From NCBI GenBank assembly GCA_963707485.1, contig CAVPQS010000046.1, forward strand, positions 2,434 to 66,433: 64,000 nt of DNA. Direction: 5' to 3'. The notes under the pieces are model-generated. The model did no database searches, had not been told where the DNA came from, and saw nothing but the letters and a program-made list of their open reading frames with translations. Shown here piece by piece: positions 1 through 64,000 of this stretch. Each line of letters opens with the position of its first letter. Position 1 is the first letter of the stretch. A program made the translations under genes and the position numbers. The stretch is from an uncultured bacterium. Its GTDB lineage: Bacteria; Zixibacteria; MSB-5A5; CAIYYT01.

Positions 1-591
1 GCGAGTACGAATCACCATGGTCAGGGGCTGCGACCACAAATTCGTCGCGCGCAAGTTTAAGCGCATCGTCGACTGGGAGAAATCGGCATCACCGTTGGTG
101 CGGTCGTGCTGGGTCATCCACTGCAAGGCAGCGGAACCGTATATGCGCGAGGCATTCGCCGAGTTGCGATTGGGTTGCTTACGCGAAGCCGTTGCCGGAA
201 CCGCAGTCGAATCGGAAGTCAATGTGTCGGCAGCAACAACGGCACTCGCCCGCTCGACTCTACTGATTACGCTGACGAATTGACCGGCTTTCAACTCCGT
301 GTCGCCGCCAACAATTTTACACGATGCTGAATGATCTGAGGCATAGGCGACTTCGAGGATAACGGAGAAGCCGTCGCCGCTTTGGATTCCGAGGCGATCG
401 CCGGGCAAAAGTCCGTCGGCCTTACCGCCTTCGAGATAAATTCGATCAACGGAGCGATATTTGATACGGTATTGCGTGGGCAGAGTTGAATCCTGTGCAC
501 GGGACGGAACCGACATGACGCCTATAAGGGCCAGTGCGAAGTAAATGGTAGATTTTGAACACAGATTCCGCAGAGTGAAAGTAATCGACAC
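1..591 (-). CDS. Secreted hypothetical protein, 3'-truncated at the window edge. It lies immediately downstream of the giant cytochrome and may be an outer-membrane beta-barrel or porin-like protein.
   Basis: I hand-translated the minus strand from ATG at 516 to position 1 and found no stop in 172 codons, so the gene continues past the window. Extending upstream in the same frame to GTG 589-591 gives a signal-peptide-like N-terminus (RNLCSKSTIYFALALIGVMSVPSRAQ). That codon sits directly after the cytochrome's TAG stop at 595-597. The distal part has alternating hydrophobic patterns (LNLRATNLW, LTMVIRTR) typical of beta-strands. The ORF is absent from the supplied track because no stop codon lies within the window. 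Confidence 0.4.
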   Translation of the reverse strand, partial: MSITFTLRNLCSKSTIYFALALIGVMSVPSRAQDSTLPTQYRIKYRSVDRIYLEGGKADGLLPGDRLGIQSGDGFSVILEVAYASDHSASCKIVGGDTELKAGQFVSVISRVERASAVVAADTLTSDSTAVPATASRKQPNRNSANASRIYGSAALQWMTQHDRTNGDADFSQSTMRLNLRATNLWSQPLTMVIRTR

Positions 592-594
592 TAG

Positions 595-3500
595 CTATTC
601 GCTTCCATCTGGATGACAGTTGAGGCATGCGGTACTCTGCCAAGTGTAGCCGGACACTTCTCGATGATCATTGTTCATATCCGTTTGATTGTGCTCATGA
701 CAGAAAATGCACTCGAAAACTGCATAATTCGACGAATTGACGTGGCAATCGGCGCAGGTATCCCACTTTTCCCGATGTTTGCCGGAATAGATCGGGAAGT
801 ACTGAGAGTCATGGTTCCAATTTGCCGGCGACCAAGCGCTGGTTGTGTGGCAGCTTTGGCACTCGGTTGGGAAATTGGCAGCCTGGTGATCGGGGTCGGT
901 GGCGCCGTCGTAAGCGGACTGGTGGCACGAGTAGCACAACATCGGCGTATTGACGTAGCCACCGGAATGACAATCGAGGCAGAGTAAGCCGACATGCGCC
1001 CCGGTCAACGGGAAGTTCGTGGCGCTGTGATTGAAAGTCGCCGGCGACCAAGCGGAGGTCGAGTGGCAATCATTACACAGATGGGAGAAGGCATTTGTGA
1101 CGTGATTCGGGTCAGTTACGCCGGTGAAGTCGCCCTGATGGCAACTGTAGCAAGCCGTCGGCGTGTTGGTGTAGCCGGTGGAATGGCAGGCAAGGCACTG
1201 GAGACTGGCATGGGCGCCGGTAAGCGGGAAACTTGTCGTGGTGTGATTAAATGTTGCCGGCGACCAGGCCGAAGTCGTGTGGCACGTCACGCAGTTATGG
1301 TCGAAATTATTCGCCGCATGGTTGGGGTCAGTCGCTGACGCGAAATCACCGGAGTGGCATGAGAAACAGGCGGTCGACGTATTGGTGTAACCTGTCGCAT
1401 GACAAGTCAGGCACTGGAGCCCGGCATGTCCGCCGGTCAGCGGGAATTGCGTCTGATTGTGATCGAAGGTCGCCGGTTCCCACGCAGTTGTGCCGTGGCA
1501 ATTGGTGCAAAGGTGGTCAAAGTTGTTGGTCACGTGATTCGGATCAGTGACCGACGTGAAGTCCGCGGAATGACAGCCGAAGCAGGTTTGATCGGTTCCG
1601 GCATAAGTCTGCAAATGACACGAAATGCATTGCAGCGAGGTGTGCGCGCCGACCAAGATGAAACCGGTCGAAGTGTGATTCCAGTTGGCGGGCGCCCAAG
1701 CGGAAGTCGCATGGCAACTCGCGCAGTCGTCAGAGAATGCGGCCTGGACGTGATTGGGATTAGTAGCTGATGTGACATCGGATTGATGGCACGAAATGCA
1801 TGTACTCGACGTGTTCGTGTAGCCGCCAACATGGCAAGTCACGCAAGCAACACTGCTGTGAGCGCCGGTAAGCGGGAAGTCGGTATTGCTGTGGTTGAAT
1901 GAACTCGGAGCCCAAGCTGACGTCGAGTGGCAAGTGGTGCAATCGTGATCGAAATTATTCTGCACGTGATTGGGCTCAGTTGCCGAAGCGAAATCGCCCT
2001 GATGGCAATCGAAGCATAGGCTCGGCGTATTGGTGTACCCGGTCGCATGGCAGGAAATACAAGCGAGAGAGGTGTGGGCGCCGGTCAAGTTGAAGCCGGT
2101 CTGGCTGTGGTCAAAATCGGCCGGTTCCCAAGCTGACGTCGAGTGGCAAGTGGTGCAATCGTGATCGAAATTATTCTGCACATGATTGGGCTCAGTTGCC
2201 GAAGTGAAATCGCCCTGATGGCAATCGAAGCATAGGCTCGGCGTATTGGTGTACCCGGTCGCATGGCAGGAAATACAAGCGAGAGAGGTGTGGGCGCCGG
2301 TCAAGTTGAAGCCGGTCTGGCTGTGGTCAAAATCGGCCGGTTCCCAAGCTGACGTCGAGTGGCAAGTGGTGCAATCGTGATCGAAATTATTCTGCACGTG
2401 ATTGGGCTCAGTTGCCGAAGTGAAGTCGCCCTGATGGCAATCGAAGCATAGGCTCGGCGTATTCGTGTATCCGCTGGCGTGACAGGAGATACAAGCGAGC
2501 GAAGTGTGGGCGCCGGTTAAGTTGAAGCCGGTCTGGCTGTGGTCAAAATCGGCCGGTTCCCAAGCTGACGTCGAGTGGCAAGTGGTGCAATCGTGATCGA
2601 AATTATTCTGCACATGATTCGGCTCGGTGGCCGAGGTGAAGTCGCCCTGATGGCAATCGAAGCATAGGCTCGGCGTATTCGTGTATCCGGTCGCATGACA
2701 GGAGATGCATGTCGTTGAAGTGTGTGCCCCTGTCAGGACGAATCCCGTAGTGCTGTGATCAAAGCTGCTGGGCGACCAGGCGGCAGTTGAGTGACAAGTG
2801 GTGCAATCGTGATCGAAATTATTCTGCACGTGATTGGGCTCAGTTGCCGAAGCGAAATCGCCCTGATGGCAATCGAAACATAACGTTGGCGTATTGGTGT
2901 ACCCGGTCGCATGACAGGAAATACATGTCGCTGTCGTATGGGCACCGGTCAATACAAAGCCGGTGGTGTTGTGATCAAAGCTGCTGGGCGACCAGGCGGA
3001 TGTCGAGTGACAGGAAGTGCAATCGTGATCAAAGTTGTTGGCAACGTGATTGGGATCGGTTGTCGAAGTGAAGTCACCGGTGTGGCAACTATAACATTGC
3101 GTGGAAGTCCCGGTGTAACCACTACTGTGACAGGAAAGACAGGCAAGCGCCTGATGCGCGCCGGTCAAGGCAAATTGCGTTTGATTGTGATCGAAGGTCG
3201 TCGGCGACCAGGAGAAATTAGTATGGCAGGTGAGGCAATTGTGATCGAAGTTGCTCGCCTCGTGGTCGGGGTCGTCTGCCTGTGCAAAGTCTCCGGAATG
3301 ACAGGAGAAACATAGCGGCGAGGTATCGGCATATCCGGCGCTATGGCAAGACTGGCATTGCAGGCCAACATGGGCGCCCTCGAGAGGGAAGCCGGTCAGT
3401 GTATGGTCGTATCCCTGCGGATCGACCGGAACCCAGGCAGTCGTATTGTGGCAACCGGCGCATTGATGGCTTAGACCGTTGGTGACGTGGTTAGGGTCGG

Positions 3501-4875
3501 AGGCAGCGGCAAAGACAACCTGGTGGCAAGCATAACAGTCATTGACAGTATTGGCATAGCCGGCGCTGTGGCACGATTGACAATCGACGTCGATGTGTGC
3601 GCCGTTGATTGCGAATCCAGTCTGGTCGTGGTCGAATTCAGCCGGCTGCCAGGCGGTCGTGGTGTGGCAAGTAATGCAATCATGGCTGAAGTCAGCCGAG
3701 ACATGGTCGGGATTGTTCGTAGCGGTGAAGCTTGCGCTGTGGCAAGAGAAACAATCCGTGGGCGTGCTGACGTAGCCGGTGCTGTGGCAGCTTTGGCATT
3801 CAAGCGGTCGATGGGCGCCGGTGAGCGCGAAATTCGTAGCATCGTGATTAAAGCTTGCCGGCTCCCAGGCATTTAGATTGTGGCAGGTGCGGCAATCGTG
3901 ATCAAAATTTCCGGCTGTGTGGTCCGGTTCTTTGGCTTGCGCAAAGGCGGTATTATGGCAGCTAAAGCAATCGGTCGCCGTTCCGGAGTAAGTGTCACTG
4001 TGGCAATCCTGGCACTGGACGGTAGCATGCGCACCTTCAAGAGCAAAAGATGTCAGGGAGTGGTCAAATGCCGCCGGAGTCCAGGCAGTCATTTTGTGGC
4101 ACTGGCTGCAATCCTGTGAGAAGTTGGCTGCTTCGTGATCCGGGTCTGGTGCGCTGAGATAATCTGTATTGTGGCAAGAGTAGCAATCCGTTGGCGTGCC
4201 GACGAACTGGGTAGCGTGGCACGAGGCGCAATCGAGGCCGATATGCGCGCCTTCGAGAATCGGTGTGGGCGGATGGTCAAATTTCGCACCGGACCAATCT
4301 AAGGCAGTTGAGCGATGACACTGAACGCAGTCGGCGCTGAATCCGGCGAGGACGTGGTTGGGATCTTCGGTCGAGGCGAAGTCACTTTCGTGGCAAGATT
4401 GACACTCGGGCGAAGTCCCTGCGTACTGGTCGCTTAACTGGCCCTGATGGCAGGATTGGCAATCGGCAATCGCGTGGGCTCCCATGAGGGCAAATCCGCG
4501 AGTGGCATGAATTTCGAAAGTTTCCTGCTCGTTTTGCCAGCCGCGAGTTGTGTGGCAATTTTGACAAAGGGAGCCAAGTTGTCCGCTGTGGGGATCGGCG
4601 TGACAGTTAGCGCAATCTTCGGCGACGTTTGCGAATGCCAGATCGTTATGGCAAGCCATGCACTTGACTTGCTTATGCTTACCGGAGAGTGGAAAGCCGG
4701 TTTGCTCGTGAGGGAACGGTTTGTCCGTTCTCATCTGGGTCCAGCCGCCGGTAGAATGGCAGGTCGCGCAATCAAACTTGATGTCACCGTGCGGGTTATC
4801 ACCCTGGGCGAGAGTTGTGATTGTGAGTCCGGTAGTGAAAGCAATTGTCAGACATACTCTTAACAGAGCAATCAT
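595..4875 (-). CDS. Giant secreted multiheme c-type cytochrome, 1426 aa, about 58 CXXCH motifs, built from about 19 repeats of a 72-aa triheme unit.
   Basis: The supplied translation has an N-terminal signal peptide (MIALLRVCLTIAFTTGLTITTLAQG). I counted about 58 CXXCH heme-binding motifs by hand. A recurring ~72-aa unit has the pattern FDH-x-TGF-x-LTGAH-x4-C-x-SCH-x-GY-x-T-x3-CF-x-CH-x-DF-x5-PNHV-x3-F-x-DC-x2-CH-x3-AW-x-P. Confidence 0.9.
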   Translation of the reverse strand: MIALLRVCLTIAFTTGLTITTLAQGDNPHGDIKFDCATCHSTGGWTQMRTDKPFPHEQTGFPLSGKHKQVKCMACHNDLAFANVAEDCANCHADPHSGQLGSLCQNCHTTRGWQNEQETFEIHATRGFALMGAHAIADCQSCHQGQLSDQYAGTSPECQSCHESDFASTEDPNHVLAGFSADCVQCHRSTALDWSGAKFDHPPTPILEGAHIGLDCASCHATQFVGTPTDCYSCHNTDYLSAPDPDHEAANFSQDCSQCHKMTAWTPAAFDHSLTSFALEGAHATVQCQDCHSDTYSGTATDCFSCHNTAFAQAKEPDHTAGNFDHDCRTCHNLNAWEPASFNHDATNFALTGAHRPLECQSCHSTGYVSTPTDCFSCHSASFTATNNPDHVSADFSHDCITCHTTTAWQPAEFDHDQTGFAINGAHIDVDCQSCHSAGYANTVNDCYACHQVVFAAASDPNHVTNGLSHQCAGCHNTTAWVPVDPQGYDHTLTGFPLEGAHVGLQCQSCHSAGYADTSPLCFSCHSGDFAQADDPDHEASNFDHNCLTCHTNFSWSPTTFDHNQTQFALTGAHQALACLSCHSSGYTGTSTQCYSCHTGDFTSTTDPNHVANNFDHDCTSCHSTSAWSPSSFDHNTTGFVLTGAHTTATCISCHATGYTNTPTLCFDCHQGDFASATEPNHVQNNFDHDCTTCHSTAAWSPSSFDHSTTGFVLTGAHTSTTCISCHATGYTNTPSLCFDCHQGDFTSATEPNHVQNNFDHDCTTCHSTSAWEPADFDHSQTGFNLTGAHTSLACISCHASGYTNTPSLCFDCHQGDFTSATEPNHVQNNFDHDCTTCHSTSAWEPADFDHSQTGFNLTGAHTSLACISCHATGYTNTPSLCFDCHQGDFTSATEPNHVQNNFDHDCTTCHSTSAWEPADFDHSQTGFNLTGAHTSLACISCHATGYTNTPSLCFDCHQGDFASATEPNHVQNNFDHDCTTCHSTSAWAPSSFNHSNTDFPLTGAHSSVACVTCHVGGYTNTSSTCISCHQSDVTSATNPNHVQAAFSDDCASCHATSAWAPANWNHTSTGFILVGAHTSLQCISCHLQTYAGTDQTCFGCHSADFTSVTDPNHVTNNFDHLCTNCHGTTAWEPATFDHNQTQFPLTGGHAGLQCLTCHATGYTNTSTACFSCHSGDFASATDPNHAANNFDHNCVTCHTTSAWSPATFNHTTTSFPLTGAHASLQCLACHSTGYTNTPTACYSCHQGDFTGVTDPNHVTNAFSHLCNDCHSTSAWSPATFNHSATNFPLTGAHVGLLCLDCHSGGYVNTPMLCYSCHQSAYDGATDPDHQAANFPTECQSCHTTSAWSPANWNHDSQYFPIYSGKHREKWDTCADCHVNSSNYAVFECIFCHEHNQTDMNNDHREVSGYTWQSTACLNCHPDGSE
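1890..2990. repeat. Near-identical 216-bp tandem repeats, about 5 copies, inside the giant cytochrome gene. Each copy encodes one 72-aa triheme unit.
   Basis: Copies start near 1912, 2128, 2344, 2560 and 2776 at 216-bp spacing. They differ by only a few substitutions. More degenerate copies flank the array across most of 700..4400. Confidence 0.8.
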
Positions 4876-4889
4876 GTCACAGTCCAGTA

Positions 4890-6596
4890 TTAGAGATCAC
4901 CGGTCTTACTATCATGGCAACTATTGCAGTCCGTCTTTAATGGTTTGTATCGGACTAAAACGGTTGATTCTTCAATGACATTTTTGTGACATTCGCCACA
5001 GGGTACACGAGCGTGCGCGCCTTCAAGACGATAACGCGAATCACGGTCATGGTTAAATTTTGATGCCTTCCAATTATCGGTGGTATGGCAACGCTCACAA
5101 ACGGTCGCCCCAGCCACGACAAACTGACCTCGGTGAATATCAATATGACAATCGTTGCAGTTACTTGGCAGTAGCGCGAAAGTCAGCATTGATACATTCG
5201 TTCTATCATTTTTGTTCCCGTGACAGTCCAAACATTTTGCCGTGACATGTTTTCCAATAAGTGGAAATTTTGTGGAATCGTGGGCAAAGGTGGACTCGCT
5301 CCAACTCTGGACCGAGTGACAACTTTCGCAGCCGCCGGCCTGTACCCACTTGTCTGCCTTACCGCTGTGTGGATCCTTGTGGCAGGTCTTGCAGGCTGAT
5401 TGTTCAAACGTGAAGCGGTATTCGCGCGGGGATTTTCCCGGCGGCGAGCTTATGTGACAAGCATCACATGGGACGGCCAAATGCGCGCCCTTGAGCGGAT
5501 AAGAAGAACTGTCGTGCTGTTCCACTGTGAATATTCCGGGACGGAATCCATCTACGTTATGGCAGCGCTCGCATTTCGGTCCGCCGGGGCTCTTGGCAAA
5601 TGCGCCTTGATGGAAATCCTTGTGGCAGTCGCTGCAGAGACTAAACGCGAGTGTCTTACGCGGTTCTTCCTGCTTGTGGCATTTTGCGCAGACGAGCGGT
5701 TTATGCATACCGAGCAGCGGAAAGCGCGTTCGGCTGTGATCGAAACTGTTGTTGTCGACCGACCGCCAACCGTTGACGTTGTGGCAACTGGCACAGTTCG
5801 GTCCCAATCTGCCGACATGAGGGTCTTTATGGCAGGAGCTGCATTCGGAGAATTGAAGTCCAGTGAACTTCCGGTAGGAAGTGTCGGCGACGTTAGCGGG
5901 GTCGCTCACAGTCGGGTGGCACTTGGCGCACGCCACCTGCACGTGGAGCCCGGCAAGCGCGTATTTGGCTTTTTGATGGTCAAACGCTGCGGCCGGTTTC
6001 CAGGATGCGTTAGAGTGGCACGACTCGCAGGTTGAGGCGACCTGACCGCGGTGCTCATCGAAATGGCAGCTTTTGCAGGCGGTCGACAGGCCCTGGTAGG
6101 TGCGCGCCGGGTCCTTTTGTGCGTCGCCTTCGCGAAATTCGGGTGGGAGATTTTTTGCTGTATGACACTGGCGGCATTGCAGCGGTTTATGTGCGCCGGT
6201 GAGTTCGTATCCGGTTAGATTATGATCAAAGGCGGAGTCGCCGTCTTTCCAGTAGACGAGATCGAAATCACGCCCGTGATGTTCGACGTGGCATTCCTCG
6301 CAGGCGTTGTATTTGTTGCGTCCATGCAGACCCGTACTTGATTCAAGTTGTTTCTTAACTATGGTGTGGCAGTTCAGGCAATTCGGGGCGATATGCGTTT
6401 CGTCAGCGCCATGGCAGGACTTGCAATTGTCAAGACCTTCCAGATGTGCGTGGGCTTTGGAAAGATCGCCGGGCGAGAGTTGTGCAATTGCCGGGTTAAT
6501 ACCGGCGATCAAGAGCAACACGAAGGAGAAAAGGAATGCGCGAATATGAAACCGCCGATTCGCAATGCGGGCGAAATGCAAGGGGTGTCTGGACAT
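4890..6596 (-). CDS. Multiheme c-type cytochrome, 568 aa, about 20 CXXCH, secreted or membrane-anchored.
   Basis: There is a hydrophobic N-terminal signal or anchor (FLFSFVLLLIAGINPAIAQ). I counted about 20 CXXCH motifs, including CKSCH, CLNCH, CEECH and CRQCH. The stop lies 14 nt upstream of the 58-heme cytochrome start on the same strand. Confidence 0.9.
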   Translation of the reverse strand: MSRHPLHFARIANRRFHIRAFLFSFVLLLIAGINPAIAQLSPGDLSKAHAHLEGLDNCKSCHGADETHIAPNCLNCHTIVKKQLESSTGLHGRNKYNACEECHVEHHGRDFDLVYWKDGDSAFDHNLTGYELTGAHKPLQCRQCHTAKNLPPEFREGDAQKDPARTYQGLSTACKSCHFDEHRGQVASTCESCHSNASWKPAAAFDHQKAKYALAGLHVQVACAKCHPTVSDPANVADTSYRKFTGLQFSECSSCHKDPHVGRLGPNCASCHNVNGWRSVDNNSFDHSRTRFPLLGMHKPLVCAKCHKQEEPRKTLAFSLCSDCHKDFHQGAFAKSPGGPKCERCHNVDGFRPGIFTVEQHDSSSYPLKGAHLAVPCDACHISSPPGKSPREYRFTFEQSACKTCHKDPHSGKADKWVQAGGCESCHSVQSWSESTFAHDSTKFPLIGKHVTAKCLDCHGNKNDRTNVSMLTFALLPSNCNDCHIDIHRGQFVVAGATVCERCHTTDNWKASKFNHDRDSRYRLEGAHARVPCGECHKNVIEESTVLVRYKPLKTDCNSCHDSKTGDL

Positions 6597-7457
6597 TTAG
6601 GAAAGTCCCGAAAATCCAGTCCAAACCGCAACACCTATATGAATGCCCATGATCAAATACATGATAATTGCAAAGGGCTTGTGGATGACGTGCCAGTAGT
6701 GGAAGACCTCGCGCGTACGGTCGAGCATTTCGATTCGGCGGGCAAGCGCGGAGCGTTCAAGTGCAAGTTTGACAATTAGTTTGGCGCTCTTGTCGGAGAC
6801 TTTTACAGTCTTCTTCAATTCGCGCGTCAGTTTGCTAGTTGCGAACGGGCGAGTTAAATCGGAAATGAACATTCGGATTAAGAGGGTGAGAAACGAACTT
6901 TCGGCCCCCGTGCCGCGTTTTGCGAGTGTATCAATATGAGCAAGCTGTTCCGGCTGGAGATCGAACTGTTCTTGAAGCGTTAAGGTTGACTGAAGCATCT
7001 GCTTGTCGATTTCCGAAAGCGACAATTCATCGCCCTCCTGATTGCGAGGAATCTGGATGTACAGGTATCGCCCAAGGTAACCGCTAATGGCGACCGCAAC
7101 CATTGACCAGAAGGCGACGGCAATCAGGCCCTGCACCTTAAATGATGAATGCAAAATGATGAAGAGCGGTCCGCAGACGCCAAGATAAATGTGCAATTTC
7201 AACCAGTTTCGGAGGGTGATTTTTTTGCCCAGCAGTTTGGTACGCTTACGAAGAGAGTAGGTCAGCATGAGGATCATCATGGCGGCGCCGATGTAGCCAT
7301 AGGCGATACCACGGCTGCCGGCCGGTCGCAGTTGGCGGTAATCCTCATGATGCGGGCGTTCGGTATATGGAGTATTGTAGTAGTTAAATCCCGCAATAAG
7401 GCAATAGACGATTGCAATTAGAGTTACGACATACAGAATGACCAGCGGACGTTTCAT
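6597..7457 (-). CDS. Polytopic membrane protein, 286 aa, with His residues in transmembrane helices. It is the first gene of the cytochrome operon and may bind heme b or quinone.
   Basis: It has four N-terminal hydrophobic helices and one C-terminal helix (FHYWHVIHKPFAIIMYLIMGIHIGVAV). The third helix also carries two His residues (LHIYLGVCGPLFIILH). Its stop directly abuts the ATG of the 20-heme cytochrome, suggesting translational coupling. I do not recognise a family. Confidence 0.55.
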   Translation of the reverse strand: MKRPLVILYVVTLIAIVYCLIAGFNYYNTPYTERPHHEDYRQLRPAGSRGIAYGYIGAAMMILMLTYSLRKRTKLLGKKITLRNWLKLHIYLGVCGPLFIILHSSFKVQGLIAVAFWSMVAVAISGYLGRYLYIQIPRNQEGDELSLSEIDKQMLQSTLTLQEQFDLQPEQLAHIDTLAKRGTGAESSFLTLLIRMFISDLTRPFATSKLTRELKKTVKVSDKSAKLIVKLALERSALARRIEMLDRTREVFHYWHVIHKPFAIIMYLIMGIHIGVAVWTGFSGLS

Positions 7458-7579
7458 GAGTTCCCATAATAAAATAATTCGATTAGAATTTTAAACGCGA
7501 TTCGTTCTACAAGTATATCGACTTAAAGGTTCATTAAACTGAGCGGTGGCAGGGAGTAAACTAAAGCGGACAAGATCTC

Positions 7580-8194
7580 TTACTTTTTGACGTATTTCCA
7601 GTTTCGCGATTTCCCCTCATGCATCCAGGCTATGGCCTGCTCCAGTCGTCGTTCGCGTGTTTCTTCAGATTTGGCCTCGACGATCCATTCGATGTATTCG
7701 CGCTTGTGGCTTGCGCTGAAGCCGTTGAAAACGGCAAATGCCCTCTTATCTTTGCGCAGAGCAGTCATAAAGAAAGCGGGGATTTCTAATTCTTTCGTGG
7801 TTCTCGGTTTTGAACGAGCGGGATTTTTGACTCCATCGTCGTTTAGTTTTGCCGCCTTTTTAATCAGCATCAGGATTGTCCTGTCGGCGGGCAGGTCATC
7901 GAGTGACGTTATTCTGCCGAAATGCCCCATCGCTGCCTCATTCTTTGCTTTGGCGGCCGCATCAGATCCAAAAACCAATGCGCCATTCCAGAAGCCGAAT
8001 GCGCAGTGCTGCTTGAACGATGCCATGCTGCAGAGCATTCCTTTGTAGTCGAAATGCGGGAAGCTCCACTTCATAGTTTCTTCACAATCCGGGCAGGCGG
8101 TATGGACGAGTTTGCGCAGGCGGTTGAGAATAGGTTTTGCGAAGTCGGCGGAGTTCTTAATGTAGGCGTCTACGCGCGGATCTTTCTTTCCCAT
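7580..8194 (-). CDS. DUF1801/YdeI-YdhG family protein.
   Basis: The N-terminal DUF1801-like region contains the AKPILNRLRKLVHTACPDCEETMKWSFPHFDYKGMLC motif. The C-terminal region is YdeI/OmpD-associated-like (EYIEWIVEAKSEETRERRLEQAIAWM). Identification is by family resemblance from memory. Confidence 0.6.
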   Translation of the reverse strand: MGKKDPRVDAYIKNSADFAKPILNRLRKLVHTACPDCEETMKWSFPHFDYKGMLCSMASFKQHCAFGFWNGALVFGSDAAAKAKNEAAMGHFGRITSLDDLPADRTILMLIKKAAKLNDDGVKNPARSKPRTTKELEIPAFFMTALRKDKRAFAVFNGFSASHKREYIEWIVEAKSEETRERRLEQAIAWMHEGKSRNWKYVKK

Positions 8195-8235
8195 TGAATG
8201 ATCTCTCTCAATCTCCGAATCGTGAACGGCAATCG

Positions 8236-8832
8236 TTAGTTCGTGCGCATCCAGCTAATCCGATACCCCTCGGTGATACCAAGCTTGTCGACATAACCGG
8301 CGTTGAGTTCAAGCACGTATTGTGCCGGCGAAGTTGACGGATAGCTTGTCTCGGCAAAAGGCGTCGTATTTTTGTGAATAGTCACGATTTCGTCTTTAGA
8401 GTTGATGAATAGCATATCGAGCGGGAGGATTGTGTTCTTCATCCAGAAGGCTTGCATGTCATCGTAAGGAAAGATGAAAAACATTCCCTGATTCTCGCCC
8501 ATCGTATTTCGAAACATCAGGCCGATACGACGTTCGTCAGTATTTTCCGCCAGTTCGATGTCTATTGTCGACACATAGATACCGTCGGGCGTGTAGAAGC
8601 TGAGCATGCCCTCTTTCAGGAATTCGGTGCGCATCGGCGCAGCCAAGCCGGTGGAGGCATTGTCGGTTGAGTTCGCGGCGGTGTTTCTCTTAGCGTCACG
8701 AGTCAAAAAGACTACTGCAGCAATCGCGGCAAGAGCGATTACGGCGAAAATCGAATACCGAGTGATGTTCGCATTTGAGGGCTTGGACGGCGAAGGTTTT
8801 GATTTGTTGCCCGAACGCATAGATTTTGCCAC
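8236..8832 (-). CDS. DUF192 (COG1430) family protein with an N-terminal membrane anchor.
   Basis: An N-terminal TM segment (IFAVIALAAIAAVVFL) is followed by a DUF192-like core (IELAENTDERRIGLMFR ... PLDMLFIN). Confidence 0.55.
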   Translation of the reverse strand: MAKSMRSGNKSKPSPSKPSNANITRYSIFAVIALAAIAAVVFLTRDAKRNTAANSTDNASTGLAAPMRTEFLKEGMLSFYTPDGIYVSTIDIELAENTDERRIGLMFRNTMGENQGMFFIFPYDDMQAFWMKNTILPLDMLFINSKDEIVTIHKNTTPFAETSYPSTSPAQYVLELNAGYVDKLGITEGYRISWMRTN

Positions 8833-8932
8833 AATTACGTCCCGAAGAGAATTTTACCGACACTCGAGCGATGACACATATATCAATGTAAACGCGGCGA
8901 ACAATAAGTCAAGAGTTGGCGCACTGACTCTT

Positions 8933-9427
8933 TCATTTTATACGCTGGAAGAAATAATCGACGCCGGCGTCTTTACCCTTGCGCATACCCTCGATGCGGG
9001 CGTGAAGCGAATCCTGCGCGGACCTATGGTAGATGATGCGAGTCGGAAAGTCATGGGACGGATTCTCGAATGTCGTTTTCAGCGAGTCCTGACTAACCAT
9101 TTTGAAATAAACGGGCGCCGGGTTGTGAGCAACATCGGAGATGTAAAACAGACCGGAGTCGGCAGCTTCGATGAGGAGTCTTTCTGAAATTACCGTGTCT
9201 TTACCGCTGACGGTAAAACCAAATCCGCTGAGCTTTGACGGAGTTTCACTGCTCCAATTTTCGAATACGATTTGATCGCCGAGCTTGGCTTCCCATGTGC
9301 CGATGAGCCACGAGAGACGCATCAACGCGACGGTTGCTTGTTTTGCCGAAGAATCAACTTTTGCGGTGTCTGCGACAGCAGCCGACGCCAGATTAGCGGC
9401 GGCGATGAAAAGCAGAAGTAATCTCAC
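8933..9427 (-). CDS. Secreted hypothetical protein, 164 aa.
   Basis: It has a signal peptide (MRLLLLFIAAANLASAAVA) and a WLIGTWE motif. I recognise no confident family. Confidence 0.45.
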   Translation of the reverse strand: MRLLLLFIAAANLASAAVADTAKVDSSAKQATVALMRLSWLIGTWEAKLGDQIVFENWSSETPSKLSGFGFTVSGKDTVISERLLIEAADSGLFYISDVAHNPAPVYFKMVSQDSLKTTFENPSHDFPTRIIYHRSAQDSLHARIEGMRKGKDAGVDYFFQRIK

Positions 9428-9533
9428 ACATAGCTCCTTTCCGTTGCTACAACTTTATCTTGAATATCGTACAAACTATAACAAAGCACAATCGGCAATG
9501 TGCACAAGGATGGACCATTTTATTGGAGGACTG

Positions 9534-10319
9534 ATGAAGACGCTACTTTCGACAATCTGTTTACTGTGTATTTGGGCGATCCCGGTATTTCCCGCGATCA
9601 AGACCGAAGTTGTTGAATACAAGCATGGCGACGCGGCGCTGGAGGGATATCTCGCATACGACGACGCAGTCAAGGGACCAAGGCCGGGCGTATTGGTGAT
9701 TCATCAATGGATGGGGCTAACCGACAACGAAAAGATGCGCGCGACTATGCTCGCAGAATTGGGATATGTCGCATTTGCGGTTGATGTCTATGGAAAGGGA
9801 ATTCGGCCGAAAGACGGCGACGTTGCAGGCGCCGAGGCGGGAAAGTACCGCGAAGACCCGACGCTGTTTCGCGAGCGACTCAATGCCGGACTGCAGACTC
9901 TGCTGAAAAATTCAAATGTCGATGCCAAGCGAGTTGCGGCGATCGGGTACTGCTTTGGCGGCGGCGGAGCATTGGAATTGGCGCGCAGCGGCGCGAATAT
10001 TGCGGGAGTCGTATCGTTCCACGGAAGTCTCACGACCACGATGCCGGCGGCAGCCGGACAAGTGAGGGCAAAAGTGCTGGTCGCGCACGGTGCGGATGAT
10101 CCGTTCGTACCGATGAAAGATGTTGAGGGCTTTCTTGATGAGATGCGAGCGGCCGGAGCAGACTACCAATTTATCGCCTATAGCGGAGCCGTTCACGCCT
10201 TTACCCAGAACGAAGCCGGCAACGACAATTCGAAAGGCGCGGCGTACAATGAAAAAGCCGACAAACGATCCTGGCAGGCGATGAAGGACTTCTTTGCGGA
10301 GATTTTCCAGACGAAGTGA
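9534..10319 (+). CDS. Dienelactone hydrolase family protein, secreted.
   Basis: A GGAGGA Shine-Dalgarno-like motif lies 4 nt upstream of ATG 9534. There is a signal peptide (MKTLLSTICLLCIWAIPVFPA). The alpha/beta-hydrolase DLH fold is supported by the IGYCFGGGGALELA nucleophile-elbow region and the HGADDPFVP/VHAF motifs. The longer ORF-track start at 9285 overlaps the upstream minus-strand gene and has no SD. Confidence 0.8.
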   Translation: MKTLLSTICLLCIWAIPVFPAIKTEVVEYKHGDAALEGYLAYDDAVKGPRPGVLVIHQWMGLTDNEKMRATMLAELGYVAFAVDVYGKGIRPKDGDVAGAEAGKYREDPTLFRERLNAGLQTLLKNSNVDAKRVAAIGYCFGGGGALELARSGANIAGVVSFHGSLTTTMPAAAGQVRAKVLVAHGADDPFVPMKDVEGFLDEMRAAGADYQFIAYSGAVHAFTQNEAGNDNSKGAAYNEKADKRSWQAMKDFFAEIFQTK

Positions 10320-10426
10320 GTTATTCCTCGGCAATGCATTGGCGGTAATTGACAAATTGCAAAAATCGACTATCTTTGTAGCTGATACTTGCCAGATGAG
10401 CGATCTTTGCCGATTCAACAATTAGA

Positions 10427-12445
10427 ATGAGGATCGATATCCGCGCGATCTCCAGAATTGTCCTAATTATTGCCCTGCTGCTTCCCCTGCAAGCACGGGG
10501 ACAATACAGCAAGGAAGTAAATCCATTTCCGGTAATTGCCGGCGGTGATACACTTGGCTATCCGTTTTGGGGCGGCATTAATAATCCCAAGCCGTCGCTT
10601 GTTGATTTCGACGGAGATTCCCTTTTTGATCTTTTTATAGGCGAAAGCTCGGGCAAACTGAATTTCCTGCGAAATACAGGCACACCGAATATGCCGATCT
10701 GGACGCCGGTCACTGAGCGATTTGCCGGGCTCGATATTGGAACGTGGCATCGGTTGGTTGATATTGACGGCGACGGCGACCTTGATGTCCTGTGCGACAA
10801 CATCAGCAACGGCGCGGCGTTCTACCGCAACCAGAGCGTCGGGAGCAACATCGTTTTCGTAGAAGCGGACTCGGCATTTGGCGGCATCACGACCGGGGTC
10901 AACAATACGCCGGCGTTGACGGACATCGACAATGACGGCGATTTGGACTTTTTCGTAGGTGATCCGGGCGGGCAATTAGTGTTTTATCGCAATGTCGGAA
11001 ACAGTGCGATTCCTTCGTTTTCGCTGATCTCGGCGTTCTACGACAGTATACTGGCATTTCCCGGCGGCGGATTCGGTAAAGTTGCGGGACCGCAACATGG
11101 ATTCAGCGCGATCAACTTTGCGGATATCGATGCTGACGGCGACCGTGACCTCGTGTGGGGCGATCTCTTCAACACGAATCTGTATCTGTTCGCAAATCTT
11201 GGCACGCCAACGACGTCAGACTTTACCTACCAGACAGACACTTATTTGTCGCCATCCTACTCGACGCTGGGATTCAACCACACGCCACTTGCGGACGTTG
11301 ACGATGACGGCGATCTCGACATGATTTTGGCACCGGCCAATGGTGAATTTGTCGACAATCTCAAATTTTTGCGCAACACAGGAACGGCCGCGGCGGCGAA
11401 CTTCGTGCTTGAGCAGCAAAACCTGATTGATGAAATCGACGTCGGGCGCAGCGCGTTTCCGGACTTGGTGGATATCGACGGCGACGGCGATTTGGATTTC
11501 TTTGTCGGCGGCGGCGACGGTCAGATAGCCTTTTACCAAAACACCGGATCGCGATCGCAGGCGGTGTTCAGCCGGGTAACGACGGCATTTGGAAGCATCG
11601 ACGTGGGATCTACGTCTATGCCGGCATTCGTCGATTGGGATTCGGACGGTGATAACGATCTGTTAATCGGAAACGAGAACGGATTTATTCAGCACTGGCG
11701 GAATGACGGCAACGAATGTGCGCCGGCGTTTGTACTGGTTACAAACCAGTTTGCAGGGATCAAAGTTGATCAACTTGCGGTGCCGGCGCCGGTCGATTTG
11801 GACAAAGATGGGCTGATCGACCTCATCGTCGGCGAATGGGATTTCAACGGCTCGGCGAATGTTCTGCTCTACGAAAACACCGGAAGCGTTGGGAGCCCGG
11901 TTTTGACTTTGGTCACGAAGTCTCTGATTAAGAAGCAGGCGCGCGATTTCACGATTCCGGCCGCAGTCGACTGGGACGAAGACGGCAAGACAGACTTGGT
12001 GATCGGCAATCGGCTGCTTGGTTTGACGTTATATCGGAACACTGCGGCATCCGGAACTTTTCCAGATTCGTTGACACTGTTGCCCCAAGCTGACAATATT
12101 CCGGGACGTGACGTCGGCTCGCGGGCTGCGCTCACCCGGGGCGATATTGATTCGGATGGCGATTTGGATATCATGGTCGGTGAAGAGGACGGCGGCGTGA
12201 ATTTCTTCCGCAAGGAAGGCGGAGCAATTTATCGACCAGGCGACCCGGACGGAACTGGTATCATCACGATTTCTGACGCGGTGTTCTTGATCAATTTCAT
12301 CTTTGCGGGCGGATTGGCGCCTGCGCCGCTACTTAACGGGGACGCCGACTGCACGGGAATTATTACGATTTCCGATGCGGTGTTCTTGATCAACTACATT
12401 TTTGCCGGCGGTCCGACACCGTGTGCCGCTTGCAGCGGCAGGTGA
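10427..12445 (+). CDS. Secreted FG-GAP/VCBS-repeat protein with two C-terminal dockerin-like repeats.
   Basis: It has a signal peptide (LLLPLQARGQ). It carries at least 8 repeats of D-x-D-G-D-G-D-L-D/F-F-V-G calcium-binding FG-GAP-like motifs. At the C-terminus there is a 120-bp direct DNA duplication (about 12253-12312 and 12358-12417). Both copies encode GIITISDAVFLIN(F/Y)IFAGG, which looks dockerin type-I-like. Confidence 0.75.
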   Translation: MRIDIRAISRIVLIIALLLPLQARGQYSKEVNPFPVIAGGDTLGYPFWGGINNPKPSLVDFDGDSLFDLFIGESSGKLNFLRNTGTPNMPIWTPVTERFAGLDIGTWHRLVDIDGDGDLDVLCDNISNGAAFYRNQSVGSNIVFVEADSAFGGITTGVNNTPALTDIDNDGDLDFFVGDPGGQLVFYRNVGNSAIPSFSLISAFYDSILAFPGGGFGKVAGPQHGFSAINFADIDADGDRDLVWGDLFNTNLYLFANLGTPTTSDFTYQTDTYLSPSYSTLGFNHTPLADVDDDGDLDMILAPANGEFVDNLKFLRNTGTAAAANFVLEQQNLIDEIDVGRSAFPDLVDIDGDGDLDFFVGGGDGQIAFYQNTGSRSQAVFSRVTTAFGSIDVGSTSMPAFVDWDSDGDNDLLIGNENGFIQHWRNDGNECAPAFVLVTNQFAGIKVDQLAVPAPVDLDKDGLIDLIVGEWDFNGSANVLLYENTGSVGSPVLTLVTKSLIKKQARDFTIPAAVDWDEDGKTDLVIGNRLLGLTLYRNTAASGTFPDSLTLLPQADNIPGRDVGSRAALTRGDIDSDGDLDIMVGEEDGGVNFFRKEGGAIYRPGDPDGTGIITISDAVFLINFIFAGGLAPAPLLNGDADCTGIITISDAVFLINYIFAGGPTPCAACSGR

Positions 12446-12508
12446 CAATTCGCCCGTCGATGCGTATCAATTCTAATGAACAAAATTCAAATCAGGAGAT
12501 AATAGGAA

Positions 12509-13615
12509 ATGAGACGGTTGATACAAACCGCGATCATTTTGATGATTATGCTGGCAATTACCGGCTGCGGGGACAAGGGAAACGACACACAGGATCCGGT
12601 GCTCGGACCGGCCGGCAAACTTTATGTATTGAATCAGGCAGATGCGACAATCTACATTTACGACACGGCCACCATGGAGAAGATCAAGACCGTCGATACG
12701 CATATCGCGAAACCGCATTACATCGTTTTTACTCCTGACAAGCAATACTACTATGTAATGACCGTCGATCTTTCGAGCAAAATTGCGAAGTTCAATGCAG
12801 CGACGGACGAGTTTATAACCGATTTCGATTTGACTGCCGCGGCGCAAGCCGCATTCACCGATCAGCGCGGCGTTATTCCATCCGCGATGTGTATCACGAC
12901 GGACGGCCAATACGGGTATATCTGCGATTACACAGCCGGAACTGAGCGGGGGCACATCTATAAAGTCAATCTGAGCACCATGGCTGTCGAGAAGAGACTG
13001 CAGTCGGGCGCGCAGACCCATGAGCTTGTGGGCACGGTCGACGGTAAAGTAATCGTTGCCTGCAATCTCGGTTCGGAAGACATCACGTTGATCTATACAG
13101 ACGCCGACACGGTGACTCTTGTGCCGATCGATCCAAATCCAGAGTTTGATCCATCGAGCCACCACTATGGGCCCTACTGTGTCGCAGTCGACCACCACTT
13201 GCAGAAGGCATATATTTCCTGCTTATATGCGCACCAGGTGCGGATACTTGATATTTATTCGCGCCAAATAATCGACTCGATTGATATTCCGATTACGCAG
13301 GGCATTTCGGTTTCCGGACCGGCGATGATTCATCATGCGCACAATGGGAACTACTTGTTCTTGACGACAAAGTGGGGCAACACTGTCGTTATCGTTGACC
13401 TGCAAACGCGGACGGTTGCCGCAGAGATTCCGATTGGGGCGGGACATCCGTTCGGGGTTGCCATGTCGGATGATGACAGGCGGATTTATGTAGCGGCGTC
13501 GGGGCAGCCACCCAAACACGGTTATATGTACGAGATTGATGTTGCGAGCCTCAAGATAGTCGACTCGATCGAGGTCGGGCTTGATTCGTGGGGAATCGGC
13601 TGGAAAGCGGATTAG
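12509..13615 (+). CDS. YVTN-family beta-propeller repeat lipoprotein, YncE-like.
   Basis: It has a lipoprotein signal (MLAITGCG). The fold is suggested by repeated propeller blades of the form KLYVLNQADATIYIYD / YYYVMTVD / YICDY / KVIVACNLGSEDITLI / YISCLYAHQVRILD / YLFLTTKWGNTVVIVD / RIYVAASG. Confidence 0.7.
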   Translation: MRRLIQTAIILMIMLAITGCGDKGNDTQDPVLGPAGKLYVLNQADATIYIYDTATMEKIKTVDTHIAKPHYIVFTPDKQYYYVMTVDLSSKIAKFNAATDEFITDFDLTAAAQAAFTDQRGVIPSAMCITTDGQYGYICDYTAGTERGHIYKVNLSTMAVEKRLQSGAQTHELVGTVDGKVIVACNLGSEDITLIYTDADTVTLVPIDPNPEFDPSSHHYGPYCVAVDHHLQKAYISCLYAHQVRILDIYSRQIIDSIDIPITQGISVSGPAMIHHAHNGNYLFLTTKWGNTVVIVDLQTRTVAAEIPIGAGHPFGVAMSDDDRRIYVAASGQPPKHGYMYEIDVASLKIVDSIEVGLDSWGIGWKAD

Positions 13616-13660
13616 TTTTGCCGCCAGTTTTTGCGTCGGCGGCAAAGAGTCGGGCGGAGA

Positions 13661-15832
13661 TTAGTTCCTCGATGTTCGGGCCGAGTCAATCATAGTGCGC
13701 ATCTGGTCAATTCCCGGGAAAGTCAAATCGATTGCCGCCGCGGTATCAAGGTAGCTTTGTGCCCGCACGAGATCATTGGTTTGATAATAGAGCGAAGCAA
13801 GATTGAAATAGACGGCGGGGTTACCGGGCTGTCGCATGCGCACGTACTCAAACTCGCGCTTCGCCTCGTCGATGCGCTGCTGCCGCGCGTAAATTTGTCC
13901 GAGATTCGAGCGGGCGCCGACTGAGCTGGGCACATATTGGAGATAGCGCAAGAATTCCTGCTCGGCTTCCTGGCGCATGTCGGCATTGAGGTAGCTTTCA
14001 CCTTTACGGAAAATCGATTCGAAGTCGGTAGAATCGGCCTGAAACGAGCGTTCGTAGATGTCGGCCGCCTGCGTGTATTCTTTGAGCATAATGTGTAGGT
14101 AGGCATACTCTTGATAGGCCCAGTTTGCCTTCGGATAATCGCGAATGACTTGCACGAGGAGGCGGTTTAGCTCGCCGACCTTTTGGCGCCGCCGCAGCAG
14201 AGCGGCAATACCACGCAGCGGGCGATCATCGGCGGGGTCGAGTCCGACGGCACGATTATAGTAGAGCGTTGCCAAAGAGTCATTCCCCTGACGGCCATAG
14301 ATTCCCGCCAGACTACTGTAAGGCCGCGCCGAGCGCGGTTCCAGCTTAATCGCATTTTCGTACTCCACACGGGCCTCATCAATTCGATTTGCGGTCAGGA
14401 GAGCGTTCGCCTCGAACATTTTTCCTTCAAACTTCGAATCGATGCGCGGCGAAAAACCAGGGATGTGCGAAACACCATTCACGACAATAATGGCAACTCC
14501 GACGATGATTAGTGAACGATAGAATGAGCGGAAGTTCTGCTGCTGATAGTAGGCGATTAGTCCCCAGAATCCGGCTGCAGCCCACATAATGACAACCGGC
14601 ATAAATAGGCTGCGCTGGAAGGCAAAAGGATTGAGAGCAAGCGCCGCCAGCGCCAGACCGACAACAGACAAGCTAAGTAATTTCTGGTTGCGACCGCGGG
14701 TTGGCGCCGTTAATGGCGCCAACAATGCGAGCGGCAGAATCAAGCCAAACGGGAACGAAAGGAAATTATCCCAAAGCAACAGGCTGAGCGGAACACAGCG
14801 CGAAGCCAGATCGTACAGCGGTCGATCGGTAGAGATTTCGTAGCCACCAATGAGGTAAGTCAGTTTGCGAAACTCGAGGCCCAACCAATCGAGCGGGTGG
14901 TTTAGAATATATTTAGCGGCGTGTCCAAACCAAAAGGGACCCATCTCAACAGCGGGCAATTCGCGAGCACGGGTGCGGTCGCCGGCGTTAATTGCGTTGA
15001 CATAGCTTTGACCCTGTTCAGGAACGGAATTCGGCAGCGCGAACGACCGGCCATCAGCGCCAGCGTGGTTTGCGATTGCGAGTCGGACGCCGATGTCGGT
15101 GAGGTACGGCAGTTTCTCGCCGCCAAGTGAGTTGTTTCGAAGCGCGAATGGCACGGTCATTAGCAAAGTAGCTGCCACGAAAATGGCGGCTGAAGTCAGT
15201 TGCGCGCCCCGTTTTGAATTCGATGACTGATAGACCCAATATCCAAAAACCGGAACCAAGATGAGAGTCTCAGGAGTTGCAGCACCGGCCAGCGCCAGGG
15301 TAATGCCTGCGCCAACGAGCAGTAGCCGGCGGTGGTTTGATTCATATTTTAAGAGTTGGTAGAGTGTTATGAGGAGGAGGAAAACCGTCAAGGCGACCGG
15401 CAGGAGTTCGGCATCAAAGAATATTAACGTGCCATAGAGCGCCGTAACAATGCCGGCGGTAGTCGCAATTTTGCGGGAGTAGAATTCCGACGCAATGAGA
15501 AAGACCAAGGCAGGTGAAAGCGAGCCGAGAACGCACTGTATCGCCAAAGTCTTGAACAGTGAGCTGCTGGCGAGGCTATAGAGTTGCGCCAGAAACAGAG
15601 AATACAGCGGAGCTTTGAATACCGCTTCGTGCCCAAGAGGTTGACCCTGTACCATCGCCGTGGCGATGCTGTGAAAGTGAATCAAGTCAAACGTGAGGTA
15701 TCCAAAGGACGGCAAATCTGAGAGCGCGTTGAGATAAACGAGACGGGCGATCAAGGCAAGGGCAAAGATGATTACCGAGCCAACGACTCGATTTCCCGTA
15801 CTGAATATTGACTCGCGTGGTAGTTTTGCCAT
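13661..15832 (-). CDS. Membrane glycosyltransferase-like protein (GT39/ArnT/PMT-like polytopic N-terminal domain) fused to C-terminal TPR repeats.
   Basis: About 11 predicted TM helices sit in the N-terminal 450 aa. The C-terminal 250 aa carries TPR-like repeats (AYQEYAYLHIMLKEYTQAADIYERS ... NLGQIYARQQRIDEA). Confidence 0.65.
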   Translation of the reverse strand: MAKLPRESIFSTGNRVVGSVIIFALALIARLVYLNALSDLPSFGYLTFDLIHFHSIATAMVQGQPLGHEAVFKAPLYSLFLAQLYSLASSSLFKTLAIQCVLGSLSPALVFLIASEFYSRKIATTAGIVTALYGTLIFFDAELLPVALTVFLLLITLYQLLKYESNHRRLLLVGAGITLALAGAATPETLILVPVFGYWVYQSSNSKRGAQLTSAAIFVAATLLMTVPFALRNNSLGGEKLPYLTDIGVRLAIANHAGADGRSFALPNSVPEQGQSYVNAINAGDRTRARELPAVEMGPFWFGHAAKYILNHPLDWLGLEFRKLTYLIGGYEISTDRPLYDLASRCVPLSLLLWDNFLSFPFGLILPLALLAPLTAPTRGRNQKLLSLSVVGLALAALALNPFAFQRSLFMPVVIMWAAAGFWGLIAYYQQQNFRSFYRSLIIVGVAIIVVNGVSHIPGFSPRIDSKFEGKMFEANALLTANRIDEARVEYENAIKLEPRSARPYSSLAGIYGRQGNDSLATLYYNRAVGLDPADDRPLRGIAALLRRRQKVGELNRLLVQVIRDYPKANWAYQEYAYLHIMLKEYTQAADIYERSFQADSTDFESIFRKGESYLNADMRQEAEQEFLRYLQYVPSSVGARSNLGQIYARQQRIDEAKREFEYVRMRQPGNPAVYFNLASLYYQTNDLVRAQSYLDTAAAIDLTFPGIDQMRTMIDSARTSRN

Positions 15833-15950
15833 CAGGACGAATAATATTCAAAATTCACGGGGCGATCAAGCTGAATCCAAACAAATCATCGACCCGATTA
15901 TGTGAGGATTAGCGCTTTTCGAAGACTCCGATTCGAGCTATCTTGGGGCT

Positions 15951-17117
15951 ATGAAGTTGTCTTGTTATGCACATGTGCCCTTTTGTGCGCGAATTTGCAC
16001 CTACTGTGATTTCTACCGGATCGTACACGATGCCGAGTGGGAGAGCCGCTACATTGACGCAATTTGCACCGAGATCGATCTTCGATTTGCCGCGTTGGCC
16101 GCGACGCTGCCGGATAATTGCAGGACGATTGAGTTGGAGACTCTGTACTTCGGCGGCGGGACTCCGACTGTGCTTTCGGAGGTGTCGTGGCGCAAAATCG
16201 TCGGGCGCTTGAGGCAGTATTCCGAATTTTCCGGCAACATCGAATTTACCAGCGAGGCAAATCCGGAATCATCCAAGGCAGACAAAATCGGGCTATTGCG
16301 CGAACTCGGAGCCAATCGGATATCGTTTGGCGCCCAATCGTTTGACTCAGCTAATCTCAATCGCCTCGGTCGACTGCACAATGCGGAGCAAGTCGGCGAA
16401 GCGATCGGGACTGCACGGGCCGCCGGATTCGAGAATGTTTCGCTTGATTTGATGTATGGACTTCCGGACGAGACGGATGAAACTTTCGACAACGATCTCA
16501 GGCAAGCAGTTGCACTTGCGCCACGACACATATCGTTCTACGCGCTGATGCTTGAAGGGGCCGTGCCACTAAGATACCAGGTGCAGCGAAAGGAAGTGAC
16601 AGTTCCGGAGGACGATGTTGTTTCCGAACGTTATATGCGGGGAGTCAAGTTCCTGGCGGAGTCCGGTTACGGACATTACGAAATTTCGAACTATGCCCTG
16701 CCGGGTTACGAGTGTCGACATAATCTCGCCTACTGGCGGCATCGGAACTATATTGCCTTTGGACCTGCCGCCGTAGGGACAATCGAGAGTGTAAGGTATA
16801 AGAACGAATCGGACATATATCGTTACGTCAAGCATCTGGCTCAGCGCGAACTGCCGATTGCGGACTTGGAAGAGATAACACCCGGAAAGAAACTCATTGA
16901 GACGATAATGTTATCATTGCGCCTGGCGGATGGATTGGATCTTACGGCGTTGAAGGCCAATTTCCAATATGACTTACTGACCGCCCGAGGCGGATTGTTG
17001 ACCAGATTGGAAAGCGGAGGCGACATTAGTGTTGACAGCGCGAATTTGCGCCTGACGACAAAAGGAATGTTTCGCTCCGACCTGATTGCTTCGGCGTTGC
17101 TGCCCGATTTTATTTAG
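15951..17117 (+). CDS. hemW: Radical SAM family heme chaperone HemW, an oxygen-independent coproporphyrinogen-III oxidase-like protein.
   Basis: It has the CARICTYCDF CxxxCxxC radical SAM motif close to the N-terminus. Length is 388 aa, and the C-terminal region is HemN_C-like. Confidence 0.8.
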   Translation: MKLSCYAHVPFCARICTYCDFYRIVHDAEWESRYIDAICTEIDLRFAALAATLPDNCRTIELETLYFGGGTPTVLSEVSWRKIVGRLRQYSEFSGNIEFTSEANPESSKADKIGLLRELGANRISFGAQSFDSANLNRLGRLHNAEQVGEAIGTARAAGFENVSLDLMYGLPDETDETFDNDLRQAVALAPRHISFYALMLEGAVPLRYQVQRKEVTVPEDDVVSERYMRGVKFLAESGYGHYEISNYALPGYECRHNLAYWRHRNYIAFGPAAVGTIESVRYKNESDIYRYVKHLAQRELPIADLEEITPGKKLIETIMLSLRLADGLDLTALKANFQYDLLTARGGLLTRLESGGDISVDSANLRLTTKGMFRSDLIASALLPDFI

Positions 17118-17205
17118 TTTCGACTTCGCCAAAACACTACAAACTCGCTCCTGATTTCGCATTACTAACATGGAGTCAAATTTAGTCGATGTTTGTGCTT
17201 CAACA

Positions 17206-17234
17206 GGCTTGACAGAAAATGCGAGGGACCTTAT
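17206..17234 (+). promoter_or_regulatory. Sigma70-like promoter (TTGACA-N17-TATCAT) upstream of the PAS/LuxR regulator gene.
   Basis: TTGACA at 17206-17211 and TATCAT at 17229-17234 are separated by 17 nt. This element lies inside the longest ORF call (17219..), so it argues for the downstream start at 17369. Confidence 0.3.
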
Positions 17235-17368
17235 CATATAGGGTCGTCAAAAAGACGTGGGCACAAATTCGAGGCTTCTCTGCGTTACGCAGTACTTGGA
17301 CGGGTCTGGATTGGCCAGGGGAAGTATGTCGGAGGATTTGTAAGTGCAGGATCTTCGAAGCGATTCAC

Positions 17369-19018
17369 ATGACAGATAGCGATCACGATAAAGGGACGTT
17401 GGGCTTATCATCTGAACAATTAGACCGTATTGCCGAAGCGACAATGGACTGGATCGCCGTCATCGATTTCGAAGGGCGGTTGCGCTATTTCAATCCGACG
17501 ATTCGCGATCAGATCAAAGACATTAAGGTGGGCCAGAAGATTGGCGAAATTGTCGTGGCAAAGGACCGGGCTGTCTGGGAGCAGTCGATTGCGAAATCAA
17601 GCGACGGTCAGATTGCGCCGCTCGAATTGGGGATTCACTGCGACGGTTCCGTCCGCCACTTCGCGTTGCGGATTGTGCCGTTCCGTTCTGAGAGCGAATT
17701 ACGAGAAATACTTGTAGTGGGATTTGATATTACAGCAGAGAGGGCTGCCGAAGATGAATTGCGGCATCGCGAAACTCTACTTCAACAGGCGGAGCAACTT
17801 GGCGGGTTGGCGAGTTGGTCGTGGGACATCAAGAGCGATGTTGGGTATTGGTCCGATAATATGTACCGGATTGCCGGCTATGCGCCGCAGAGTTTCACGC
17901 CGAAGTATGAGATGTTCATGGAGATGGTGCATCCCGTTGATCGTGCGGAACTGATAGCAACGACGGAGGCAATTTATCGGCGCGACATCGAAGCACTGAC
18001 GCGTCCCTTCGAGCATGAATTTCGTCTGCTGTGCCCCGCGGGAAAGATTGTTCACGTCTTGGGCCGGGGTGAGGTCAAGTGCAATGAAGACGGCGAACCG
18101 ATTCAAACGAACGGGACGCTGTTGGACATAACAGAGCGTCGCTATTCGGAAGAGAGCTTGCGCGACAGCGAGCGGAAGTTGATTGAGGCACAGCAACTCG
18201 GTAAGATCGGCAGTTGGGAGCTGAATCTGGAGACGCGGATACTGAACTGGTCGGAGGAGTTGTACCGAATTGCCGGAATAGAGCCAAATTCGGTTCCGGC
18301 AACGGAGGAGGAATTTGATCGGTTGTTTGGCGCTACGGAAGAATCTCTGCTGAGCCAACTTCTTGAAGTAGTCCAATCGACTCGAACGGGAAATCAGATC
18401 TACGAGTTGTCGCGCGAGGCAAACCTGATCCGTTGCGACGGGAGTGAGCGATTTGTTTTCGAACGCGGGCGCGTGGTGTTTGACGCAAACCATCGGGCGC
18501 TGCGAATTCAGGGCATTATCCAGGACGTAACGGAAATCAAACAGATGGAGATTGCATTGCGCCTGGCGAATGACCGCCTGATGTTGGACCGCGAGTTGCT
18601 GGAGAACAAAAATACCACACTAAGGGAAGTGCTCGGACAGATCAAGGAAGAAAGAGATGCAATCGGGCAGCAGATCAGCCAGAATGTTGAACGCCTGGTC
18701 CGTCCCGCTCTGGCCAAAATACGGTCGAACATGGGCGAACACGGCCGGTCGCAGTTGGATGCGCTTGAGACGACGATTATGGAGATTACTTCCCCGTTTA
18801 TCAGCGAGATCGAGCGGCGGTTCGTCAATTTGACGCCGCGCGAGATGGAAATATGTCATCATATCCGGGCCGGATTACGCTCCAAAGAGATTGCGGACCT
18901 GTTGACGATATCCGTCCAGACGGTTGAGAAATTCAGGCAGAAAATTCGCAAGAAGCTGGGAATCGAAGGAACGACGGCAAATCTATCGAGCTACCTTCGG
19001 TCAATAAAGCCCAAGTGA
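17369..19018 (+). CDS. Multi-PAS domain transcriptional regulator with a C-terminal LuxR-type helix-turn-helix.
   Basis: There are three PAS-like modules (for example WSWDIKSDVGYWSDNMYRIAGY and WELNLETRILNWSEELYRIAGI). The C-terminal LuxR/GerE HTH is LTPREMEICHHIRAGLRSKEIADLLTISVQTVEKFRQKIRKKLG. The start could instead be at 17219. Confidence 0.75.
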   Translation: MTDSDHDKGTLGLSSEQLDRIAEATMDWIAVIDFEGRLRYFNPTIRDQIKDIKVGQKIGEIVVAKDRAVWEQSIAKSSDGQIAPLELGIHCDGSVRHFALRIVPFRSESELREILVVGFDITAERAAEDELRHRETLLQQAEQLGGLASWSWDIKSDVGYWSDNMYRIAGYAPQSFTPKYEMFMEMVHPVDRAELIATTEAIYRRDIEALTRPFEHEFRLLCPAGKIVHVLGRGEVKCNEDGEPIQTNGTLLDITERRYSEESLRDSERKLIEAQQLGKIGSWELNLETRILNWSEELYRIAGIEPNSVPATEEEFDRLFGATEESLLSQLLEVVQSTRTGNQIYELSREANLIRCDGSERFVFERGRVVFDANHRALRIQGIIQDVTEIKQMEIALRLANDRLMLDRELLENKNTTLREVLGQIKEERDAIGQQISQNVERLVRPALAKIRSNMGEHGRSQLDALETTIMEITSPFISEIERRFVNLTPREMEICHHIRAGLRSKEIADLLTISVQTVEKFRQKIRKKLGIEGTTANLSSYLRSIKPK

Positions 19019-19034
19019 TTTGACTCAACGATTG

Positions 19035-20339
19035 TTAGCGAATTGACTGAGATTTAATAGTCTGTGTATCAGAATCAAAGGTGAGCACTTCCGCGCCGCA
19101 GAAGGCATCCTGCGGCCCAATTTCGCTCCCCTGAAGCCAACCGCCCAGATTGCAGTAGTGCACCTGATGGCCATCTAATGTCCGGAACACCGGAGATTTG
19201 GACTGGGACTTATAGTCCCAGGGAATTGGACGATGCGTGTGACCGAAAACCAGGCGCTGAGGTTGCGAAAGCGTCGGCGGGAATAGCTCGGCGATCTCGG
19301 CTTTACATGAATTGAAGTAGCGCTTGAATCGCTCTTGCACGCGGGCCTCGCGGACGAATTTTTCGTTATAGCGCGTCGGCTCAACGGAACGAGCGAATTC
19401 GACGACGCGCCGTTTGAGGTTTTTCATCATGGCGTCGGAAACGAACTCGTCGATCAGGTATTTGCCGGGAATGAGTTGGTCGATTTTTCGGAACACTCCG
19501 TCGAGATATTTCTCGAGTTGCCGTGAATCGCGATTGCGAGCGTCTCGTTGCAACGGCAGGACAATCTTGTCGGTCAAAGCGCCAGCTTGGCCGGAGCCGG
19601 AACAGGCCAGTTGGTTGAAGGGGAAGTTCAATTCAACAAGTTGTTTGATCGTTGGTGGTCCGCTAATTCCCAACTGTTTGCCGGCAATTTCGACTGCCCA
19701 CTCGCCGAGCATCGACCAGTATTCTTCGAGGTAATGGCCGTGCGTCATCAATACCGAGCCGGAATCGGTGAGCAGATACAAATTTGGATATGCCAGGGCA
19801 AAGTTCATCGGTTCGCCGGTGAGTGTGCCATCGGGTTGCGCTTGAACAGTGACACTGTCGATGAACGTCCCACCGTAGCCGTGGCGGAAGCGGCCGTCCG
19901 ACTTGATACCGTGGAGTCGGAATCGGGAGCCTTCGACCTTCTGTCGGCCATCGATAAGTCCAGGCACGGAATAGCGAAAATCTTGTGCGGCTTTCCCGGC
20001 GGCAATACGACGGATGACGTTGACCTCGTATTCATAAAGGTGCCAAATGTCGGCGTCATGGTTACCGGGAACGTAGATGACACTTTGGGCGATTTTGTCG
20101 ATTTGAACCTGACGAAAAAAGGCGCGAGCTATGTCGAAAGATTCGCGATAGCTGCAGACGGAGAAGTCGAGTATGTCACCGAGGACGATAAGAAAATCGT
20201 TGTCTTGTCCGGTCGCGGCGCGGAATTGCTCGTAGAGTGATCCAATGACAGGATTGGATTTGGTTGCTTGATCGCCGTAGTGGGCGAGACGGCAGTCGGG
20301 GTCGCCAAAATGAGTGTCTGAGATTAAAGCCAGTTTCAT
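19035..20339 (-). CDS. Metallophosphoesterase (calcineurin-like phosphoesterase).
   Basis: It has the LISDTHFG, GDILD, GNHD and GHTHRP motifs. Confidence 0.75.
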   Translation of the reverse strand: MKLALISDTHFGDPDCRLAHYGDQATKSNPVIGSLYEQFRAATGQDNDFLIVLGDILDFSVCSYRESFDIARAFFRQVQIDKIAQSVIYVPGNHDADIWHLYEYEVNVIRRIAAGKAAQDFRYSVPGLIDGRQKVEGSRFRLHGIKSDGRFRHGYGGTFIDSVTVQAQPDGTLTGEPMNFALAYPNLYLLTDSGSVLMTHGHYLEEYWSMLGEWAVEIAGKQLGISGPPTIKQLVELNFPFNQLACSGSGQAGALTDKIVLPLQRDARNRDSRQLEKYLDGVFRKIDQLIPGKYLIDEFVSDAMMKNLKRRVVEFARSVEPTRYNEKFVREARVQERFKRYFNSCKAEIAELFPPTLSQPQRLVFGHTHRPIPWDYKSQSKSPVFRTLDGHQVHYCNLGGWLQGSEIGPQDAFCGAEVLTFDSDTQTIKSQSIR

Positions 20340-20426
20340 ATTCCCTCTATTCTACCCTTATCTTGCACCGAAGGCAACAGCGCCCCTACTATTCCTAACG
20401 GATATTATTCTCGATAGAGTTTGTAG

Positions 20427-21032
20427 TTGTCGATTGACGCAGTCGCGAATAGATTAATTCTGAATATGGCAATTGCAGACAAGAACAAGTCGACCTCACC
20501 GGAACAAGAGATCGAGTTAGCGAAGCGCTATTTCGCCGGTGAACGCGACGTATACAAGCAGGTTGATAGCTGGATCAACCAAGTTACGCGGCTATCGGTC
20601 TGGCACTTTGTCGAGGAGACCGAGGATGTCAATTCGATCGTCCACTTGAAACTGTTTTCTTCACTAAAGGCATCGCGATTTCGCGGCGAATCGACATTTC
20701 GGACTTATGTCCAGCGCGTGGCAAGATATACCTGTATCGATCAAGTTCGAAGCCAACGCGTTCAGCGTGAGGCAGATCCGGATGATTTGCCGGCTCCGAG
20801 CGGGACCGAAGCTCCGGATGTCATTCATGAACGCTCGGTGGAATATCAGATTTTTATCAAGATATTTCGGTCAATTGGACCCGAGTGTCAGAAGCTGTGG
20901 CGAATGGTTTTCTCTGAGTCATTGAACTACAAGGAGATAGGTCAAAAAGTCGGCCTTCCCGAGGGTACAGTCAAGCGCAAGGTCCATGAGTGCAAGAAAG
21001 CCGCCATGGAAATGAAAGAAAAGTTGATTTAA
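20427..21032 (+). CDS. RNA polymerase sigma-70 factor, ECF subfamily.
   Basis: Sigma70 region 2 and region 4 signatures are present (FRTYVQRVARYTCIDQVR ... LNYKEIGQKVGLPEGTVKRKVHECKKA). The start could be TTG 20427 or ATG 20466. Confidence 0.8.
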   Translation: MSIDAVANRLILNMAIADKNKSTSPEQEIELAKRYFAGERDVYKQVDSWINQVTRLSVWHFVEETEDVNSIVHLKLFSSLKASRFRGESTFRTYVQRVARYTCIDQVRSQRVQREADPDDLPAPSGTEAPDVIHERSVEYQIFIKIFRSIGPECQKLWRMVFSESLNYKEIGQKVGLPEGTVKRKVHECKKAAMEMKEKLI

Positions 21033-21086
21033 GATGAACCATCAGCCTCCCCTTTCGACAGTTGTGATTGAAAGGAGAACTCTGCA

Positions 21087-21968
21087 ATGAGTGTCAACGA
21101 GGAGACCATCGAAATGATTCCGCTGCTGGTGCAGGGAAAATTGAATCAGGCAGATGCCGAGCGGGTCAAGGCCGAGATCGCGAATTCGCGCGAATTGAAC
21201 GCCGAGTATAGCTTCTGGCAGGGAGTCTATTCAATCCGGCGGGCGATGCCGCGTTTCGATTTTTCCGGACATCCGACGGCCGAGGCGCTGGATCGTTTTG
21301 CCTTGGGCCGACTCAACCAATTATCTGCAGAGTACTCGGAAATCGCTGGACACGTTCAGGAGTGCAAAGCCTGCGTTGAGGACATTGAGCTGCTTCGACA
21401 GGCTGTTAGATATTTGCCCGAAGATGAAATGGAAACCGCGGCGAAGGAGTCCAAGAGCTGGTTTTCGTCTCTGGAAAGCGCCACATTGATTTCGAAGGTG
21501 GTTGCACCGGTTGCGATAGCTTTGATAGTAGTATTCAGCGCGGTTGTAATCATGAACCGGCCCGGCGAGGATTCGTTGGCGGTGCGGGTTGCGCTTTCGA
21601 TGCACAATGAAAAACGCGCGATTGTCGATGAAGGACAAATTCCAGAAATGCAGTTTGCGTTGAAAAAGAATACGCGCGAATTGACGTTTGCTTTCCCGAC
21701 TGACCGGGTTGAACTTCCCGACTATCACTATAATATCGATTTGATCCGGAGAGGCGGCGAGTCATTTACCGTGGAGAATCAGGAACTTGAATGTCAGCCG
21801 ACTCAATTGCTGAACCAGTGCGAGCTAAAGGTCACCGACCAGAAGATTCTCAATGCTTTGAAAGAGGGCGGGAGTTTCTCGCTGTCCATCAAGGAAGAGT
21901 TTCCTGAAGGCGTGAATCTGGTTCCGGCCGAGTACGAGTTCTACTTCAATGTGTCGATCAATGAATAG
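21087..21968 (+). CDS. Anti-sigma factor of the zinc-finger (ZAS) type with a single TM helix. It is the cognate partner of the upstream ECF sigma.
   Basis: It carries an H-x3-C-x2-C motif (HVQECKAC) and has one TM helix (VVAPVAIALIVVFSAVVIM). It lies immediately downstream of the ECF sigma gene. Confidence 0.6.
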   Translation: MSVNEETIEMIPLLVQGKLNQADAERVKAEIANSRELNAEYSFWQGVYSIRRAMPRFDFSGHPTAEALDRFALGRLNQLSAEYSEIAGHVQECKACVEDIELLRQAVRYLPEDEMETAAKESKSWFSSLESATLISKVVAPVAIALIVVFSAVVIMNRPGEDSLAVRVALSMHNEKRAIVDEGQIPEMQFALKKNTRELTFAFPTDRVELPDYHYNIDLIRRGGESFTVENQELECQPTQLLNQCELKVTDQKILNALKEGGSFSLSIKEEFPEGVNLVPAEYEFYFNVSINE

Positions 21969-22019
21969 CCGAAGCTGAATCGCAAACCTTCTGATTTGAT
22001 TACACTGCCTGCAGCACAA

Positions 22020-23486
22020 TCAATATTTAGCGCCTAATTCAAGAGCCTTCTCAAAGTCAAGACACCGAAACGAATTGACGCCTCTGCCCCGGCGTTTTGC
22101 TGTAGTCTCGAGAATGTATTTGATTCGATCGTGGGTCAGGGAAGAGTCAGAATCCAGCGCGATCATTTGTGCGATTGCCCCGGCGACACGAGGCGCCGAA
22201 AAGCTGGTGCCTTCTTCCATAACATAATACTCATCGAAAAAGAGTGTGTTCTTTCGCCGCGAATCTCCGAGCTCGATCGTTACGTCTTTTGAAGCCGCCA
22301 GACGGACCCATGCGCCTTCGGTATAGATGTCCGGCTTGTCGACTCCAGCCTTAGTCGGGCCGCGGCTGGAAAAGTGGGAAATTTCGTTGGGATCGTAGCA
22401 GCCGGTGTAGTCGGTGGTCATACCAAATAAGTCGCGCCAGGTGACCGTTCCGTTGTTGATAGAGCCAACTGTAACTACGTCGCGGACGTTTCCGGCGGAA
22501 CGAATTTTGAACTGGTTCGTTTGATCTGCCTTACTGATTGCCTTGATAATATCGGCAGGATATTGGTAGGTTACGTAACCGTGCCAGACACCCGAGTCGC
22601 CAATCATTTGAATATTCCAGGTCCCTTCGCGAAGGGGCGCCGTATCAGTCATTGCAGCCATAACACTATCAGGGTCTCGCATTACGATTCGAATCGCTCC
22701 CCACTTTTCCATGCTTCGGCGGTTGTTCGAGATCATCAAGAAACCGTCGTCACCAAAATCCTTGACTGGCAGGAGATCCGGATCGACTGGACCGTAGACA
22801 CGTCCGGTCGGTGAAGTTAGCAGTACGCCATAAGAATTCTCAACCGGATACCACAACTCCAGCACGCAGGCGTCGTCGTTTGTGTTGTTTGAAGTTGTAT
22901 TAATTTCGAGATCGAAATCACCAGTTCCGGCTTTGTGAACGTGCATCCGGTTGTTTTCGTCGCGGCATTGATTTGACGCTTCATAGTTTTCGTTACCGGC
23001 TGCTGCGACAATGCCTTTCAAGAGGCCACCGCCAAGATTGGTCGCAAGTTCGCCTTCGAGGATGCGCGCTAACACACCGGTTTCGCCGTCCTTGGGACCA
23101 CCTTTAGGAAGGTAAGAGAGCGATATGACATAAGGTTGATGACGTAAGTTTGCAGTGCGCCTGATGAATTCGATTCCATAAGCGAGCATCATCTCGTCGA
23201 AGTTGAAGTAGTCGACTTTAACAACAACCAGATCGGCATCGGGGGCGAGGCCGCACGAATTCCCAACCGCTGCAGACGCCACCATAGTTCCGTGCCCGTC
23301 AACATCCACAGAAGGGCAATCATCGGAATTGATTTCCGATCCGTAATAGACCGACCCCAATGCTGTGCCGTCTTCAAAAGTGTAGTTGTTTCGGGAGGAG
23401 TCGAGCTGGTCCCAGAGGGCGATAATTTTGTGCCCGGAATCGCGGCGAAACTCGGGGTGGGTGAAGTCGATGCCGGTATCGATCAA
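22020..23486 (-). CDS. Subtilisin-like serine peptidase (S8 family), catalytic portion. It is probably one frameshifted gene together with 23540..24043.
   Basis: The catalytic triad motifs are DTGID (Asp), HGTMVAS (His) and GTSFSAPRVAG (Ser). Adding one A to the A10 run at 23544-23553 fuses it in-frame to the upstream signal-peptide/propeptide ORF. That fusion yields ...EKKKVTGDGSATGAAPNSKVIIGLIDTGIDF. Confidence 0.8.
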   Translation of the reverse strand: MIDTGIDFTHPEFRRDSGHKIIALWDQLDSSRNNYTFEDGTALGSVYYGSEINSDDCPSVDVDGHGTMVASAAVGNSCGLAPDADLVVVKVDYFNFDEMMLAYGIEFIRRTANLRHQPYVISLSYLPKGGPKDGETGVLARILEGELATNLGGGLLKGIVAAAGNENYEASNQCRDENNRMHVHKAGTGDFDLEINTTSNNTNDDACVLELWYPVENSYGVLLTSPTGRVYGPVDPDLLPVKDFGDDGFLMISNNRRSMEKWGAIRIVMRDPDSVMAAMTDTAPLREGTWNIQMIGDSGVWHGYVTYQYPADIIKAISKADQTNQFKIRSAGNVRDVVTVGSINNGTVTWRDLFGMTTDYTGCYDPNEISHFSSRGPTKAGVDKPDIYTEGAWVRLAASKDVTIELGDSRRKNTLFFDEYYVMEEGTSFSAPRVAGAIAQMIALDSDSSLTHDRIKYILETTAKRRGRGVNSFRCLDFEKALELGAKY

Positions 23487-23539
23487 GCCAATAATGACCT
23501 TAGAATTCGGAGCTGCGCCGGTGGCGGAACCGTCGCCAG

Positions 23540-24043
23540 TTACTTTTTTTTTTCGATATTCTCGACGTCGATAGTTGAGCGGGAGGCACGTGCAGAGACT
23601 CCATCCGGCACGACCGGTTCGATGCGTTCGACAAATGCGAGCCGATTGAGTTCCGGGAGTTGCATGAGATCGATTTTCGCGGCAAAGATATTGCCAAATT
23701 GCGAGAGTGAACGCAGATTCATGCCCCTGAATTGTTCAAGCGCTGACTGTGAAGATGCCGCATCCGTCGTTATGAAGACTTTTACCCAAATGGTATCGCG
23801 AACCAGTTCATATTGAATTGCATCGCGATAGATGCTCGGGATAAATGCCGGCGAAGCACCGTCTTTGGCGTTGATTGCTGTCGACCTGCCGGTCAGACAA
23901 CTGTTATAGAAATCGTTGAGGTTTGAAAGTGACTTGCTGAGCTGCAAGCTGCCGGCAATGAGACAAGAAGCAAGCAAGAATGTCACAAGAGTTGCTACGA
24001 TAAGTGTTCTCAACATTTGACAGGAATTTGGCGGGTGCAACAA
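23540..24043 (-). CDS. N-terminal signal peptide plus propeptide fragment of the S8 peptidase, ending at an A10 homopolymer.
   Basis: It has a signal peptide (MLRTLIVATLVTFLLASC). The protein ends ...DVENIEKKK, encoded by GAAAAAAAAAAGTAA, and the stop is created by the reading frame leaving the A10 run. Confidence 0.6.
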   Translation of the reverse strand: MLHPPNSCQMLRTLIVATLVTFLLASCLIAGSLQLSKSLSNLNDFYNSCLTGRSTAINAKDGASPAFIPSIYRDAIQYELVRDTIWVKVFITTDAASSQSALEQFRGMNLRSLSQFGNIFAAKIDLMQLPELNRLAFVERIEPVVPDGVSARASRSTIDVENIEKKK

Positions 24044-24124
24044 AGTAAGTCAAGCTTAATGCGCCAAGTAATCGACAAATAACGAAATGCTAACAAAACC
24101 TTAACGGTATGTGGCGCGAGAGGC

Positions 24125-27100
24125 CTAGTCCCCGCTCACCGTCAGGGTAAATGGCGACCAGTAGTAAGGGTGCCGATGCCGCAGACGCGGTGAATTTATC
24201 ATTTCCAGTTTTGCGCGGCGCAGCGCTTCAGCATAACCAGATGACAGGTTTTGGTAGAAAGTCTTCATGAACGTGGCTGTGGTAAAGTCCTCGACTTCCC
24301 AGAGTGACACCAACAAATTATGGGCGCCGGCTTGCATGAAAGCCTTGACGAAGCCGTCCATTCCCTCGCTGACATCGAGTTTGCCGCCGCCGGATTCGCA
24401 AGACGACAAGACAACCAGGTCGGCGCTGAGTTTCAGTTCGTCGACTTCCGCCAGAGTCAGATAACTTTCGGCATTAGTCGCGGTGGTGTCATCCGAGAGC
24501 CAGATTTTAGATCGAGCCGGATCGCGATAATTAATCGTCGAGTGGGTCGCGGCGTGAAAGATCCGGTAGTCGGCGAGTCGAAGCCGCAGGAGTTCAGCTT
24601 TGGTGGCAGTTGACGCAGTGAGGATCGTGCAATTATTCGCTCCGAAGATGCCGCAAATCCAATCGACCTCGCGCGCACTGAACGGCAGTTGGCGTTGCTG
24701 CGAGTCTGAGCGAGGATCGGCCAACGCGAGAATGTGCCAGTTTTCGGTGCGCCGGGGCCCAAGTTCCTGTGGTGAAAACAGGAATAGCGAAGGCAAGGCA
24801 GCAACGGCGGCGTATTCGATCAGGTACTTGCCGTCAATCCGGAGCGCTTCAAAGGGCAAGATTGACAAGACGCCATCAGATGAGATAAGAATGCGGTCAA
24901 AGGAATCGGGGACCAGCAATGATTTTGGCAGGAGCAATTGACCGACTTGAGCTGCCGCTGTATATAGACTGTCGAGTAAGCTGTCGTTCTTGATTGACAA
25001 TTGTATCAGACGCATGAATTCGGAGATCGACGGGGTGAGAATCTCCCGTCCAGGCAAGAGCTCAGTCTTGATCTGAGTCTTGCAGATCAGAAGCGCGTAA
25101 CTTTCGTCGGGCGTGAGCAGGTACGAGATCAGGACCGTGCGACTATCGGGAAGTGCAGATTGGAGTCTCATTATTGCAATAGGCTCGGGCGTGTAGACAC
25201 GAACTGCAGCGGCGTTCGCGACACCAGCTTTGAGCCGCAGATCAGACAGTGTTTTCTCGAGGTCGGAAAGTTTCGCAACTTTCGCTTTCACCGATCGCGG
25301 AATTGAGTCATCAGCAAGTGAAGACTCAACTTGCTCAATTTCGCGTAAAAGTTGTCGCTCGCCGGTTTTATTAGGACGATGTTTGGACTCGGGACCTGTA
25401 GAACTGCGTTCGGCGATGATGTCGAGGAGTCCGCGCGACTTGGCTCTTTCGATATAAATCAGCAGCGAGTCATCATAGTCGCGGTTGTTTCCGCTTTGGC
25501 GAATGTGAAAGAGTGTCTTGACCATTTCTTCATACACCGATCGTGCCTGCGATTGAAAGCTTCCGCGCAGTTGTTCATCGGGAATGGACCCGCGTGATTT
25601 CTCTGATCGGGCTATGATTCGCGCAAGGTAACGATAGGCATCGTGCCACCGGCTCTCGTCGATCGCTATGTTCGAATGAATGATGTCGATTTTCTGCGAG
25701 TTGGAATAGGTGCGGCAGGAATCGAGGAGAATCTCTGCGCGCGCCAACAGGTCTTTAGACGCGGAGAGGTCTTTGTTTTCGCGGCTAAAATCGGACCGGA
25801 GACAAAGCAGGTCGATTCGGCGTTGCAGTGTCAACACGCCGGCCTGGAGTGTCGACGCGCTGTCGAGTAATTGAATTGCTTGCCTGTGATTGCCCAGAGC
25901 TTGCTCAATGCGAGCGCGGGCTATCAGCGAATTGCTCAGACCTCGCCTATCGTTGCTGAGTCCGGCAATTTCGGCCGATTTGGCGGCATAGTCGAGAGCG
26001 GCGGTTGTATCACCGACAGCGCAGTACAGTTCGGAAAGATTGCCCAGAGTTTCGCCGGATTGCAGGCGAAGATCGACTTGACGACGAATATCGAGGGCGC
26101 GTTGATAATAGTCGATTGCCGATTCGAGATCGCCGAGCTGCTGATGCAGAGAGCCGAGGTTATGGAAAATTGTCGCCAGAGCCACACGGTTACGCGTTTT
26201 GACTGCCAAGTCTTCCGCCTGCAGGTAGTGCTCAAGTGATTGCGTAAAGTAACCCAGTGAGGACTCAAGTGCGGCATAGTTTTGCAGGACTGCTAAGGCG
26301 AGTCGGTGGCTATTAGCCGCCATCGACGAGCGGACTGCTTCGTCATAGAGCGTTATCGCCGAATCAAGGTCTCCTTTTAGCTCGGCAAGAATCGCTCGGC
26401 AATAAGTTAATCGAACTGGGTCGCTTTTCGCAGGCAATGCAACGCCGAGGGCAGTAGCCTCATCGAACCATTCATTTAGCTGCGAGACCTGCACTTCGCG
26501 TGCAAAGGCTGGTATCATGGTAACGAGCGAAGTGTAAACTGAAGTCGAGTCCTGCAGCGCGCGCCGCAACGCGAGGGATTCTTCGGCAAATCGCCGGGCG
26601 TTGTGTTTGTCGCCGATTGAAAGGTATATGGACGCGATGTTGCTCAGACATTCGGCGACTCCGGCCCGGTCGCCAAGTTCGGCTTTAATCACCCGCGCCG
26701 AGTCAAAGTATGCGCCGGCTTTGATGAATTCCAACTTCTCGCTTAACAGCCTTCCCAAGAGATTGTAACTTCGTGAAAGGGCATCCAGATCACCGATGAG
26801 TCGACTTAGGTTCAAACTTTGATTCAGAATCTTGTCGGCCAATTCGGTGGTCATGCCTCTCGCGGCCGCGTGCTGCCACGAGTTTGCCGCCGAGCTTGAA
26901 TCACCGAATGCGAGAAACTCATTTCCCAGTTCGGCCATCTGGCTGCTATAAATTTCTACCGGTCCCTTGTTTCCGGCCAAGCCTTCAAGATTGGTAGAGA
27001 ATTGCAGTTTGAGCTGGCTGCGAAGCAGGAAGTAATGTTGTTTCCAAGTCTTGAACTTGCTGCATTGGCGGACATAAAAGTCGTCGCCGTATTCAGTTAG

Positions 27101-27379
27101 CACGAAATTTGCAGCTTCTTGTATTTGCTCAAAGAGGACCGTGTCGCCCGTGTCAAAGTAGTTTTCGAGTCCGCGCTGGAGATAGCGGTATAGTTCAAAG
27201 CGACTGCCAAAATCGAGCGAATCGGGCTCGGAGGACGCAAGAGCCGGAGTTGAATTCTGCGTTAGTAGAAATGTCAGGGTCAGCAGCAGGCACTTTAAGA
27301 GCATGATTGGCAATCTACGCCAGAACGGACGCATTGACAAGCGTGATACGGCGAGCCAGAAAATTGACAGCAATGCCAA
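24125..27379 (-). CDS. Secreted TPR-repeat protein with a C-terminal CHAT (caspase-like) domain, 1084 aa.
   Basis: It has a signal peptide (LLLTLTFLLTQNSTPALA) and many TPR-like repeats in the first ~600 aa. The CHAT hallmarks are HAATHS ... LVVLSSCESGGG ... LLVSLWEVEDFTTATFMKTFYQNL. Confidence 0.85.
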   Translation of the reverse strand: MALLSIFWLAVSRLSMRPFWRRLPIMLLKCLLLTLTFLLTQNSTPALASSEPDSLDFGSRFELYRYLQRGLENYFDTGDTVLFEQIQEAANFVLTEYGDDFYVRQCSKFKTWKQHYFLLRSQLKLQFSTNLEGLAGNKGPVEIYSSQMAELGNEFLAFGDSSSAANSWQHAAARGMTTELADKILNQSLNLSRLIGDLDALSRSYNLLGRLLSEKLEFIKAGAYFDSARVIKAELGDRAGVAECLSNIASIYLSIGDKHNARRFAEESLALRRALQDSTSVYTSLVTMIPAFAREVQVSQLNEWFDEATALGVALPAKSDPVRLTYCRAILAELKGDLDSAITLYDEAVRSSMAANSHRLALAVLQNYAALESSLGYFTQSLEHYLQAEDLAVKTRNRVALATIFHNLGSLHQQLGDLESAIDYYQRALDIRRQVDLRLQSGETLGNLSELYCAVGDTTAALDYAAKSAEIAGLSNDRRGLSNSLIARARIEQALGNHRQAIQLLDSASTLQAGVLTLQRRIDLLCLRSDFSRENKDLSASKDLLARAEILLDSCRTYSNSQKIDIIHSNIAIDESRWHDAYRYLARIIARSEKSRGSIPDEQLRGSFQSQARSVYEEMVKTLFHIRQSGNNRDYDDSLLIYIERAKSRGLLDIIAERSSTGPESKHRPNKTGERQLLREIEQVESSLADDSIPRSVKAKVAKLSDLEKTLSDLRLKAGVANAAAVRVYTPEPIAIMRLQSALPDSRTVLISYLLTPDESYALLICKTQIKTELLPGREILTPSISEFMRLIQLSIKNDSLLDSLYTAAAQVGQLLLPKSLLVPDSFDRILISSDGVLSILPFEALRIDGKYLIEYAAVAALPSLFLFSPQELGPRRTENWHILALADPRSDSQQRQLPFSAREVDWICGIFGANNCTILTASTATKAELLRLRLADYRIFHAATHSTINYRDPARSKIWLSDDTTATNAESYLTLAEVDELKLSADLVVLSSCESGGGKLDVSEGMDGFVKAFMQAGAHNLLVSLWEVEDFTTATFMKTFYQNLSSGYAEALRRAKLEMINSPRLRHRHPYYWSPFTLTVSGD

Positions 27380-27490
27380 TTTTCATCACAAAAGTCTTTA
27401 ATATTGGCAATCCTATCCATATATTTCCGATGTGGGGTTGACATAACTGTACTGAAGTAGAGTGGTTTATACACAACTGGGCAGGGATTT

Positions 27491-28051
27491 TTGATGGATC
27501 AATCAGGCGACGAGAAACTGGCAGGTAGTTACGCTTTAGTGTCCGTCCACGATCGCGAACAACGCGTTGGTGTGATGCAGACGATAGCGGAAATTGGACA
27601 AGTAATATCTTCAAGCGCAGTCGACGGCGATTACGACATCGTTCTCATGATAAAAGAGCTCCCGGGAGCTGGGATTGAGAAGTTTATCTCGAACAAGATT
27701 AGGACCTTAAAAGGTGTAAAGGCGGTTGAGATCTGTCGTGTCGAGTTAGCGGTTGGTGGTGTCGGGAGTTCTATCCAAGATGGGGATTCGGGAAAATCGG
27801 ATAGTTCAAGTGCGGAATGTTATCTATTTCTTGAGACCGACAAACGTCATTTTGAGGACATTTTCAGTTCTCTAAGTGTATTGAGTTCAGTGACTTCGTG
27901 CGAAGTTGCCAGCGGTCAATTCTCTTTAGTTTTGCGCCTGGAGGCCGGCAGTTTCGATACATTGGAGAAGATAATAAACGAAAAAATCCGCCCTCTGCCC
28001 GGTGTTCTTCGGGCAAAAGAAAGCCGTATCATAAAGCTTTCGGGCTTATAG
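27491..28051 (+). CDS. Stand-alone tandem Lrp/AsnC C-terminal (RAM) ligand-binding domain protein.
   Basis: It has two RAM-like modules (SYALVSVHDREQRVGVMQTIAEIGQVISSSAVDGDYDIVLMIKE ... and ECYLFLETDKRHFEDIFSSLSVLSSVTSCEVASGQFSLVLRLEA ...). No DNA-binding HTH is present. Confidence 0.5.
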   Translation: MMDQSGDEKLAGSYALVSVHDREQRVGVMQTIAEIGQVISSSAVDGDYDIVLMIKELPGAGIEKFISNKIRTLKGVKAVEICRVELAVGGVGSSIQDGDSGKSDSSSAECYLFLETDKRHFEDIFSSLSVLSSVTSCEVASGQFSLVLRLEAGSFDTLEKIINEKIRPLPGVLRAKESRIIKLSGL

Positions 28052-28241
28052 GCCGACTTAAATACAAGACAGAATCAATCAGAAATTTGGAGCTGTTGGC
28101 GAAAAAGCTGGAGAAACCGGATGATTTTTCTTGCGATTTTTTTCACAAAGTAGTAGCTTGGCTGGCATAACGCTTACCGACCGACACCGTGGTGTTTTAC
28201 CGGTGTGATCGTCTCAGCGCTCGTGTTACGGAGACAGGATT

Positions 28242-28715
28242 ATGGAGACGAAAGATCAGGAATTCAAGCCCTTCAATGTAGATGTTTGGAAGCACGACGG
28301 CCACGCCGGAGCGCTGATTCCACTTCTTCAATCCGCTCAGGACACCTACGGTTATGTCTCTGAACGCGCGATGGATTACATCAGTCATGTTACCGGAATA
28401 CCACCCGCCGAGATTTACGGCGTGGTGACGTTTTATGCCCAATTTCGGACTAAGCCACTTGGTGAAAAAATTATCAAAGTCTGTAATGGCACCGCTTGTC
28501 ATGTCAACGGTGTAAAGGAAATCGCGAATACGCTGAAGGATGAGCTGGGGATAGACTACGAGGAGACGACCGAGGATGGAAAAGTCAGCATGGTATCGGT
28601 TGCGTGTCTTGGCTGTTGCTCTTTGGCGCCAGTAGTCATGGTGAGCAACGAGACTTTTGGGCGCTTAACTCCGCAAAAGACGCGGAAGCTTGTGCGCGAC
28701 TTGAGACGGAAATAG
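28242..28715 (+). CDS. NuoE/HoxE/HndA-like [2Fe-2S] thioredoxin-fold subunit (24-kDa-subunit-like).
   Basis: It carries the cysteine quartet of the NuoE family (C-x4-C ... C-x3-C: VCNGTACH ... VACLGCCSLAP). A GGAGA SD precedes the ATG. Confidence 0.85.
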   Translation: METKDQEFKPFNVDVWKHDGHAGALIPLLQSAQDTYGYVSERAMDYISHVTGIPPAEIYGVVTFYAQFRTKPLGEKIIKVCNGTACHVNGVKEIANTLKDELGIDYEETTEDGKVSMVSVACLGCCSLAPVVMVSNETFGRLTPQKTRKLVRDLRRK

Positions 28716-28726
28716 GACCGGCGAAA

Positions 28727-30490
28727 ATGGCAATCAAGACGGTAATGGTTGGTATGGCTACCTGTGGAATCTCCGCCGGCGGCGAAAAAGTATACGAAGC
28801 GTTCCAGAGAGAGCTTCAGGACGGCGCCGATTTCGTTCTCCGCGAAACCGGATGCGTCGGCATGTGCTATCGTGAAGTCCTGGTATCGATCTCCAATGGC
28901 GACGGAGTCAATTATCTCTACGGCGAAGTTACGGCGGATCGCGTCAAGAGAATTGTCAGTGAACACATTCAGGGCGACGCGCCGATTGACGAATGGTTGG
29001 TGTCTGGAGTTGGGCGCGAGGTCGGTTTTTTTGACAAACAAGTGCGAATTGTACTGCGCAACTGCGGCGTAATCGACCCCAGTTCTTTGGAAGAATACAT
29101 TCAGAGCGGCGGCTACCAGGCAATAAGTAAGGTCCTGAAAGAGTTGTCGCCGGAACAAGTAATTAAAGAAGTCCAGATCTCGGGATTACGAGGGCGCGGC
29201 GGCGGTGGATTTCCAACCGGGAAAAAATGGGAGTTGGCGAGAGCCAGCGTCGGCGACAAGAAATATATCATATGCAATGCTGACGAAGGCGATCCGGGCG
29301 CGTTCATGGATCGTTCGGTTCTTGAGGGTGATCCGCACTCGGTTCTCGAAGGAATGATGATCGGCGGATACGCCATCGGCGCCGACGAGGCATACATATA
29401 TTGCCGCGCAGAGTATCCGAAAGCCGTTGCAAGATTGCGGATGGCGATTGCACAAGCCAGGAAGCAGGGGCTGCTCGGCAAAGATATACTTGGCAGCAAG
29501 TTTAGTTTCGATATCAAGGTAAAGGAAGGCGCTGGAGCCTTTGTCTGCGGTGAAGAGACGGCGCTGATTGCTTCGATCGAGGGCCGGCGCGGAATGCCGC
29601 GATTTCGTCCGCCCTTCCCCGCTCAAAAAGGACTGTGGGGCAAACCGACGAGCATTAACAATGTCGAGACATTTGCCAACATCCCGTGGATCATACTCAA
29701 TGGCGGCGCGGCTTACGCAGCTTACGGCACCGACGACAGCAAAGGCACAAAGGTATTCGCGATGGCCGGCAAGGTCAAGCGCACCGGTCTGGTTGAAGTG
29801 CCGATGGGCATCAGCATTAACGACATCATCTATAAAGTCTGCGGCGGCATCGTCGACGACAAGAAGTTCAAGGCCGTGCAAATGGGCGGGCCCTCCGGCG
29901 GATGCATTCCGGCCTCGCTCGGCGAAACCCTGATCGATTACCAGCAAATCAACAAGACGGGCGCGATTATGGGTTCCGGCGGAATGGTCGTGATGGACGA
30001 AACTACCTGCATGGTGGACGTGGCGAAGTTCTTCCTGACGTTTACGCAAGCGGAGTCGTGCGGCAAATGCACGTTCTGCCGAATCGGCACGAAGCGGATG
30101 CTCGAAATACTCGAGAGGATCACCGAGGGCAAGGGTCGCGAAGAAGATCTGGCAACACTCGACCAACTTGGCGAGCAGATCAAGATCGCCTCACTATGCG
30201 GTCTCGGGCAGACGGCGCCGAACCCGGTGCTTTCGACGCTCCGTTATTTCCGCGACGAATATGAGGCGCACATCCTGCGGAAGAAGTGTCCGGCGCACGT
30301 GTGCGCGCCGCTTTTGACTTTCACGATCGACCAAGAAAAATGCAACGGCTGTATGCTTTGTCCACGCTCCTGCCCGTCAAACGCCATACTCGGTGAAAAG
30401 AAAATGCCGCACAGAATATTGCAGGATCTGTGCACTCAGTGTGGCAAGTGCTTCACAGTATGCAACCAAGACGCGGTAATCAAGGACTGA
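28727..30490 (+). CDS. NuoF/HoxF/HndC-like flavoprotein subunit with NAD(H)- and FMN-binding sites and [4Fe-4S] clusters, plus a C-terminal 2x[4Fe-4S] ferredoxin domain.
   Basis: It has the FMN/NADH glycine-rich motifs (GRGGGGFPTGKKW; ICNADEGDPGAFMDR) and a [4Fe-4S] motif (ESCGKCTFCR). A C-terminal ferredoxin is present (CNGCMLCPRSCP ... CTQCGKCFTVC). The start at 28727 overlaps the NuoE-like stop. Confidence 0.85.
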   Translation: MAIKTVMVGMATCGISAGGEKVYEAFQRELQDGADFVLRETGCVGMCYREVLVSISNGDGVNYLYGEVTADRVKRIVSEHIQGDAPIDEWLVSGVGREVGFFDKQVRIVLRNCGVIDPSSLEEYIQSGGYQAISKVLKELSPEQVIKEVQISGLRGRGGGGFPTGKKWELARASVGDKKYIICNADEGDPGAFMDRSVLEGDPHSVLEGMMIGGYAIGADEAYIYCRAEYPKAVARLRMAIAQARKQGLLGKDILGSKFSFDIKVKEGAGAFVCGEETALIASIEGRRGMPRFRPPFPAQKGLWGKPTSINNVETFANIPWIILNGGAAYAAYGTDDSKGTKVFAMAGKVKRTGLVEVPMGISINDIIYKVCGGIVDDKKFKAVQMGGPSGGCIPASLGETLIDYQQINKTGAIMGSGGMVVMDETTCMVDVAKFFLTFTQAESCGKCTFCRIGTKRMLEILERITEGKGREEDLATLDQLGEQIKIASLCGLGQTAPNPVLSTLRYFRDEYEAHILRKKCPAHVCAPLLTFTIDQEKCNGCMLCPRSCPSNAILGEKKMPHRILQDLCTQCGKCFTVCNQDAVIKD

Positions 30491-30498
30491 GGCGATTC

Positions 30499-33400
30499 AT
30501 GATAACGATTACAATCAATGGAAATAAGGTCACCGCAGATCCGAACAAGACCATTCTGGAGACTGTCCATGAGCAGAAGCTCGATTCAATTCCCACGCTG
30601 TGTTATGACAAGAAGCTGGAACCATTCGGTTCGTGCTTTCTTTGTGTTGTCGAAGTGGCTGGAATGAACAAGCTGGTTCCGTCGTGCGCGACGAAGCCGT
30701 GGGACGGCATGGTGGTGCAGACGAAATCGCCGAAGGTCGTTGACGCGCGCAGGACTTGTCTCGAACTGCTGGTGTCAAACCACTATGCGGACTGTTTCGG
30801 TGCGTGCCGGCTCAACTGCCCGGCGGATGTTGATATCCAGGGCTATCTCTCCCTCACCTATTTGGGCAAGTATCATGAAGCCGTTCAGCTCATCAAGGAG
30901 AAGAATCCATTCCCATCAGTTTGCGGGCGCGTTTGTACGCGCAAGTGCGAGCTATCATGCCGCCGGAAAATGATCGACGATGCGGTTGGAATCGACTATT
31001 TGAAAAGATTCTCCGCCGACAAGGACCTCGAGGACATGTGGACGCCGCATCCGAAACCGCGCAACGGCAAAAAAGTTGCGATTATAGGCGGCGGCCCGGC
31101 AGGACTGACCTGCGCATATTATTTGACGCTCGAAGGCTATGAACCGACTGTCTTCGAAGCATTGCCCGAACTGGGTGGAATGCTGCGGTATGGAATTCCG
31201 GAGTACCGATTGCCTAAGGCGATTCTCGATAAAGAAATCAAGTGGATAACTGATCTCGGTGTCGAGGTCCACACCAACACCAAACTTGGCCGCGACATTA
31301 CACTCGACGGCTTGTTTGATCAGGGCTTCAAGTCTGTATTCGTCGGTCTCGGGGCGCAGCTCGCAAAGAGTATGGGTATCGCTAACGAGCAGGTTAAGAA
31401 TATTCTCGGTGGCGTTGATTTCCTTCGCGATGTAACGATGATCAACGCGCCAAAGTTCTCCGGTCGGGTGGTCGTAGTTGGCGGCGGCAATACTGCTATC
31501 GACGCGGCACGGACATCATTGCGACTGGGCGCTTCAGAAGTGGTGCTTCTGTACAGACGGACGCGCAAAGAGATGCCCGCCAACGAGCTTGAGATCGTGG
31601 CGGCGGAAGAAGAAGGAATCAATTTCAAGTATCTGGCGGCGCCAACAAAGATTAACTCAAAAGACGGTGTGCTTCAATCGATGGAGTGCATCGAGATGGA
31701 ATTGGGTGAACCGGACGCCTCGGGGAGGCGACGCCCAGTCGAGAAGAAGAATTCCAATTTCACTCTCGAATGCGATTTTGTCATCTCGGCGATTGGACAA
31801 GAAGCGGATTTGACCGGCGTCGAAAATGGCAACGCGGGCGAGACTGATATCGAACTGAGCAAGTGGCATACAATCATTGCGGCTGAAGGTTCATTTAACA
31901 CCAATCGCGCCGGCGTGTTCGCGGGTGGAGATGTTGTTACCGGACCGGCAGATGCCATTGACGCGGTTGCGGCAGGACGGATGGCGGCCTTTGCGATTCA
32001 ACGCTACATCGAGACCGGCCACTACGAGCGGCTCAAACCACTTTTTGCCAGCCGTAAGGACAATCTCAAGGAATTCACCAGCGAAGACTTCAGCGACCCA
32101 GTATCCAGCCAGAGAACGCATATCTCGGAGTTGCCGGTTGAAGAACGCATACACTCGTTTAAGGAAGTTGAACTCGCATTGACCGAAGAACAGGCCAAGT
32201 TCGAAGCTTGCCGCTGCATGGAGTGCGGCTGCCAGGTCGCGCTGGAATGCCGATTGCAGGACTACTGCGCGGAATATGGCGCCGACCAGAAACGTTTCGT
32301 CGGCGAGTTCAACCGATATAAGGTTGACACCAGACACCCCTTCATCACGCTGGATTCGAACAAGTGCATTAACTGCGGCCGCTGTGTGCGAACCTGCGCG
32401 GAGATTCTTGATGTCTCGGCACTGGGGTTTGTGAATCGCGGCTTCCGAACGATGGTGAAGCCCGCGATGAACAAGGCGCTTGCCGATACGAATTGCGTAT
32501 CGTGCGGCAATTGCGTCGATGCGTGCCCGACCGGCGCTATCGTGAACAAGTTGCCGTTCGGACGATCGGGGCCATGGTTGATGAATCGCATAAAGAATGT
32601 CTGCAACTTCTGCTCGATCGGCTGCAATGTAGAGATCAAGGCTAAGACTGCGGATTTGTTTTATGTGTCCGGTTCGTTCGAAGGCGAGCCGAATTTCGGC
32701 GAGCTTTGCGTTCGCGGCCGCTACGGCTATCAGCAACTCTTGGGAAATGAGCGGATGCGGAAACCACTTATCCGCAAAGGTGCGGATCTCGTGCCCGCGA
32801 CTTGGGAACAAGCCTGGGAACGAATCGAGCAAGGAATCAAGGATCTGAAGGTGGAATACGGCGGCGGCGCGCTTATGGTTGCGGCCTCGCCGAAGCTGAC
32901 TAATGAAGAACTGTACCTTGCAGGTAAATTGGCGCGCGTAACGCTCGAGACAAATGCAATCGGCAGTTTCCAGCGATTGGCAACCGATGCAGACTATCAC
33001 AGCCTCGACAACATGCTCGGAGCGACGACTTCGAGTTGTGGAACCAAGGAGCTTGAGGCTGCGGATATAATTCTTCTGGTAAACTGCGATCCGTTTACGG
33101 AGAACCCGGTTTTGGGTTGGCGGCTGAAGCGGATGCTCAAGAAGGGGAAGCAAGCGATTGTCATCAATTCTTCCGACATCGGCATAAACCGTTATGCTAC
33201 TCAATGGCTTGACCCGCGGCGCGGCTCTTCGACCTTATTGCTCAACGGCATAATGCTCGAACTAATGAAAAATGGCGGCGGGAATCTGGGTTATTTGGAG
33301 ACACGCACGGAAGGCTTCGAGCGATTCAAGCGGAGCCTGCTGGCACTTGATATTGAGGATGTGGAAGCAGTCACCGGTGTGCGTTCGGAGAAGATCTCGG

Positions 33401-34260
33401 AGTGTGCAAGGCTTTTGAGCGATAAAGACCGCAAAGTAGTTGCGATATACAATCTGGACAGCCGCCGCGACCGCTCACCAAACGACCTGAAGGCGCTGAC
33501 AGCGCTGATGCTTCTAACCGGCAAGATTGGCGTAGAAGGAAGCGGAATGATCCTCTTAACCAATCAAGCGAATGCGCGCGGAATGCAGATTGCGGGATTC
33601 GACCAGGCAATGTTACCGGGCGAGTCGCTGAATACACCGGATGCGCTCGCCAAGTTGTCGAAGGTTTGGAATCACGAACTGAGGCAGCTCAAGGGCAGCA
33701 CTACGGCTGATTTCCGGCAGGACTTTGAGGGTGGGAAATTCAAGGGCGGAATTGTGATAGGCGAAAATCCTGCCATTGATCCTGAGTGGGCAAAGAGAGT
33801 CGAGAAGCTGGAATTTCTCGTTGTGGCCGACATGTTCATGACGGAGACGGCAAAGCTTGCCGATGTTGTTTTGCCGTTGAATAGCTACGTAGAGGACGAG
33901 GGCACGATGACTAACTGGGAGGGGCTGCGCCAGTCGATCAAGCCGCTTGGCAAACCTCTAACAGGGCACAGCAATATCGACGTCATCGCGCGCATTATGC
34001 AGTCAGCCGACGGCGGTGTGCACGGTGTGACGTACTCCCACGAATTCCTTGGGAAAGAGATGAGTCAGTTAATCCCGGCGCGAGAACAGACCGTTGATAA
34101 CATGAAACGGTTCGCTACCAACTTTTCGACTCATGACGGCAAGGCCCACTTTGAAGTCTACCCGACGCAAATTAAGGCGACCGAGGTCAAGTGTCCGAAT
34201 GTTTTGGCGCTTGATGAAAGAACGGACGCAAAATTGGCACAGGTATTTGGACAGAAATAA
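30499..34260 (+). CDS. Large fusion oxidoreductase. It joins an N-terminal [2Fe-2S] ferredoxin (NuoG N-terminus-like), a GltD/NfnB-like FAD/NAD(P)H domain with Fe-S motifs, [4Fe-4S] ferredoxins, and a molybdopterin-oxidoreductase (FdhA/NuoG-like) domain.
   Basis: It has a [2Fe-2S] region (CYDKKLEPFGSCFLCVV). The GltD-like part is CRLNCPADVDIQGY followed by the dinucleotide folds VAIIGGGPAGLTCAYYL and VVVVGGGNTAIDAAR. Two 4Fe-4S ferredoxin motifs follow (CINCGRCVRTC, CVSCGNCVDACP). A Mo-bisPGD-type N-terminal cluster (CNFCSIGC ... GELCVRGRYG) resembles FdhF, and the protein is about 1254 aa. The region aligned to the FdhF Sec/Cys-His active site reads ...RLATDADYHS..., so it appears to lack the catalytic Cys/Sec-His pair. 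Confidence 0.75.
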   Translation: MITITINGNKVTADPNKTILETVHEQKLDSIPTLCYDKKLEPFGSCFLCVVEVAGMNKLVPSCATKPWDGMVVQTKSPKVVDARRTCLELLVSNHYADCFGACRLNCPADVDIQGYLSLTYLGKYHEAVQLIKEKNPFPSVCGRVCTRKCELSCRRKMIDDAVGIDYLKRFSADKDLEDMWTPHPKPRNGKKVAIIGGGPAGLTCAYYLTLEGYEPTVFEALPELGGMLRYGIPEYRLPKAILDKEIKWITDLGVEVHTNTKLGRDITLDGLFDQGFKSVFVGLGAQLAKSMGIANEQVKNILGGVDFLRDVTMINAPKFSGRVVVVGGGNTAIDAARTSLRLGASEVVLLYRRTRKEMPANELEIVAAEEEGINFKYLAAPTKINSKDGVLQSMECIEMELGEPDASGRRRPVEKKNSNFTLECDFVISAIGQEADLTGVENGNAGETDIELSKWHTIIAAEGSFNTNRAGVFAGGDVVTGPADAIDAVAAGRMAAFAIQRYIETGHYERLKPLFASRKDNLKEFTSEDFSDPVSSQRTHISELPVEERIHSFKEVELALTEEQAKFEACRCMECGCQVALECRLQDYCAEYGADQKRFVGEFNRYKVDTRHPFITLDSNKCINCGRCVRTCAEILDVSALGFVNRGFRTMVKPAMNKALADTNCVSCGNCVDACPTGAIVNKLPFGRSGPWLMNRIKNVCNFCSIGCNVEIKAKTADLFYVSGSFEGEPNFGELCVRGRYGYQQLLGNERMRKPLIRKGADLVPATWEQAWERIEQGIKDLKVEYGGGALMVAASPKLTNEELYLAGKLARVTLETNAIGSFQRLATDADYHSLDNMLGATTSSCGTKELEAADIILLVNCDPFTENPVLGWRLKRMLKKGKQAIVINSSDIGINRYATQWLDPRRGSSTLLLNGIMLELMKNGGGNLGYLETRTEGFERFKRSLLALDIEDVEAVTGVRSEKISECARLLSDKDRKVVAIYNLDSRRDRSPNDLKALTALMLLTGKIGVEGSGMILLTNQANARGMQIAGFDQAMLPGESLNTPDALAKLSKVWNHELRQLKGSTTADFRQDFEGGKFKGGIVIGENPAIDPEWAKRVEKLEFLVVADMFMTETAKLADVVLPLNSYVEDEGTMTNWEGLRQSIKPLGKPLTGHSNIDVIARIMQSADGGVHGVTYSHEFLGKEMSQLIPAREQTVDNMKRFATNFSTHDGKAHFEVYPTQIKATEVKCPNVLALDERTDAKLAQVFGQK

Positions 34261-34274
34261 ACAACTGCGGCAGA

Positions 34275-34300
34275 CCGGACCCTGACATATCAGAGTCCGG
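34275..34300. terminator. Hairpin between convergent genes (CCGGAC-N14-GTCCGG, with an inner CTGA/TCAG pair).
   Basis: An inverted repeat sits at 34275-34300, between the stop of the fusion oxidoreductase and the stop of the gpx gene. There is no strong U-tract. Confidence 0.25.
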
Positions 34301-34319
34301 CTGAGTATCGCTTTGGGGA

Positions 34320-34946
34320 CTAAGACTTCTTTTCGACTTTATTAGCTTTAAGCAAATCCTCAATTTTCCCGGTGATTTCAGCATCGGTTGGTTCGACCTT
34401 CGACGACCAACGGGCGATGAGATTGCCGTTTTGGTCCACAAGGAACTTGCTGAAGTTCCACTTGATTTCGCCGGGAATGTTCGAATCGATAGTGAAGTAT
34501 TTGAACAAGGGGTGGATGTCATCACCTTTGACGCTGACTTTGGACATCATCGGAAAAGTGACATTGAATTTTGACGTGCAAAATTCTTTGATTTCCTTGT
34601 CGCTGCCGGGTTCCTGCCCGCCGAAGTTGTTTGCCGGAAATCCGACGACGGCGAATCCCTGGTCTTTGTACTTTCGGTAGATTGATTCCAGGCCCGCGTA
34701 CTGCGGCGTGTATCCGCATTCGCTGGCGACATTGACAATTAACAGGACCTTCCCGGTGAACGCGCTCAGGTCGGTCGCAGAGCCATCAATGGTGTTGAAG
34801 GGAATCTTCTTAGAGTCAGTAGCGGTTGGCTGCGTCATTGTTGTCTCCGTTTCTGCATCATTCTTGACCTCGGCGACTGGAGTTCCGGCGAACGCCGCTG
34901 AGGCGAAAAACGATGCTGTCAAACTCAAAATGATGAACTTTCTCAC
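34320..34946 (-). CDS. gpx: Glutathione peroxidase family protein (Cys-type), with a signal peptide.
   Basis: It has the GPx motifs LIVNVASECGYT (peroxidatic Cys, not Sec) and GFPANNFGGQEPG. A signal peptide (MRKFIILSLTASFFASAAFA) is present. It uses a GTG start with a GGAG SD. Confidence 0.85.
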   Translation of the reverse strand: MRKFIILSLTASFFASAAFAGTPVAEVKNDAETETTMTQPTATDSKKIPFNTIDGSATDLSAFTGKVLLIVNVASECGYTPQYAGLESIYRKYKDQGFAVVGFPANNFGGQEPGSDKEIKEFCTSKFNVTFPMMSKVSVKGDDIHPLFKYFTIDSNIPGEIKWNFSKFLVDQNGNLIARWSSKVEPTDAEITGKIEDLLKANKVEKKS

Positions 34947-35089
34947 AATTGCACTCCTCGTGTTTTTTCCTACCTATTTATACGACTGCGGCCCGCCTGA
35001 TGATGGCGAGCCGTCGATTTATTAGGTGATTGACAAAGTGGCGATAATCGAGCCATTTTTGCCGCAACTGACAGAATTAGAGTTGTTAC

Positions 35090-35569
35090 ATGGCTGCAAA
35101 GAGCAAGAAACACGATTGGACGCAGTTCAAGCTGCGGGTATTCATCAATGCCAAACCCGGGAAAGTCTACAAAGCGTGGACAGACGATAAAGTAGTGTCG
35201 AAGTGGTTTACCGAGAAAACCGTCATCGAACCGCGAAAAGGTGGAAGGCTGTACCTCGAGTGGCTAGCGGGAGACAAGCTTGACACAAAAGTGAAGCAAG
35301 CGCACAAGAACAAGAATTTGGTGCTTCCATTCGTTAAGGACGGACTCGAAGTTGCCGTCACCGTTAAGAAAGACGACAAGGGTACGATCTGCGAGCTAAA
35401 GCAATACAATATGAAGACCGATCCGGCGTCAAAATGGTCGATTCATAAAGGCTGCGTCCAAGGCTGGACGTTCTTTCTTGCCAATCTCAAAGCCCACCAT
35501 GAGCATAGAATCGATTTGCGCAGTCACGATGTCAAGCGCAGCCACAAGGAGGTCTACGTCAGCAGTTAA
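35090..35569 (+). CDS. SRPBCC / AHSA1 (activator of Hsp90 ATPase homologue)-like domain protein.
   Basis: It has the typical AHSA1-like pattern (VFINAKPGKVYKAWTDDKVVSKWF ... ICELKQYNM) and is 159 aa. Confidence 0.65.
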   Translation: MAAKSKKHDWTQFKLRVFINAKPGKVYKAWTDDKVVSKWFTEKTVIEPRKGGRLYLEWLAGDKLDTKVKQAHKNKNLVLPFVKDGLEVAVTVKKDDKGTICELKQYNMKTDPASKWSIHKGCVQGWTFFLANLKAHHEHRIDLRSHDVKRSHKEVYVSS

Positions 35570-35666
35570 GATTTGCGTCGCCCATTGAAGTTTTCGATCG
35601 GGGGAGTTCGAGTTTTTACACGTAAATATCGGGGAATTGGCGATTGAATTGTCGTATAATTGGCTG

Positions 35667-36224
35667 ATGATGAAGAAAGTAGTTCTGACGGTCGTGCTGG
35701 CGCTGATGTCGGCGACATGTATGTCGTGCGGATCCGACACCACCGATACGCCTGCCGGCAAGACGACCGTGAGCAGCGGGCCCGACCAGGTAATGACAAA
35801 TTCGGAAATTTACCTCACGAGCGGCGGAAGACGAAAGGCGACGATCAAGTCCGACACGCTGTTTGCCTATGCCCGAGTCGATACGACACTTCTTTACAAT
35901 GTTCACGTCCTGCTTTTTGACAGCACAGGGGCACACACCTCGACGGTTACTTCTGATTCTGCCCGGGTCAGTCAGCGCGCGAATACAATGTCGGTATTTG
36001 GGCATGTCAAAGCCTGGACGAATGACAATAGACGTTTGGTCGCGGACTCATTGCGGTGGAACGCCAAAACGGAGAAGATCGAGACGGAAGGTTATGTCGA
36101 AATCTATCGCGGCGAGGATATGATATCCGGGTTCGGATTGGAAGCCGACCAGCGATTGGAGCGAACTATTATCAAGCGGAAACCACGAGGGACATTTAAT
36201 GAACCGGAAAAATCTGATCTATAG
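35667..36224 (+). CDS. Lipoprotein, possibly LptC-like (beta-jellyroll LPS-transport family). Weak call.
   Basis: It has a lipoprotein-type signal (MMKKVVLTVVLALMSATCMSC). Its size, about 185 aa, and its predicted beta-rich composition fit LptC/OstA-N-like proteins. This is not diagnostic. Confidence 0.3.
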   Translation: MMKKVVLTVVLALMSATCMSCGSDTTDTPAGKTTVSSGPDQVMTNSEIYLTSGGRRKATIKSDTLFAYARVDTTLLYNVHVLLFDSTGAHTSTVTSDSARVSQRANTMSVFGHVKAWTNDNRRLVADSLRWNAKTEKIETEGYVEIYRGEDMISGFGLEADQRLERTIIKRKPRGTFNEPEKSDL

Positions 36225-36744
36225 CCTCATATTGATACTGGCCACATTTGGAGTCGGCATGGCGCAGGAGAGGTCGCCGGAGCAGTTTCGCCGGCTCGTC
36301 TCAACTGAGTTGAAGAGCAAAGGTGGCACAGCGGATTCGATAGGCAGCCCGGTTCGAGTTAAGGGATATGGCGAGAAGTACAAAGACTTCGTCGTAGTTC
36401 CGGTGCTGCGCGGTGGGAAATTGAGATGCGTGTATCGCGAAGACCCAAGGCGCAATTCGGTGACCGAAGTCTGCTCTGAGGCAAACGTCAAGTCCCTTCG
36501 AGGCGAACTTTTCACAGTTGAAGGTGCGTCACGCGAGATGGCGAAACAGGGTGTTGCCAACCCGGCGCCGAAGTTGATCACAGTCGGACCGATGTCAATG
36601 TTGGGGACTGTGACAGCAGGCTGGTATCATGATACCGGCGAATCATTTGTGCTTCTCTCCCTCTCCGGTCGATTGGTGACGGAAGCTGATATCGCCCGCT
36701 ATTGGCCGGAGCATTTGGAAGCGCTGAGAGCAGTTGGACGATAA
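36199..36744 (+). CDS. Secreted hypothetical protein, 181 aa.
   Basis: It has a signal peptide (MNRKNLIYSLILILATFGVGMAQE). Its start overlaps the preceding gene end by 26 nt. I recognise no domain. Confidence 0.45.
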   Translation: MNRKNLIYSLILILATFGVGMAQERSPEQFRRLVSTELKSKGGTADSIGSPVRVKGYGEKYKDFVVVPVLRGGKLRCVYREDPRRNSVTEVCSEANVKSLRGELFTVEGASREMAKQGVANPAPKLITVGPMSMLGTVTAGWYHDTGESFVLLSLSGRLVTEADIARYWPEHLEALRAVGR

Positions 36745-36796
36745 TGGCCGTCAACTCTCCCAGAGAGAATCTACTACTCTGCTTTAGATTTCCGGA

Positions 36797-39391
36797 CTAC
36801 TCCGGCGCGCCAACAGTGGCGAGGACGTAGTTTTTCGTATCGAGATATTTCTGCGCAACGCGTTTGATATCGGCCGACGTAACCGCTTTCATTGCGCTGA
36901 TCAGGTCATCCTCGACATCATACTTCCCTACTAAGAACTGATTTACAGCCATGTAATAGGCTTGGTTGATGCGCGACAGCCGGGCCGTTAATTGCGAACC
37001 CCAGAGCGAATTTACCGAGCGCTCGAGCTCTTCTGCAGAAACGTCGACTGTGCGCATGGAGTCGATCACTTGCAAGATGCCGTTCTTGGCGGCGGAATAG
37101 TTTTCGACGCCGGTGCCCATCGCGGCAGAGAACCAACCGAAGTCCTTGTCAAATCCCACGCCGGCGCCGACGCGATAAGCCAGTCCGCGTTGTTCGCGCA
37201 GGACTTTGCCGAGTCGAGTAGACAGGATATCGACTGCGACGCGAAGCGCGACGGCATCGGGATCACCGGCGCCACAAACAGCGTTGCCGATGTACATGTA
37301 CGCCTGCTTCTTCTCCATCGGGATATTCTCTTTGGTCTCTCCGGTGATTCGCACAGGAGCGATAGTGGGAGCAACAATAGTCTCAACGCGCGGCATATCA
37401 CCGAAGGCTGCAGTTAGTTTTGCGAGCATTTGCTGCGGGGGAACATCCGTGCAAACTGCGAGGATGAGGTTGTTCGGGGCATAATACTGATTGTAATGCG
37501 CGCGTAAATCTTCGGCGGTGATTGCGCCAACGGAACGCATGGTGCCAGTCTCGGGGCTGGTGAAACGGGTGTCTTTGAAGAGCAGACCATAATAGACATT
37601 CTTCGCTTGATCGGAAGTCGAGCCCGATTGCATGCCGAGGACGCTCATGACTTCGGAGCGAACCTGTTCGACTTCGCTGTCGGGGAAAGTGGCATTTTTG
37701 ACAAGCTCAGCAAGCAGATCGATCCCCTGATCAGTGAAATCGGAAATTGTCTCAAATTTGAGAAACGAGAATTGTCGCGAAGTATAACGATCGTCATACG
37801 GTATGTAGGGGTTGTCGTTAGTTGTGAGATTTGCACCGATAGCCGCCAATGCGCGCGACATCTGCTCATTGGTGTAGTTCTTGCTGCCGTGAGTGAGCAT
37901 GCGGTTGACGAAATCAGTGATGCCTTCCTTGCCGACTGGCTCTGAAGCGGCGCGGTTTTTTCCAAGGACCATGAAAGCCTGGACCTGGGAATAGGGATTT
38001 GATTTGATGATGACCTCAAGTCCGTTGGGGAGAATCTCGTGCAAATACTCGCTGGTCATCTCGGTTGCAGAAGTTGATTTTGATTCCGCAATTGGCGTCA
38101 CCACGGTCGCTTGATAATTGTAGACGCTGAAATATTTGGCGGCGGCGCGTTTGACATCGGACGGCTTGACCTTCTCCAAGTTCGTGGTCATGTTGTCAAT
38201 GAAGTCATAACCCGTTGCGACCATCAAAGGGGCGACCTGGAATCCGTAGTAATGGAGTTTTTCTTTGAGGTAGACTTCGCTGGTCTTCGCAGAGGTAACA
38301 ACCGACTTAACATCGGCTGCGGTCGGCTCCCAATCAGCAATTGTCTGCTCCATCGTGCGGTTGAGCAGGTCTATGACTTGCTGGACGTTTTTCACCGAGT
38401 CGGTCTTGATGGAGATGTCGTAGGTGCTGAAATCCTTCTGCGTGTTGATCGACGCCGACACCGACTGGGTCAGACTTCCGTCCGCACCGGACAGATTATT
38501 CAGCAAAGGCGAAACACCTTGAGTATTCAGGAGCTCATTGAGAACATAAAAAGCAAAGTAATCCGGATCAGACCAGAGCGGCGCCTTTGATGTGAAACTC
38601 AGGTAGCAGCCAGCGCCTTCCATTTCGCGCGTGACGATATTCTTGGCATTCGGAATTGTCACTTTAAACTCAGGTACTGGCGGAATTGCGCGCGCTGGAG
38701 CGGCGCCAAAGAACTGCTTGTATTTCTTGACCATGTCGGCGGTTTTGAAATCGCCGATTACCAATGCGATCATATTGTTGGGTGCATAGTAGGTTTGATA
38801 GTAACTCAGAAGCTCTTCGCGCGAGATCGTGTTGATCAAGTTTTCATATCCGAGCACCGGTCGCGCATAAGGGGTTCCGGCATAGACCACTGATTGATGG
38901 AAATCATCAACGAGATCATCGATGCGGTCATGAGTTTGGCGGATTTCCTCGTTGACAACTTTACGCTCTTTGGGAAACTGTTCGGCGGGAAGAATCGAAT
39001 TGAACAGTTGATCCGACTGAACATCCAAGCCATAGTCGATGTAATCAGTCGGCATGAGTACGAGATAAGCGGTGAGGTCTTTGCGCGTGAAGGCATTGAT
39101 GTACCCGCCGTGACGCTCGATGAGATCATCGAGATCAGACTGCGATTTGGTTTTGGTGCCGTCGAACAATAGGTGTTCGAGAAAATGTGTGGCGCCATTG
39201 TTAAACTGATTTTCGTAGCGTGCTCCGGCATTGACGAACACGATCGAGGTGATCATCGGGGAGGAGTGATTCTCAACAAAGATGGCCTCAAGACCATTAT
39301 CGAATGTAACTTTTGTCGAAGGCAAGCCGGCAGACGCGAGCGATGCCAAGGAAAGCACGAGTAATGCAGCGATCAATAAACGAACATTCAT
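36797..39391 (-). CDS. Tandem M16-family zinc peptidase (two insulinase-like halves in one polypeptide), secreted.
   Basis: The inverzincin motif HFLEHLLFDG (HxxEH) is followed downstream by NAFTRKDLTAY. At about 865 aa, the protein holds two M16 units. It has a signal peptide (MNVRLLIAALLVLSLASLASA) from ATG 39391. Confidence 0.85.
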   Translation of the reverse strand: MNVRLLIAALLVLSLASLASAGLPSTKVTFDNGLEAIFVENHSSPMITSIVFVNAGARYENQFNNGATHFLEHLLFDGTKTKSQSDLDDLIERHGGYINAFTRKDLTAYLVLMPTDYIDYGLDVQSDQLFNSILPAEQFPKERKVVNEEIRQTHDRIDDLVDDFHQSVVYAGTPYARPVLGYENLINTISREELLSYYQTYYAPNNMIALVIGDFKTADMVKKYKQFFGAAPARAIPPVPEFKVTIPNAKNIVTREMEGAGCYLSFTSKAPLWSDPDYFAFYVLNELLNTQGVSPLLNNLSGADGSLTQSVSASINTQKDFSTYDISIKTDSVKNVQQVIDLLNRTMEQTIADWEPTAADVKSVVTSAKTSEVYLKEKLHYYGFQVAPLMVATGYDFIDNMTTNLEKVKPSDVKRAAAKYFSVYNYQATVVTPIAESKSTSATEMTSEYLHEILPNGLEVIIKSNPYSQVQAFMVLGKNRAASEPVGKEGITDFVNRMLTHGSKNYTNEQMSRALAAIGANLTTNDNPYIPYDDRYTSRQFSFLKFETISDFTDQGIDLLAELVKNATFPDSEVEQVRSEVMSVLGMQSGSTSDQAKNVYYGLLFKDTRFTSPETGTMRSVGAITAEDLRAHYNQYYAPNNLILAVCTDVPPQQMLAKLTAAFGDMPRVETIVAPTIAPVRITGETKENIPMEKKQAYMYIGNAVCGAGDPDAVALRVAVDILSTRLGKVLREQRGLAYRVGAGVGFDKDFGWFSAAMGTGVENYSAAKNGILQVIDSMRTVDVSAEELERSVNSLWGSQLTARLSRINQAYYMAVNQFLVGKYDVEDDLISAMKAVTSADIKRVAQKYLDTKNYVLATVGAPE

Positions 39392-39554
39392 CTCTTCCTC
39401 CGTGATGGCAATTCTTACTGATGTCCAATCAAGCACGGCAGCGCATGCAAGTCAAGAATATTGATGAAGGCGTCGCGGTTGTCACCGCCAAGTGACAAAT
39501 AGCAAGGCGCGCGACACGTGCCGCGCGCCTGATTCGATAGTGGTCGGAATGGCT

Positions 39555-41387
39555 CTATTTCTGCTGATTCACTATGCGGACAAAGTCGTCAACGTGAGCA
39601 GTTGCGCGTTTCACGGCCAGCTTCCAAAAATCGTCCCGGGTTAGGTCGACGTCGAGGTGCTTCTTCGCGACCTGCTCGGTTGTCATCCGGCCGGTGTCCT
39701 CGAGAAGCGCCCGGTATTTTTTGGCAAAGCCTTTGCCTTCCTGAACGGCGCGTTCGTAGACGCCTCCGGCGAAGAGGAAGCCGAGCGTATAAGGGAAATT
39801 GTAGAACGGAATATCTGTTATGTAGAAATGGAGTTTGGAAGCCCAGAACAGCGAATGGTGGCCCTCGGAAGGATCGAGAATTCCACCAAAGGCTTCTCGC
39901 TGCGCGTTGAGCATCAGCTCGTCGAGCCGGTTCTTTCCGACAATACCGCCGGCGCGCTCCTCGTAGAACGACTTATCGAAGAGGTAGCGCGCGTAGATAT
40001 TGCAGATTAGCGCCAATGTTCCCTGCAGTTCTTGGTCAATCAGCATCAACTTGCCTTGCGTGTCGGTGACTTCATCGAGCGCGGCGCCGCCGACCTTGAG
40101 TTCGTTGAAGATTGATGCGGTTTCTGCGAGTCCCATTGGATACTCAGTCGCAAGCTGCGGAGTGTCTTTGAGAACAAACGAGTGGTAGGCGTGCCCTAAT
40201 TCATGAGCGAGTGTGGACATGCTGCCGTAGTCGTTGGAGTACGTCATAAAGACGCGTGTCTCGCCCTTGAGGTTCATGCCGGTGCAGTAAGCGCCGTCGG
40301 CCTTGCCGGAACGATCCTCAGCTTCGATCCAGCGTTTTTCGATTGCCATGCGCGAGAATTGCGCCATTTCATCGGAAAAAGAACCAAGATGCTTGACGAT
40401 GAAGTCGGCGGCTTGCTCATAGGTGAATTCCAAGTCAAGATGTCCGACCGGAGCGAATTGATCATACCAGCAGAATTTGTCGGTGCCCATGAGTTTTTTT
40501 TTGGCGTCGGTATATCGCTTCAGCTCGGGAATTATTGATTTCACGGCGCTCCACATCGCATCGAGGCTTGCCTGCGAGCTGCGGTTCAGCATCAGGGGCT
40601 CGACCAATGCGGTTTTCCAGCCGCGATTCTTGTAGAGGGCAAGGCGGAATCCGGCCTGAGCGTTTAAGGTCGCCGCACAGATGTTGGATTTTTCGGCCCA
40701 AGCTTTTTCGAACGTCTCAAAGGCACGGCGCCGGACGTCGCGGTCGGGATGTTGGAACTTGTTCGAAAGCTGTCCGATCGACATGTTTTGCGGTGCGCCG
40801 TCTTCGGCAAAGTCGACAGTGATTTCACCGGAGATCTTGTCGTACAATCGCGACCACGCATGATAGCCGTTGACCGAAAGTTCCAGAGCGAGAGCTTCAA
40901 GTTCGGGCGCCATTTTGTGTTTGGCCATTCTGCGCATCTCGCTAAGCGGAAATTCGATCGGCGCAATATCAGCCTGGCTCATGAGCTTGCTCCACTCGGT
41001 GTCGTTTTGACGCGCAAAGATCGATTCAAGGGCGGTGCGCAGGTTCATCCACTCGGCCACATAGATATCGACTTCACTCTCGAGGGCGTGCGCGGGATCG
41101 TCTTTGACGTTTTGCGAGGTCAGGCAGTGGGCGAAGGAACGCGCCATTTCGACGTGCGCGGCAAGCCGCTGGAATTCGAGTATGATGTCGGTCCAACCCG
41201 TGCGAGAGGAGTCGTTGAGATCCGGCGATAACGACTTGACGTTCGCATTGAGTTTTTCGAGGTCGCGTTTGATGTCCGAGCAGAATTTCCTAAACTCAGG
41301 CGAGGAGCTTCCGCCGGGGAAGATCGAATCGAGCTCCCATTTGGGCGCCGGCAATTTTAGTTTCGCCGTGGTATCGATATTGGACAT
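39555..41387 (-). CDS. pepF: Oligoendopeptidase F (M3B family).
   Basis: It has the HELGHAYHS HExxH zinc motif. ATG 41387 is preceded by an AGGAGA SD. Length is about 610 aa. Confidence 0.85.
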   Translation of the reverse strand: MSNIDTTAKLKLPAPKWELDSIFPGGSSSPEFRKFCSDIKRDLEKLNANVKSLSPDLNDSSRTGWTDIILEFQRLAAHVEMARSFAHCLTSQNVKDDPAHALESEVDIYVAEWMNLRTALESIFARQNDTEWSKLMSQADIAPIEFPLSEMRRMAKHKMAPELEALALELSVNGYHAWSRLYDKISGEITVDFAEDGAPQNMSIGQLSNKFQHPDRDVRRRAFETFEKAWAEKSNICAATLNAQAGFRLALYKNRGWKTALVEPLMLNRSSQASLDAMWSAVKSIIPELKRYTDAKKKLMGTDKFCWYDQFAPVGHLDLEFTYEQAADFIVKHLGSFSDEMAQFSRMAIEKRWIEAEDRSGKADGAYCTGMNLKGETRVFMTYSNDYGSMSTLAHELGHAYHSFVLKDTPQLATEYPMGLAETASIFNELKVGGAALDEVTDTQGKLMLIDQELQGTLALICNIYARYLFDKSFYEERAGGIVGKNRLDELMLNAQREAFGGILDPSEGHHSLFWASKLHFYITDIPFYNFPYTLGFLFAGGVYERAVQEGKGFAKKYRALLEDTGRMTTEQVAKKHLDVDLTRDDFWKLAVKRATAHVDDFVRIVNQQK

Positions 41388-41494
41388 GGGGTTTCTCCTA
41401 ATCACATATGGATAGTCTGACTAAGTTTTCCGTAAGCAATTACCAATCTATTCAAGATAGCCGTAACGGCGGCACAGTCAAGACGAATGATCGC

Positions 41495-41953
41495 TCAAAG
41501 GTGTTCGAGCTCGATTCGCTTGGCGCGCGGCAGCATGTTCTTGACCTGGCCCTCCTGAAACAAACCGCAGCCAAGCGCGTAGCCTTCATACTTGAGAAGG
41601 ACATAGCCGTTGGTGGCATCGACAATGTCGCCCTCGGCGGGCTTGATGTCCAGTCCTTGAAGATACTTCAATGTTTGCGCGCGCGAAAGCGTGATCGTGT
41701 TACGAGTAACCCGGGAGCCGAAGATCTGAAGTAAATTCGTTGTAGGTTTTACACTTTTGTGGACGCGGGCGATCAAAAGTCCTGCGGTGTCCGGCGATAA
41801 TCTGTCATCATATTGTTTGGGGCCGACAATCACCCGGCCTTTGGGTCCGGAGTAGAATCCGAACAGGTCGAAAATATCACGCTTGAGGCCGAATCTCAAT
41901 TCAAAGTAATCCAGAACCTGCTCGCGGATTTCCGGCTCGCAATAGTCGATCAT
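41495..41953 (-). CDS. Hypothetical protein, possibly the detached C-terminal (PUA-like) domain normally fused to RsmF.
   Basis: Its start overlaps the stop of the rRNA methyltransferase gene (ATGA). At 152 aa it has no other recognisable motif. Confidence 0.35.
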   Translation of the reverse strand: MIDYCEPEIREQVLDYFELRFGLKRDIFDLFGFYSGPKGRVIVGPKQYDDRLSPDTAGLLIARVHKSVKPTTNLLQIFGSRVTRNTITLSRAQTLKYLQGLDIKPAEGDIVDATNGYVLLKYEGYALGCGLFQEGQVKNMLPRAKRIELEHL

Positions 41954-42864
41954 TTGCGCACCTTGGCGAGGAAGAATCCTCCGGTGTCGTGGTGGTGCGG
42001 GAAAATGCGGCGAGTAAGACAGAGCCTTGGGTCGAAGTCTTTTCCCTGCCACGAGGTTAGGCCGGGCATCGTTTTAAGCCCCGGAATTTCTATTGGCAAG
42101 AGTTCGGCCGGTCGGTTGTCGAGCAAATGCTGAATCGTCGCTTCGTTTTCCTCCGGTGCAAAGGTGCAGGTCGAGTAAACCATGGCGCCGCCCTGCCGCA
42201 GCAGGTCGAAGGCTTTGGTAATGAGTTGGCGCTGGCGATTGGCGCTGGCGGGAATTCGCTTCGCTGACCACCAAGTAAAGAGCTTGCGATCTTTGCGCAT
42301 GGTGCCTTCCGAAGTGCAAGGCGCATCCAGCAAGACGATGTCGAATTGTGTGTCGGGAAAATTGCGCAGATCGTAGTTGGTCACCACGGTATTGAGCGTG
42401 CCGGTTTTTTCGAGATTGAATTTGAGCGCGCGAATGCGTTCGTATTCGAGATCATTTGCCACGATGGTGCCGCGATTTTGCATCAAAGCCGCCAGTTGCG
42501 TGGTCTTGGAGCCGGGGGCGGCGCAAGCATCGAAGACGGAAGTTGCGCTTTCAAGTTCATGTCGAACAATCAGCGGCGGCAACATCGAGGTGAGGTCCTG
42601 AATGTAGATGGCGCCGATGAAGTGCTCCAACGTGGCGCCAAGGCGCCTGTCGTCGGAGACGAAGGCATGTTCGTACCACTCGCAGGGACGAAATGGAATT
42701 CCGTAATCGTCGAATCTCTGCCGTACTTGCGTGACGGATGCTTTCAGCGTGTTGACACGACAAGAACGCGGCAACGGCCGCAGAAGCGCATCGAAAAATT
42801 CTTCAGGTTGATCGGCAAGGGACTCGTAGCGCTGGCGAAATTCGGCGGGTATTTCAAATAGCAT
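41950..42864 (-). CDS. RsmB/RsmF-family rRNA (cytosine-C5)-methyltransferase, a NOL1/NOP2/Sun domain protein.
   Basis: It has the AdoMet motif DACAAPGSKT and the catalytic DAPCTSEGTMRKD (DAPCS-type) and PCTGG-like motifs. Confidence 0.8.
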   Translation of the reverse strand: MLFEIPAEFRQRYESLADQPEEFFDALLRPLPRSCRVNTLKASVTQVRQRFDDYGIPFRPCEWYEHAFVSDDRRLGATLEHFIGAIYIQDLTSMLPPLIVRHELESATSVFDACAAPGSKTTQLAALMQNRGTIVANDLEYERIRALKFNLEKTGTLNTVVTNYDLRNFPDTQFDIVLLDAPCTSEGTMRKDRKLFTWWSAKRIPASANRQRQLITKAFDLLRQGGAMVYSTCTFAPEENEATIQHLLDNRPAELLPIEIPGLKTMPGLTSWQGKDFDPRLCLTRRIFPHHHDTGGFFLAKVRK

Positions 42865-42912
42865 CGCGGCATAATAGCGGCAATGGCGGGCAAAGTCAAC
42901 AGCTCAGAAAGG

Positions 42913-43986
42913 TCACGCGGGCTTTAAGGACGGATCGGTCTTGAAGTAACGGCGCTGGAAGTACAGTGAGACGTTCACGAGCGCTATTAGAGTTGGTACC
43001 TCCACCAAGGGTCCGATGACGGCGGCAAACGCAACGCCGGAATTTACACCGAACACCGCCACGGCAACCGCGATTGCGAGTTCGAAGTTGTTGCTTGCCG
43101 CGGTGAACGACAATGTTGCGGTTTTCGAATAGTCTGCCCCGACGCGTTTGCCCATGTAGAAGCTGACAAGGAACATCACGACGAAATAGATCAGCAGTGG
43201 AATGGCGATGCGGACCACGTCGAGCGGAATCTGCACGATCATATTTCCCTTGAGGCTGAACATGACGAGGATCGTAAAGAGCAGCGCGATTAGTGTTATC
43301 GGACTAATCTTGGGAATGAAGACGGCATGATACCAATCCCGGCCCTTGGCTTTGATCAGAACAAATCGAGTCAACATGCCGGCAAAAAACGGAATCCCGA
43401 GGTAGACGAGAACGCTCTTGGCAATCTCCGACATTGAGACTTCGACGACGCTGCCCTCCAGTCCGAACCATCCGGGCAGGATCGTGATGAAGATCCAGGC
43501 ATAGAGACTGTAAAAAAGTATTTGGAAGATTGAATTGAATGCGACGAGTCCGGCGGCATAGTCAGTGTCTCCCGAGGCGAGTTCGTTCCAAACGATGACC
43601 ATCGCGATACAGCGCGCCAGGCCGATCATAATCAAGCCGGTCATATACTCCGGATAGCCGGAGAGAAACGCGATCGCGAGCAGGAACATCAGAGTCGGAC
43701 CAATGACCCAGTTTTGAACAAGCGATAACCCGAGCACGCGCCAATTGCGAAAAACCTTACCGAGTTCCTCATAGCGAACTTTGGCGAGCGGCGGATACAT
43801 CATCAGGATCAGGCCAATAGCGATGGGGATATTGGTCGTGCCGGATTGGAAGCGATTGATCACGCTTTCGATTTCCGGATAAAAGTGGCCGAAAGCTACT
43901 CCGAGAGCCATTGCAATGAATATCCACAGCGTCAAAAAGCGGTCGACGAAACCGAGATGCTTCGTTGGATTGCGTTTATCCGACAA
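42913..43986 (-). CDS. acr3: ACR3-family arsenite efflux transporter.
   Basis: The N-terminus [23 protein letters not shown] is typical of ACR3, and the protein has 10 TM helices. Confidence 0.85.
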
Positions 43987-44404
43987 GCAGAGCCTCCGGC
44001 AGAGTCAGCACAAAGTCGCGAATTTCGTCGCGGACGCGGCGATAGTGAACAAGAGCCTCGGCCTCGGACTTGGCGTTCGCCGCAAGCAAAGGCGGATCAG
44101 CGAAGCTGCGATGAACAATTTTGGCATTGCCGGGGAAGATTGGACAAGACTCGCGGGCGTTGTCGCAGACGGTTACGACATAATCGAATCGAATGTGCAA
44201 CACATCGACGACATTTTTCGAGCGGTGTTGGGAGATGTCGACATCGGCCTCGGCCATAACTTTGACGGCAAGCGGGTTGAGACCTTGCGCCGTAGCGCCG
44301 GCGGAATAGGCTTCAATCACGCCGGACTTGAGATAACGAGCCCAGCCCTCAGCCATCTGCGAGCGGCACGAATTGCCGGTGCACAAGAACAAGACCTTAA
44401 TCAT
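43976..44404 (-). CDS. arsC: Arsenate reductase, LMW-PTP/thioredoxin-coupled type.
   Basis: It has the [14 protein letters not shown]-loop. The downstream Cys pair is [12 protein letters not shown]. Confidence 0.85.
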
Positions 44405-44775
44405 GAGCGTTGTCCGCAACAGATAGTCTCAAGGTCCATGGAGAGAATCTCGCGCAATTTGCGGTCGTCTGCACGGATTTGCTCGGATCGCTGCAGGGCG
44501 TCCATGATCCAACGAATCGCTTGGCCAGTGACGGATGATTCCGGCGCAACAATAAGGCGGTAGTATACCCAACGGCCCTCTTTGCGCGTATCGACGAGGC
44601 CGGCCTGCTTGAGGATCGCCATGTGCTTGGAGACAGTCGAAGGCGCCAAGCCAAGCAGTTCGATCAACTGGCAAACGCACAGTTCCTGCTTGCGCAGAGA
44701 CATGAGGGCGCGAGCGCGGCTCTGATCCGACAGGGCTTGGGAGATTTCCGTTACGATGTTCAGTGCATCCGTCAT
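44401..44775 (-). CDS. arsR: ArsR/SmtB-family metalloregulator.
   Basis: It has an ELCVCQL metal(loid)-binding motif inside a winged HTH. Confidence 0.85.
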   Translation of the reverse strand: MTDALNIVTEISQALSDQSRARALMSLRKQELCVCQLIELLGLAPSTVSKHMAILKQAGLVDTRKEGRWVYYRLIVAPESSVTGQAIRWIMDALQRSEQIRADDRKLREILSMDLETICCGQRS

Positions 44776-44826
44776 ACTTCGTTATATGGCGAAATATAGG
44801 AATAGATTCGACATTGTCAAATATTT

Positions 44827-45522
44827 TTAGAGGATACTTACGCGAAATATATAAATGAGACTCAGATAAATGCCGACTACGACGAAGATCATCCCGGTCG
44901 CCAGACGCGCCCATTTTTCGATGCGCGTGAGATTTTCGAACAGCCGGCCAACTGAACCGACGCTGACCCCGATCACAATACCGAGCAGCATTACGGGCAG
45001 CGCCGTGCCAACACCGTAGCCAAGCGGGAGCATAACCAGCGAGTTATGCTCGATCGACAGCGGAATCAGGCTGCCGAAAAAGAGGGCTGCAGAAATTGGG
45101 CAAAACGAGAGGGCGAATACCACACCCAACGGCAGCGCGCCCCAAATTCCCATCTTGTCGACGCGTTTTTGCATGCGTTCGCCGGTGCGCGAGCCGGAGG
45201 TCGAGAAGCTGATCAGGTTAAGAAGGAACATGCCGGTGAGAATCAGCAGCGGGCCGAGAATTTGATTCATGTACTTTTGGAGAAAGCGCGACAATTCCGG
45301 CACCGACAAGGCGCCGCCGACAAGAAGTGCTCCGAGTCCGACGTAAGCGAGTGTTCGGCCAAACGTATAAAGAGCGCCCGAAGCGATTACAAGCGACGGT
45401 TTGTCCAAACGCCGGCCGATATACGAAACTGCCGCGATGTTAGTCGCCAGCGGGCAGGGGCTGATCGACGTGAGTATTCCCAACCACAGCGCCGTGGATA
45501 AAGCCAGCAGGAATGAATCCAT
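44827..45522 (-). CDS. ccdA: Cytochrome c-type biogenesis / thiol-disulfide transporter CcdA (DsbD transmembrane domain family).
   Basis: It has 6 TM helices and the conserved Cys-containing segments LTSISPCPL and ALSFCPISAALF. Confidence 0.75.
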   Translation of the reverse strand: MDSFLLALSTALWLGILTSISPCPLATNIAAVSYIGRRLDKPSLVIASGALYTFGRTLAYVGLGALLVGGALSVPELSRFLQKYMNQILGPLLILTGMFLLNLISFSTSGSRTGERMQKRVDKMGIWGALPLGVVFALSFCPISAALFFGSLIPLSIEHNSLVMLPLGYGVGTALPVMLLGIVIGVSVGSVGRLFENLTRIEKWARLATGMIFVVVGIYLSLIYIFRVSIL

Positions 45523-45989
45523 CAAGAGCCGCTCATTGCGCTGCGGATTTCCTCGGCGACGTAGGTGGTGAAGCTCGGCTCGTCGCCGATCAGTTCCCAA
45601 ATCTGGTCGAGATTTTTCCAGGTGGTTTGTTTGCCGTCCTTGAAATTGACGAGAACGATTGACTGCGACACGAGGTCAAAATCCGTCTCGAAATGCTCAT
45701 TTCCGGCATTCTCGATGTTGATAATGCGGAGCTCGAGTTTGCCAGACGAGGTCTCCGGTACGAATTGCTGGTGGACGACTTCATGCGCGAGTTCCTCGAT
45801 GCGGAGACAGGTTGGGCAACGTTGTGTGCGATGGAAGTAATACGCCACGACGCGATCTCCGGCCTGCGATACGGTCGATAAAGGCTCAACAGTTGCAGTT
45901 GGCGTGGAGGTATTGCGCATAACCAAGACGGTTATGCTAACTGCCACGAAGACCAGCAGTAATACGGTGATCATGGATTTGATATTCAT
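45522..45989 (-). CDS. Membrane-anchored thioredoxin-like protein with a CxxC motif (CPTC).
   Basis: It has an N-terminal TM helix. The protein is about 155 aa with a QRCPTC motif. Its start overlaps the ccdA gene end. Confidence 0.5.
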   Translation of the reverse strand: MNIKSMITVLLLVFVAVSITVLVMRNTSTPTATVEPLSTVSQAGDRVVAYYFHRTQRCPTCLRIEELAHEVVHQQFVPETSSGKLELRIINIENAGNEHFETDFDLVSQSIVLVNFKDGKQTTWKNLDQIWELIGDEPSFTTYVAEEIRSAMSGS

Positions 45990-46015
45990 CTTTGTCCTTC
46001 CTGACGAACAATTAA

Positions 46016-46249
46016 CTACTGAATCAGCGTTTTGATTTCTTCAAGCGACGGCACACGCCCCGAGACTTTGACGACTCCGTCGACGGCAAGTGCGGGAGTC
46101 ATCATAACGCCAAAATTCATGATGGCAGTGATGTCGGTGACTTTGAGCACTTCGCATTCGAGATTGATTTCATTGGCTGCCTGCCTTGTGATTTCTTCAA
46201 GCTTTTTGCACTTGGGGCAACCTGTACCAAGGACCTGTATTAGTTTCAC
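46016..46249 (-). CDS. Small thioredoxin-family redox-active disulfide protein, 77 aa, CPKC.
   Basis: It has GTGCPKCKKLEE, resembling the 'redox-active disulfide protein 2' family. That family is often paired with DUF318 permeases. Confidence 0.75.
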   Translation of the reverse strand: MKLIQVLGTGCPKCKKLEEITRQAANEINLECEVLKVTDITAIMNFGVMMTPALAVDGVVKVSGRVPSLEEIKTLIQ

Positions 46250-46258
46250 TGTTTTCTC

Positions 46259-47566
46259 CTATCCGTAAATTGAACCAAAAATCAAGCCGGTGATTGTCGA
46301 CATGACAACGACGAGCGCAATATAGACGATTAGCTTTTTCGATCCCATTATTCCATGGAGTACGAGCATGCTTGGTAGTGACAGCGCCGGGCCGGCAAGC
46401 AGCAGCGCCAGCGCGGGACCCTTACCCATGCCCGAGCCGATCAGACCCTGCAGAATCGGGACCTCGGTCAATGTTGCGAAGTACATGAGCGCGCCGGCAA
46501 CAGACGCAAATAAGTTTGCACCGAGCGAATTTCCCCCGACAGCGCTGCTGATCCATTCCGGAGGAATCAGGGCTTCCTCGCCCGGGCGCCCGAGCAGAAA
46601 ACCGGCAACGAGAACGCCCGCAAACAAGAGCGGCAGAATCTGGCGGGCAAATCCCCAACTTTGCGCGAACCATTCGCCGCCTTCGCCTTTGTCACTCATG
46701 GTCAAAAGGGAGAGCACGGCAATGCCGACGACAAAGGCAATCAGGGGCCGATCGTGAAACAGAATCGCTGAAGACAGTACTAATGCTGCGCCGGAGCCAA
46801 TTTTCCACAAACTGATTTTCAACCAGCGATTGAGCACAACAGCAAGGCCAATTGCGGCTAATCCGGTTAACAACCACTTGATTGCGAAGATTGACGCAAA
46901 AAAACCGCCGCCTTCTTTCGGGCTGCTCCAGGTTGCGAAAACCAGTACCGCGATTTGCAGCGCGAAGAAGACTGCGGTTTGCCACAAGGGTCGCGCCGAC
47001 TGCGAATCGGGCATCTGAATTTGCATTCCTTCGCGAGCCGCTTCTTCCTTACGAAAGATGAAGTGCATAGCGAGTCCGATGATGATGCTGAACACGACGG
47101 CGCCGACGGCGCGAGCAATGCCCAGTTCCAAGCCGAGAATTCTCGCGGTCATAATAATCGCGAGCACATTAATTGCGGGTCCGGAATAGAGGAATGCGCT
47201 TGCCGGACCGATGCCTGCGCCCATGCGGTAAATTCCGGCAAAAAGCGGCAGCACGGTGCAAGAGCAGACGGCGAGAATCGAACCTGAGACTGAGGCAACA
47301 GCATAGGCGAGGATTTTGTTGGCCTTAGCGCCCAGATACTTCATGACGGATTCCTGGCTGACAAATACGCCGATGGCGCCGGCGATGAAGAAGGCGGGAA
47401 TCAGGCAGAGCAGGACGTGTTCGCGGGCGTACCATTGCGTAAGAGCAAGCGCTTCAAGCAGAGACTTTCCGATTCGAGGCGAATCGATCGGCAAGAGATA
47501 GAAGGCGAGGAAGACGCCGGCGATCAGAACGAGGGACTTCCACTCGGATTTCCAGGAGATCGTCAC
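46259..47566 (-). CDS. arsP: DUF318-family permease, ArsP-like (putative organoarsenical efflux permease).
   Basis: It has at least 10 TM helices. It carries a conserved Cys-x-Cys in a TM helix (AVCSCTVLP), resembling the ArsP TPFcSCS motif. It lies within the ars cluster. Confidence 0.6.
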   Translation of the reverse strand: MTISWKSEWKSLVLIAGVFLAFYLLPIDSPRIGKSLLEALALTQWYAREHVLLCLIPAFFIAGAIGVFVSQESVMKYLGAKANKILAYAVASVSGSILAVCSCTVLPLFAGIYRMGAGIGPASAFLYSGPAINVLAIIMTARILGLELGIARAVGAVVFSIIIGLAMHFIFRKEEAAREGMQIQMPDSQSARPLWQTAVFFALQIAVLVFATWSSPKEGGGFFASIFAIKWLLTGLAAIGLAVVLNRWLKISLWKIGSGAALVLSSAILFHDRPLIAFVVGIAVLSLLTMSDKGEGGEWFAQSWGFARQILPLLFAGVLVAGFLLGRPGEEALIPPEWISSAVGGNSLGANLFASVAGALMYFATLTEVPILQGLIGSGMGKGPALALLLAGPALSLPSMLVLHGIMGSKKLIVYIALVVVMSTITGLIFGSIYG

Positions 47567-47597
47567 GATAGTCTCCTAATTGCATCCACATTGTATG

Positions 47598-47622
47598 TCA
47601 TTTGGTCAAATCGCCAAATGTT
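47598..47622. promoter_or_regulatory. Inverted repeat (CATTTGG-N9-CCAAATG, with an inner CATTTG-GT-CAAATG) in the arsR-arsP intergenic region. Candidate ArsR operator.
   Basis: The inverted repeat is seen directly in the sequence. It sits between the arsR stop (47640) and the arsP start (47566). Confidence 0.25.
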
Positions 47623-47639
47623 TTCGCAAAAAAACACGA

Positions 47640-47960
47640 TCATTTGACCAGTTGCATCTGGTCGCGGGCGGATGATTTGAGCACGCCTTCCACGCAGCCA
47701 AAGAAGTTGAGAATGCAGGGAACGCGCAGCGTATAGAAGACCTGCGCGCCGCGTTTGTCAATCGAGACGATTCCGGCGTTTTTGAGAATCGACAGATGTT
47801 TCGAGACAGTCGAAGTATCGGCTCCGATCATTTCGGTCATTTCGCAGACGCAGAGTTCTTTGCGCGAGAGCTGGTCGACGATAAAGAGCCGTGTGGGGTG
47901 CGCCATGGCTTTGACGACTTTGGCGCGGGCTTCGAAGAGCGCTTGTGTTTTCTTGTCCAT
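47640..47960 (-). CDS. arsR: ArsR/SmtB-family metalloregulator (second copy).
   Basis: It has the ELCVCEM motif and an HTH (MIGADTSTVSKHLSILKNAGIV). Confidence 0.8.
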   Translation of the reverse strand: MDKKTQALFEARAKVVKAMAHPTRLFIVDQLSRKELCVCEMTEMIGADTSTVSKHLSILKNAGIVSIDKRGAQVFYTLRVPCILNFFGCVEGVLKSSARDQMQLVK

Positions 47961-48076
47961 CAATATTGCTTCCGATACCAATATCGGTCATTTGGCAAAA
48001 TAGCCAAGGACTTTCTTTTATCGGAGGCTTTATTTTTATTTGAGGTTGAGGAGATAGATCGTGTTAACCAACAGGG

Positions 48077-51000
48077 CTACATCGCTTTACGCAATTTGTC
48101 ATACTGGTCGAGAATTCTAAAGGCAATCCCTTTGCCGCCGAACATATCCTCGTCCGCACCGCCACCTTTGAAAGTGGACAGGATGTATTCGACGTCGTCG
48201 CGCTCGATTTCGTAAAGAATGAAGTATGCAGCATCAAGTTCAGCCATAAGGTCCGCTCGTTCGCGTTCGTTCCATTTGTGTACGGGCGGATCAAAGCCGG
48301 CGGCTTCCGCCAATGGGATCATGTCATTGGCAGTGCAGGTGAGTTTCAGGACGCGGTCGGAAATCCAATTTTCGAGCTTGAGTTTGCGATTCCAAGGGCA
48401 TGGCTGCTGGTACCTGTCAGGTGTTAGAATTGGAAATTGCTCGAAAATGAAGAAATTCAGACTAATGCTCCCAATTTTTTGTCTCGCAACATAGTCGAGA
48501 GGCAACGAATACAAGTTCGCTTGAAAACAACACTGGAGCCGCACAGCAGTCGACTGGTCAAATTGGATGATCGGCAACTTGTTCAGCACACCCGAAATAG
48601 GAATGAATGTTGGTAGCACAGTTCTTCGGTCCGTTGTTCGAGTCACATCCCGAAAAGATAGAAAAGCAGGTTGAAGTTTTCCGCCCAATCGATTTGCAAT
48701 CACGCTTTCTTCAGCCCACCACCGAGGTTGTACAAGGTATTCGGGGTTCTCATGCTGCGAGACATTCGTTTCATGTGTCTGGCCTTGGTTCATCCAGTTC
48801 TCCACCTTGATGAAAACACTGCCGAACCGATGATCGTACGGTCTCATCATCTTCGCTTCATAGAGTGGTAAGTACCGGCTTTTCCCCCTGAGCCAATGAT
48901 TGCCCTTGAGCTTGAAGCCATCAGCCTTCAACTTTTCGCCGGTGACAAAATGTTCGGCATCATTAGTCTGATGAAACATGGTGAAGAAGCGGATGCCCCA
49001 AGGATTGCCCCCTTCCTCGCGGCCGTGGTCGATCAGAATCGGAACCCGGCGATAGATTGCCTTAGTGATTTCAGCATCGCGGTTTGAACGGAAAATGGGG
49101 CAAGTGCGTGTGTTTGGATTCAGTAGTTTAATGTCGTCGGGAGTAAGCGCAATGTGCTTCGAGGAGTCGGCGAGATCTTCGATGCGATGTGCAAAGAAGA
49201 CGAAGTCTGATTCCGAGACTGAGGTATTCGAACCGCCAAAAATGAGGATTGAAAACTTGAACGAACGATGAACATCCTGAAATATGGGCAACTTGTTCTC
49301 AAAGTCATATAGTCCGATAAGTGACTTAGTATCGACAATAGTAGCAAAGAAATCTTTGGTGGTGTTGTCGGTCGCGATGCCGGAGGGTACGAGCAGACCA
49401 ACACGGCCGGTGCCGCTCACAATGGAATGAGCGAGTTCGGCGAAGATGGCGTAGGTGTTGATATCGCCCCTACCGGTCAAGGGAAAGCGCTCTGAGTTGC
49501 GAATATAGGCCAAATTACGTTCGGCAACTGACTTGGCGGCCTGATACCGATCATGAACTTCGGGATTGGTCTGTTCCAATTGTTCGATAAGGCGGCGGCG
49601 CGTCGCGGCATCAACGGCGGAAGCAATGTCCGGACTGATTGAATCGAAGTATTCACGTTCCTGAAGTTTCATGCGTTCCCAGGGTGGGTTGCCGATCACG
49701 CAGTCAAAGCCGGGATCTTTGCGATCAAAAACATCCGGAAATTGCAGCTTCCAGTCAAAAGCTGCTGCATCGACCTGCGGATCAGAAACCAGGCTGTTTC
49801 CATGTACGACGTTTTTGGATAGGTCCGCGAGTGTTTTGCCGGGGCGCGCCGAACGAATCCACAATGCCAATTGCGAGATTTCGACGGCTTCTTTCGACAG
49901 GTCGACGCCATGAATATTGTCGTGGAGGATGAAGTCAGAGATCTGCCCGCCCAGGTCGTTGTTGTTGGACCCTTCATGGAACGTGATCAAATCGATGATG
50001 CCGGTGTAAAGATCCTCAAGTAAGTCATATGCCGCGATCAAGAATGCACCTGACCCGCAAGCCGGATCGACAATCTTGAGATCACGCAAAGCGGCAAGGC
50101 AATGGCGGCCATAGTTGGCCAGTAATGGTTCTCGATCGGAAATGCGAATCTTGTCCTGATCCACGCCGAGTTGTTTCGCAACGAGGGCAGTTCTCTGCTG
50201 AAAGACCGGGAGTATTGTCGCTTTCACGATATAATCGGTAAATTCGGGAGGCGTATAGTAGATGCCCTGGCGTTTGCGTTCGGGAGACTTTGCCATTTTC
50301 GCTTTTGCGTCGTGAATGACAGTCGTCCCCAGCAAACCGCCGAGCTTTATTACTTCGATATCTTTCACCGACTTCTCGAACAGACGGCCAAGAACTTCAA
50401 CGCTTACTTCGTCGCGAAAGTCGTACGATGCGATTGTCTCGAAAAAGTCCGTCCAGGTGTCTTCGAGTTGGAGATTGTCGACCTCCTCGTCACTGCGATA
50501 TAGTCCGCCATTAAACGCAGGAATCTGAGCCTGTTCGTGCCCCTTGTCGATACTCTGGAAAAGTTCGAGGAAATTTTGCCACTGGGGATTAGTAACGCGC
50601 GAGTAAGGGCTTTTGTGTTTGCGTGCCCGAATAATTGATTCAGCCGGAATCAACTCACGATCCTCGCAGAACGCGATGAAAATAATCCGGTCGAGCAGCA
50701 GTTGGGCAATTCGTAGCGCCGACTCATGTGATTTTTTGTACTTGGGACCGGAAAGATGGAGGATGAGATCACGGCGGTGATTGTCGTACTGCAGATACAA
50801 ATCGTCTTCAACCTCGCGTTGGCGATCACCTGTCTCCTTGAGCAAGCGCGCGGCTCGCGATTCGCGACTATCCAGAGACAGCAAGCCGTCGCGCTGAAAC
50901 AAATAGTAGAATTTCGCAAAGTTTTCGGCGTTCTTTAGATCCTTGAGCGCGAAGAGTTCAAAGGACTGCCAAGATTTGTTTCTATGATAGAGTCGGAAAC

Positions 51001-51556
51001 TAACGATGTTGGAAACGATACCCCACTCACAGCCTTCAAGGGAAGCCAGATAATCGCGACACTGCTGGACGGCCGTGCGACCAGACGAGCGATCGCGGTC
51101 GAGATTTACTTTGGGGCCCTTTATTTCAACGGCCACTAATGGTTGCGGCTTGAAATTAGCGCGAAAAATCCCCAGTACGGCGTCGACAATACCACCGCTT
51201 ACTGGAAACTTTGGTTCGATGTACCATTCTTCTTGGTTTGCACTAAGCGGCGTGTAACCCAGAGCTTGCTGGAATACTTCGCCGAAGAAATCGACTTCAA
51301 GTGTGGTTTCCTTTTTTCGTTCGAGCTTTTTGCTTTCTTCGAGATCCGCCCATTTGCAGATAATTCGATACGCGCTCTGATAGGCCTCGTCCTTGAATTT
51401 AGTCTGAAGCGAAGCTTTATGCAGCAAGCGCCGGATAAATAGATTTTGGCGATGTCTATCCGCACCGTAGCGAATCGGATCGTCTTTCTCGAATATGTCA
51501 CCGTTTGTTAGCTTCAAAGTCTCACCTTTGGTCAAGATCAACCCATGGAACGGCAA
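48077..51556 (-). CDS. Type IIG (MmeI-like) restriction-modification enzyme, 1159 aa. It carries an N-terminal PD-(D/E)xK nuclease, a gamma-class N6-adenine methyltransferase and a C-terminal target-recognition region.
   Basis: It has a PD-ExK-like motif (IVDAVLG ... LVAVEIKGP), AdoMet motif I (VDPACGSGAFLIAAYDLL) and catalytic motif IV (VIGNPPWERMKL). The local GC content looks lower than in flanking genes. Confidence 0.65.
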   Translation of the reverse strand: MPFHGLILTKGETLKLTNGDIFEKDDPIRYGADRHRQNLFIRRLLHKASLQTKFKDEAYQSAYRIICKWADLEESKKLERKKETTLEVDFFGEVFQQALGYTPLSANQEEWYIEPKFPVSGGIVDAVLGIFRANFKPQPLVAVEIKGPKVNLDRDRSSGRTAVQQCRDYLASLEGCEWGIVSNIVSFRLYHRNKSWQSFELFALKDLKNAENFAKFYYLFQRDGLLSLDSRESRAARLLKETGDRQREVEDDLYLQYDNHRRDLILHLSGPKYKKSHESALRIAQLLLDRIIFIAFCEDRELIPAESIIRARKHKSPYSRVTNPQWQNFLELFQSIDKGHEQAQIPAFNGGLYRSDEEVDNLQLEDTWTDFFETIASYDFRDEVSVEVLGRLFEKSVKDIEVIKLGGLLGTTVIHDAKAKMAKSPERKRQGIYYTPPEFTDYIVKATILPVFQQRTALVAKQLGVDQDKIRISDREPLLANYGRHCLAALRDLKIVDPACGSGAFLIAAYDLLEDLYTGIIDLITFHEGSNNNDLGGQISDFILHDNIHGVDLSKEAVEISQLALWIRSARPGKTLADLSKNVVHGNSLVSDPQVDAAAFDWKLQFPDVFDRKDPGFDCVIGNPPWERMKLQEREYFDSISPDIASAVDAATRRRLIEQLEQTNPEVHDRYQAAKSVAERNLAYIRNSERFPLTGRGDINTYAIFAELAHSIVSGTGRVGLLVPSGIATDNTTKDFFATIVDTKSLIGLYDFENKLPIFQDVHRSFKFSILIFGGSNTSVSESDFVFFAHRIEDLADSSKHIALTPDDIKLLNPNTRTCPIFRSNRDAEITKAIYRRVPILIDHGREEGGNPWGIRFFTMFHQTNDAEHFVTGEKLKADGFKLKGNHWLRGKSRYLPLYEAKMMRPYDHRFGSVFIKVENWMNQGQTHETNVSQHENPEYLVQPRWWAEESVIANRLGGKLQPAFLSFRDVTRTTDRRTVLPTFIPISGVLNKLPIIQFDQSTAVRLQCCFQANLYSLPLDYVARQKIGSISLNFFIFEQFPILTPDRYQQPCPWNRKLKLENWISDRVLKLTCTANDMIPLAEAAGFDPPVHKWNERERADLMAELDAAYFILYEIERDDVEYILSTFKGGGADEDMFGGKGIAFRILDQYDKLRKAM

Positions 51557-51575
51557 TTTGCGTTCGAAATCAATC

Positions 51576-52130
51576 TCAATTTGGCGCGTTTATCAACGGC
51601 TTGGTCATTATCACGCTGCGGTAGTTGGTGACATCCCATTGGTGGTAGCCGACGAAGCGGTAGCCGATGCGCGTGTACCAGTCGATCAGTTGGATTGCCG
51701 GCTCGGCGGTGTCGAGAGCAAGTTCGCGCATTCCTCGTGATCGCGCGAAGTCCTCGGCGCGGGACATCAAGCGAGCGGCGATTCCGAGTCTTTGCAGAGT
51801 TGGTTCGACGGCCAACTGACCGACATGGGCGACGCCTTTCTTTTTATAGTAGTCGCAGCCATAGCGCCGGCCGGGAGCATAGTAGGTTATCGTGCCGACG
51901 ATCTTTCCATCGAGTTCGGCCACAAAGCAGGTTCCGATCGAGACGCGACTTTTGGTGGTGTCGACATCCTGATACGTTGCCAGGAATCGCAGTCCCATGT
52001 CAGCCAGCACCCGATAGGCGCGATGCAGAAGCTCGGTCAAGTCTTCGAAGGAGTCATCCGCCCCGAGCGTGCGAATGAGCAAACGATTATTGAGCGGCAT
52101 GGTCATGAGCACAATTTGGGAAACCAGCAA
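51576..52130 (-). CDS. GNAT-family N-acetyltransferase.
   Basis: It has an acetyl-CoA binding motif (VGQLAVEPTLQRLGIAARLM). Confidence 0.7.
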   Translation of the reverse strand: MLVSQIVLMTMPLNNRLLIRTLGADDSFEDLTELLHRAYRVLADMGLRFLATYQDVDTTKSRVSIGTCFVAELDGKIVGTITYYAPGRRYGCDYYKKKGVAHVGQLAVEPTLQRLGIAARLMSRAEDFARSRGMRELALDTAEPAIQLIDWYTRIGYRFVGYHQWDVTNYRSVIMTKPLINAPN

Positions 52131-52304
52131 AAATTCCGCAAGCGAAAGTGGGAAGTCCTGGGCCGCGTTCTAACTATTACCGGGCCGCAGAACAAACTCA
52201 TTGTCGGGCGCAGGCTTGCGTATTATCTTGGCAACATCTTGAAAGCGAAATACTAAGCTAACTTAGCTGCACACGAAGACGCGCAGCTTGGCAAGGGAAT
52301 AAAC

Positions 52305-55300
52305 ATGCAAAGAAGACTCTACCCGACACTATTGCTGATCGCGCTGGCGCTGACTTGCGCGACGGCGTTCGGAGTGAACTATTCCGATCTTAAGGTCGAC
52401 CAGCAACTTGCCCAATTTCGGACTGAATGCGTTTACGAAAACGAAGCGAAAGCGACAATCGGGGCGCGGTTCCGGCACATACCGTCCGGATTCGTGGCGG
52501 ATCTGTTTACGATCCAGTCGGTTCCACAGGCTTTTATGTGGTTCAACACGCTGCCCCCATCCGATCAGGGCGAATCGCACACTTGCGAGCACCTGCTGCT
52601 CGGCAAAGGCACCAAGGGTCGTTATGTAGCCTCGATGGAGGATATGCTCCTCGGCGAAAGCTCGGCCTTCACCATGCAGTTGCAGACCTACTTCAGCTTC
52701 AACTGCGGGTCGGGGACGGACAACTTTTTCAAGTTGTTTGAAGCCAAATTGGATGCACTGGTGCATCCAAACTATTCCGATGAAGAGATCCGCCGCGAAG
52801 TTTGCCATGTCGGTTTGACGGAGGATCAAGCATCGGGCACAGTCGGACTTGAGGAAAAGGGCACCGTCTATAATGAGATGGTGCGCTCGTTCGAGAGTCC
52901 GTGGGGCGAGTTGATGCTGGAATTAGCACGCATGGTTTACGGACCTAATCATCCGTTGTCGTACGAGTCGGGCGGTTATCCGCCGGCAATCAGGACGATG
53001 ACGCCGGCTGATCTGCGGCGATTTCAGGAAGGCGCCTATCATATCAACAATATGGGCGCAGTGATTTCGATAGCGGATGACATCACCATCGAAAACTGTC
53101 TGGCAAAGTTATCGGAAATTCTCAACCGAATCGAACCGAATGCGACGGTTGCCAACGACCCGGCGAGCTTAAACGAGAGATTGCCGGCAAAGAACGCCGC
53201 CCCGATTGGAACCGTGAAGCTGGTAAGTTTCCCGGCACAGCTTGAAAGTGATCCGGGGCTTCTGGTCTACTCGTGGCCGGCAGACTTCGATATGAATAAT
53301 GACGATCGCTTCCTGCTTGAACTCTTCGTCGAAAATCTTTCCGGAGACCAGACCTCGTTGCTGTATCGCAGATTGATCGACTCGCAGACCCGATTGATGG
53401 ATGTCGGAGCGGCAGGAATCGGAAGTTGGGTAAGCAATGAGAAGGGCCAAGCGATTAATATCTACTTTGATGACATCAAGCGTGAGTCGTGCACTCCCGA
53501 GATGATCGACTCAGTACGAAGCATTATCTTGCGCGAGATCATGACGGTGGCAAGTTTTGCCGATGGTTCGGCGGAATTGACGACGTTTAATCAGCAAGCG
53601 TTGGAGCGCATAAGTTCACGTGAACGCGGTATGCGGACGTTCCTCAATTCACCCCCACGCTTTGGAGAGCGCAGTTCCGGCGCACAGTGGATGACGGCGG
53701 TGCAGCGGCTGCATAAGAGCGGCGGATTCAAGCGATCGTTGGCGTTTGCCGACGAAATTGCCTACGCACGACAGCAAGTATCAAACAGCAAGAATATTTG
53801 GCGCGACCTGGTGAGCCAATGGCGGCTTGTTGAGAATAGACCCTATGCGGTAGCGGCCGTCGCCAATCCACAAGTGATCGGAATTCAGCAAGCCGAACGA
53901 CAGGCGCGAATTGAGGCGTACGTCTCGGATTTGAAGACGCAATACGCAGTCAGTTCGGAACAGGAGGCGATTCAAAAATTCAAAACCGATTACGACACGG
54001 AGACTGCAAAGATCGATGCCGCTGCAGCGACGATTCAGATGCCGGGGTTTGTGACCAACCCTCCGATGACGCTGGACGATCCGCTCAAGTATGTTGTCGA
54101 TACGGTTGCCGGACAAGTGCCGGTGGTCGCATCGAAATTTGAAAATATCACTAATGCGACGACCGGGTTGGCTTTCAATCTCAACGTCATCCCTGAAGAT
54201 GAATTGCTCTATATCGCGGCACTGCCGACGCTGCTCACCGAAATCGGAATCGATAGCGACAGCGGAACCCTGACATTCGACCAGATGCAAGGCAGGTTGC
54301 GCTCGGAGATTTCTTCGCTGAACGCATACTTCAATGTAAACTATCGGACCGAGCGAGCGGAGCTTGTACTTCGAGCCGCCGGCAGCACACAGGCTGAGGG
54401 TGTCAAGGCGCTCGAGTGGATCGACAGTATATTATTCAACTCTTATATTGAACTGGAAAATCTGCCGCGAATTCGCGACGCCATCGATTACTCGCTCGCG
54501 GGATTGCGCAGCACGATGCGAGGGTCGGAGGAATTCTGGGTTGAGGGTCCTGCCGATTCCTACTGGCGCCAGAGCAATCCATTGCTGCTGGCGACGGATT
54601 GTTTCATGACGAAGGCTTTCAATCTGTATCGAGTGAAGTGGATGCTCAGGGATGCGGGCGATCCGAACAAGGCGGGAAGTTTCGTCAAGTTCCTCGAGGA
54701 CTTGGCCGCCAGAGGCGCTAACCTGAATCGAAAGCAGTTGGGCGAGCTTCTGGCCACGCTATCTGGGGATCAGAAATTCACTTGGTCGGCGGCGATTGTG
54801 GCCGACTTGACGGGAAAATATCTGATCGCGGATTCGCGCAACGCTGAATTGATTCAGGAAGTCTCGCGGGACTTGCAGCGCGTACTCAGCGATATACCCG
54901 ACACTTCACTGGCGACTGACTGGCAATTTCTCTGCTGGCAGACGGCGCGCGATGCCTCGATGGACGACCAGACGGCGCTTGCGCAAATACGCGGCGTTTT
55001 CGACAAGCTGCGGCACACGGATAATGTGCGTGTATTCATGATTTCCGGTTCGGCAACGAAGGAAGCTTTGATGCCACGGCTGGCCGGTATTGTCGGAAAA
55101 CTTGATCCACAACCGTCGGTTCGACAAAAATACAATAGCGGTGCACTGGTGACTAGCCGGTACAAAGAACGCACCGGGGACCCGAACTCGCCGATCTACG
55201 TCGGTCTCGTCAATGAGAACACCCGATCGGGAGTCATTGTCAATACTGCCGATTGCGCGAGTTTTACCAGTCACACGCAAGCGGGATTAATCGATTTTCT

Positions 55301-55886
55301 CGCGGCGCGTCTCTACGGCGGCGGCGGTGCGCACAGCATGTTCATGAAGACATGGGGGGCCGGTCTTGCCTATTCGAACGGATTGCGCAGCCGCGAGTCG
55401 ACGGGCCGAATTGTCTACTACGCGGAACGCTGTCCCGATTTGGCGCAGACTATGCAATTCGTTGTCGGCGAGCTGAAGAAGGCGCCGAACGATCCGGCGC
55501 TTGGCGATTACACGGTAGCTCAGGCGTTCAATGCCAACCGAGCTGCGACGACCTACGAAGCGCGCGGCGAGGCGATAGCGCGCGATCTTGCCGACGGCAA
55601 CACACCCGCAGTCGTCCGTGAGTTCCGCCAGGGGATTCTCGATCTGCATAAACAGCCGGATTTCTATAATCGCGTTCAAGGCAGAATGGAGCCGGTGTAT
55701 GGACTATTATTGCCCGACTACGGCCCAACGGCACAGGAGGCGGTGACAAAGAGCAATGCCGTGAATTTTGTCATTGGTCCGGAAAAGCAGTTTGAATCGT
55801 ATGAGCGATATTTGCAGAGCGTCGAACCGGGCGCGAAACTGATCCGCCTGTACCCGCGCGACTACTGGATGGTCAGTAAACAATAG
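52305..55886 (+). CDS. Very large secreted M16-family (inverzincin, PreP/M16C-like) metallopeptidase, 1193 aa.
   Basis: It has a signal peptide (LLLIALALTCATAFG). An HTCEHLLLG (HxxEH) motif sits about 95 aa from the N-terminus, with ...EKGTVYNEM further downstream. This matches M16 zinc ligand spacing. Confidence 0.65.
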   Translation: MQRRLYPTLLLIALALTCATAFGVNYSDLKVDQQLAQFRTECVYENEAKATIGARFRHIPSGFVADLFTIQSVPQAFMWFNTLPPSDQGESHTCEHLLLGKGTKGRYVASMEDMLLGESSAFTMQLQTYFSFNCGSGTDNFFKLFEAKLDALVHPNYSDEEIRREVCHVGLTEDQASGTVGLEEKGTVYNEMVRSFESPWGELMLELARMVYGPNHPLSYESGGYPPAIRTMTPADLRRFQEGAYHINNMGAVISIADDITIENCLAKLSEILNRIEPNATVANDPASLNERLPAKNAAPIGTVKLVSFPAQLESDPGLLVYSWPADFDMNNDDRFLLELFVENLSGDQTSLLYRRLIDSQTRLMDVGAAGIGSWVSNEKGQAINIYFDDIKRESCTPEMIDSVRSIILREIMTVASFADGSAELTTFNQQALERISSRERGMRTFLNSPPRFGERSSGAQWMTAVQRLHKSGGFKRSLAFADEIAYARQQVSNSKNIWRDLVSQWRLVENRPYAVAAVANPQVIGIQQAERQARIEAYVSDLKTQYAVSSEQEAIQKFKTDYDTETAKIDAAAATIQMPGFVTNPPMTLDDPLKYVVDTVAGQVPVVASKFENITNATTGLAFNLNVIPEDELLYIAALPTLLTEIGIDSDSGTLTFDQMQGRLRSEISSLNAYFNVNYRTERAELVLRAAGSTQAEGVKALEWIDSILFNSYIELENLPRIRDAIDYSLAGLRSTMRGSEEFWVEGPADSYWRQSNPLLLATDCFMTKAFNLYRVKWMLRDAGDPNKAGSFVKFLEDLAARGANLNRKQLGELLATLSGDQKFTWSAAIVADLTGKYLIADSRNAELIQEVSRDLQRVLSDIPDTSLATDWQFLCWQTARDASMDDQTALAQIRGVFDKLRHTDNVRVFMISGSATKEALMPRLAGIVGKLDPQPSVRQKYNSGALVTSRYKERTGDPNSPIYVGLVNENTRSGVIVNTADCASFTSHTQAGLIDFLAARLYGGGGAHSMFMKTWGAGLAYSNGLRSRESTGRIVYYAERCPDLAQTMQFVVGELKKAPNDPALGDYTVAQAFNANRAATTYEARGEAIARDLADGNTPAVVREFRQGILDLHKQPDFYNRVQGRMEPVYGLLLPDYGPTAQEAVTKSNAVNFVIGPEKQFESYERYLQSVEPGAKLIRLYPRDYWMVSKQ

Positions 55887-55937
55887 CGATCGCAAAACAT
55901 ATCCCATTGCACTTGGGACTCGACCGTTAGTAATAAG

Positions 55938-55976
55938 AAAGCCCTGTTGGTAATGACACCAACAGGGCTTTTGTTC
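55938..55976. terminator. Bidirectional rho-independent terminator hairpin between convergent genes.
   Basis: AAAGCCCTGTTGGT-aatgac-ACCAACAGGGCTTT is followed by TTTTGTT on the plus strand and is flanked by an A-rich tract on the other side. Confidence 0.45.
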
Positions 55977-55992
55977 CATGCCTCATTTATTC

Positions 55993-57960
55993 TCAGGCTT
56001 TTGTGTTGTCGTCGGTTCCATTCTTCTTTGCGAACATCCGGCGATACCATTTCGGATGATGATGCTTTACGGATTCCACCGTGACCCTGCCGGTGATCCA
56101 GGCAAATGACATTGGATACTGTTCCGGGTGGAAGATTACAAAGAAGAAGTGGAACACAGCAATCGCAAGAGTTGCGAGCCAGGCTTCATAATAGTGAATC
56201 GTTTCCGATACCTTGACAATCCATGCCGGCATGAAGCCGGTGAAGAAGGTTGGGAACCAGAGAACGAATCCGGTCAATACCATAGCAATTGTTCCCCACA
56301 CCAGCGCCCAGTATTCGGCTTTCTCGGTGTAATCGTACATGTCAAATTGGGGACGTTGGTCGGTAAGGCCGAGATGGAATTTCACGTTCTGGATTACATC
56401 CGTGAAATCCTGCTTCACCGGCATGAATCCGCGCAATTGTTCCTTGCCGCGGCGGGAGATAAACAAGAACAACCCATGATGCAGCGAAACATAGATGAGA
56501 AACACGGCTGCGATTCTGTGAATGACGCTGCGTGTATCTTCGAAAATGCCGAAGAAATTCAGGATGCCGACCCACCAGGAATCGGGGAATCGCAGGGCAA
56601 ATCCCGTGATCACAAGCACAATAAATGCGACAGTCAGAACCAGATGCTGGAAAACCATATTGCCGGTAAAGCGAAGCACCGTCGGCTGGGCTTTGTTTTG
56701 GCGATGTTTCTGGACGACGAATGCGCCAATGATAATGCCGTTGTGCACCAGCATGCCGCCGATGATAAGCACGATGGCAAGAATGTACGCGAAGCGCACC
56801 CAGCGATCGATCGGATTAAATTCCTGCTGTGCGGTCTTGTGGGTATAGCTGGTAGCGAAAGCGAGATTTGCCTTCGGATGACAAGTCTGGCAAGTCTCGA
56901 CAATATTTTCGCGGCTCACGGAAGACGCTGGATTTGCAGATGGAAGAATATCGTGAGCGCGATGGCAGGAAATGCAATTGGCCGCTTTGATCGAACCACC
57001 CCGGATAGCGAGGCCATGGTATGAATCCTGGTATGACGTAAATCTGCCCTCAGCGAGGCCATACTTTTCCATCAACTGCGGATCATTGTGGCAGCGGCCG
57101 CAAACATAGTCGGCAAGATTTGACTGATTGACCGGCGAATCGGGATCGCCGATGCGCCTGATTTCGTGTTCTCCATGACAGTCAGTACAGTTCGGCGCAT
57201 CGAGAATGCCGGCCTGGAGCGCTTTGCCATGAATACCGCGAAAATACTGAATGCTGATATCGTTGTGGCATTTCGAACAAGTCTTCGGGATGTTTTGCTT
57301 ATTTACCATTGAGGCCGGGTCAGACGCCTTTTTGAGGTCGTGAGTTCCGTGACAGTCGTTACATGAAGCCGCCGAGCCTATCCCCTTCTGGATTCCTTCA
57401 GCATGGATGCCCTTAATGTAGCGGTCAAAAGAATCGGTTATGCGAATATCAGAGTCCTCTTTGAGTGCTATCTTATGATGGCAAGCGGCACACGTGTTGG
57501 GAAGGTTTTTAGCCGAAGTCTTCGAAGCTGGATTCTCTTGCGGAAAGATGGCGTGACTTCCGTGACAGGATTGGCAATTCGGCGCGTTGGGATTGTCGAG
57601 CGCCTTTCCGTGCGCAGAGGTCATGAAAACGCCATTAACATCGTCATGACAAGTCCCGCATTGAACGGGTTTAAGTTCATCATTGTGCGGAAAGTCAGTG
57701 ATACCGGCGAGGTCGGCATGACAATCGACACATTCGAAGCTGCCGTGTGATGAGGACAGCAGAGAGTCGAGGTGGATAAACATGCTGATCTCGCTGCCAT
57801 CGCGCGCGGCACCGGTTAGAGTGTTATCGGAGTGACACTCCATGCAGGCTTCATTGCTGGCGGACAGCGGCGAAAAGCCGACCAATAAGAGCAATGCAAG
57901 CGCAAACGTTGTTTTCACCAGGGTGCCCGGCACAGGCGTTCGTCGGAAAAGTTCATTCAT
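55993..57960 (-). CDS. CbcL-like fusion protein: a periplasmic multiheme cytochrome c (about 11 CXXCH) fused to a C-terminal membrane diheme cytochrome b (FdnI/HydC-like).
   Basis: It has a signal peptide and 11 CXXCH motifs. Five or more C-terminal TM helices carry conserved His residues (MLVHNG, FQHLVLTVAF, SLHHGLFLF, HYYEAWLATLAIAVFHFFF). Confidence 0.8.
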   Translation of the reverse strand: MNELFRRTPVPGTLVKTTFALALLLLVGFSPLSASNEACMECHSDNTLTGAARDGSEISMFIHLDSLLSSSHGSFECVDCHADLAGITDFPHNDELKPVQCGTCHDDVNGVFMTSAHGKALDNPNAPNCQSCHGSHAIFPQENPASKTSAKNLPNTCAACHHKIALKEDSDIRITDSFDRYIKGIHAEGIQKGIGSAASCNDCHGTHDLKKASDPASMVNKQNIPKTCSKCHNDISIQYFRGIHGKALQAGILDAPNCTDCHGEHEIRRIGDPDSPVNQSNLADYVCGRCHNDPQLMEKYGLAEGRFTSYQDSYHGLAIRGGSIKAANCISCHRAHDILPSANPASSVSRENIVETCQTCHPKANLAFATSYTHKTAQQEFNPIDRWVRFAYILAIVLIIGGMLVHNGIIIGAFVVQKHRQNKAQPTVLRFTGNMVFQHLVLTVAFIVLVITGFALRFPDSWWVGILNFFGIFEDTRSVIHRIAAVFLIYVSLHHGLFLFISRRGKEQLRGFMPVKQDFTDVIQNVKFHLGLTDQRPQFDMYDYTEKAEYWALVWGTIAMVLTGFVLWFPTFFTGFMPAWIVKVSETIHYYEAWLATLAIAVFHFFFVIFHPEQYPMSFAWITGRVTVESVKHHHPKWYRRMFAKKNGTDDNTKA

Positions 57961-58025
57961 ATTTACTACTCCAGTATCTCACAATCAAAACAAATTCGAC
58001 CTAATATACAACTACTTACTCCCTA

Positions 58026-60656
58026 TCACGCAGTTAATTGACCGAGAATGATCAGGAAGAGTAGGAAGAATCCAGTCAACAGTGCGACGGCACCCCAGAC
58101 ATAAGATATAATCGAGAGTACGAGACCAAGCGGCTTTTTCTGATGCTGCTCAAGTTCGCCGGCTTCGCGCAAACGCTGATACTCCAGCGGGCGTTCTTCC
58201 ATCATTTCTTTCTCGGAAATCCTGCCGGTGTAGACTGACACGTCCATCGGGAATTTGCTGGCGCGCAGATGCGTATTGAAGAAATGCACAATGAAGATGA
58301 AAGCCGTCGCCAACAGCGCTTCTTCTTTGTGGACGGTGTCGGCAAGACTGATCACGCCGCCGCCAAGCAGGTTGCCGAAGAATTCCTCCTGCCAACGCAG
58401 CAAGCCGGACAGACCGATTACAAACACGCCCCAGAAGACCGCAAAGTAATCGAACTTTTCCCAGTAGGTCCAGCGGTCAAAGCGCGGGTGCGGGCCCCGA
58501 TTGAAGAACCACTTTGCGTGCTCAAGGAAATCAGTCAGGTCCTTCTTGCGGAACATGAGCGTGTTCGGGCCGGTGAGCATTTCTTTAATGCTGCTTTTCC
58601 GCAGCTTGAAAATCAAGAAAATGATATGCGCAAGGAAATAGAATCCGGTGATTGCGGCGGCAATGTAATGAAGCTTTTGCGCCGTCTGCAGCGACATGAA
58701 GTTTGCGAACAGCCATTTGGCGAGATCAGTATGCGCGTAAGACTGCGGCAGACCGGTGAATGCCAAAGTCAAGAAGCTAATATTCACGAGGATGTGCAGG
58801 AAGCGATGGAAACCATCGATACGGCCATAGTAGGTTTCTTTTTTGATAACACGAGCGCGGATTCCGCGTTGGAACCAGAGCATTGTGTGGAATCCAAAGG
58901 CGCCAAGAACTGCGATGAGCAAAACCGTCATCATGCCCGTGACGAGAGTATTGAACTTGGACCATCCTCCGACAATCTGCCTGGTGTTGTCCTGCAGGTC
59001 GCGGTCAAGCGATTGAAGAACGCTGTCATCCTTGGCGCTTTCGAGGCCAGAGCGCAGCTCGGCTTCGCTTGGTTTGATCGGATGGACGAGATACGAGACA
59101 AAGCGATCATTTGCGCGCGGGTGACATTGTTTGCAGGTTTCAACGATGTGGTCGCGGTTAACCGATGAGGTCGAGTCATTCGGCTCCTGAATGGAGTGCG
59201 AACCGTGGCAATTGGTGCAGACAGCGAATTTAACTTCTTCAGTTCCTGTCTCGAACAGCTTGCCGTGATACGTTTCCTTGTATCCTTCGACGACATACGG
59301 ATTGATCTGGAACTTGAGCATCTTGTCTTTATCGGAATGGCACTTGGAGCAGAGCGCTACGATGCCCTCGGGAGTAAACTGCTCCTCCGTTTTCTTGATG
59401 TCAATTTCACCGTGACAGTCTGTGCAGGTCGGCGCTTCGAGAATGCCTTGAGCGCGAGCGCGCCCGTGAATAGATTGTTTGTACTGCCGGTTTTGTTCGG
59501 CATGGCAGTTGATGCATTCCGTGCGGCGATGTTTGACCGCGTCGTTATCGAGTCCGGGAAGATTCCAGTGGTAGGTATGACACTGCGTGCAGTTCGCCTC
59601 GGAACCGTCGGCATTGAGCAGCATCAATTGGCCATGAGCAAGGTTCTCCTTAGTGTGCCGCTCGCCCGAGTGGCAGATATTGCAGCGATTGACTATGCCG
59701 CCCTCTTTAAAAATCGCTTGATTAATAGAAGCCATGTCGGTTTGGTGGCCGGTGTGGCAAGAAGCACAGGAAATTGATGCCGGGTCGACACCGGGATCGC
59801 GGTGAAGACTTTCCTTGTGTCCGGGGTGGCATTCGTTGCAGACGTCGGAGATGTGCACCGAATTGACGCGGGATTTCGGATCCGACGGCTTGCGGATGTC
59901 ATGCTTCTCGTGGCAACTCGTGCAGACCGGGGCCTTCGTATTGCCGCTTTCCATCTCGTGGAAGTGGCGCGAGTGGATGTAAGTCTCGATGTCGCGCTGG
60001 TGGCACTTGGAGCAAATGTCGACGATCTCTTGCTTGTATTCGGTCTCGGTCATGACGTCCTTTTTGGACTTGAAATGGGCGTCATGGCAAGTTGTGCATA
60101 TCGGGTAGTTGCGATTGTCTTCCTGGTACTTCTGATAGTGGTAGCTTTGCTTGTATTCGGCAGCCTGTTTGGGATGGCACCGTTCGCAGACGATTTTCAT
60201 GCTCAAATCTTTTTGAGCGTTGTGCGTACCGTGACACTCTTTGCAGTCGGGGATGTCCTCTTTGCCTTTGCCCTTGAGCATCTTGTAGAAGTACTCCATC
60301 CAGGTCGCGCTGACGACTTTATGGCAAGGTTCGCACTGGACGGGTTGGTACTCAGTAAAGTGCGGCACGTCCTCGAAGTTTGCACCCGGTTGATTGTGGC
60401 AATCGACGCAAGCCATCGATTTGTGAACCGAACTATGCAGGCTATCGCTGCTGACAAACACCGATTTTCCGGATTCGGCGCTCAACGTTTCATCGGAATG
60501 GCAGTCGAGGCATAGTTGGTTGTCGGGCTTAGCTGCTGTTTCGGACTGAGCGTATAGCGTTGACAGACCACCGAGCAAAAACAAACTCAGCACGGCAACC
60601 AAAGTCGCAGCGTTTCGAAGATATTGTTGAAGATTTCGGATTGATGGCATGGTCAT
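58026..60656 (-). CDS. CbcL-like fusion protein: a multiheme cytochrome c (about 17 CXXCH) fused to a C-terminal membrane cytochrome b domain.
   Basis: It has a signal peptide (LVAVLSLFLLGGLSTLYAQ), 17 CXXCH motifs, and a C-terminal polytopic domain with His in the TM helices (FHRFLHILVN, KLHYIAAAITGFYFLAHIIF). Confidence 0.8.
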   Translation of the reverse strand: MTMPSIRNLQQYLRNAATLVAVLSLFLLGGLSTLYAQSETAAKPDNQLCLDCHSDETLSAESGKSVFVSSDSLHSSVHKSMACVDCHNQPGANFEDVPHFTEYQPVQCEPCHKVVSATWMEYFYKMLKGKGKEDIPDCKECHGTHNAQKDLSMKIVCERCHPKQAAEYKQSYHYQKYQEDNRNYPICTTCHDAHFKSKKDVMTETEYKQEIVDICSKCHQRDIETYIHSRHFHEMESGNTKAPVCTSCHEKHDIRKPSDPKSRVNSVHISDVCNECHPGHKESLHRDPGVDPASISCASCHTGHQTDMASINQAIFKEGGIVNRCNICHSGERHTKENLAHGQLMLLNADGSEANCTQCHTYHWNLPGLDNDAVKHRRTECINCHAEQNRQYKQSIHGRARAQGILEAPTCTDCHGEIDIKKTEEQFTPEGIVALCSKCHSDKDKMLKFQINPYVVEGYKETYHGKLFETGTEEVKFAVCTNCHGSHSIQEPNDSTSSVNRDHIVETCKQCHPRANDRFVSYLVHPIKPSEAELRSGLESAKDDSVLQSLDRDLQDNTRQIVGGWSKFNTLVTGMMTVLLIAVLGAFGFHTMLWFQRGIRARVIKKETYYGRIDGFHRFLHILVNISFLTLAFTGLPQSYAHTDLAKWLFANFMSLQTAQKLHYIAAAITGFYFLAHIIFLIFKLRKSSIKEMLTGPNTLMFRKKDLTDFLEHAKWFFNRGPHPRFDRWTYWEKFDYFAVFWGVFVIGLSGLLRWQEEFFGNLLGGGVISLADTVHKEEALLATAFIFIVHFFNTHLRASKFPMDVSVYTGRISEKEMMEERPLEYQRLREAGELEQHQKKPLGLVLSIISYVWGAVALLTGFFLLFLIILGQLTA

Positions 60657-60668
60657 ATCCTCGTTAAG

Positions 60669-61280
60669 TTATTTTCGAAGTGTCTTGCGACTCAGGCCGT
60701 CGACGAAGATCGGAACGTTGTTGGCGACGATTTCCTCACAGCGAAAGCTCTTGCCTTGAGAGTTTTTCCAAAGGGTCAATCCCAACGCGCAGTCGAAAAT
60801 CATTCCCAGGAAGCTGCGAGCGGTAATCTCGTTGTTGGAATCAACGATTAGGCCCATAGTGACCAGGCGGTCGAGTTGAAGTTGGAGGTATTTTGCGTGA
60901 CGGCCCCGAATGGACTGGTAGACCGCCCGAGCTTTAGAGTGGCCACCCAAGGCCGAGTATAGAAGCAGGCGGTAGACTTCCTGATGCTTCTGGGCGCAAT
61001 TGAGCAACTGGTTGGCAATACGGGTGAGAAGCTGTCCTAAATCGTTTTCAGAATCCAGCTCGCCGTAGATATCGTCGCACTGAAGGCGTGTTTCCAACGA
61101 ATCGAGGACGGCATCGTAAATCAGCTCTTTGGAGGCGAAATAGCGATAAAGGGCCGGTTCAGTAACGCTACATGCAGCCGCGAGGCGCTTGGTTGTGACC
61201 TTATCGTAGCCTTCTACCGAGAAGAGCTTGGTGGCTTCTTCGAGAATTTGATTGCGTCTTTCTTCAGCACCGAGCTTCAT
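60669..61280 (-). CDS. TetR/AcrR-family transcriptional regulator.
   Basis: It has an N-terminal HTH (RRNQILEEATKLFSVEGYDKVTTKRLAAACSVTEPALYRYF). A GGAGG SD lies 5 nt upstream of ATG 61280. Confidence 0.8.
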   Translation of the reverse strand: MKLGAEERRNQILEEATKLFSVEGYDKVTTKRLAAACSVTEPALYRYFASKELIYDAVLDSLETRLQCDDIYGELDSENDLGQLLTRIANQLLNCAQKHQEVYRLLLYSALGGHSKARAVYQSIRGRHAKYLQLQLDRLVTMGLIVDSNNEITARSFLGMIFDCALGLTLWKNSQGKSFRCEEIVANNVPIFVDGLSRKTLRK

Positions 61281-61451
61281 TCGTCCTCCGACGTCGGTAG
61301 TTAAGTCGCATATTCGACCCAATTGGCGACGTTGTAGTTAACACTAACTAACAGGATCGGCACTGTCAAGGGAAAAGTGAGTTATTTTGTTACTTTTTTC
61401 ACAATCTTAGAGCCAAAGGACCGATGATCCCGATAGTTATTTACTCGTAAG

Positions 61452-62093
61452 TTAAAGATGAAAAGAGAGATAGCGGATCGTGCGGTTAACTGAAAGGTGC
61501 CGCTTTTCGTATGCAGTCTGTATCTTCAGCAACTCAGGAATGTCGGCGGAGGCGTATACATCATCGATCTTATCCACAAGCCTGCTGCCGCTGCTATCGA
61601 TGACTTTTTGAGTATAGGCAAAGAGATTGGGCTCGTCTGTCTTGAGATGGATCAGCCCCCCAGGTCGCAGAATCTTTCGATAGAGACTAATGAAATCAGG
61701 CGATGTGAGCCGCTTTTTGGCCCGACATTGACTGAGATATGGATCCGGAAATGTGATCCAAATCTCGGAGACTTCGTCTTTGCCAAAGCAGTCGGCGATG
61801 CGTTCGATCGGCATTCTCAGGAAGGCGACGTTCTTGAGGTTCAGGTTAAGCGACATCTTTGCGCCGGACCAGATGCGGGCGCCCTTAAGGTCAACTCCAA
61901 CGAAGTTTCGCTGAGGATAGAACTGCGCCATATTGACAGTGTATTCGCCTTTGCCGCAGGCCAATTCGAGAGTAATCTCATTGTCATTGTGAAAAAACTC
62001 ACTATTCCACTTTCCTTTGAGGTCGGTCATCATTTGGATGACGTGAGGGAAGTTGGCCATTTCAGCAAAGCGAATTAGTTTTTTTTTAGGCAT
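61452..62093 (-). CDS. trmB: tRNA (guanine46-N7)-methyltransferase.
   Basis: It has TrmB motifs (LELACGKGEYTVNMAQ ... VGVDLKG ... EIWITFPDP). The coding sequence begins ATG-CCT-AAA-AAA-AAA (A9 run). Confidence 0.85.
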   Translation of the reverse strand: MPKKKLIRFAEMANFPHVIQMMTDLKGKWNSEFFHNDNEITLELACGKGEYTVNMAQFYPQRNFVGVDLKGARIWSGAKMSLNLNLKNVAFLRMPIERIADCFGKDEVSEIWITFPDPYLSQCRAKKRLTSPDFISLYRKILRPGGLIHLKTDEPNLFAYTQKVIDSSGSRLVDKIDDVYASADIPELLKIQTAYEKRHLSVNRTIRYLSFHL

Positions 62094-62200
62094 TTCGGTA
62101 TCGCTGGTCCATTCGCGTTAAGTTTGCGAGCCAGGATAGCGGACGAAGCGGCGAATGTCAATACGGTCGACTCGAGTATTCGCACGCGGTACGACTTGGA

Positions 62201-62246
62201 CCAAAAAAAACCGTGTTGAAACTCCCCAACTTAGTTCCAACACGGG
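62201..62246 (-). terminator. Rho-independent terminator (8-bp GC-rich stem followed by a T8 tract on the minus strand), about 210 nt downstream of cysK.
   Basis: On the minus strand the sequence is CCGTGTTGGAACTAAGTTGGGGAGTTTCAACACGG followed by TTTTTTTT. Confidence 0.4.
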
Positions 62247-62457
62247 CGGACCGTCCCCTTTGATCGAATCACAAATACCCAGCCAACCCTTTAAAGCACT
62301 GTTAACTACAATTGCAATTGCTGTGCCGTCGCTACCGGAATCAGCGCAGTCAGCACAAAGGCATGAATGACATTGGTCTGCCGCGAAGCGCAGCAGACCG
62401 TAATCGAATCTAAGAATGCATTCAAGCCAAATTGAAACCGTTGTTGAAACAGTCGTT

Positions 62458-63393
62458 TCAGTTTGGGGTGAACTCGGTATAGGTTGGGGTGGAAAGATAG
62501 CGCTCGCCGGTATCGCAAATGAATGTGACTATCAATTTGCCTGCGTTTTCCGACCGTGAGGCGACCTTGATGGCTGCCGCGACATTTGCCCCGGCAGATA
62601 TCCCGAGAAGAATTCCCTCACGGCGAACGACTTTGCGAGTCATTTCGATTGCCTCTTCGTTTTCGACCGTCAGGATTTCGTCGGCAAGTTCCAGCTCGAG
62701 CACGTCGGGCTTGAATCCGGCGCCGATTCCCTGGATCGGATGCGGCCCCTTGGCGCCTTTCGAGAGAAAGGGTGATGCTGCCGGCTCGACTGCGACTATT
62801 CTCATTCCGGGCTTGCGCGGTTTAAGAACGCGGGCGCAGCCGGTCAAAGTACCGCCAGTGCCGACTGCGGAAACGATGATGTCAACTTTTCCGTCCGTGT
62901 CGTTCCAGATTTCTTGGGCAGTGGTGCGAGCGTGAATATCAGGATTGGCGGGGTTCTTGAATTGCTGAGGCATAAAATGGCGAGCATCGGCAGCAACGGC
63001 ATCCTCGGCTCGTTTCACGGCGCCGGGCATTCCTTCTGAACCGGGAGTCAGGACAAGTTCTGCACCGAATGCCTTGAGCAAATTGCGGCGTTCTACCGAC
63101 ATTGTCTCCGGCATGTAGAGCACCAACTTGTAGCCTTTGATCGCACAGACAAATGCCAGTGCTATGCCCGTATTCCCAGAAGTAGGTTCGATGATAATAG
63201 TGTCGGATTTGATCTTTCCTGCTTTCTCAGCAGCCTCAATCATCGCCAAGCCAATACGATCCTTAACGGACGAGCATGGATTGAATGATTCCAATTTCCC
63301 CACGACACGGCCGGGCAGACCGGCAGCGACTTTGTCGAGATAGACTAACGGCGTGTTTCCGATCAGGTCGGTGATACTTCCAGCAATTTTCAT
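62458..63393 (-). CDS. cysK: Cysteine synthase A (O-acetylserine sulfhydrylase).
   Basis: It has the PLP-lysine motif [15 protein letters not shown] and the glycine loop GTGGT. A GGAGA SD is present. Confidence 0.9.
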
Positions 63394-63412
63394 TGTTCAT
63401 TCTCCTCGTGAA

Positions 63413-63847
63413 TCAAATCCAATACATTTCAGCAGCCAAGCCCGATGACCGTATGATATCTGCCAATGTGATAGCTTTCAGATTGTGATGAAGAAGCGCG
63501 AATTGTTCGTTCATAATCTTAACGAGCGATTTCCCGATCGGATCATCGACACCGACGCGCTCGGTTACCGTGCTCGGAAGAATGAATTCACTCGAGCCTT
63601 CACAGACCGCGATTACCTCGGCAAGGGTAATCTTGTCCGGGCTGCGCGAGAGCTGATAGCCGCCAGCGGCGCCACGCGTGGATTTGACGATATCCGTGGC
63701 GCGCAGGCGGGAAAACACCAACTCAAGAAATCTGATGGGAAGGTTTTGTCGTGTGGCGATTTCGCGAATACCGATGAATTTTCCCTTCGAATTCACCGCA
63801 AGACAGACTAGAGCACTAATTCCATAGTAAGAACGATTTGTAATCAT
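63413..63847 (-). CDS. Rrf2-family transcriptional regulator (CymR/IscR-like).
   Basis: It has the Rrf2 HTH (YYGISALVCLAVNSKGKFIGIREIATRQNLPIRFLELVFSRLRATDIVKSTRGAAGGYQL). It lies adjacent to cysK, like the Bacillus cymR-cysK pairing. Confidence 0.8.
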   Translation of the reverse strand: MITNRSYYGISALVCLAVNSKGKFIGIREIATRQNLPIRFLELVFSRLRATDIVKSTRGAAGGYQLSRSPDKITLAEVIAVCEGSSEFILPSTVTERVGVDDPIGKSLVKIMNEQFALLHHNLKAITLADIIRSSGLAAEMYWI

Positions 63848-64000
63848 AAAGAATACTACTCTGTTTGTCGTCATTGCCAATCAGAAATATACGTAATCCT
63901 ATCGGAGATAGTATATTTCATTCTACCATAAGATTTACGCTTTTCAAGAGCTTTCTGATTGGGTATTCCCCCAGGCGCTGATCCCAGAATTTTGAGCGCT

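What the first reader, a model, noticed from the sequence alone, without database searches (positions are those of the whole stretch)
55993..61280. Two tandem CbcL-like genes (multiheme cytochrome c fused to diheme cytochrome b) under a TetR-family regulator
Both proteins combine a periplasmic multiheme domain (11 and 17 CXXCH) with a C-terminal HydC/FdnI-like membrane cytochrome b. This architecture was described for Geobacter CbcL, an inner-membrane quinol oxidase used for low-potential extracellular acceptors. Having two paralogues of different heme number side by side, preceded by a TetR regulator, suggests potential-dependent alternative quinol:cytochrome oxidoreductases. The 17-heme version is much larger than CbcL itself.
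Basis: partly seen in the sequence, partly recalled or inferred. Interest (0 to 1): 0.7.

Follow-up and report, generated by a model that had tools for sequence, protein, structure and literature searches.

The report
Paired CbcL-type quinol-oxidising cytochromes, Zixibacteria
A three-gene operon in a Zixibacteria genome encodes a TetR regulator and two membrane proteins that each fuse a chain of c-type hemes (17 and 11) to a two-heme cytochrome b; they are true relatives of Geobacter CbcL and most likely connect the membrane quinone pool to periplasmic cytochromes, which makes them new members of a family already known to vary widely in heme number.

Summary
On the minus strand lie tetR (60669..61280/61322), gene A (58026..60656; 876 aa, 17 CXXCH) and gene B (55993..57960; 655 aa, 11 CXXCH). 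Each has a signal peptide, a multiheme domain and a C-terminal FdnI/HydC-type cytochrome b.

The four FdnI heme-b histidines are invariant in 105 and 106 homologues. Both predicted cytochrome b domains superpose on E. coli FdnI (TM-score 0.74 and 0.76).

A aligns end to end with a CbcL orthologue from a Geobacteraceae MAG (34% identity, E 2e-101, six TM helices). A is effectively CbcL with eight extra N-terminal hemes. B (29%, E 5e-73) falls in a sister clade with five TM helices and an FdnI-like C-terminus.

A 2018 survey already reported CbcL/MtrH/MtoC homologues in 15 phyla with 3 to 23 hemes, so neither the architecture nor the size is new.

Three modest additions:
- The 17-heme then 11-heme tandem recurs in Neomarinimicrobiota, Bacteroidia and unclassified MAGs.
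- A conserved palindrome, TAGTTA-N4-TAACTA, overlaps the tetR promoter.
- B-type proteins form a distinct clade.

Use of the two proteins at different redox potentials, and the direction of electron flow, remain untested.

Verdict: new member of a known kind, moderate-low interest.

The parts
60669..61322 (-). tetR-family regulator (204 aa from the ATG at 61280; 217 aa if the TTG at 61322 is used)
   Evidence: PF00440 TetR_N matches at E 1.3e-14. Orthologues of 72% and 51% identity sit in the same position in L001 and L003.
61335..61350 (.). Candidate TetR operator: palindrome TAGTTA-GTGT-TAACTA overlapping the putative -10 hexamer (TAGTGT, 61346..61341)
   Evidence: Both arms are invariant in the aligned upstream regions of L001 and L003. 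It occurs once in the 64-kb window, against 0.01 expected. Binding was not tested.
61364..61369 (-). Putative -35 hexamer TTGACA, 17 nt upstream of TAGTGT
   Evidence: Read directly from the sequence. TTGAC is invariant in L001 and L003. The consensus scanner did not call this site.
61384..61404 (-). Conserved upstream element TTGTGAAAAAAGTAACAAAAT, function unknown
   Evidence: It is nearly invariant in the three aligned loci, while the flanking sequence is not.
58026..60656 (-). Gene A: 876-aa, 17-heme, CbcL-clade fused cytochrome bc
   Evidence: Supported. It shows 33.7% identity, E 2e-101, end to end with a Geobacteraceae CbcL orthologue.
59067..60548 (-). A: periplasmic multiheme c domain (aa 37-530), following a Sec signal peptide (aa 1-36)
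   Evidence: It has 17 CXXCH motifs. Fifteen non-motif His and Met308 are conserved at 95% or more (13 of the His are invariant) and could serve as distal ligands. AF2 confidence is low for aa 310-345.
58029..58967 (-). A: membrane domain (aa 564-876) made of linker helix TM0, a four-helix FdnI-like diheme cytochrome b, and an extra C-terminal helix TM5
   Evidence: Helices are predicted at 564-598, 615-639, 656-687, 731-755, 766-796 and 845-875. Invariant His621, 663, 776 and 791 correspond to FdnI His18, 57, 155 and 169. Foldseek matches 1kqf_C with target-normalised TM-score 0.74.
55993..57960 (-). Gene B: 655-aa, 11-heme fused cytochrome bc of the sister (five-TM) clade
   Evidence: Supported. 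It is 100% identical to P0121, a 'Candidatus Zixiibacteriota bacterium' MAG protein.
56836..57855 (-). B: periplasmic multiheme c domain (aa 36-375), following a signal peptide (aa 1-35)
   Evidence: It has 11 CXXCH motifs and exactly 11 invariant non-motif His, which implies that all hemes are bis-His ligated.
55996..56814 (-). B: membrane domain (aa 383-655) made of linker helix TM0 and a four-helix FdnI-like diheme cytochrome b, ending in an FdnI-like HHHPKWY motif with no sixth helix
   Evidence: PF01292 scores 54.8 bits. PDB 1kqf_C matches at E 3e-8 over 439-643. Foldseek gives target-normalised TM-score 0.76. His439, 481, 589 and 604 are invariant.
55938..55971 (-). Terminator-like hairpin (15-bp stem) closing the operon
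   Evidence: Found by the consensus scan and visible in the sequence. The T-tract after the stem is weak.

Best explanation
tetR-A-B is one transcription unit in a Candidatus Zixiibacteriota genome.

Architecture of A and B:
- Both are inner-membrane members of the CbcL/MtrH/MtoC superfamily.
- A Sec-exported multiheme domain with mostly bis-His hemes (17 in A, 11 in B) sits in the periplasm.
- A single linker helix returns the chain to the cytoplasm.
- A four-helix FdnI/HydC-type cytochrome b then carries two stacked b hemes, one near each face of the membrane.

Proposed mechanism:
- By analogy with FdnI and CbcL, menaquinol is oxidised at a site next to the cytoplasmic-side heme b. The most conserved motif of the family, YWEKFD in A and YTEKAEYW in B, aligns with the FdnI quinone-site loop.
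- Electrons cross the membrane through the two b hemes and enter the c-heme chain.
- The c-heme chain passes them to periplasmic or outer multiheme cytochromes. The flow could also run in reverse.

What is shown and what is inferred:
- Shown: the architecture, homology to CbcL and FdnI, ligand conservation, operon structure and conserved synteny.
- Inferred: the quinone site, the direction of flow, the partners, and repression by TetR at the palindrome over the -10 region.

How A and B differ:
- A is a CbcL-clade protein with eight additional N-terminal hemes.
- B belongs to a separate, more FdnI-like clade.
- The two types are found side by side in several phyla, so they probably do complementary rather than redundant jobs.
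For: Motifs and topology:
- Heme motifs and TM helices are as described.
- Pfam and NCBIfam place the C-terminal domains in the cytochrome b561 / FdnI family.

Heme-b ligands:
- FdnI aligns to B with His18, 57, 155 and 169 opposite His439, 481, 589 and 604.
- These positions, and His621, 663, 776 and 791 in A, are 100% conserved in 106 and 105 homologues.

Structure:
- The AF2 models have mean pLDDT of about 79, with the membrane domains at 85-94.
- Their only significant PDB match is FdnI 1kqf_C, with target-normalised TM-scores of 0.76 and 0.74.

Homology to CbcL:
- The comparators are CbcL-clade orthologues. L043 is from a Geobacteraceae MAG and L095 from the Soudan_16 MAG. Their heme positions match those listed for CbcL in Table S2 of PMC6295460.
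- Direct BLAST gives A 33.7% identity over CbcL residues 21-615 (E 2e-101) and B 29% (E 5e-73).

Other evidence:
- Distal ligands: 11 invariant His for 11 hemes in B, and 15 conserved His plus Met308 for 17 hemes in A. This matches the all-bis-His finding for CbcL (PMC9129911).
- Operon: RBS sites, short gaps and a terminator.
- Synteny: tetR-A-B is conserved in L001 and L003, and A is followed by B in other phyla.
- The quinone-site side and the energetic argument come from the CbcL literature (bioRxiv 10.1101/2022.08.31.506072).
Against: - No experiment bears on function, direction of flow or redox potential.
- No porin-cytochrome or other partner gene sits next to the operon. The only other cytochromes in the window are about 50 kb away.
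- The two TM4 histidines are 15 residues apart, against 14 in FdnI. A also has an invariant His796, so the ligand of the cytoplasmic-side heme is not certain.
- The PF01292 score for A is only just above threshold.
- GSU0274 itself could not be retrieved. Orthologues stood in for it.
- The tree is neighbour-joining without bootstrap support.
Confidence: 0.7

Rival explanations
1. A and B are alternative quinol oxidases used at different acceptor potentials, as ImcH, CbcL and CbcBA are in Geobacter. TetR would control the pair.
For: - In Geobacter, distinct inner-membrane cytochromes serve different potential windows (PMC6295460; bioRxiv 10.1101/2021.04.15.440034).
- A and B are deeply diverged at 27% identity and fall in separate clades, yet they are kept together in many lineages.
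Against: - The two genes are co-transcribed from one promoter. That fits simultaneous use better than switching.
- In Geobacter the alternative oxidases are not adjacent, and CbcL is constitutive, being gated at the protein level.
- Nothing in the sequence reports heme potentials.
Confidence: 0.25
2. The proteins run in reverse as quinone reductases. They would take electrons from extracellular donors such as Fe(II), cathodes or syntrophic partners and reduce menaquinone at the cytoplasmic face. As in Fdn-N, this would build membrane potential.
For: - MtoC homologues of the same superfamily occur in Fe(II) oxidisers. No sequence feature separates oxidising from reducing members (PMC6295460).
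- Zixibacteria MAGs have been proposed as both iron reducers and iron oxidisers (PMC9769843).
- One A-type homologue (P0083) comes from Candidatus Electryonea clarkiae.
Against: - No carbon-fixation or Fe(II)-oxidation marker lies next to the operon.
- The only member with biochemical data (CbcL) passes electrons outward to PpcA (PMC9129911).
Confidence: 0.25
3. A and B assemble into one hetero-oligomeric membrane complex whose heme chains act together. They would not be two independent enzymes.
For: - A is followed directly by B on the same strand in Zixibacteria and in at least five loci outside it (L007 Neomarinimicrobiota, L112 Bacteroidia, and L029, L099 and L033 from unclassified MAGs). 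The same is probable in three more loci.
- A-like and B-like genes are adjacent in L005 and L128.
- The related FdnI works inside an oligomer (established knowledge of Fdn-N, PDB 1kqf).
Against: - Each type also occurs alone. A-type is alone in L006, L025 and L129, and B-type in L004.
- Pairwise identities of partner A and B cytochrome b domains are poorly correlated in rank (Spearman 0.13, not significant), so partners have been exchanged.
- CbcL works without such a partner.
Confidence: 0.15
4. The proteins are membrane anchors that feed a dedicated periplasmic terminal reductase for a soluble acceptor, as NrfH, NapC or FdnI do. They would then not belong to an extracellular electron-transfer chain.
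For: - The cytochrome b domain family normally serves periplasmic catalytic subunits (PF01292, TIGR01583).
- Related clusters carry NrfCD-like and NapC/NirT-like genes.
Against: - No reductase or dehydrogenase gene lies in or next to this operon. The neighbours are trmB and a convergent M16-like peptidase.
- Chains of 11 and 17 hemes are far longer than a simple anchor needs.
Confidence: 0.1

Closest known systems
CbcL (GSU0274) of Geobacter sulfurreducens and its Desulfuromonadia orthologues
   Same: - The domain order is the same: signal peptide, bis-His multiheme c domain, linker helix, FdnI/HydC-type diheme cytochrome b.
- A also shares the sixth C-terminal helix, the HTxLW motif in the linker helix, YRRF before TM1, RGPxPxFxRWTYWEKFD, and EALLATxFIFxVHFFNTH in TM4.
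- A aligns with CbcL residues 21-615 at 34% identity.
- The spacing of the last three heme motifs (about 28, 43, 28 residues) is shared by A, B and CbcL (Table S2 of PMC6295460).
   Different: - CbcL has 9 hemes and 619 aa. A has 17 hemes and 876 aa, the extra eight being N-terminal. B has 11 hemes and 655 aa.
- B has only five TM helices, ends in an FdnI-like HHPxWY motif, and falls outside the CbcL clade.
- His677 (A) and His495 (B), invariant in these two families, are absent from the CbcL orthologues.
- The host is a Zixibacteria genome rather than Desulfuromonadia, and the genes sit in a TetR-headed operon.
MtoC / MtrH and the wider CbcL/MtrH/MtoC set surveyed by Zhong & Shi 2018 (PMC6295460)
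   Same: - These are fused multiheme c / cytochrome b proteins in 15 phyla, with 3 to 23 CX2CH motifs and 416-1034 aa. They include 11-heme forms and the 19-heme Caldithrix abyssi Cabys_319.
- The heme-motif spacing of B resembles the listed 11-heme proteins such as Opitutus Oter_2603.
   Different: - The survey's CbcL table has no Zixibacteria entry. In the two of its three parts read here there is no 17-heme entry either.
- Nearly all surveyed proteins have six predicted TM helices. The five-TM B-type clade and the A-then-B tandem are not described there.
- MtoC and MtrH sit in mtrAB/mtoAB clusters, whereas this operon has no porin or MtrA-like neighbour.
FdnI, gamma subunit of E. coli formate dehydrogenase-N (PDB 1kqf chain C), and HydC/HyaC
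   Same: - The fold is a four-helix diheme cytochrome b (target-normalised TM-scores 0.74-0.76).
- The four His ligands lie on helices 1, 2 and 4.
- B keeps the C-terminal HHPxWY motif.
   Different: - FdnI is a separate subunit that receives electrons from FeS subunit FdnH, whose own TM helix packs against it. Here a multiheme c domain is fused through a linker helix that may occupy the equivalent place (inference).
- Sequence identity is only 16-19%.
- No FdnGH or hydrogenase genes are present.
ImcH, CymA and other NapC/NirT-type quinol dehydrogenases
   Same: Their proposed role is the same: moving electrons between the quinone pool and periplasmic multiheme cytochromes.
   Different: - They are an unrelated design, with N-terminal TM anchor(s), no b hemes, and a quinol site at the periplasmic face.
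- The Pfam Cytochrom_NNT model does not match A or B at E 0.01 or better.

Membership tests
CbcL/MtrH/MtoC fused bc-cytochromes | N-terminal exported multiheme c-type domain (CXXCH motifs, bis-His ligation) | tested here: met
   A has 17 motifs and B has 11, each behind a signal peptide. B has 11 invariant non-motif His. A has 15 conserved non-motif His plus Met308.
CbcL/MtrH/MtoC fused bc-cytochromes | C-terminal HydC/FdnI-like membrane cytochrome b domain | tested here: met
   PF01292 scores 54.8 bits for B and 30.4 bits for A (cut-off 30.1). PDB 1kqf_C matches B at E 3e-8. Foldseek gives target-normalised TM-scores of 0.76 and 0.74 against FdnI.
CbcL/MtrH/MtoC fused bc-cytochromes | Conserved His ligands for two b hemes on helices 1, 2 and 4 of the cytochrome b domain | tested here: met
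   His621/663/776/791 in A and His439/481/589/604 in B are 100% conserved in 105 and 106 homologues. They lie opposite FdnI His18/57/155/169 (HMMER alignment). The same His pattern, with the same 15-residue TM4 spacing, occurs in CbcL orthologues L043 and L095. Geometry was not checked.
CbcL/MtrH/MtoC fused bc-cytochromes | Six transmembrane helices (linker, four of cytochrome b, one C-terminal) | tested here: inconclusive
   A has six helices, at positions that parallel those of GSU0274 (Table S2 of PMC6295460). B has five and lacks the C-terminal helix.
CbcL/MtrH/MtoC fused bc-cytochromes | Full-length sequence homology to a bona fide CbcL | tested here: met
   Against L043, a Geobacteraceae MAG protein of 615 aa with heme positions matching the CbcL clade, A gives 33.7% identity (E 2e-101) over CbcL residues 21-615. 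B gives 29% identity (E 5e-73). GSU0274 itself was not available. OCR fragments of it in the PMC9129911 supplement agree with L043.
CbcL clade proper (as opposed to the superfamily) | Groups with Desulfuromonadia CbcL in a tree of the cytochrome b domain | tested here: inconclusive
   In the neighbour-joining tree (335 columns, no bootstrap), the A family lies inside the large clade that holds CbcL, the 11-, 15- and 19-heme six-TM proteins and unfused relatives. It forms its own 17-heme branch there. The B family lies in the sister clade.
CbcL (functional definition) | Required for reduction of extracellular acceptors below about -0.1 V; passes electrons to periplasmic triheme cytochromes | not testable with these tools
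   This needs genetics and electrochemistry. The literature basis is PMC9129911 and bioRxiv 10.1101/2022.08.31.506072.
TetR-family repressor controlling its own operon | N-terminal TetR HTH domain, and a palindromic operator overlapping the promoter of the regulated genes | tested here: inconclusive
   The HTH domain is present (PF00440, E 1e-14). A 16-bp palindrome at 61335..61350 overlaps the putative -10 hexamer. It is conserved in L001 and L003 and unique in the window. Binding and the ligand are unknown.
   There is no CXXCK motif. HAO chains match only at E about 0.005, over spaced CXXCH motifs. NrfB, an electron-transfer pentaheme protein, matches at E 7e-5. NCBIfam hits to NrfB and DmsE fall far below their cut-offs.
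Formate dehydrogenase-N or [NiFe] hydrogenase gamma subunit | Stand-alone cytochrome b encoded next to its catalytic and FeS subunits | tested here: not met
   The cytochrome b is fused to a multiheme domain. The neighbours are tetR, trmB and an M16-like peptidase.

The most novel reading that the evidence does not exclude
The 17-heme A-type and 11-heme B-type proteins may form a conserved two-component module, kept together across several phyla because the two cytochrome b types do different things. For example, one could oxidise quinol while the other returns electrons to the pool. Or the two could handle different quinones or redox windows, or act as one hetero-oligomeric wire. The five-TM B-type clade would then be a second, undescribed class of inner-membrane entry point for extracellular electron transfer, alongside CbcL.
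Probability: 0.15. Interest if true: 0.6.

Novelty: new member of a known kind. Interest (0 to 1): 0.35.

Why it matters
Inner-membrane quinol oxidases are the least understood step of extracellular electron transfer, and nearly all of what is known comes from Geobacter and Shewanella.

These genes give uncultured Zixibacteria, which are common in sediments and aquifers, a plausible link between the quinone pool and their very large multiheme cytochromes. One such cytochrome, with 58 heme motifs, lies in the same window.

The recurring pairing of a CbcL-type protein with a more FdnI-like fused cytochrome gives experimenters two natural variants to compare. That comparison could show what sets the direction and the redox window in this family.

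The architecture, its spread across phyla and the variation in heme number were already published in 2018. This is therefore an extension of known biology rather than a surprise.

Tried and rejected
1. Foldseek against AFDB50, intended to pull out GSU0274 by structure, could not run because the library was not installed.
2. Protein P0292 (9 hemes, CbcL-like motif spacing) was considered as a stand-in for CbcL. It lacks the sixth helix and groups with B, so it was rejected.
3. The supplementary alignment of PMC9129911 is held only as poor OCR, with the same text repeated for every species. I used it only to derive the motif WEKFD[Y]FAVFWGM for the genome scan, not as data.
4. The repeat finder with a 10-nt minimum found no inverted repeat upstream of tetR. 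The 6+4+6 palindrome was found by eye from the alignment and then checked by pattern search.
5. The sigma-70 scanner did not call the TTGACA/TAGTGT pair, and overall it found fewer promoter-like sites than in shuffles.
6. Rfam gave no hit in 55800..61700.
7. The DUF4405 membrane protein at 6597..7457 was tested as a possible unfused relative of the B cytochrome b domain. hhalign probability was 0.3%, so it was rejected.
8. A mirror-tree test for co-evolution of A and B gave Pearson 0.66, driven by close relatives, but Spearman 0.13 (not significant). It does not support an obligate complex.
9. HAO/NrfA membership was considered because of weak PDB hits and rejected.
10. No paper in the library mentions CbcL together with Zixibacteria, Marinimicrobia, Calditrichota, Ignavibacteria or Gemmatimonadota.


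Full report
**What is in the sequence**

Three ORFs lie on the minus strand of 55993..61322:
- a TetR-family gene at 60669..61322, with an ATG at 61280 as the likelier start
- gene A at 58026..60656 (876 aa)
- gene B at 55993..57960 (655 aa)

A has exactly 17 CXXCH motifs and B has exactly 11. Every cysteine in both proteins belongs to one of these motifs, and there are no CXXCK or CX3-4CH variants.

Both begin with a signal peptide. After the last heme motif both turn hydrophobic, with six predicted helices in A and five in B.

Pfam finds cytochrome c7, c3 and paired-CXXCH repeats in the N-terminal parts. It finds PF01292 (Ni_hydr_CYTB) at the C-termini, at 54.8 bits for B and 30.4 bits for A against a cut-off of 30.1. 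The upstream protein matches TetR_N at E 1e-14.

**Operon structure**

- The tetR stop codon is 12 nt before the ATG of A, which is preceded by GAGGA.
- B starts 65 nt after A, behind GGAG.
- A hairpin with a 15-bp stem follows B at 55971..55938.
- The next gene, a 1193-aa M16-like peptidase on the plus strand, is convergent. Upstream lies trmB.
- In the 171-nt region before tetR there is a TTGACA at 61369..61364. Seventeen nt downstream is TAGTGT, embedded in the palindrome TAGTTA-GTGT-TAACTA at 61350..61335.
- I aligned the same region from two related genomes whose proteins are 72-80% identical to A and B. The -35 hexamer and both palindrome arms are invariant, while surrounding bases vary. 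A second block, TTGTGAAAAAAGTAACAAAAT, is also conserved.
- The palindrome occurs once in the window, against 0.01 expected.

This is what a TetR operator over its own promoter would look like. Binding is not shown.

**The cytochrome b domains**

- The best solved relative of B by sequence is E. coli FdnI (1kqf_C, E 3e-8). In that alignment FdnI His18, His57, His155 and His169 lie opposite B His439, His481, His589 and His604. I take those four as the known ligands of the two b hemes, which is established knowledge of Fdn-N. My recalled FdnI sequence has His at exactly those positions.
- In a MAFFT alignment of 105 A-type and 106 B-type C-terminal domains, these positions are 100% His. The equivalents in A are His621, 663, 776 and 791.
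- AF2 models built from family alignments have mean pLDDT of about 79, with 85-94 over the membrane domains. For both, the only significant match in the PDB is FdnI, with target-normalised TM-scores of 0.76 and 0.74.

Two caveats apply:
- The two TM4 histidines are 15 residues apart, not 14 as in FdnI.
- Further invariant histidines exist and are unexplained. These are His590 (A) / His406 (B) at the cytoplasmic end of the linker helix, His677 (A) / His495 (B), and His796 in A only.

**The multiheme domains**

- B has exactly 11 invariant non-motif histidines for its 11 hemes.
- A has 15 conserved histidines plus Met308 (97% conserved) for its 17 hemes. The shortfall lies in a poorly modelled stretch, aa 310-345.
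- This agrees with the all-bis-His ligation shown by NMR for the nine hemes of CbcL (PMC9129911).
- Matches to hydroxylamine oxidoreductase are marginal (E about 0.005) and cover only spaced CXXCH motifs.

**Is it CbcL-like?**

GSU0274 was not directly available. I derived the motif WEKFD[Y]FAVFWGM from A and from an OCR fragment of the published CbcL alignment, then scanned species-representative genomes with it.

Among more than 120 matching loci were:
- L043, from a Geobacteraceae MAG: 615 aa, hemes at 35, 58, 83, 106, 130, 160, 188, 231, 259
- L095, from the Soudan_16 MAG: 617 aa, hemes at 33, 56, 81, 104, 128, 158, 186, 229, 257

Their lengths and heme positions match the CbcL clade in Table S2 of Zhong & Shi 2018, where GSU0274 has 619 aa and hemes at 34..257.

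BLAST against L043:
- A residues 260-875 align with CbcL residues 21-615 at 33.7% identity, E 2e-101. This covers all nine hemes, the linker helix, the cytochrome b and the sixth helix. A is in effect CbcL with eight more hemes at the N-terminus.
- B aligns at 29% identity, E 5e-73.

A neighbour-joining tree of cytochrome b domains (335 columns, FdnI as outgroup, no bootstrap) splits the fused proteins into two deep clades:
- One holds CbcL, the 11-, 15- and 19-heme six-TM proteins, some unfused cytochromes b, and a single branch of 17-heme proteins that includes A.
- The other holds B and its relatives. These have five TM helices and an FdnI-like HHPxWY C-terminus, with 9, 11, 17 or 19 hemes. 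The clade also contains an unfused cytochrome b from another Zixibacteria genome.

A and B share only 27% identity. They are ancient paralogues, not a recent duplication.

**Distribution and synteny**

- B is identical to a protein annotated from a 'Candidatus Zixiibacteriota bacterium' MAG. A cluster member of the same length class comes from the same contig.
- Both families are large. Among cluster representatives at 50% identity, 1012 match B at E 1e-30 or better.
- trmB-tetR-A-B is conserved in two related genomes.
- In a complete Zixibacteria genome (CP070777), a B-type gene ends a ten-gene cytochrome cluster headed by a TetR gene. That cluster contains an unfused cytochrome b.

Outside the phylum, the 17-heme A-type gene is followed directly by an 11-heme B-type gene in several loci:
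- L007 (Neomarinimicrobiota), L112 (Bacteroidia), and L029, L099 and L033 (unclassified MAGs)
- probably also L008, L022 and L037, where the downstream gene is cut by the locus end
- L127 has one gene between the two
- L005 and L128 have a 17-heme B-like gene next to an A-like gene

A-type occurs alone in L006, L025 and L129.

Pairwise identities of partner A and B domains are not rank-correlated (Spearman 0.13). Partners have therefore been exchanged, and the two can exist separately. That argues for complementary function rather than an obligate co-evolving complex.

**How it most likely works**

Shown: each protein places a chain of mostly bis-His c hemes in the periplasm and an FdnI-type diheme b in the membrane.

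Inferred from FdnI and the CbcL literature (bioRxiv 10.1101/2022.08.31.506072):
- Menaquinol is oxidised near the cytoplasmic-side b heme. The loop that lines the FdnI quinone site aligns with the most conserved motif in both families.
- Electrons cross the membrane through the two b hemes and leave along the c-heme chain to periplasmic or outer cytochromes.
- With protons released on the cytoplasmic side, this route conserves little energy. That is the argument made for CbcL.
- The same device run backwards would reduce quinone with external electrons and build membrane potential, as proposed for MtoC (PMC6295460).

Sequence cannot decide the direction. No partner is encoded beside the operon. 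The only other cytochromes in the window are a 20-heme and a 58-heme protein, with a DUF4405 membrane protein, about 50 kb away.

**Novelty and verdict**

Zhong & Shi (2018) already reported 138 CbcL/MtrH/MtoC homologues in 15 phyla, with 3-23 heme motifs and 416-1034 aa. Their list includes 11-heme proteins and the 19-heme protein of Caldithrix abyssi. The architecture, its phylogenetic breadth and heme-number variation are therefore known.

Not found in the papers I could search:
- Zixibacteria members
- a 17-heme subfamily
- a distinct five-TM B-type clade
- the recurrent A-then-B tandem

These are useful refinements rather than a new kind of system. I rate the finding a new member of a known kind, with moderate-low interest (0.35).

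The most novel reading still open is that A and B form a conserved two-component module with divided labour. I put that at about 0.15.

Noticed in passing
window 595..7457 (minus strand): A second cytochrome cluster. It holds a DUF4405 membrane protein (6597..7457, 286 aa), a 20-CXXCH cytochrome (4890..6596, 568 aa) and a giant cytochrome of 1426 aa with 58 CXXCH motifs (595..4875). It could be the periplasmic or extracellular partner of A and B. The DUF4405 protein is not detectably related to the cytochrome b domain of B.
   Followed up: partly
L007 410..5643; L029 3304..7829; L099 3605..8000; L112 1551..6184; L033 3794..7999; also L008, L022, L037: A 17-heme A-type gene is followed directly by an 11-heme B-type gene outside Zixibacteria, in Neomarinimicrobiota, Bacteroidia and unclassified MAGs. 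In L008, L022, L037 and L099 the pair is preceded by small 11-, 4-6- and 4-heme cytochrome genes. No TetR gene was found in these loci.
   Followed up: partly
L004 1..11974 (Zixibacteria chromosome CP070777): A TetR-headed ten-gene cluster. It contains 10-, 6- (NapC/NirT-like), 11-, 8- and 13-heme cytochromes, a 573-aa protein without Pfam hits (a possible outer-membrane component), an unfused B-clade cytochrome b (318 aa) and a terminal B-type fusion. It looks like an unfused, expanded version of the module.
   Followed up: partly
window: A His590, His677, His796 (and His642, His713); B His406, His495, His611: These histidines in the membrane domain are invariant or nearly so, beyond the four FdnI-type ligands. 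The His at the cytoplasmic end of the linker helix is also present in CbcL orthologues (HTxLW motif). His677 (A) / His495 (B) is not present there. Their role is unknown. Candidates are the quinone or proton site, an alternative ligand, or a third heme.
   Followed up: no
window 61384..61404: The block TTGTGAAAAAAGTAACAAAAT, upstream of the -35 hexamer, is conserved in L001 and L003 while flanking sequence is not. It could be an UP element or a site for a second regulator.
   Followed up: no
window 28604..34260 (plus strand): A NuoF-like flavoprotein (628 aa) is followed by a 1276-aa fusion of 2Fe-2S, GltD-like pyridine-nucleotide oxidoreductase, Nqo3-like ferredoxin and molybdopterin oxidoreductase domains. 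It resembles a soluble NAD(P)-linked formate dehydrogenase-type complex.
   Followed up: no
window 48077..51556 (minus strand): A 1159-aa Eco57I/MmeI-type protein, with restriction and N6-adenine methylase functions in one polypeptide.
   Followed up: no
window 24125..27379 (minus strand): A 1084-aa protein with a TPR array and a C-terminal CHAT protease domain.
   Followed up: no
loci L010, L013, L018, L047, L063 and others: Stand-alone cytochromes b of about 280-350 aa in Ignavibacteria, Bacteroidota and Eisenbacteria carry the same WEKFD[Y]FAVFWGM motif and group inside the CbcL-type clade. Fusion to the multiheme domain has therefore been gained or lost several times.
   Followed up: partly
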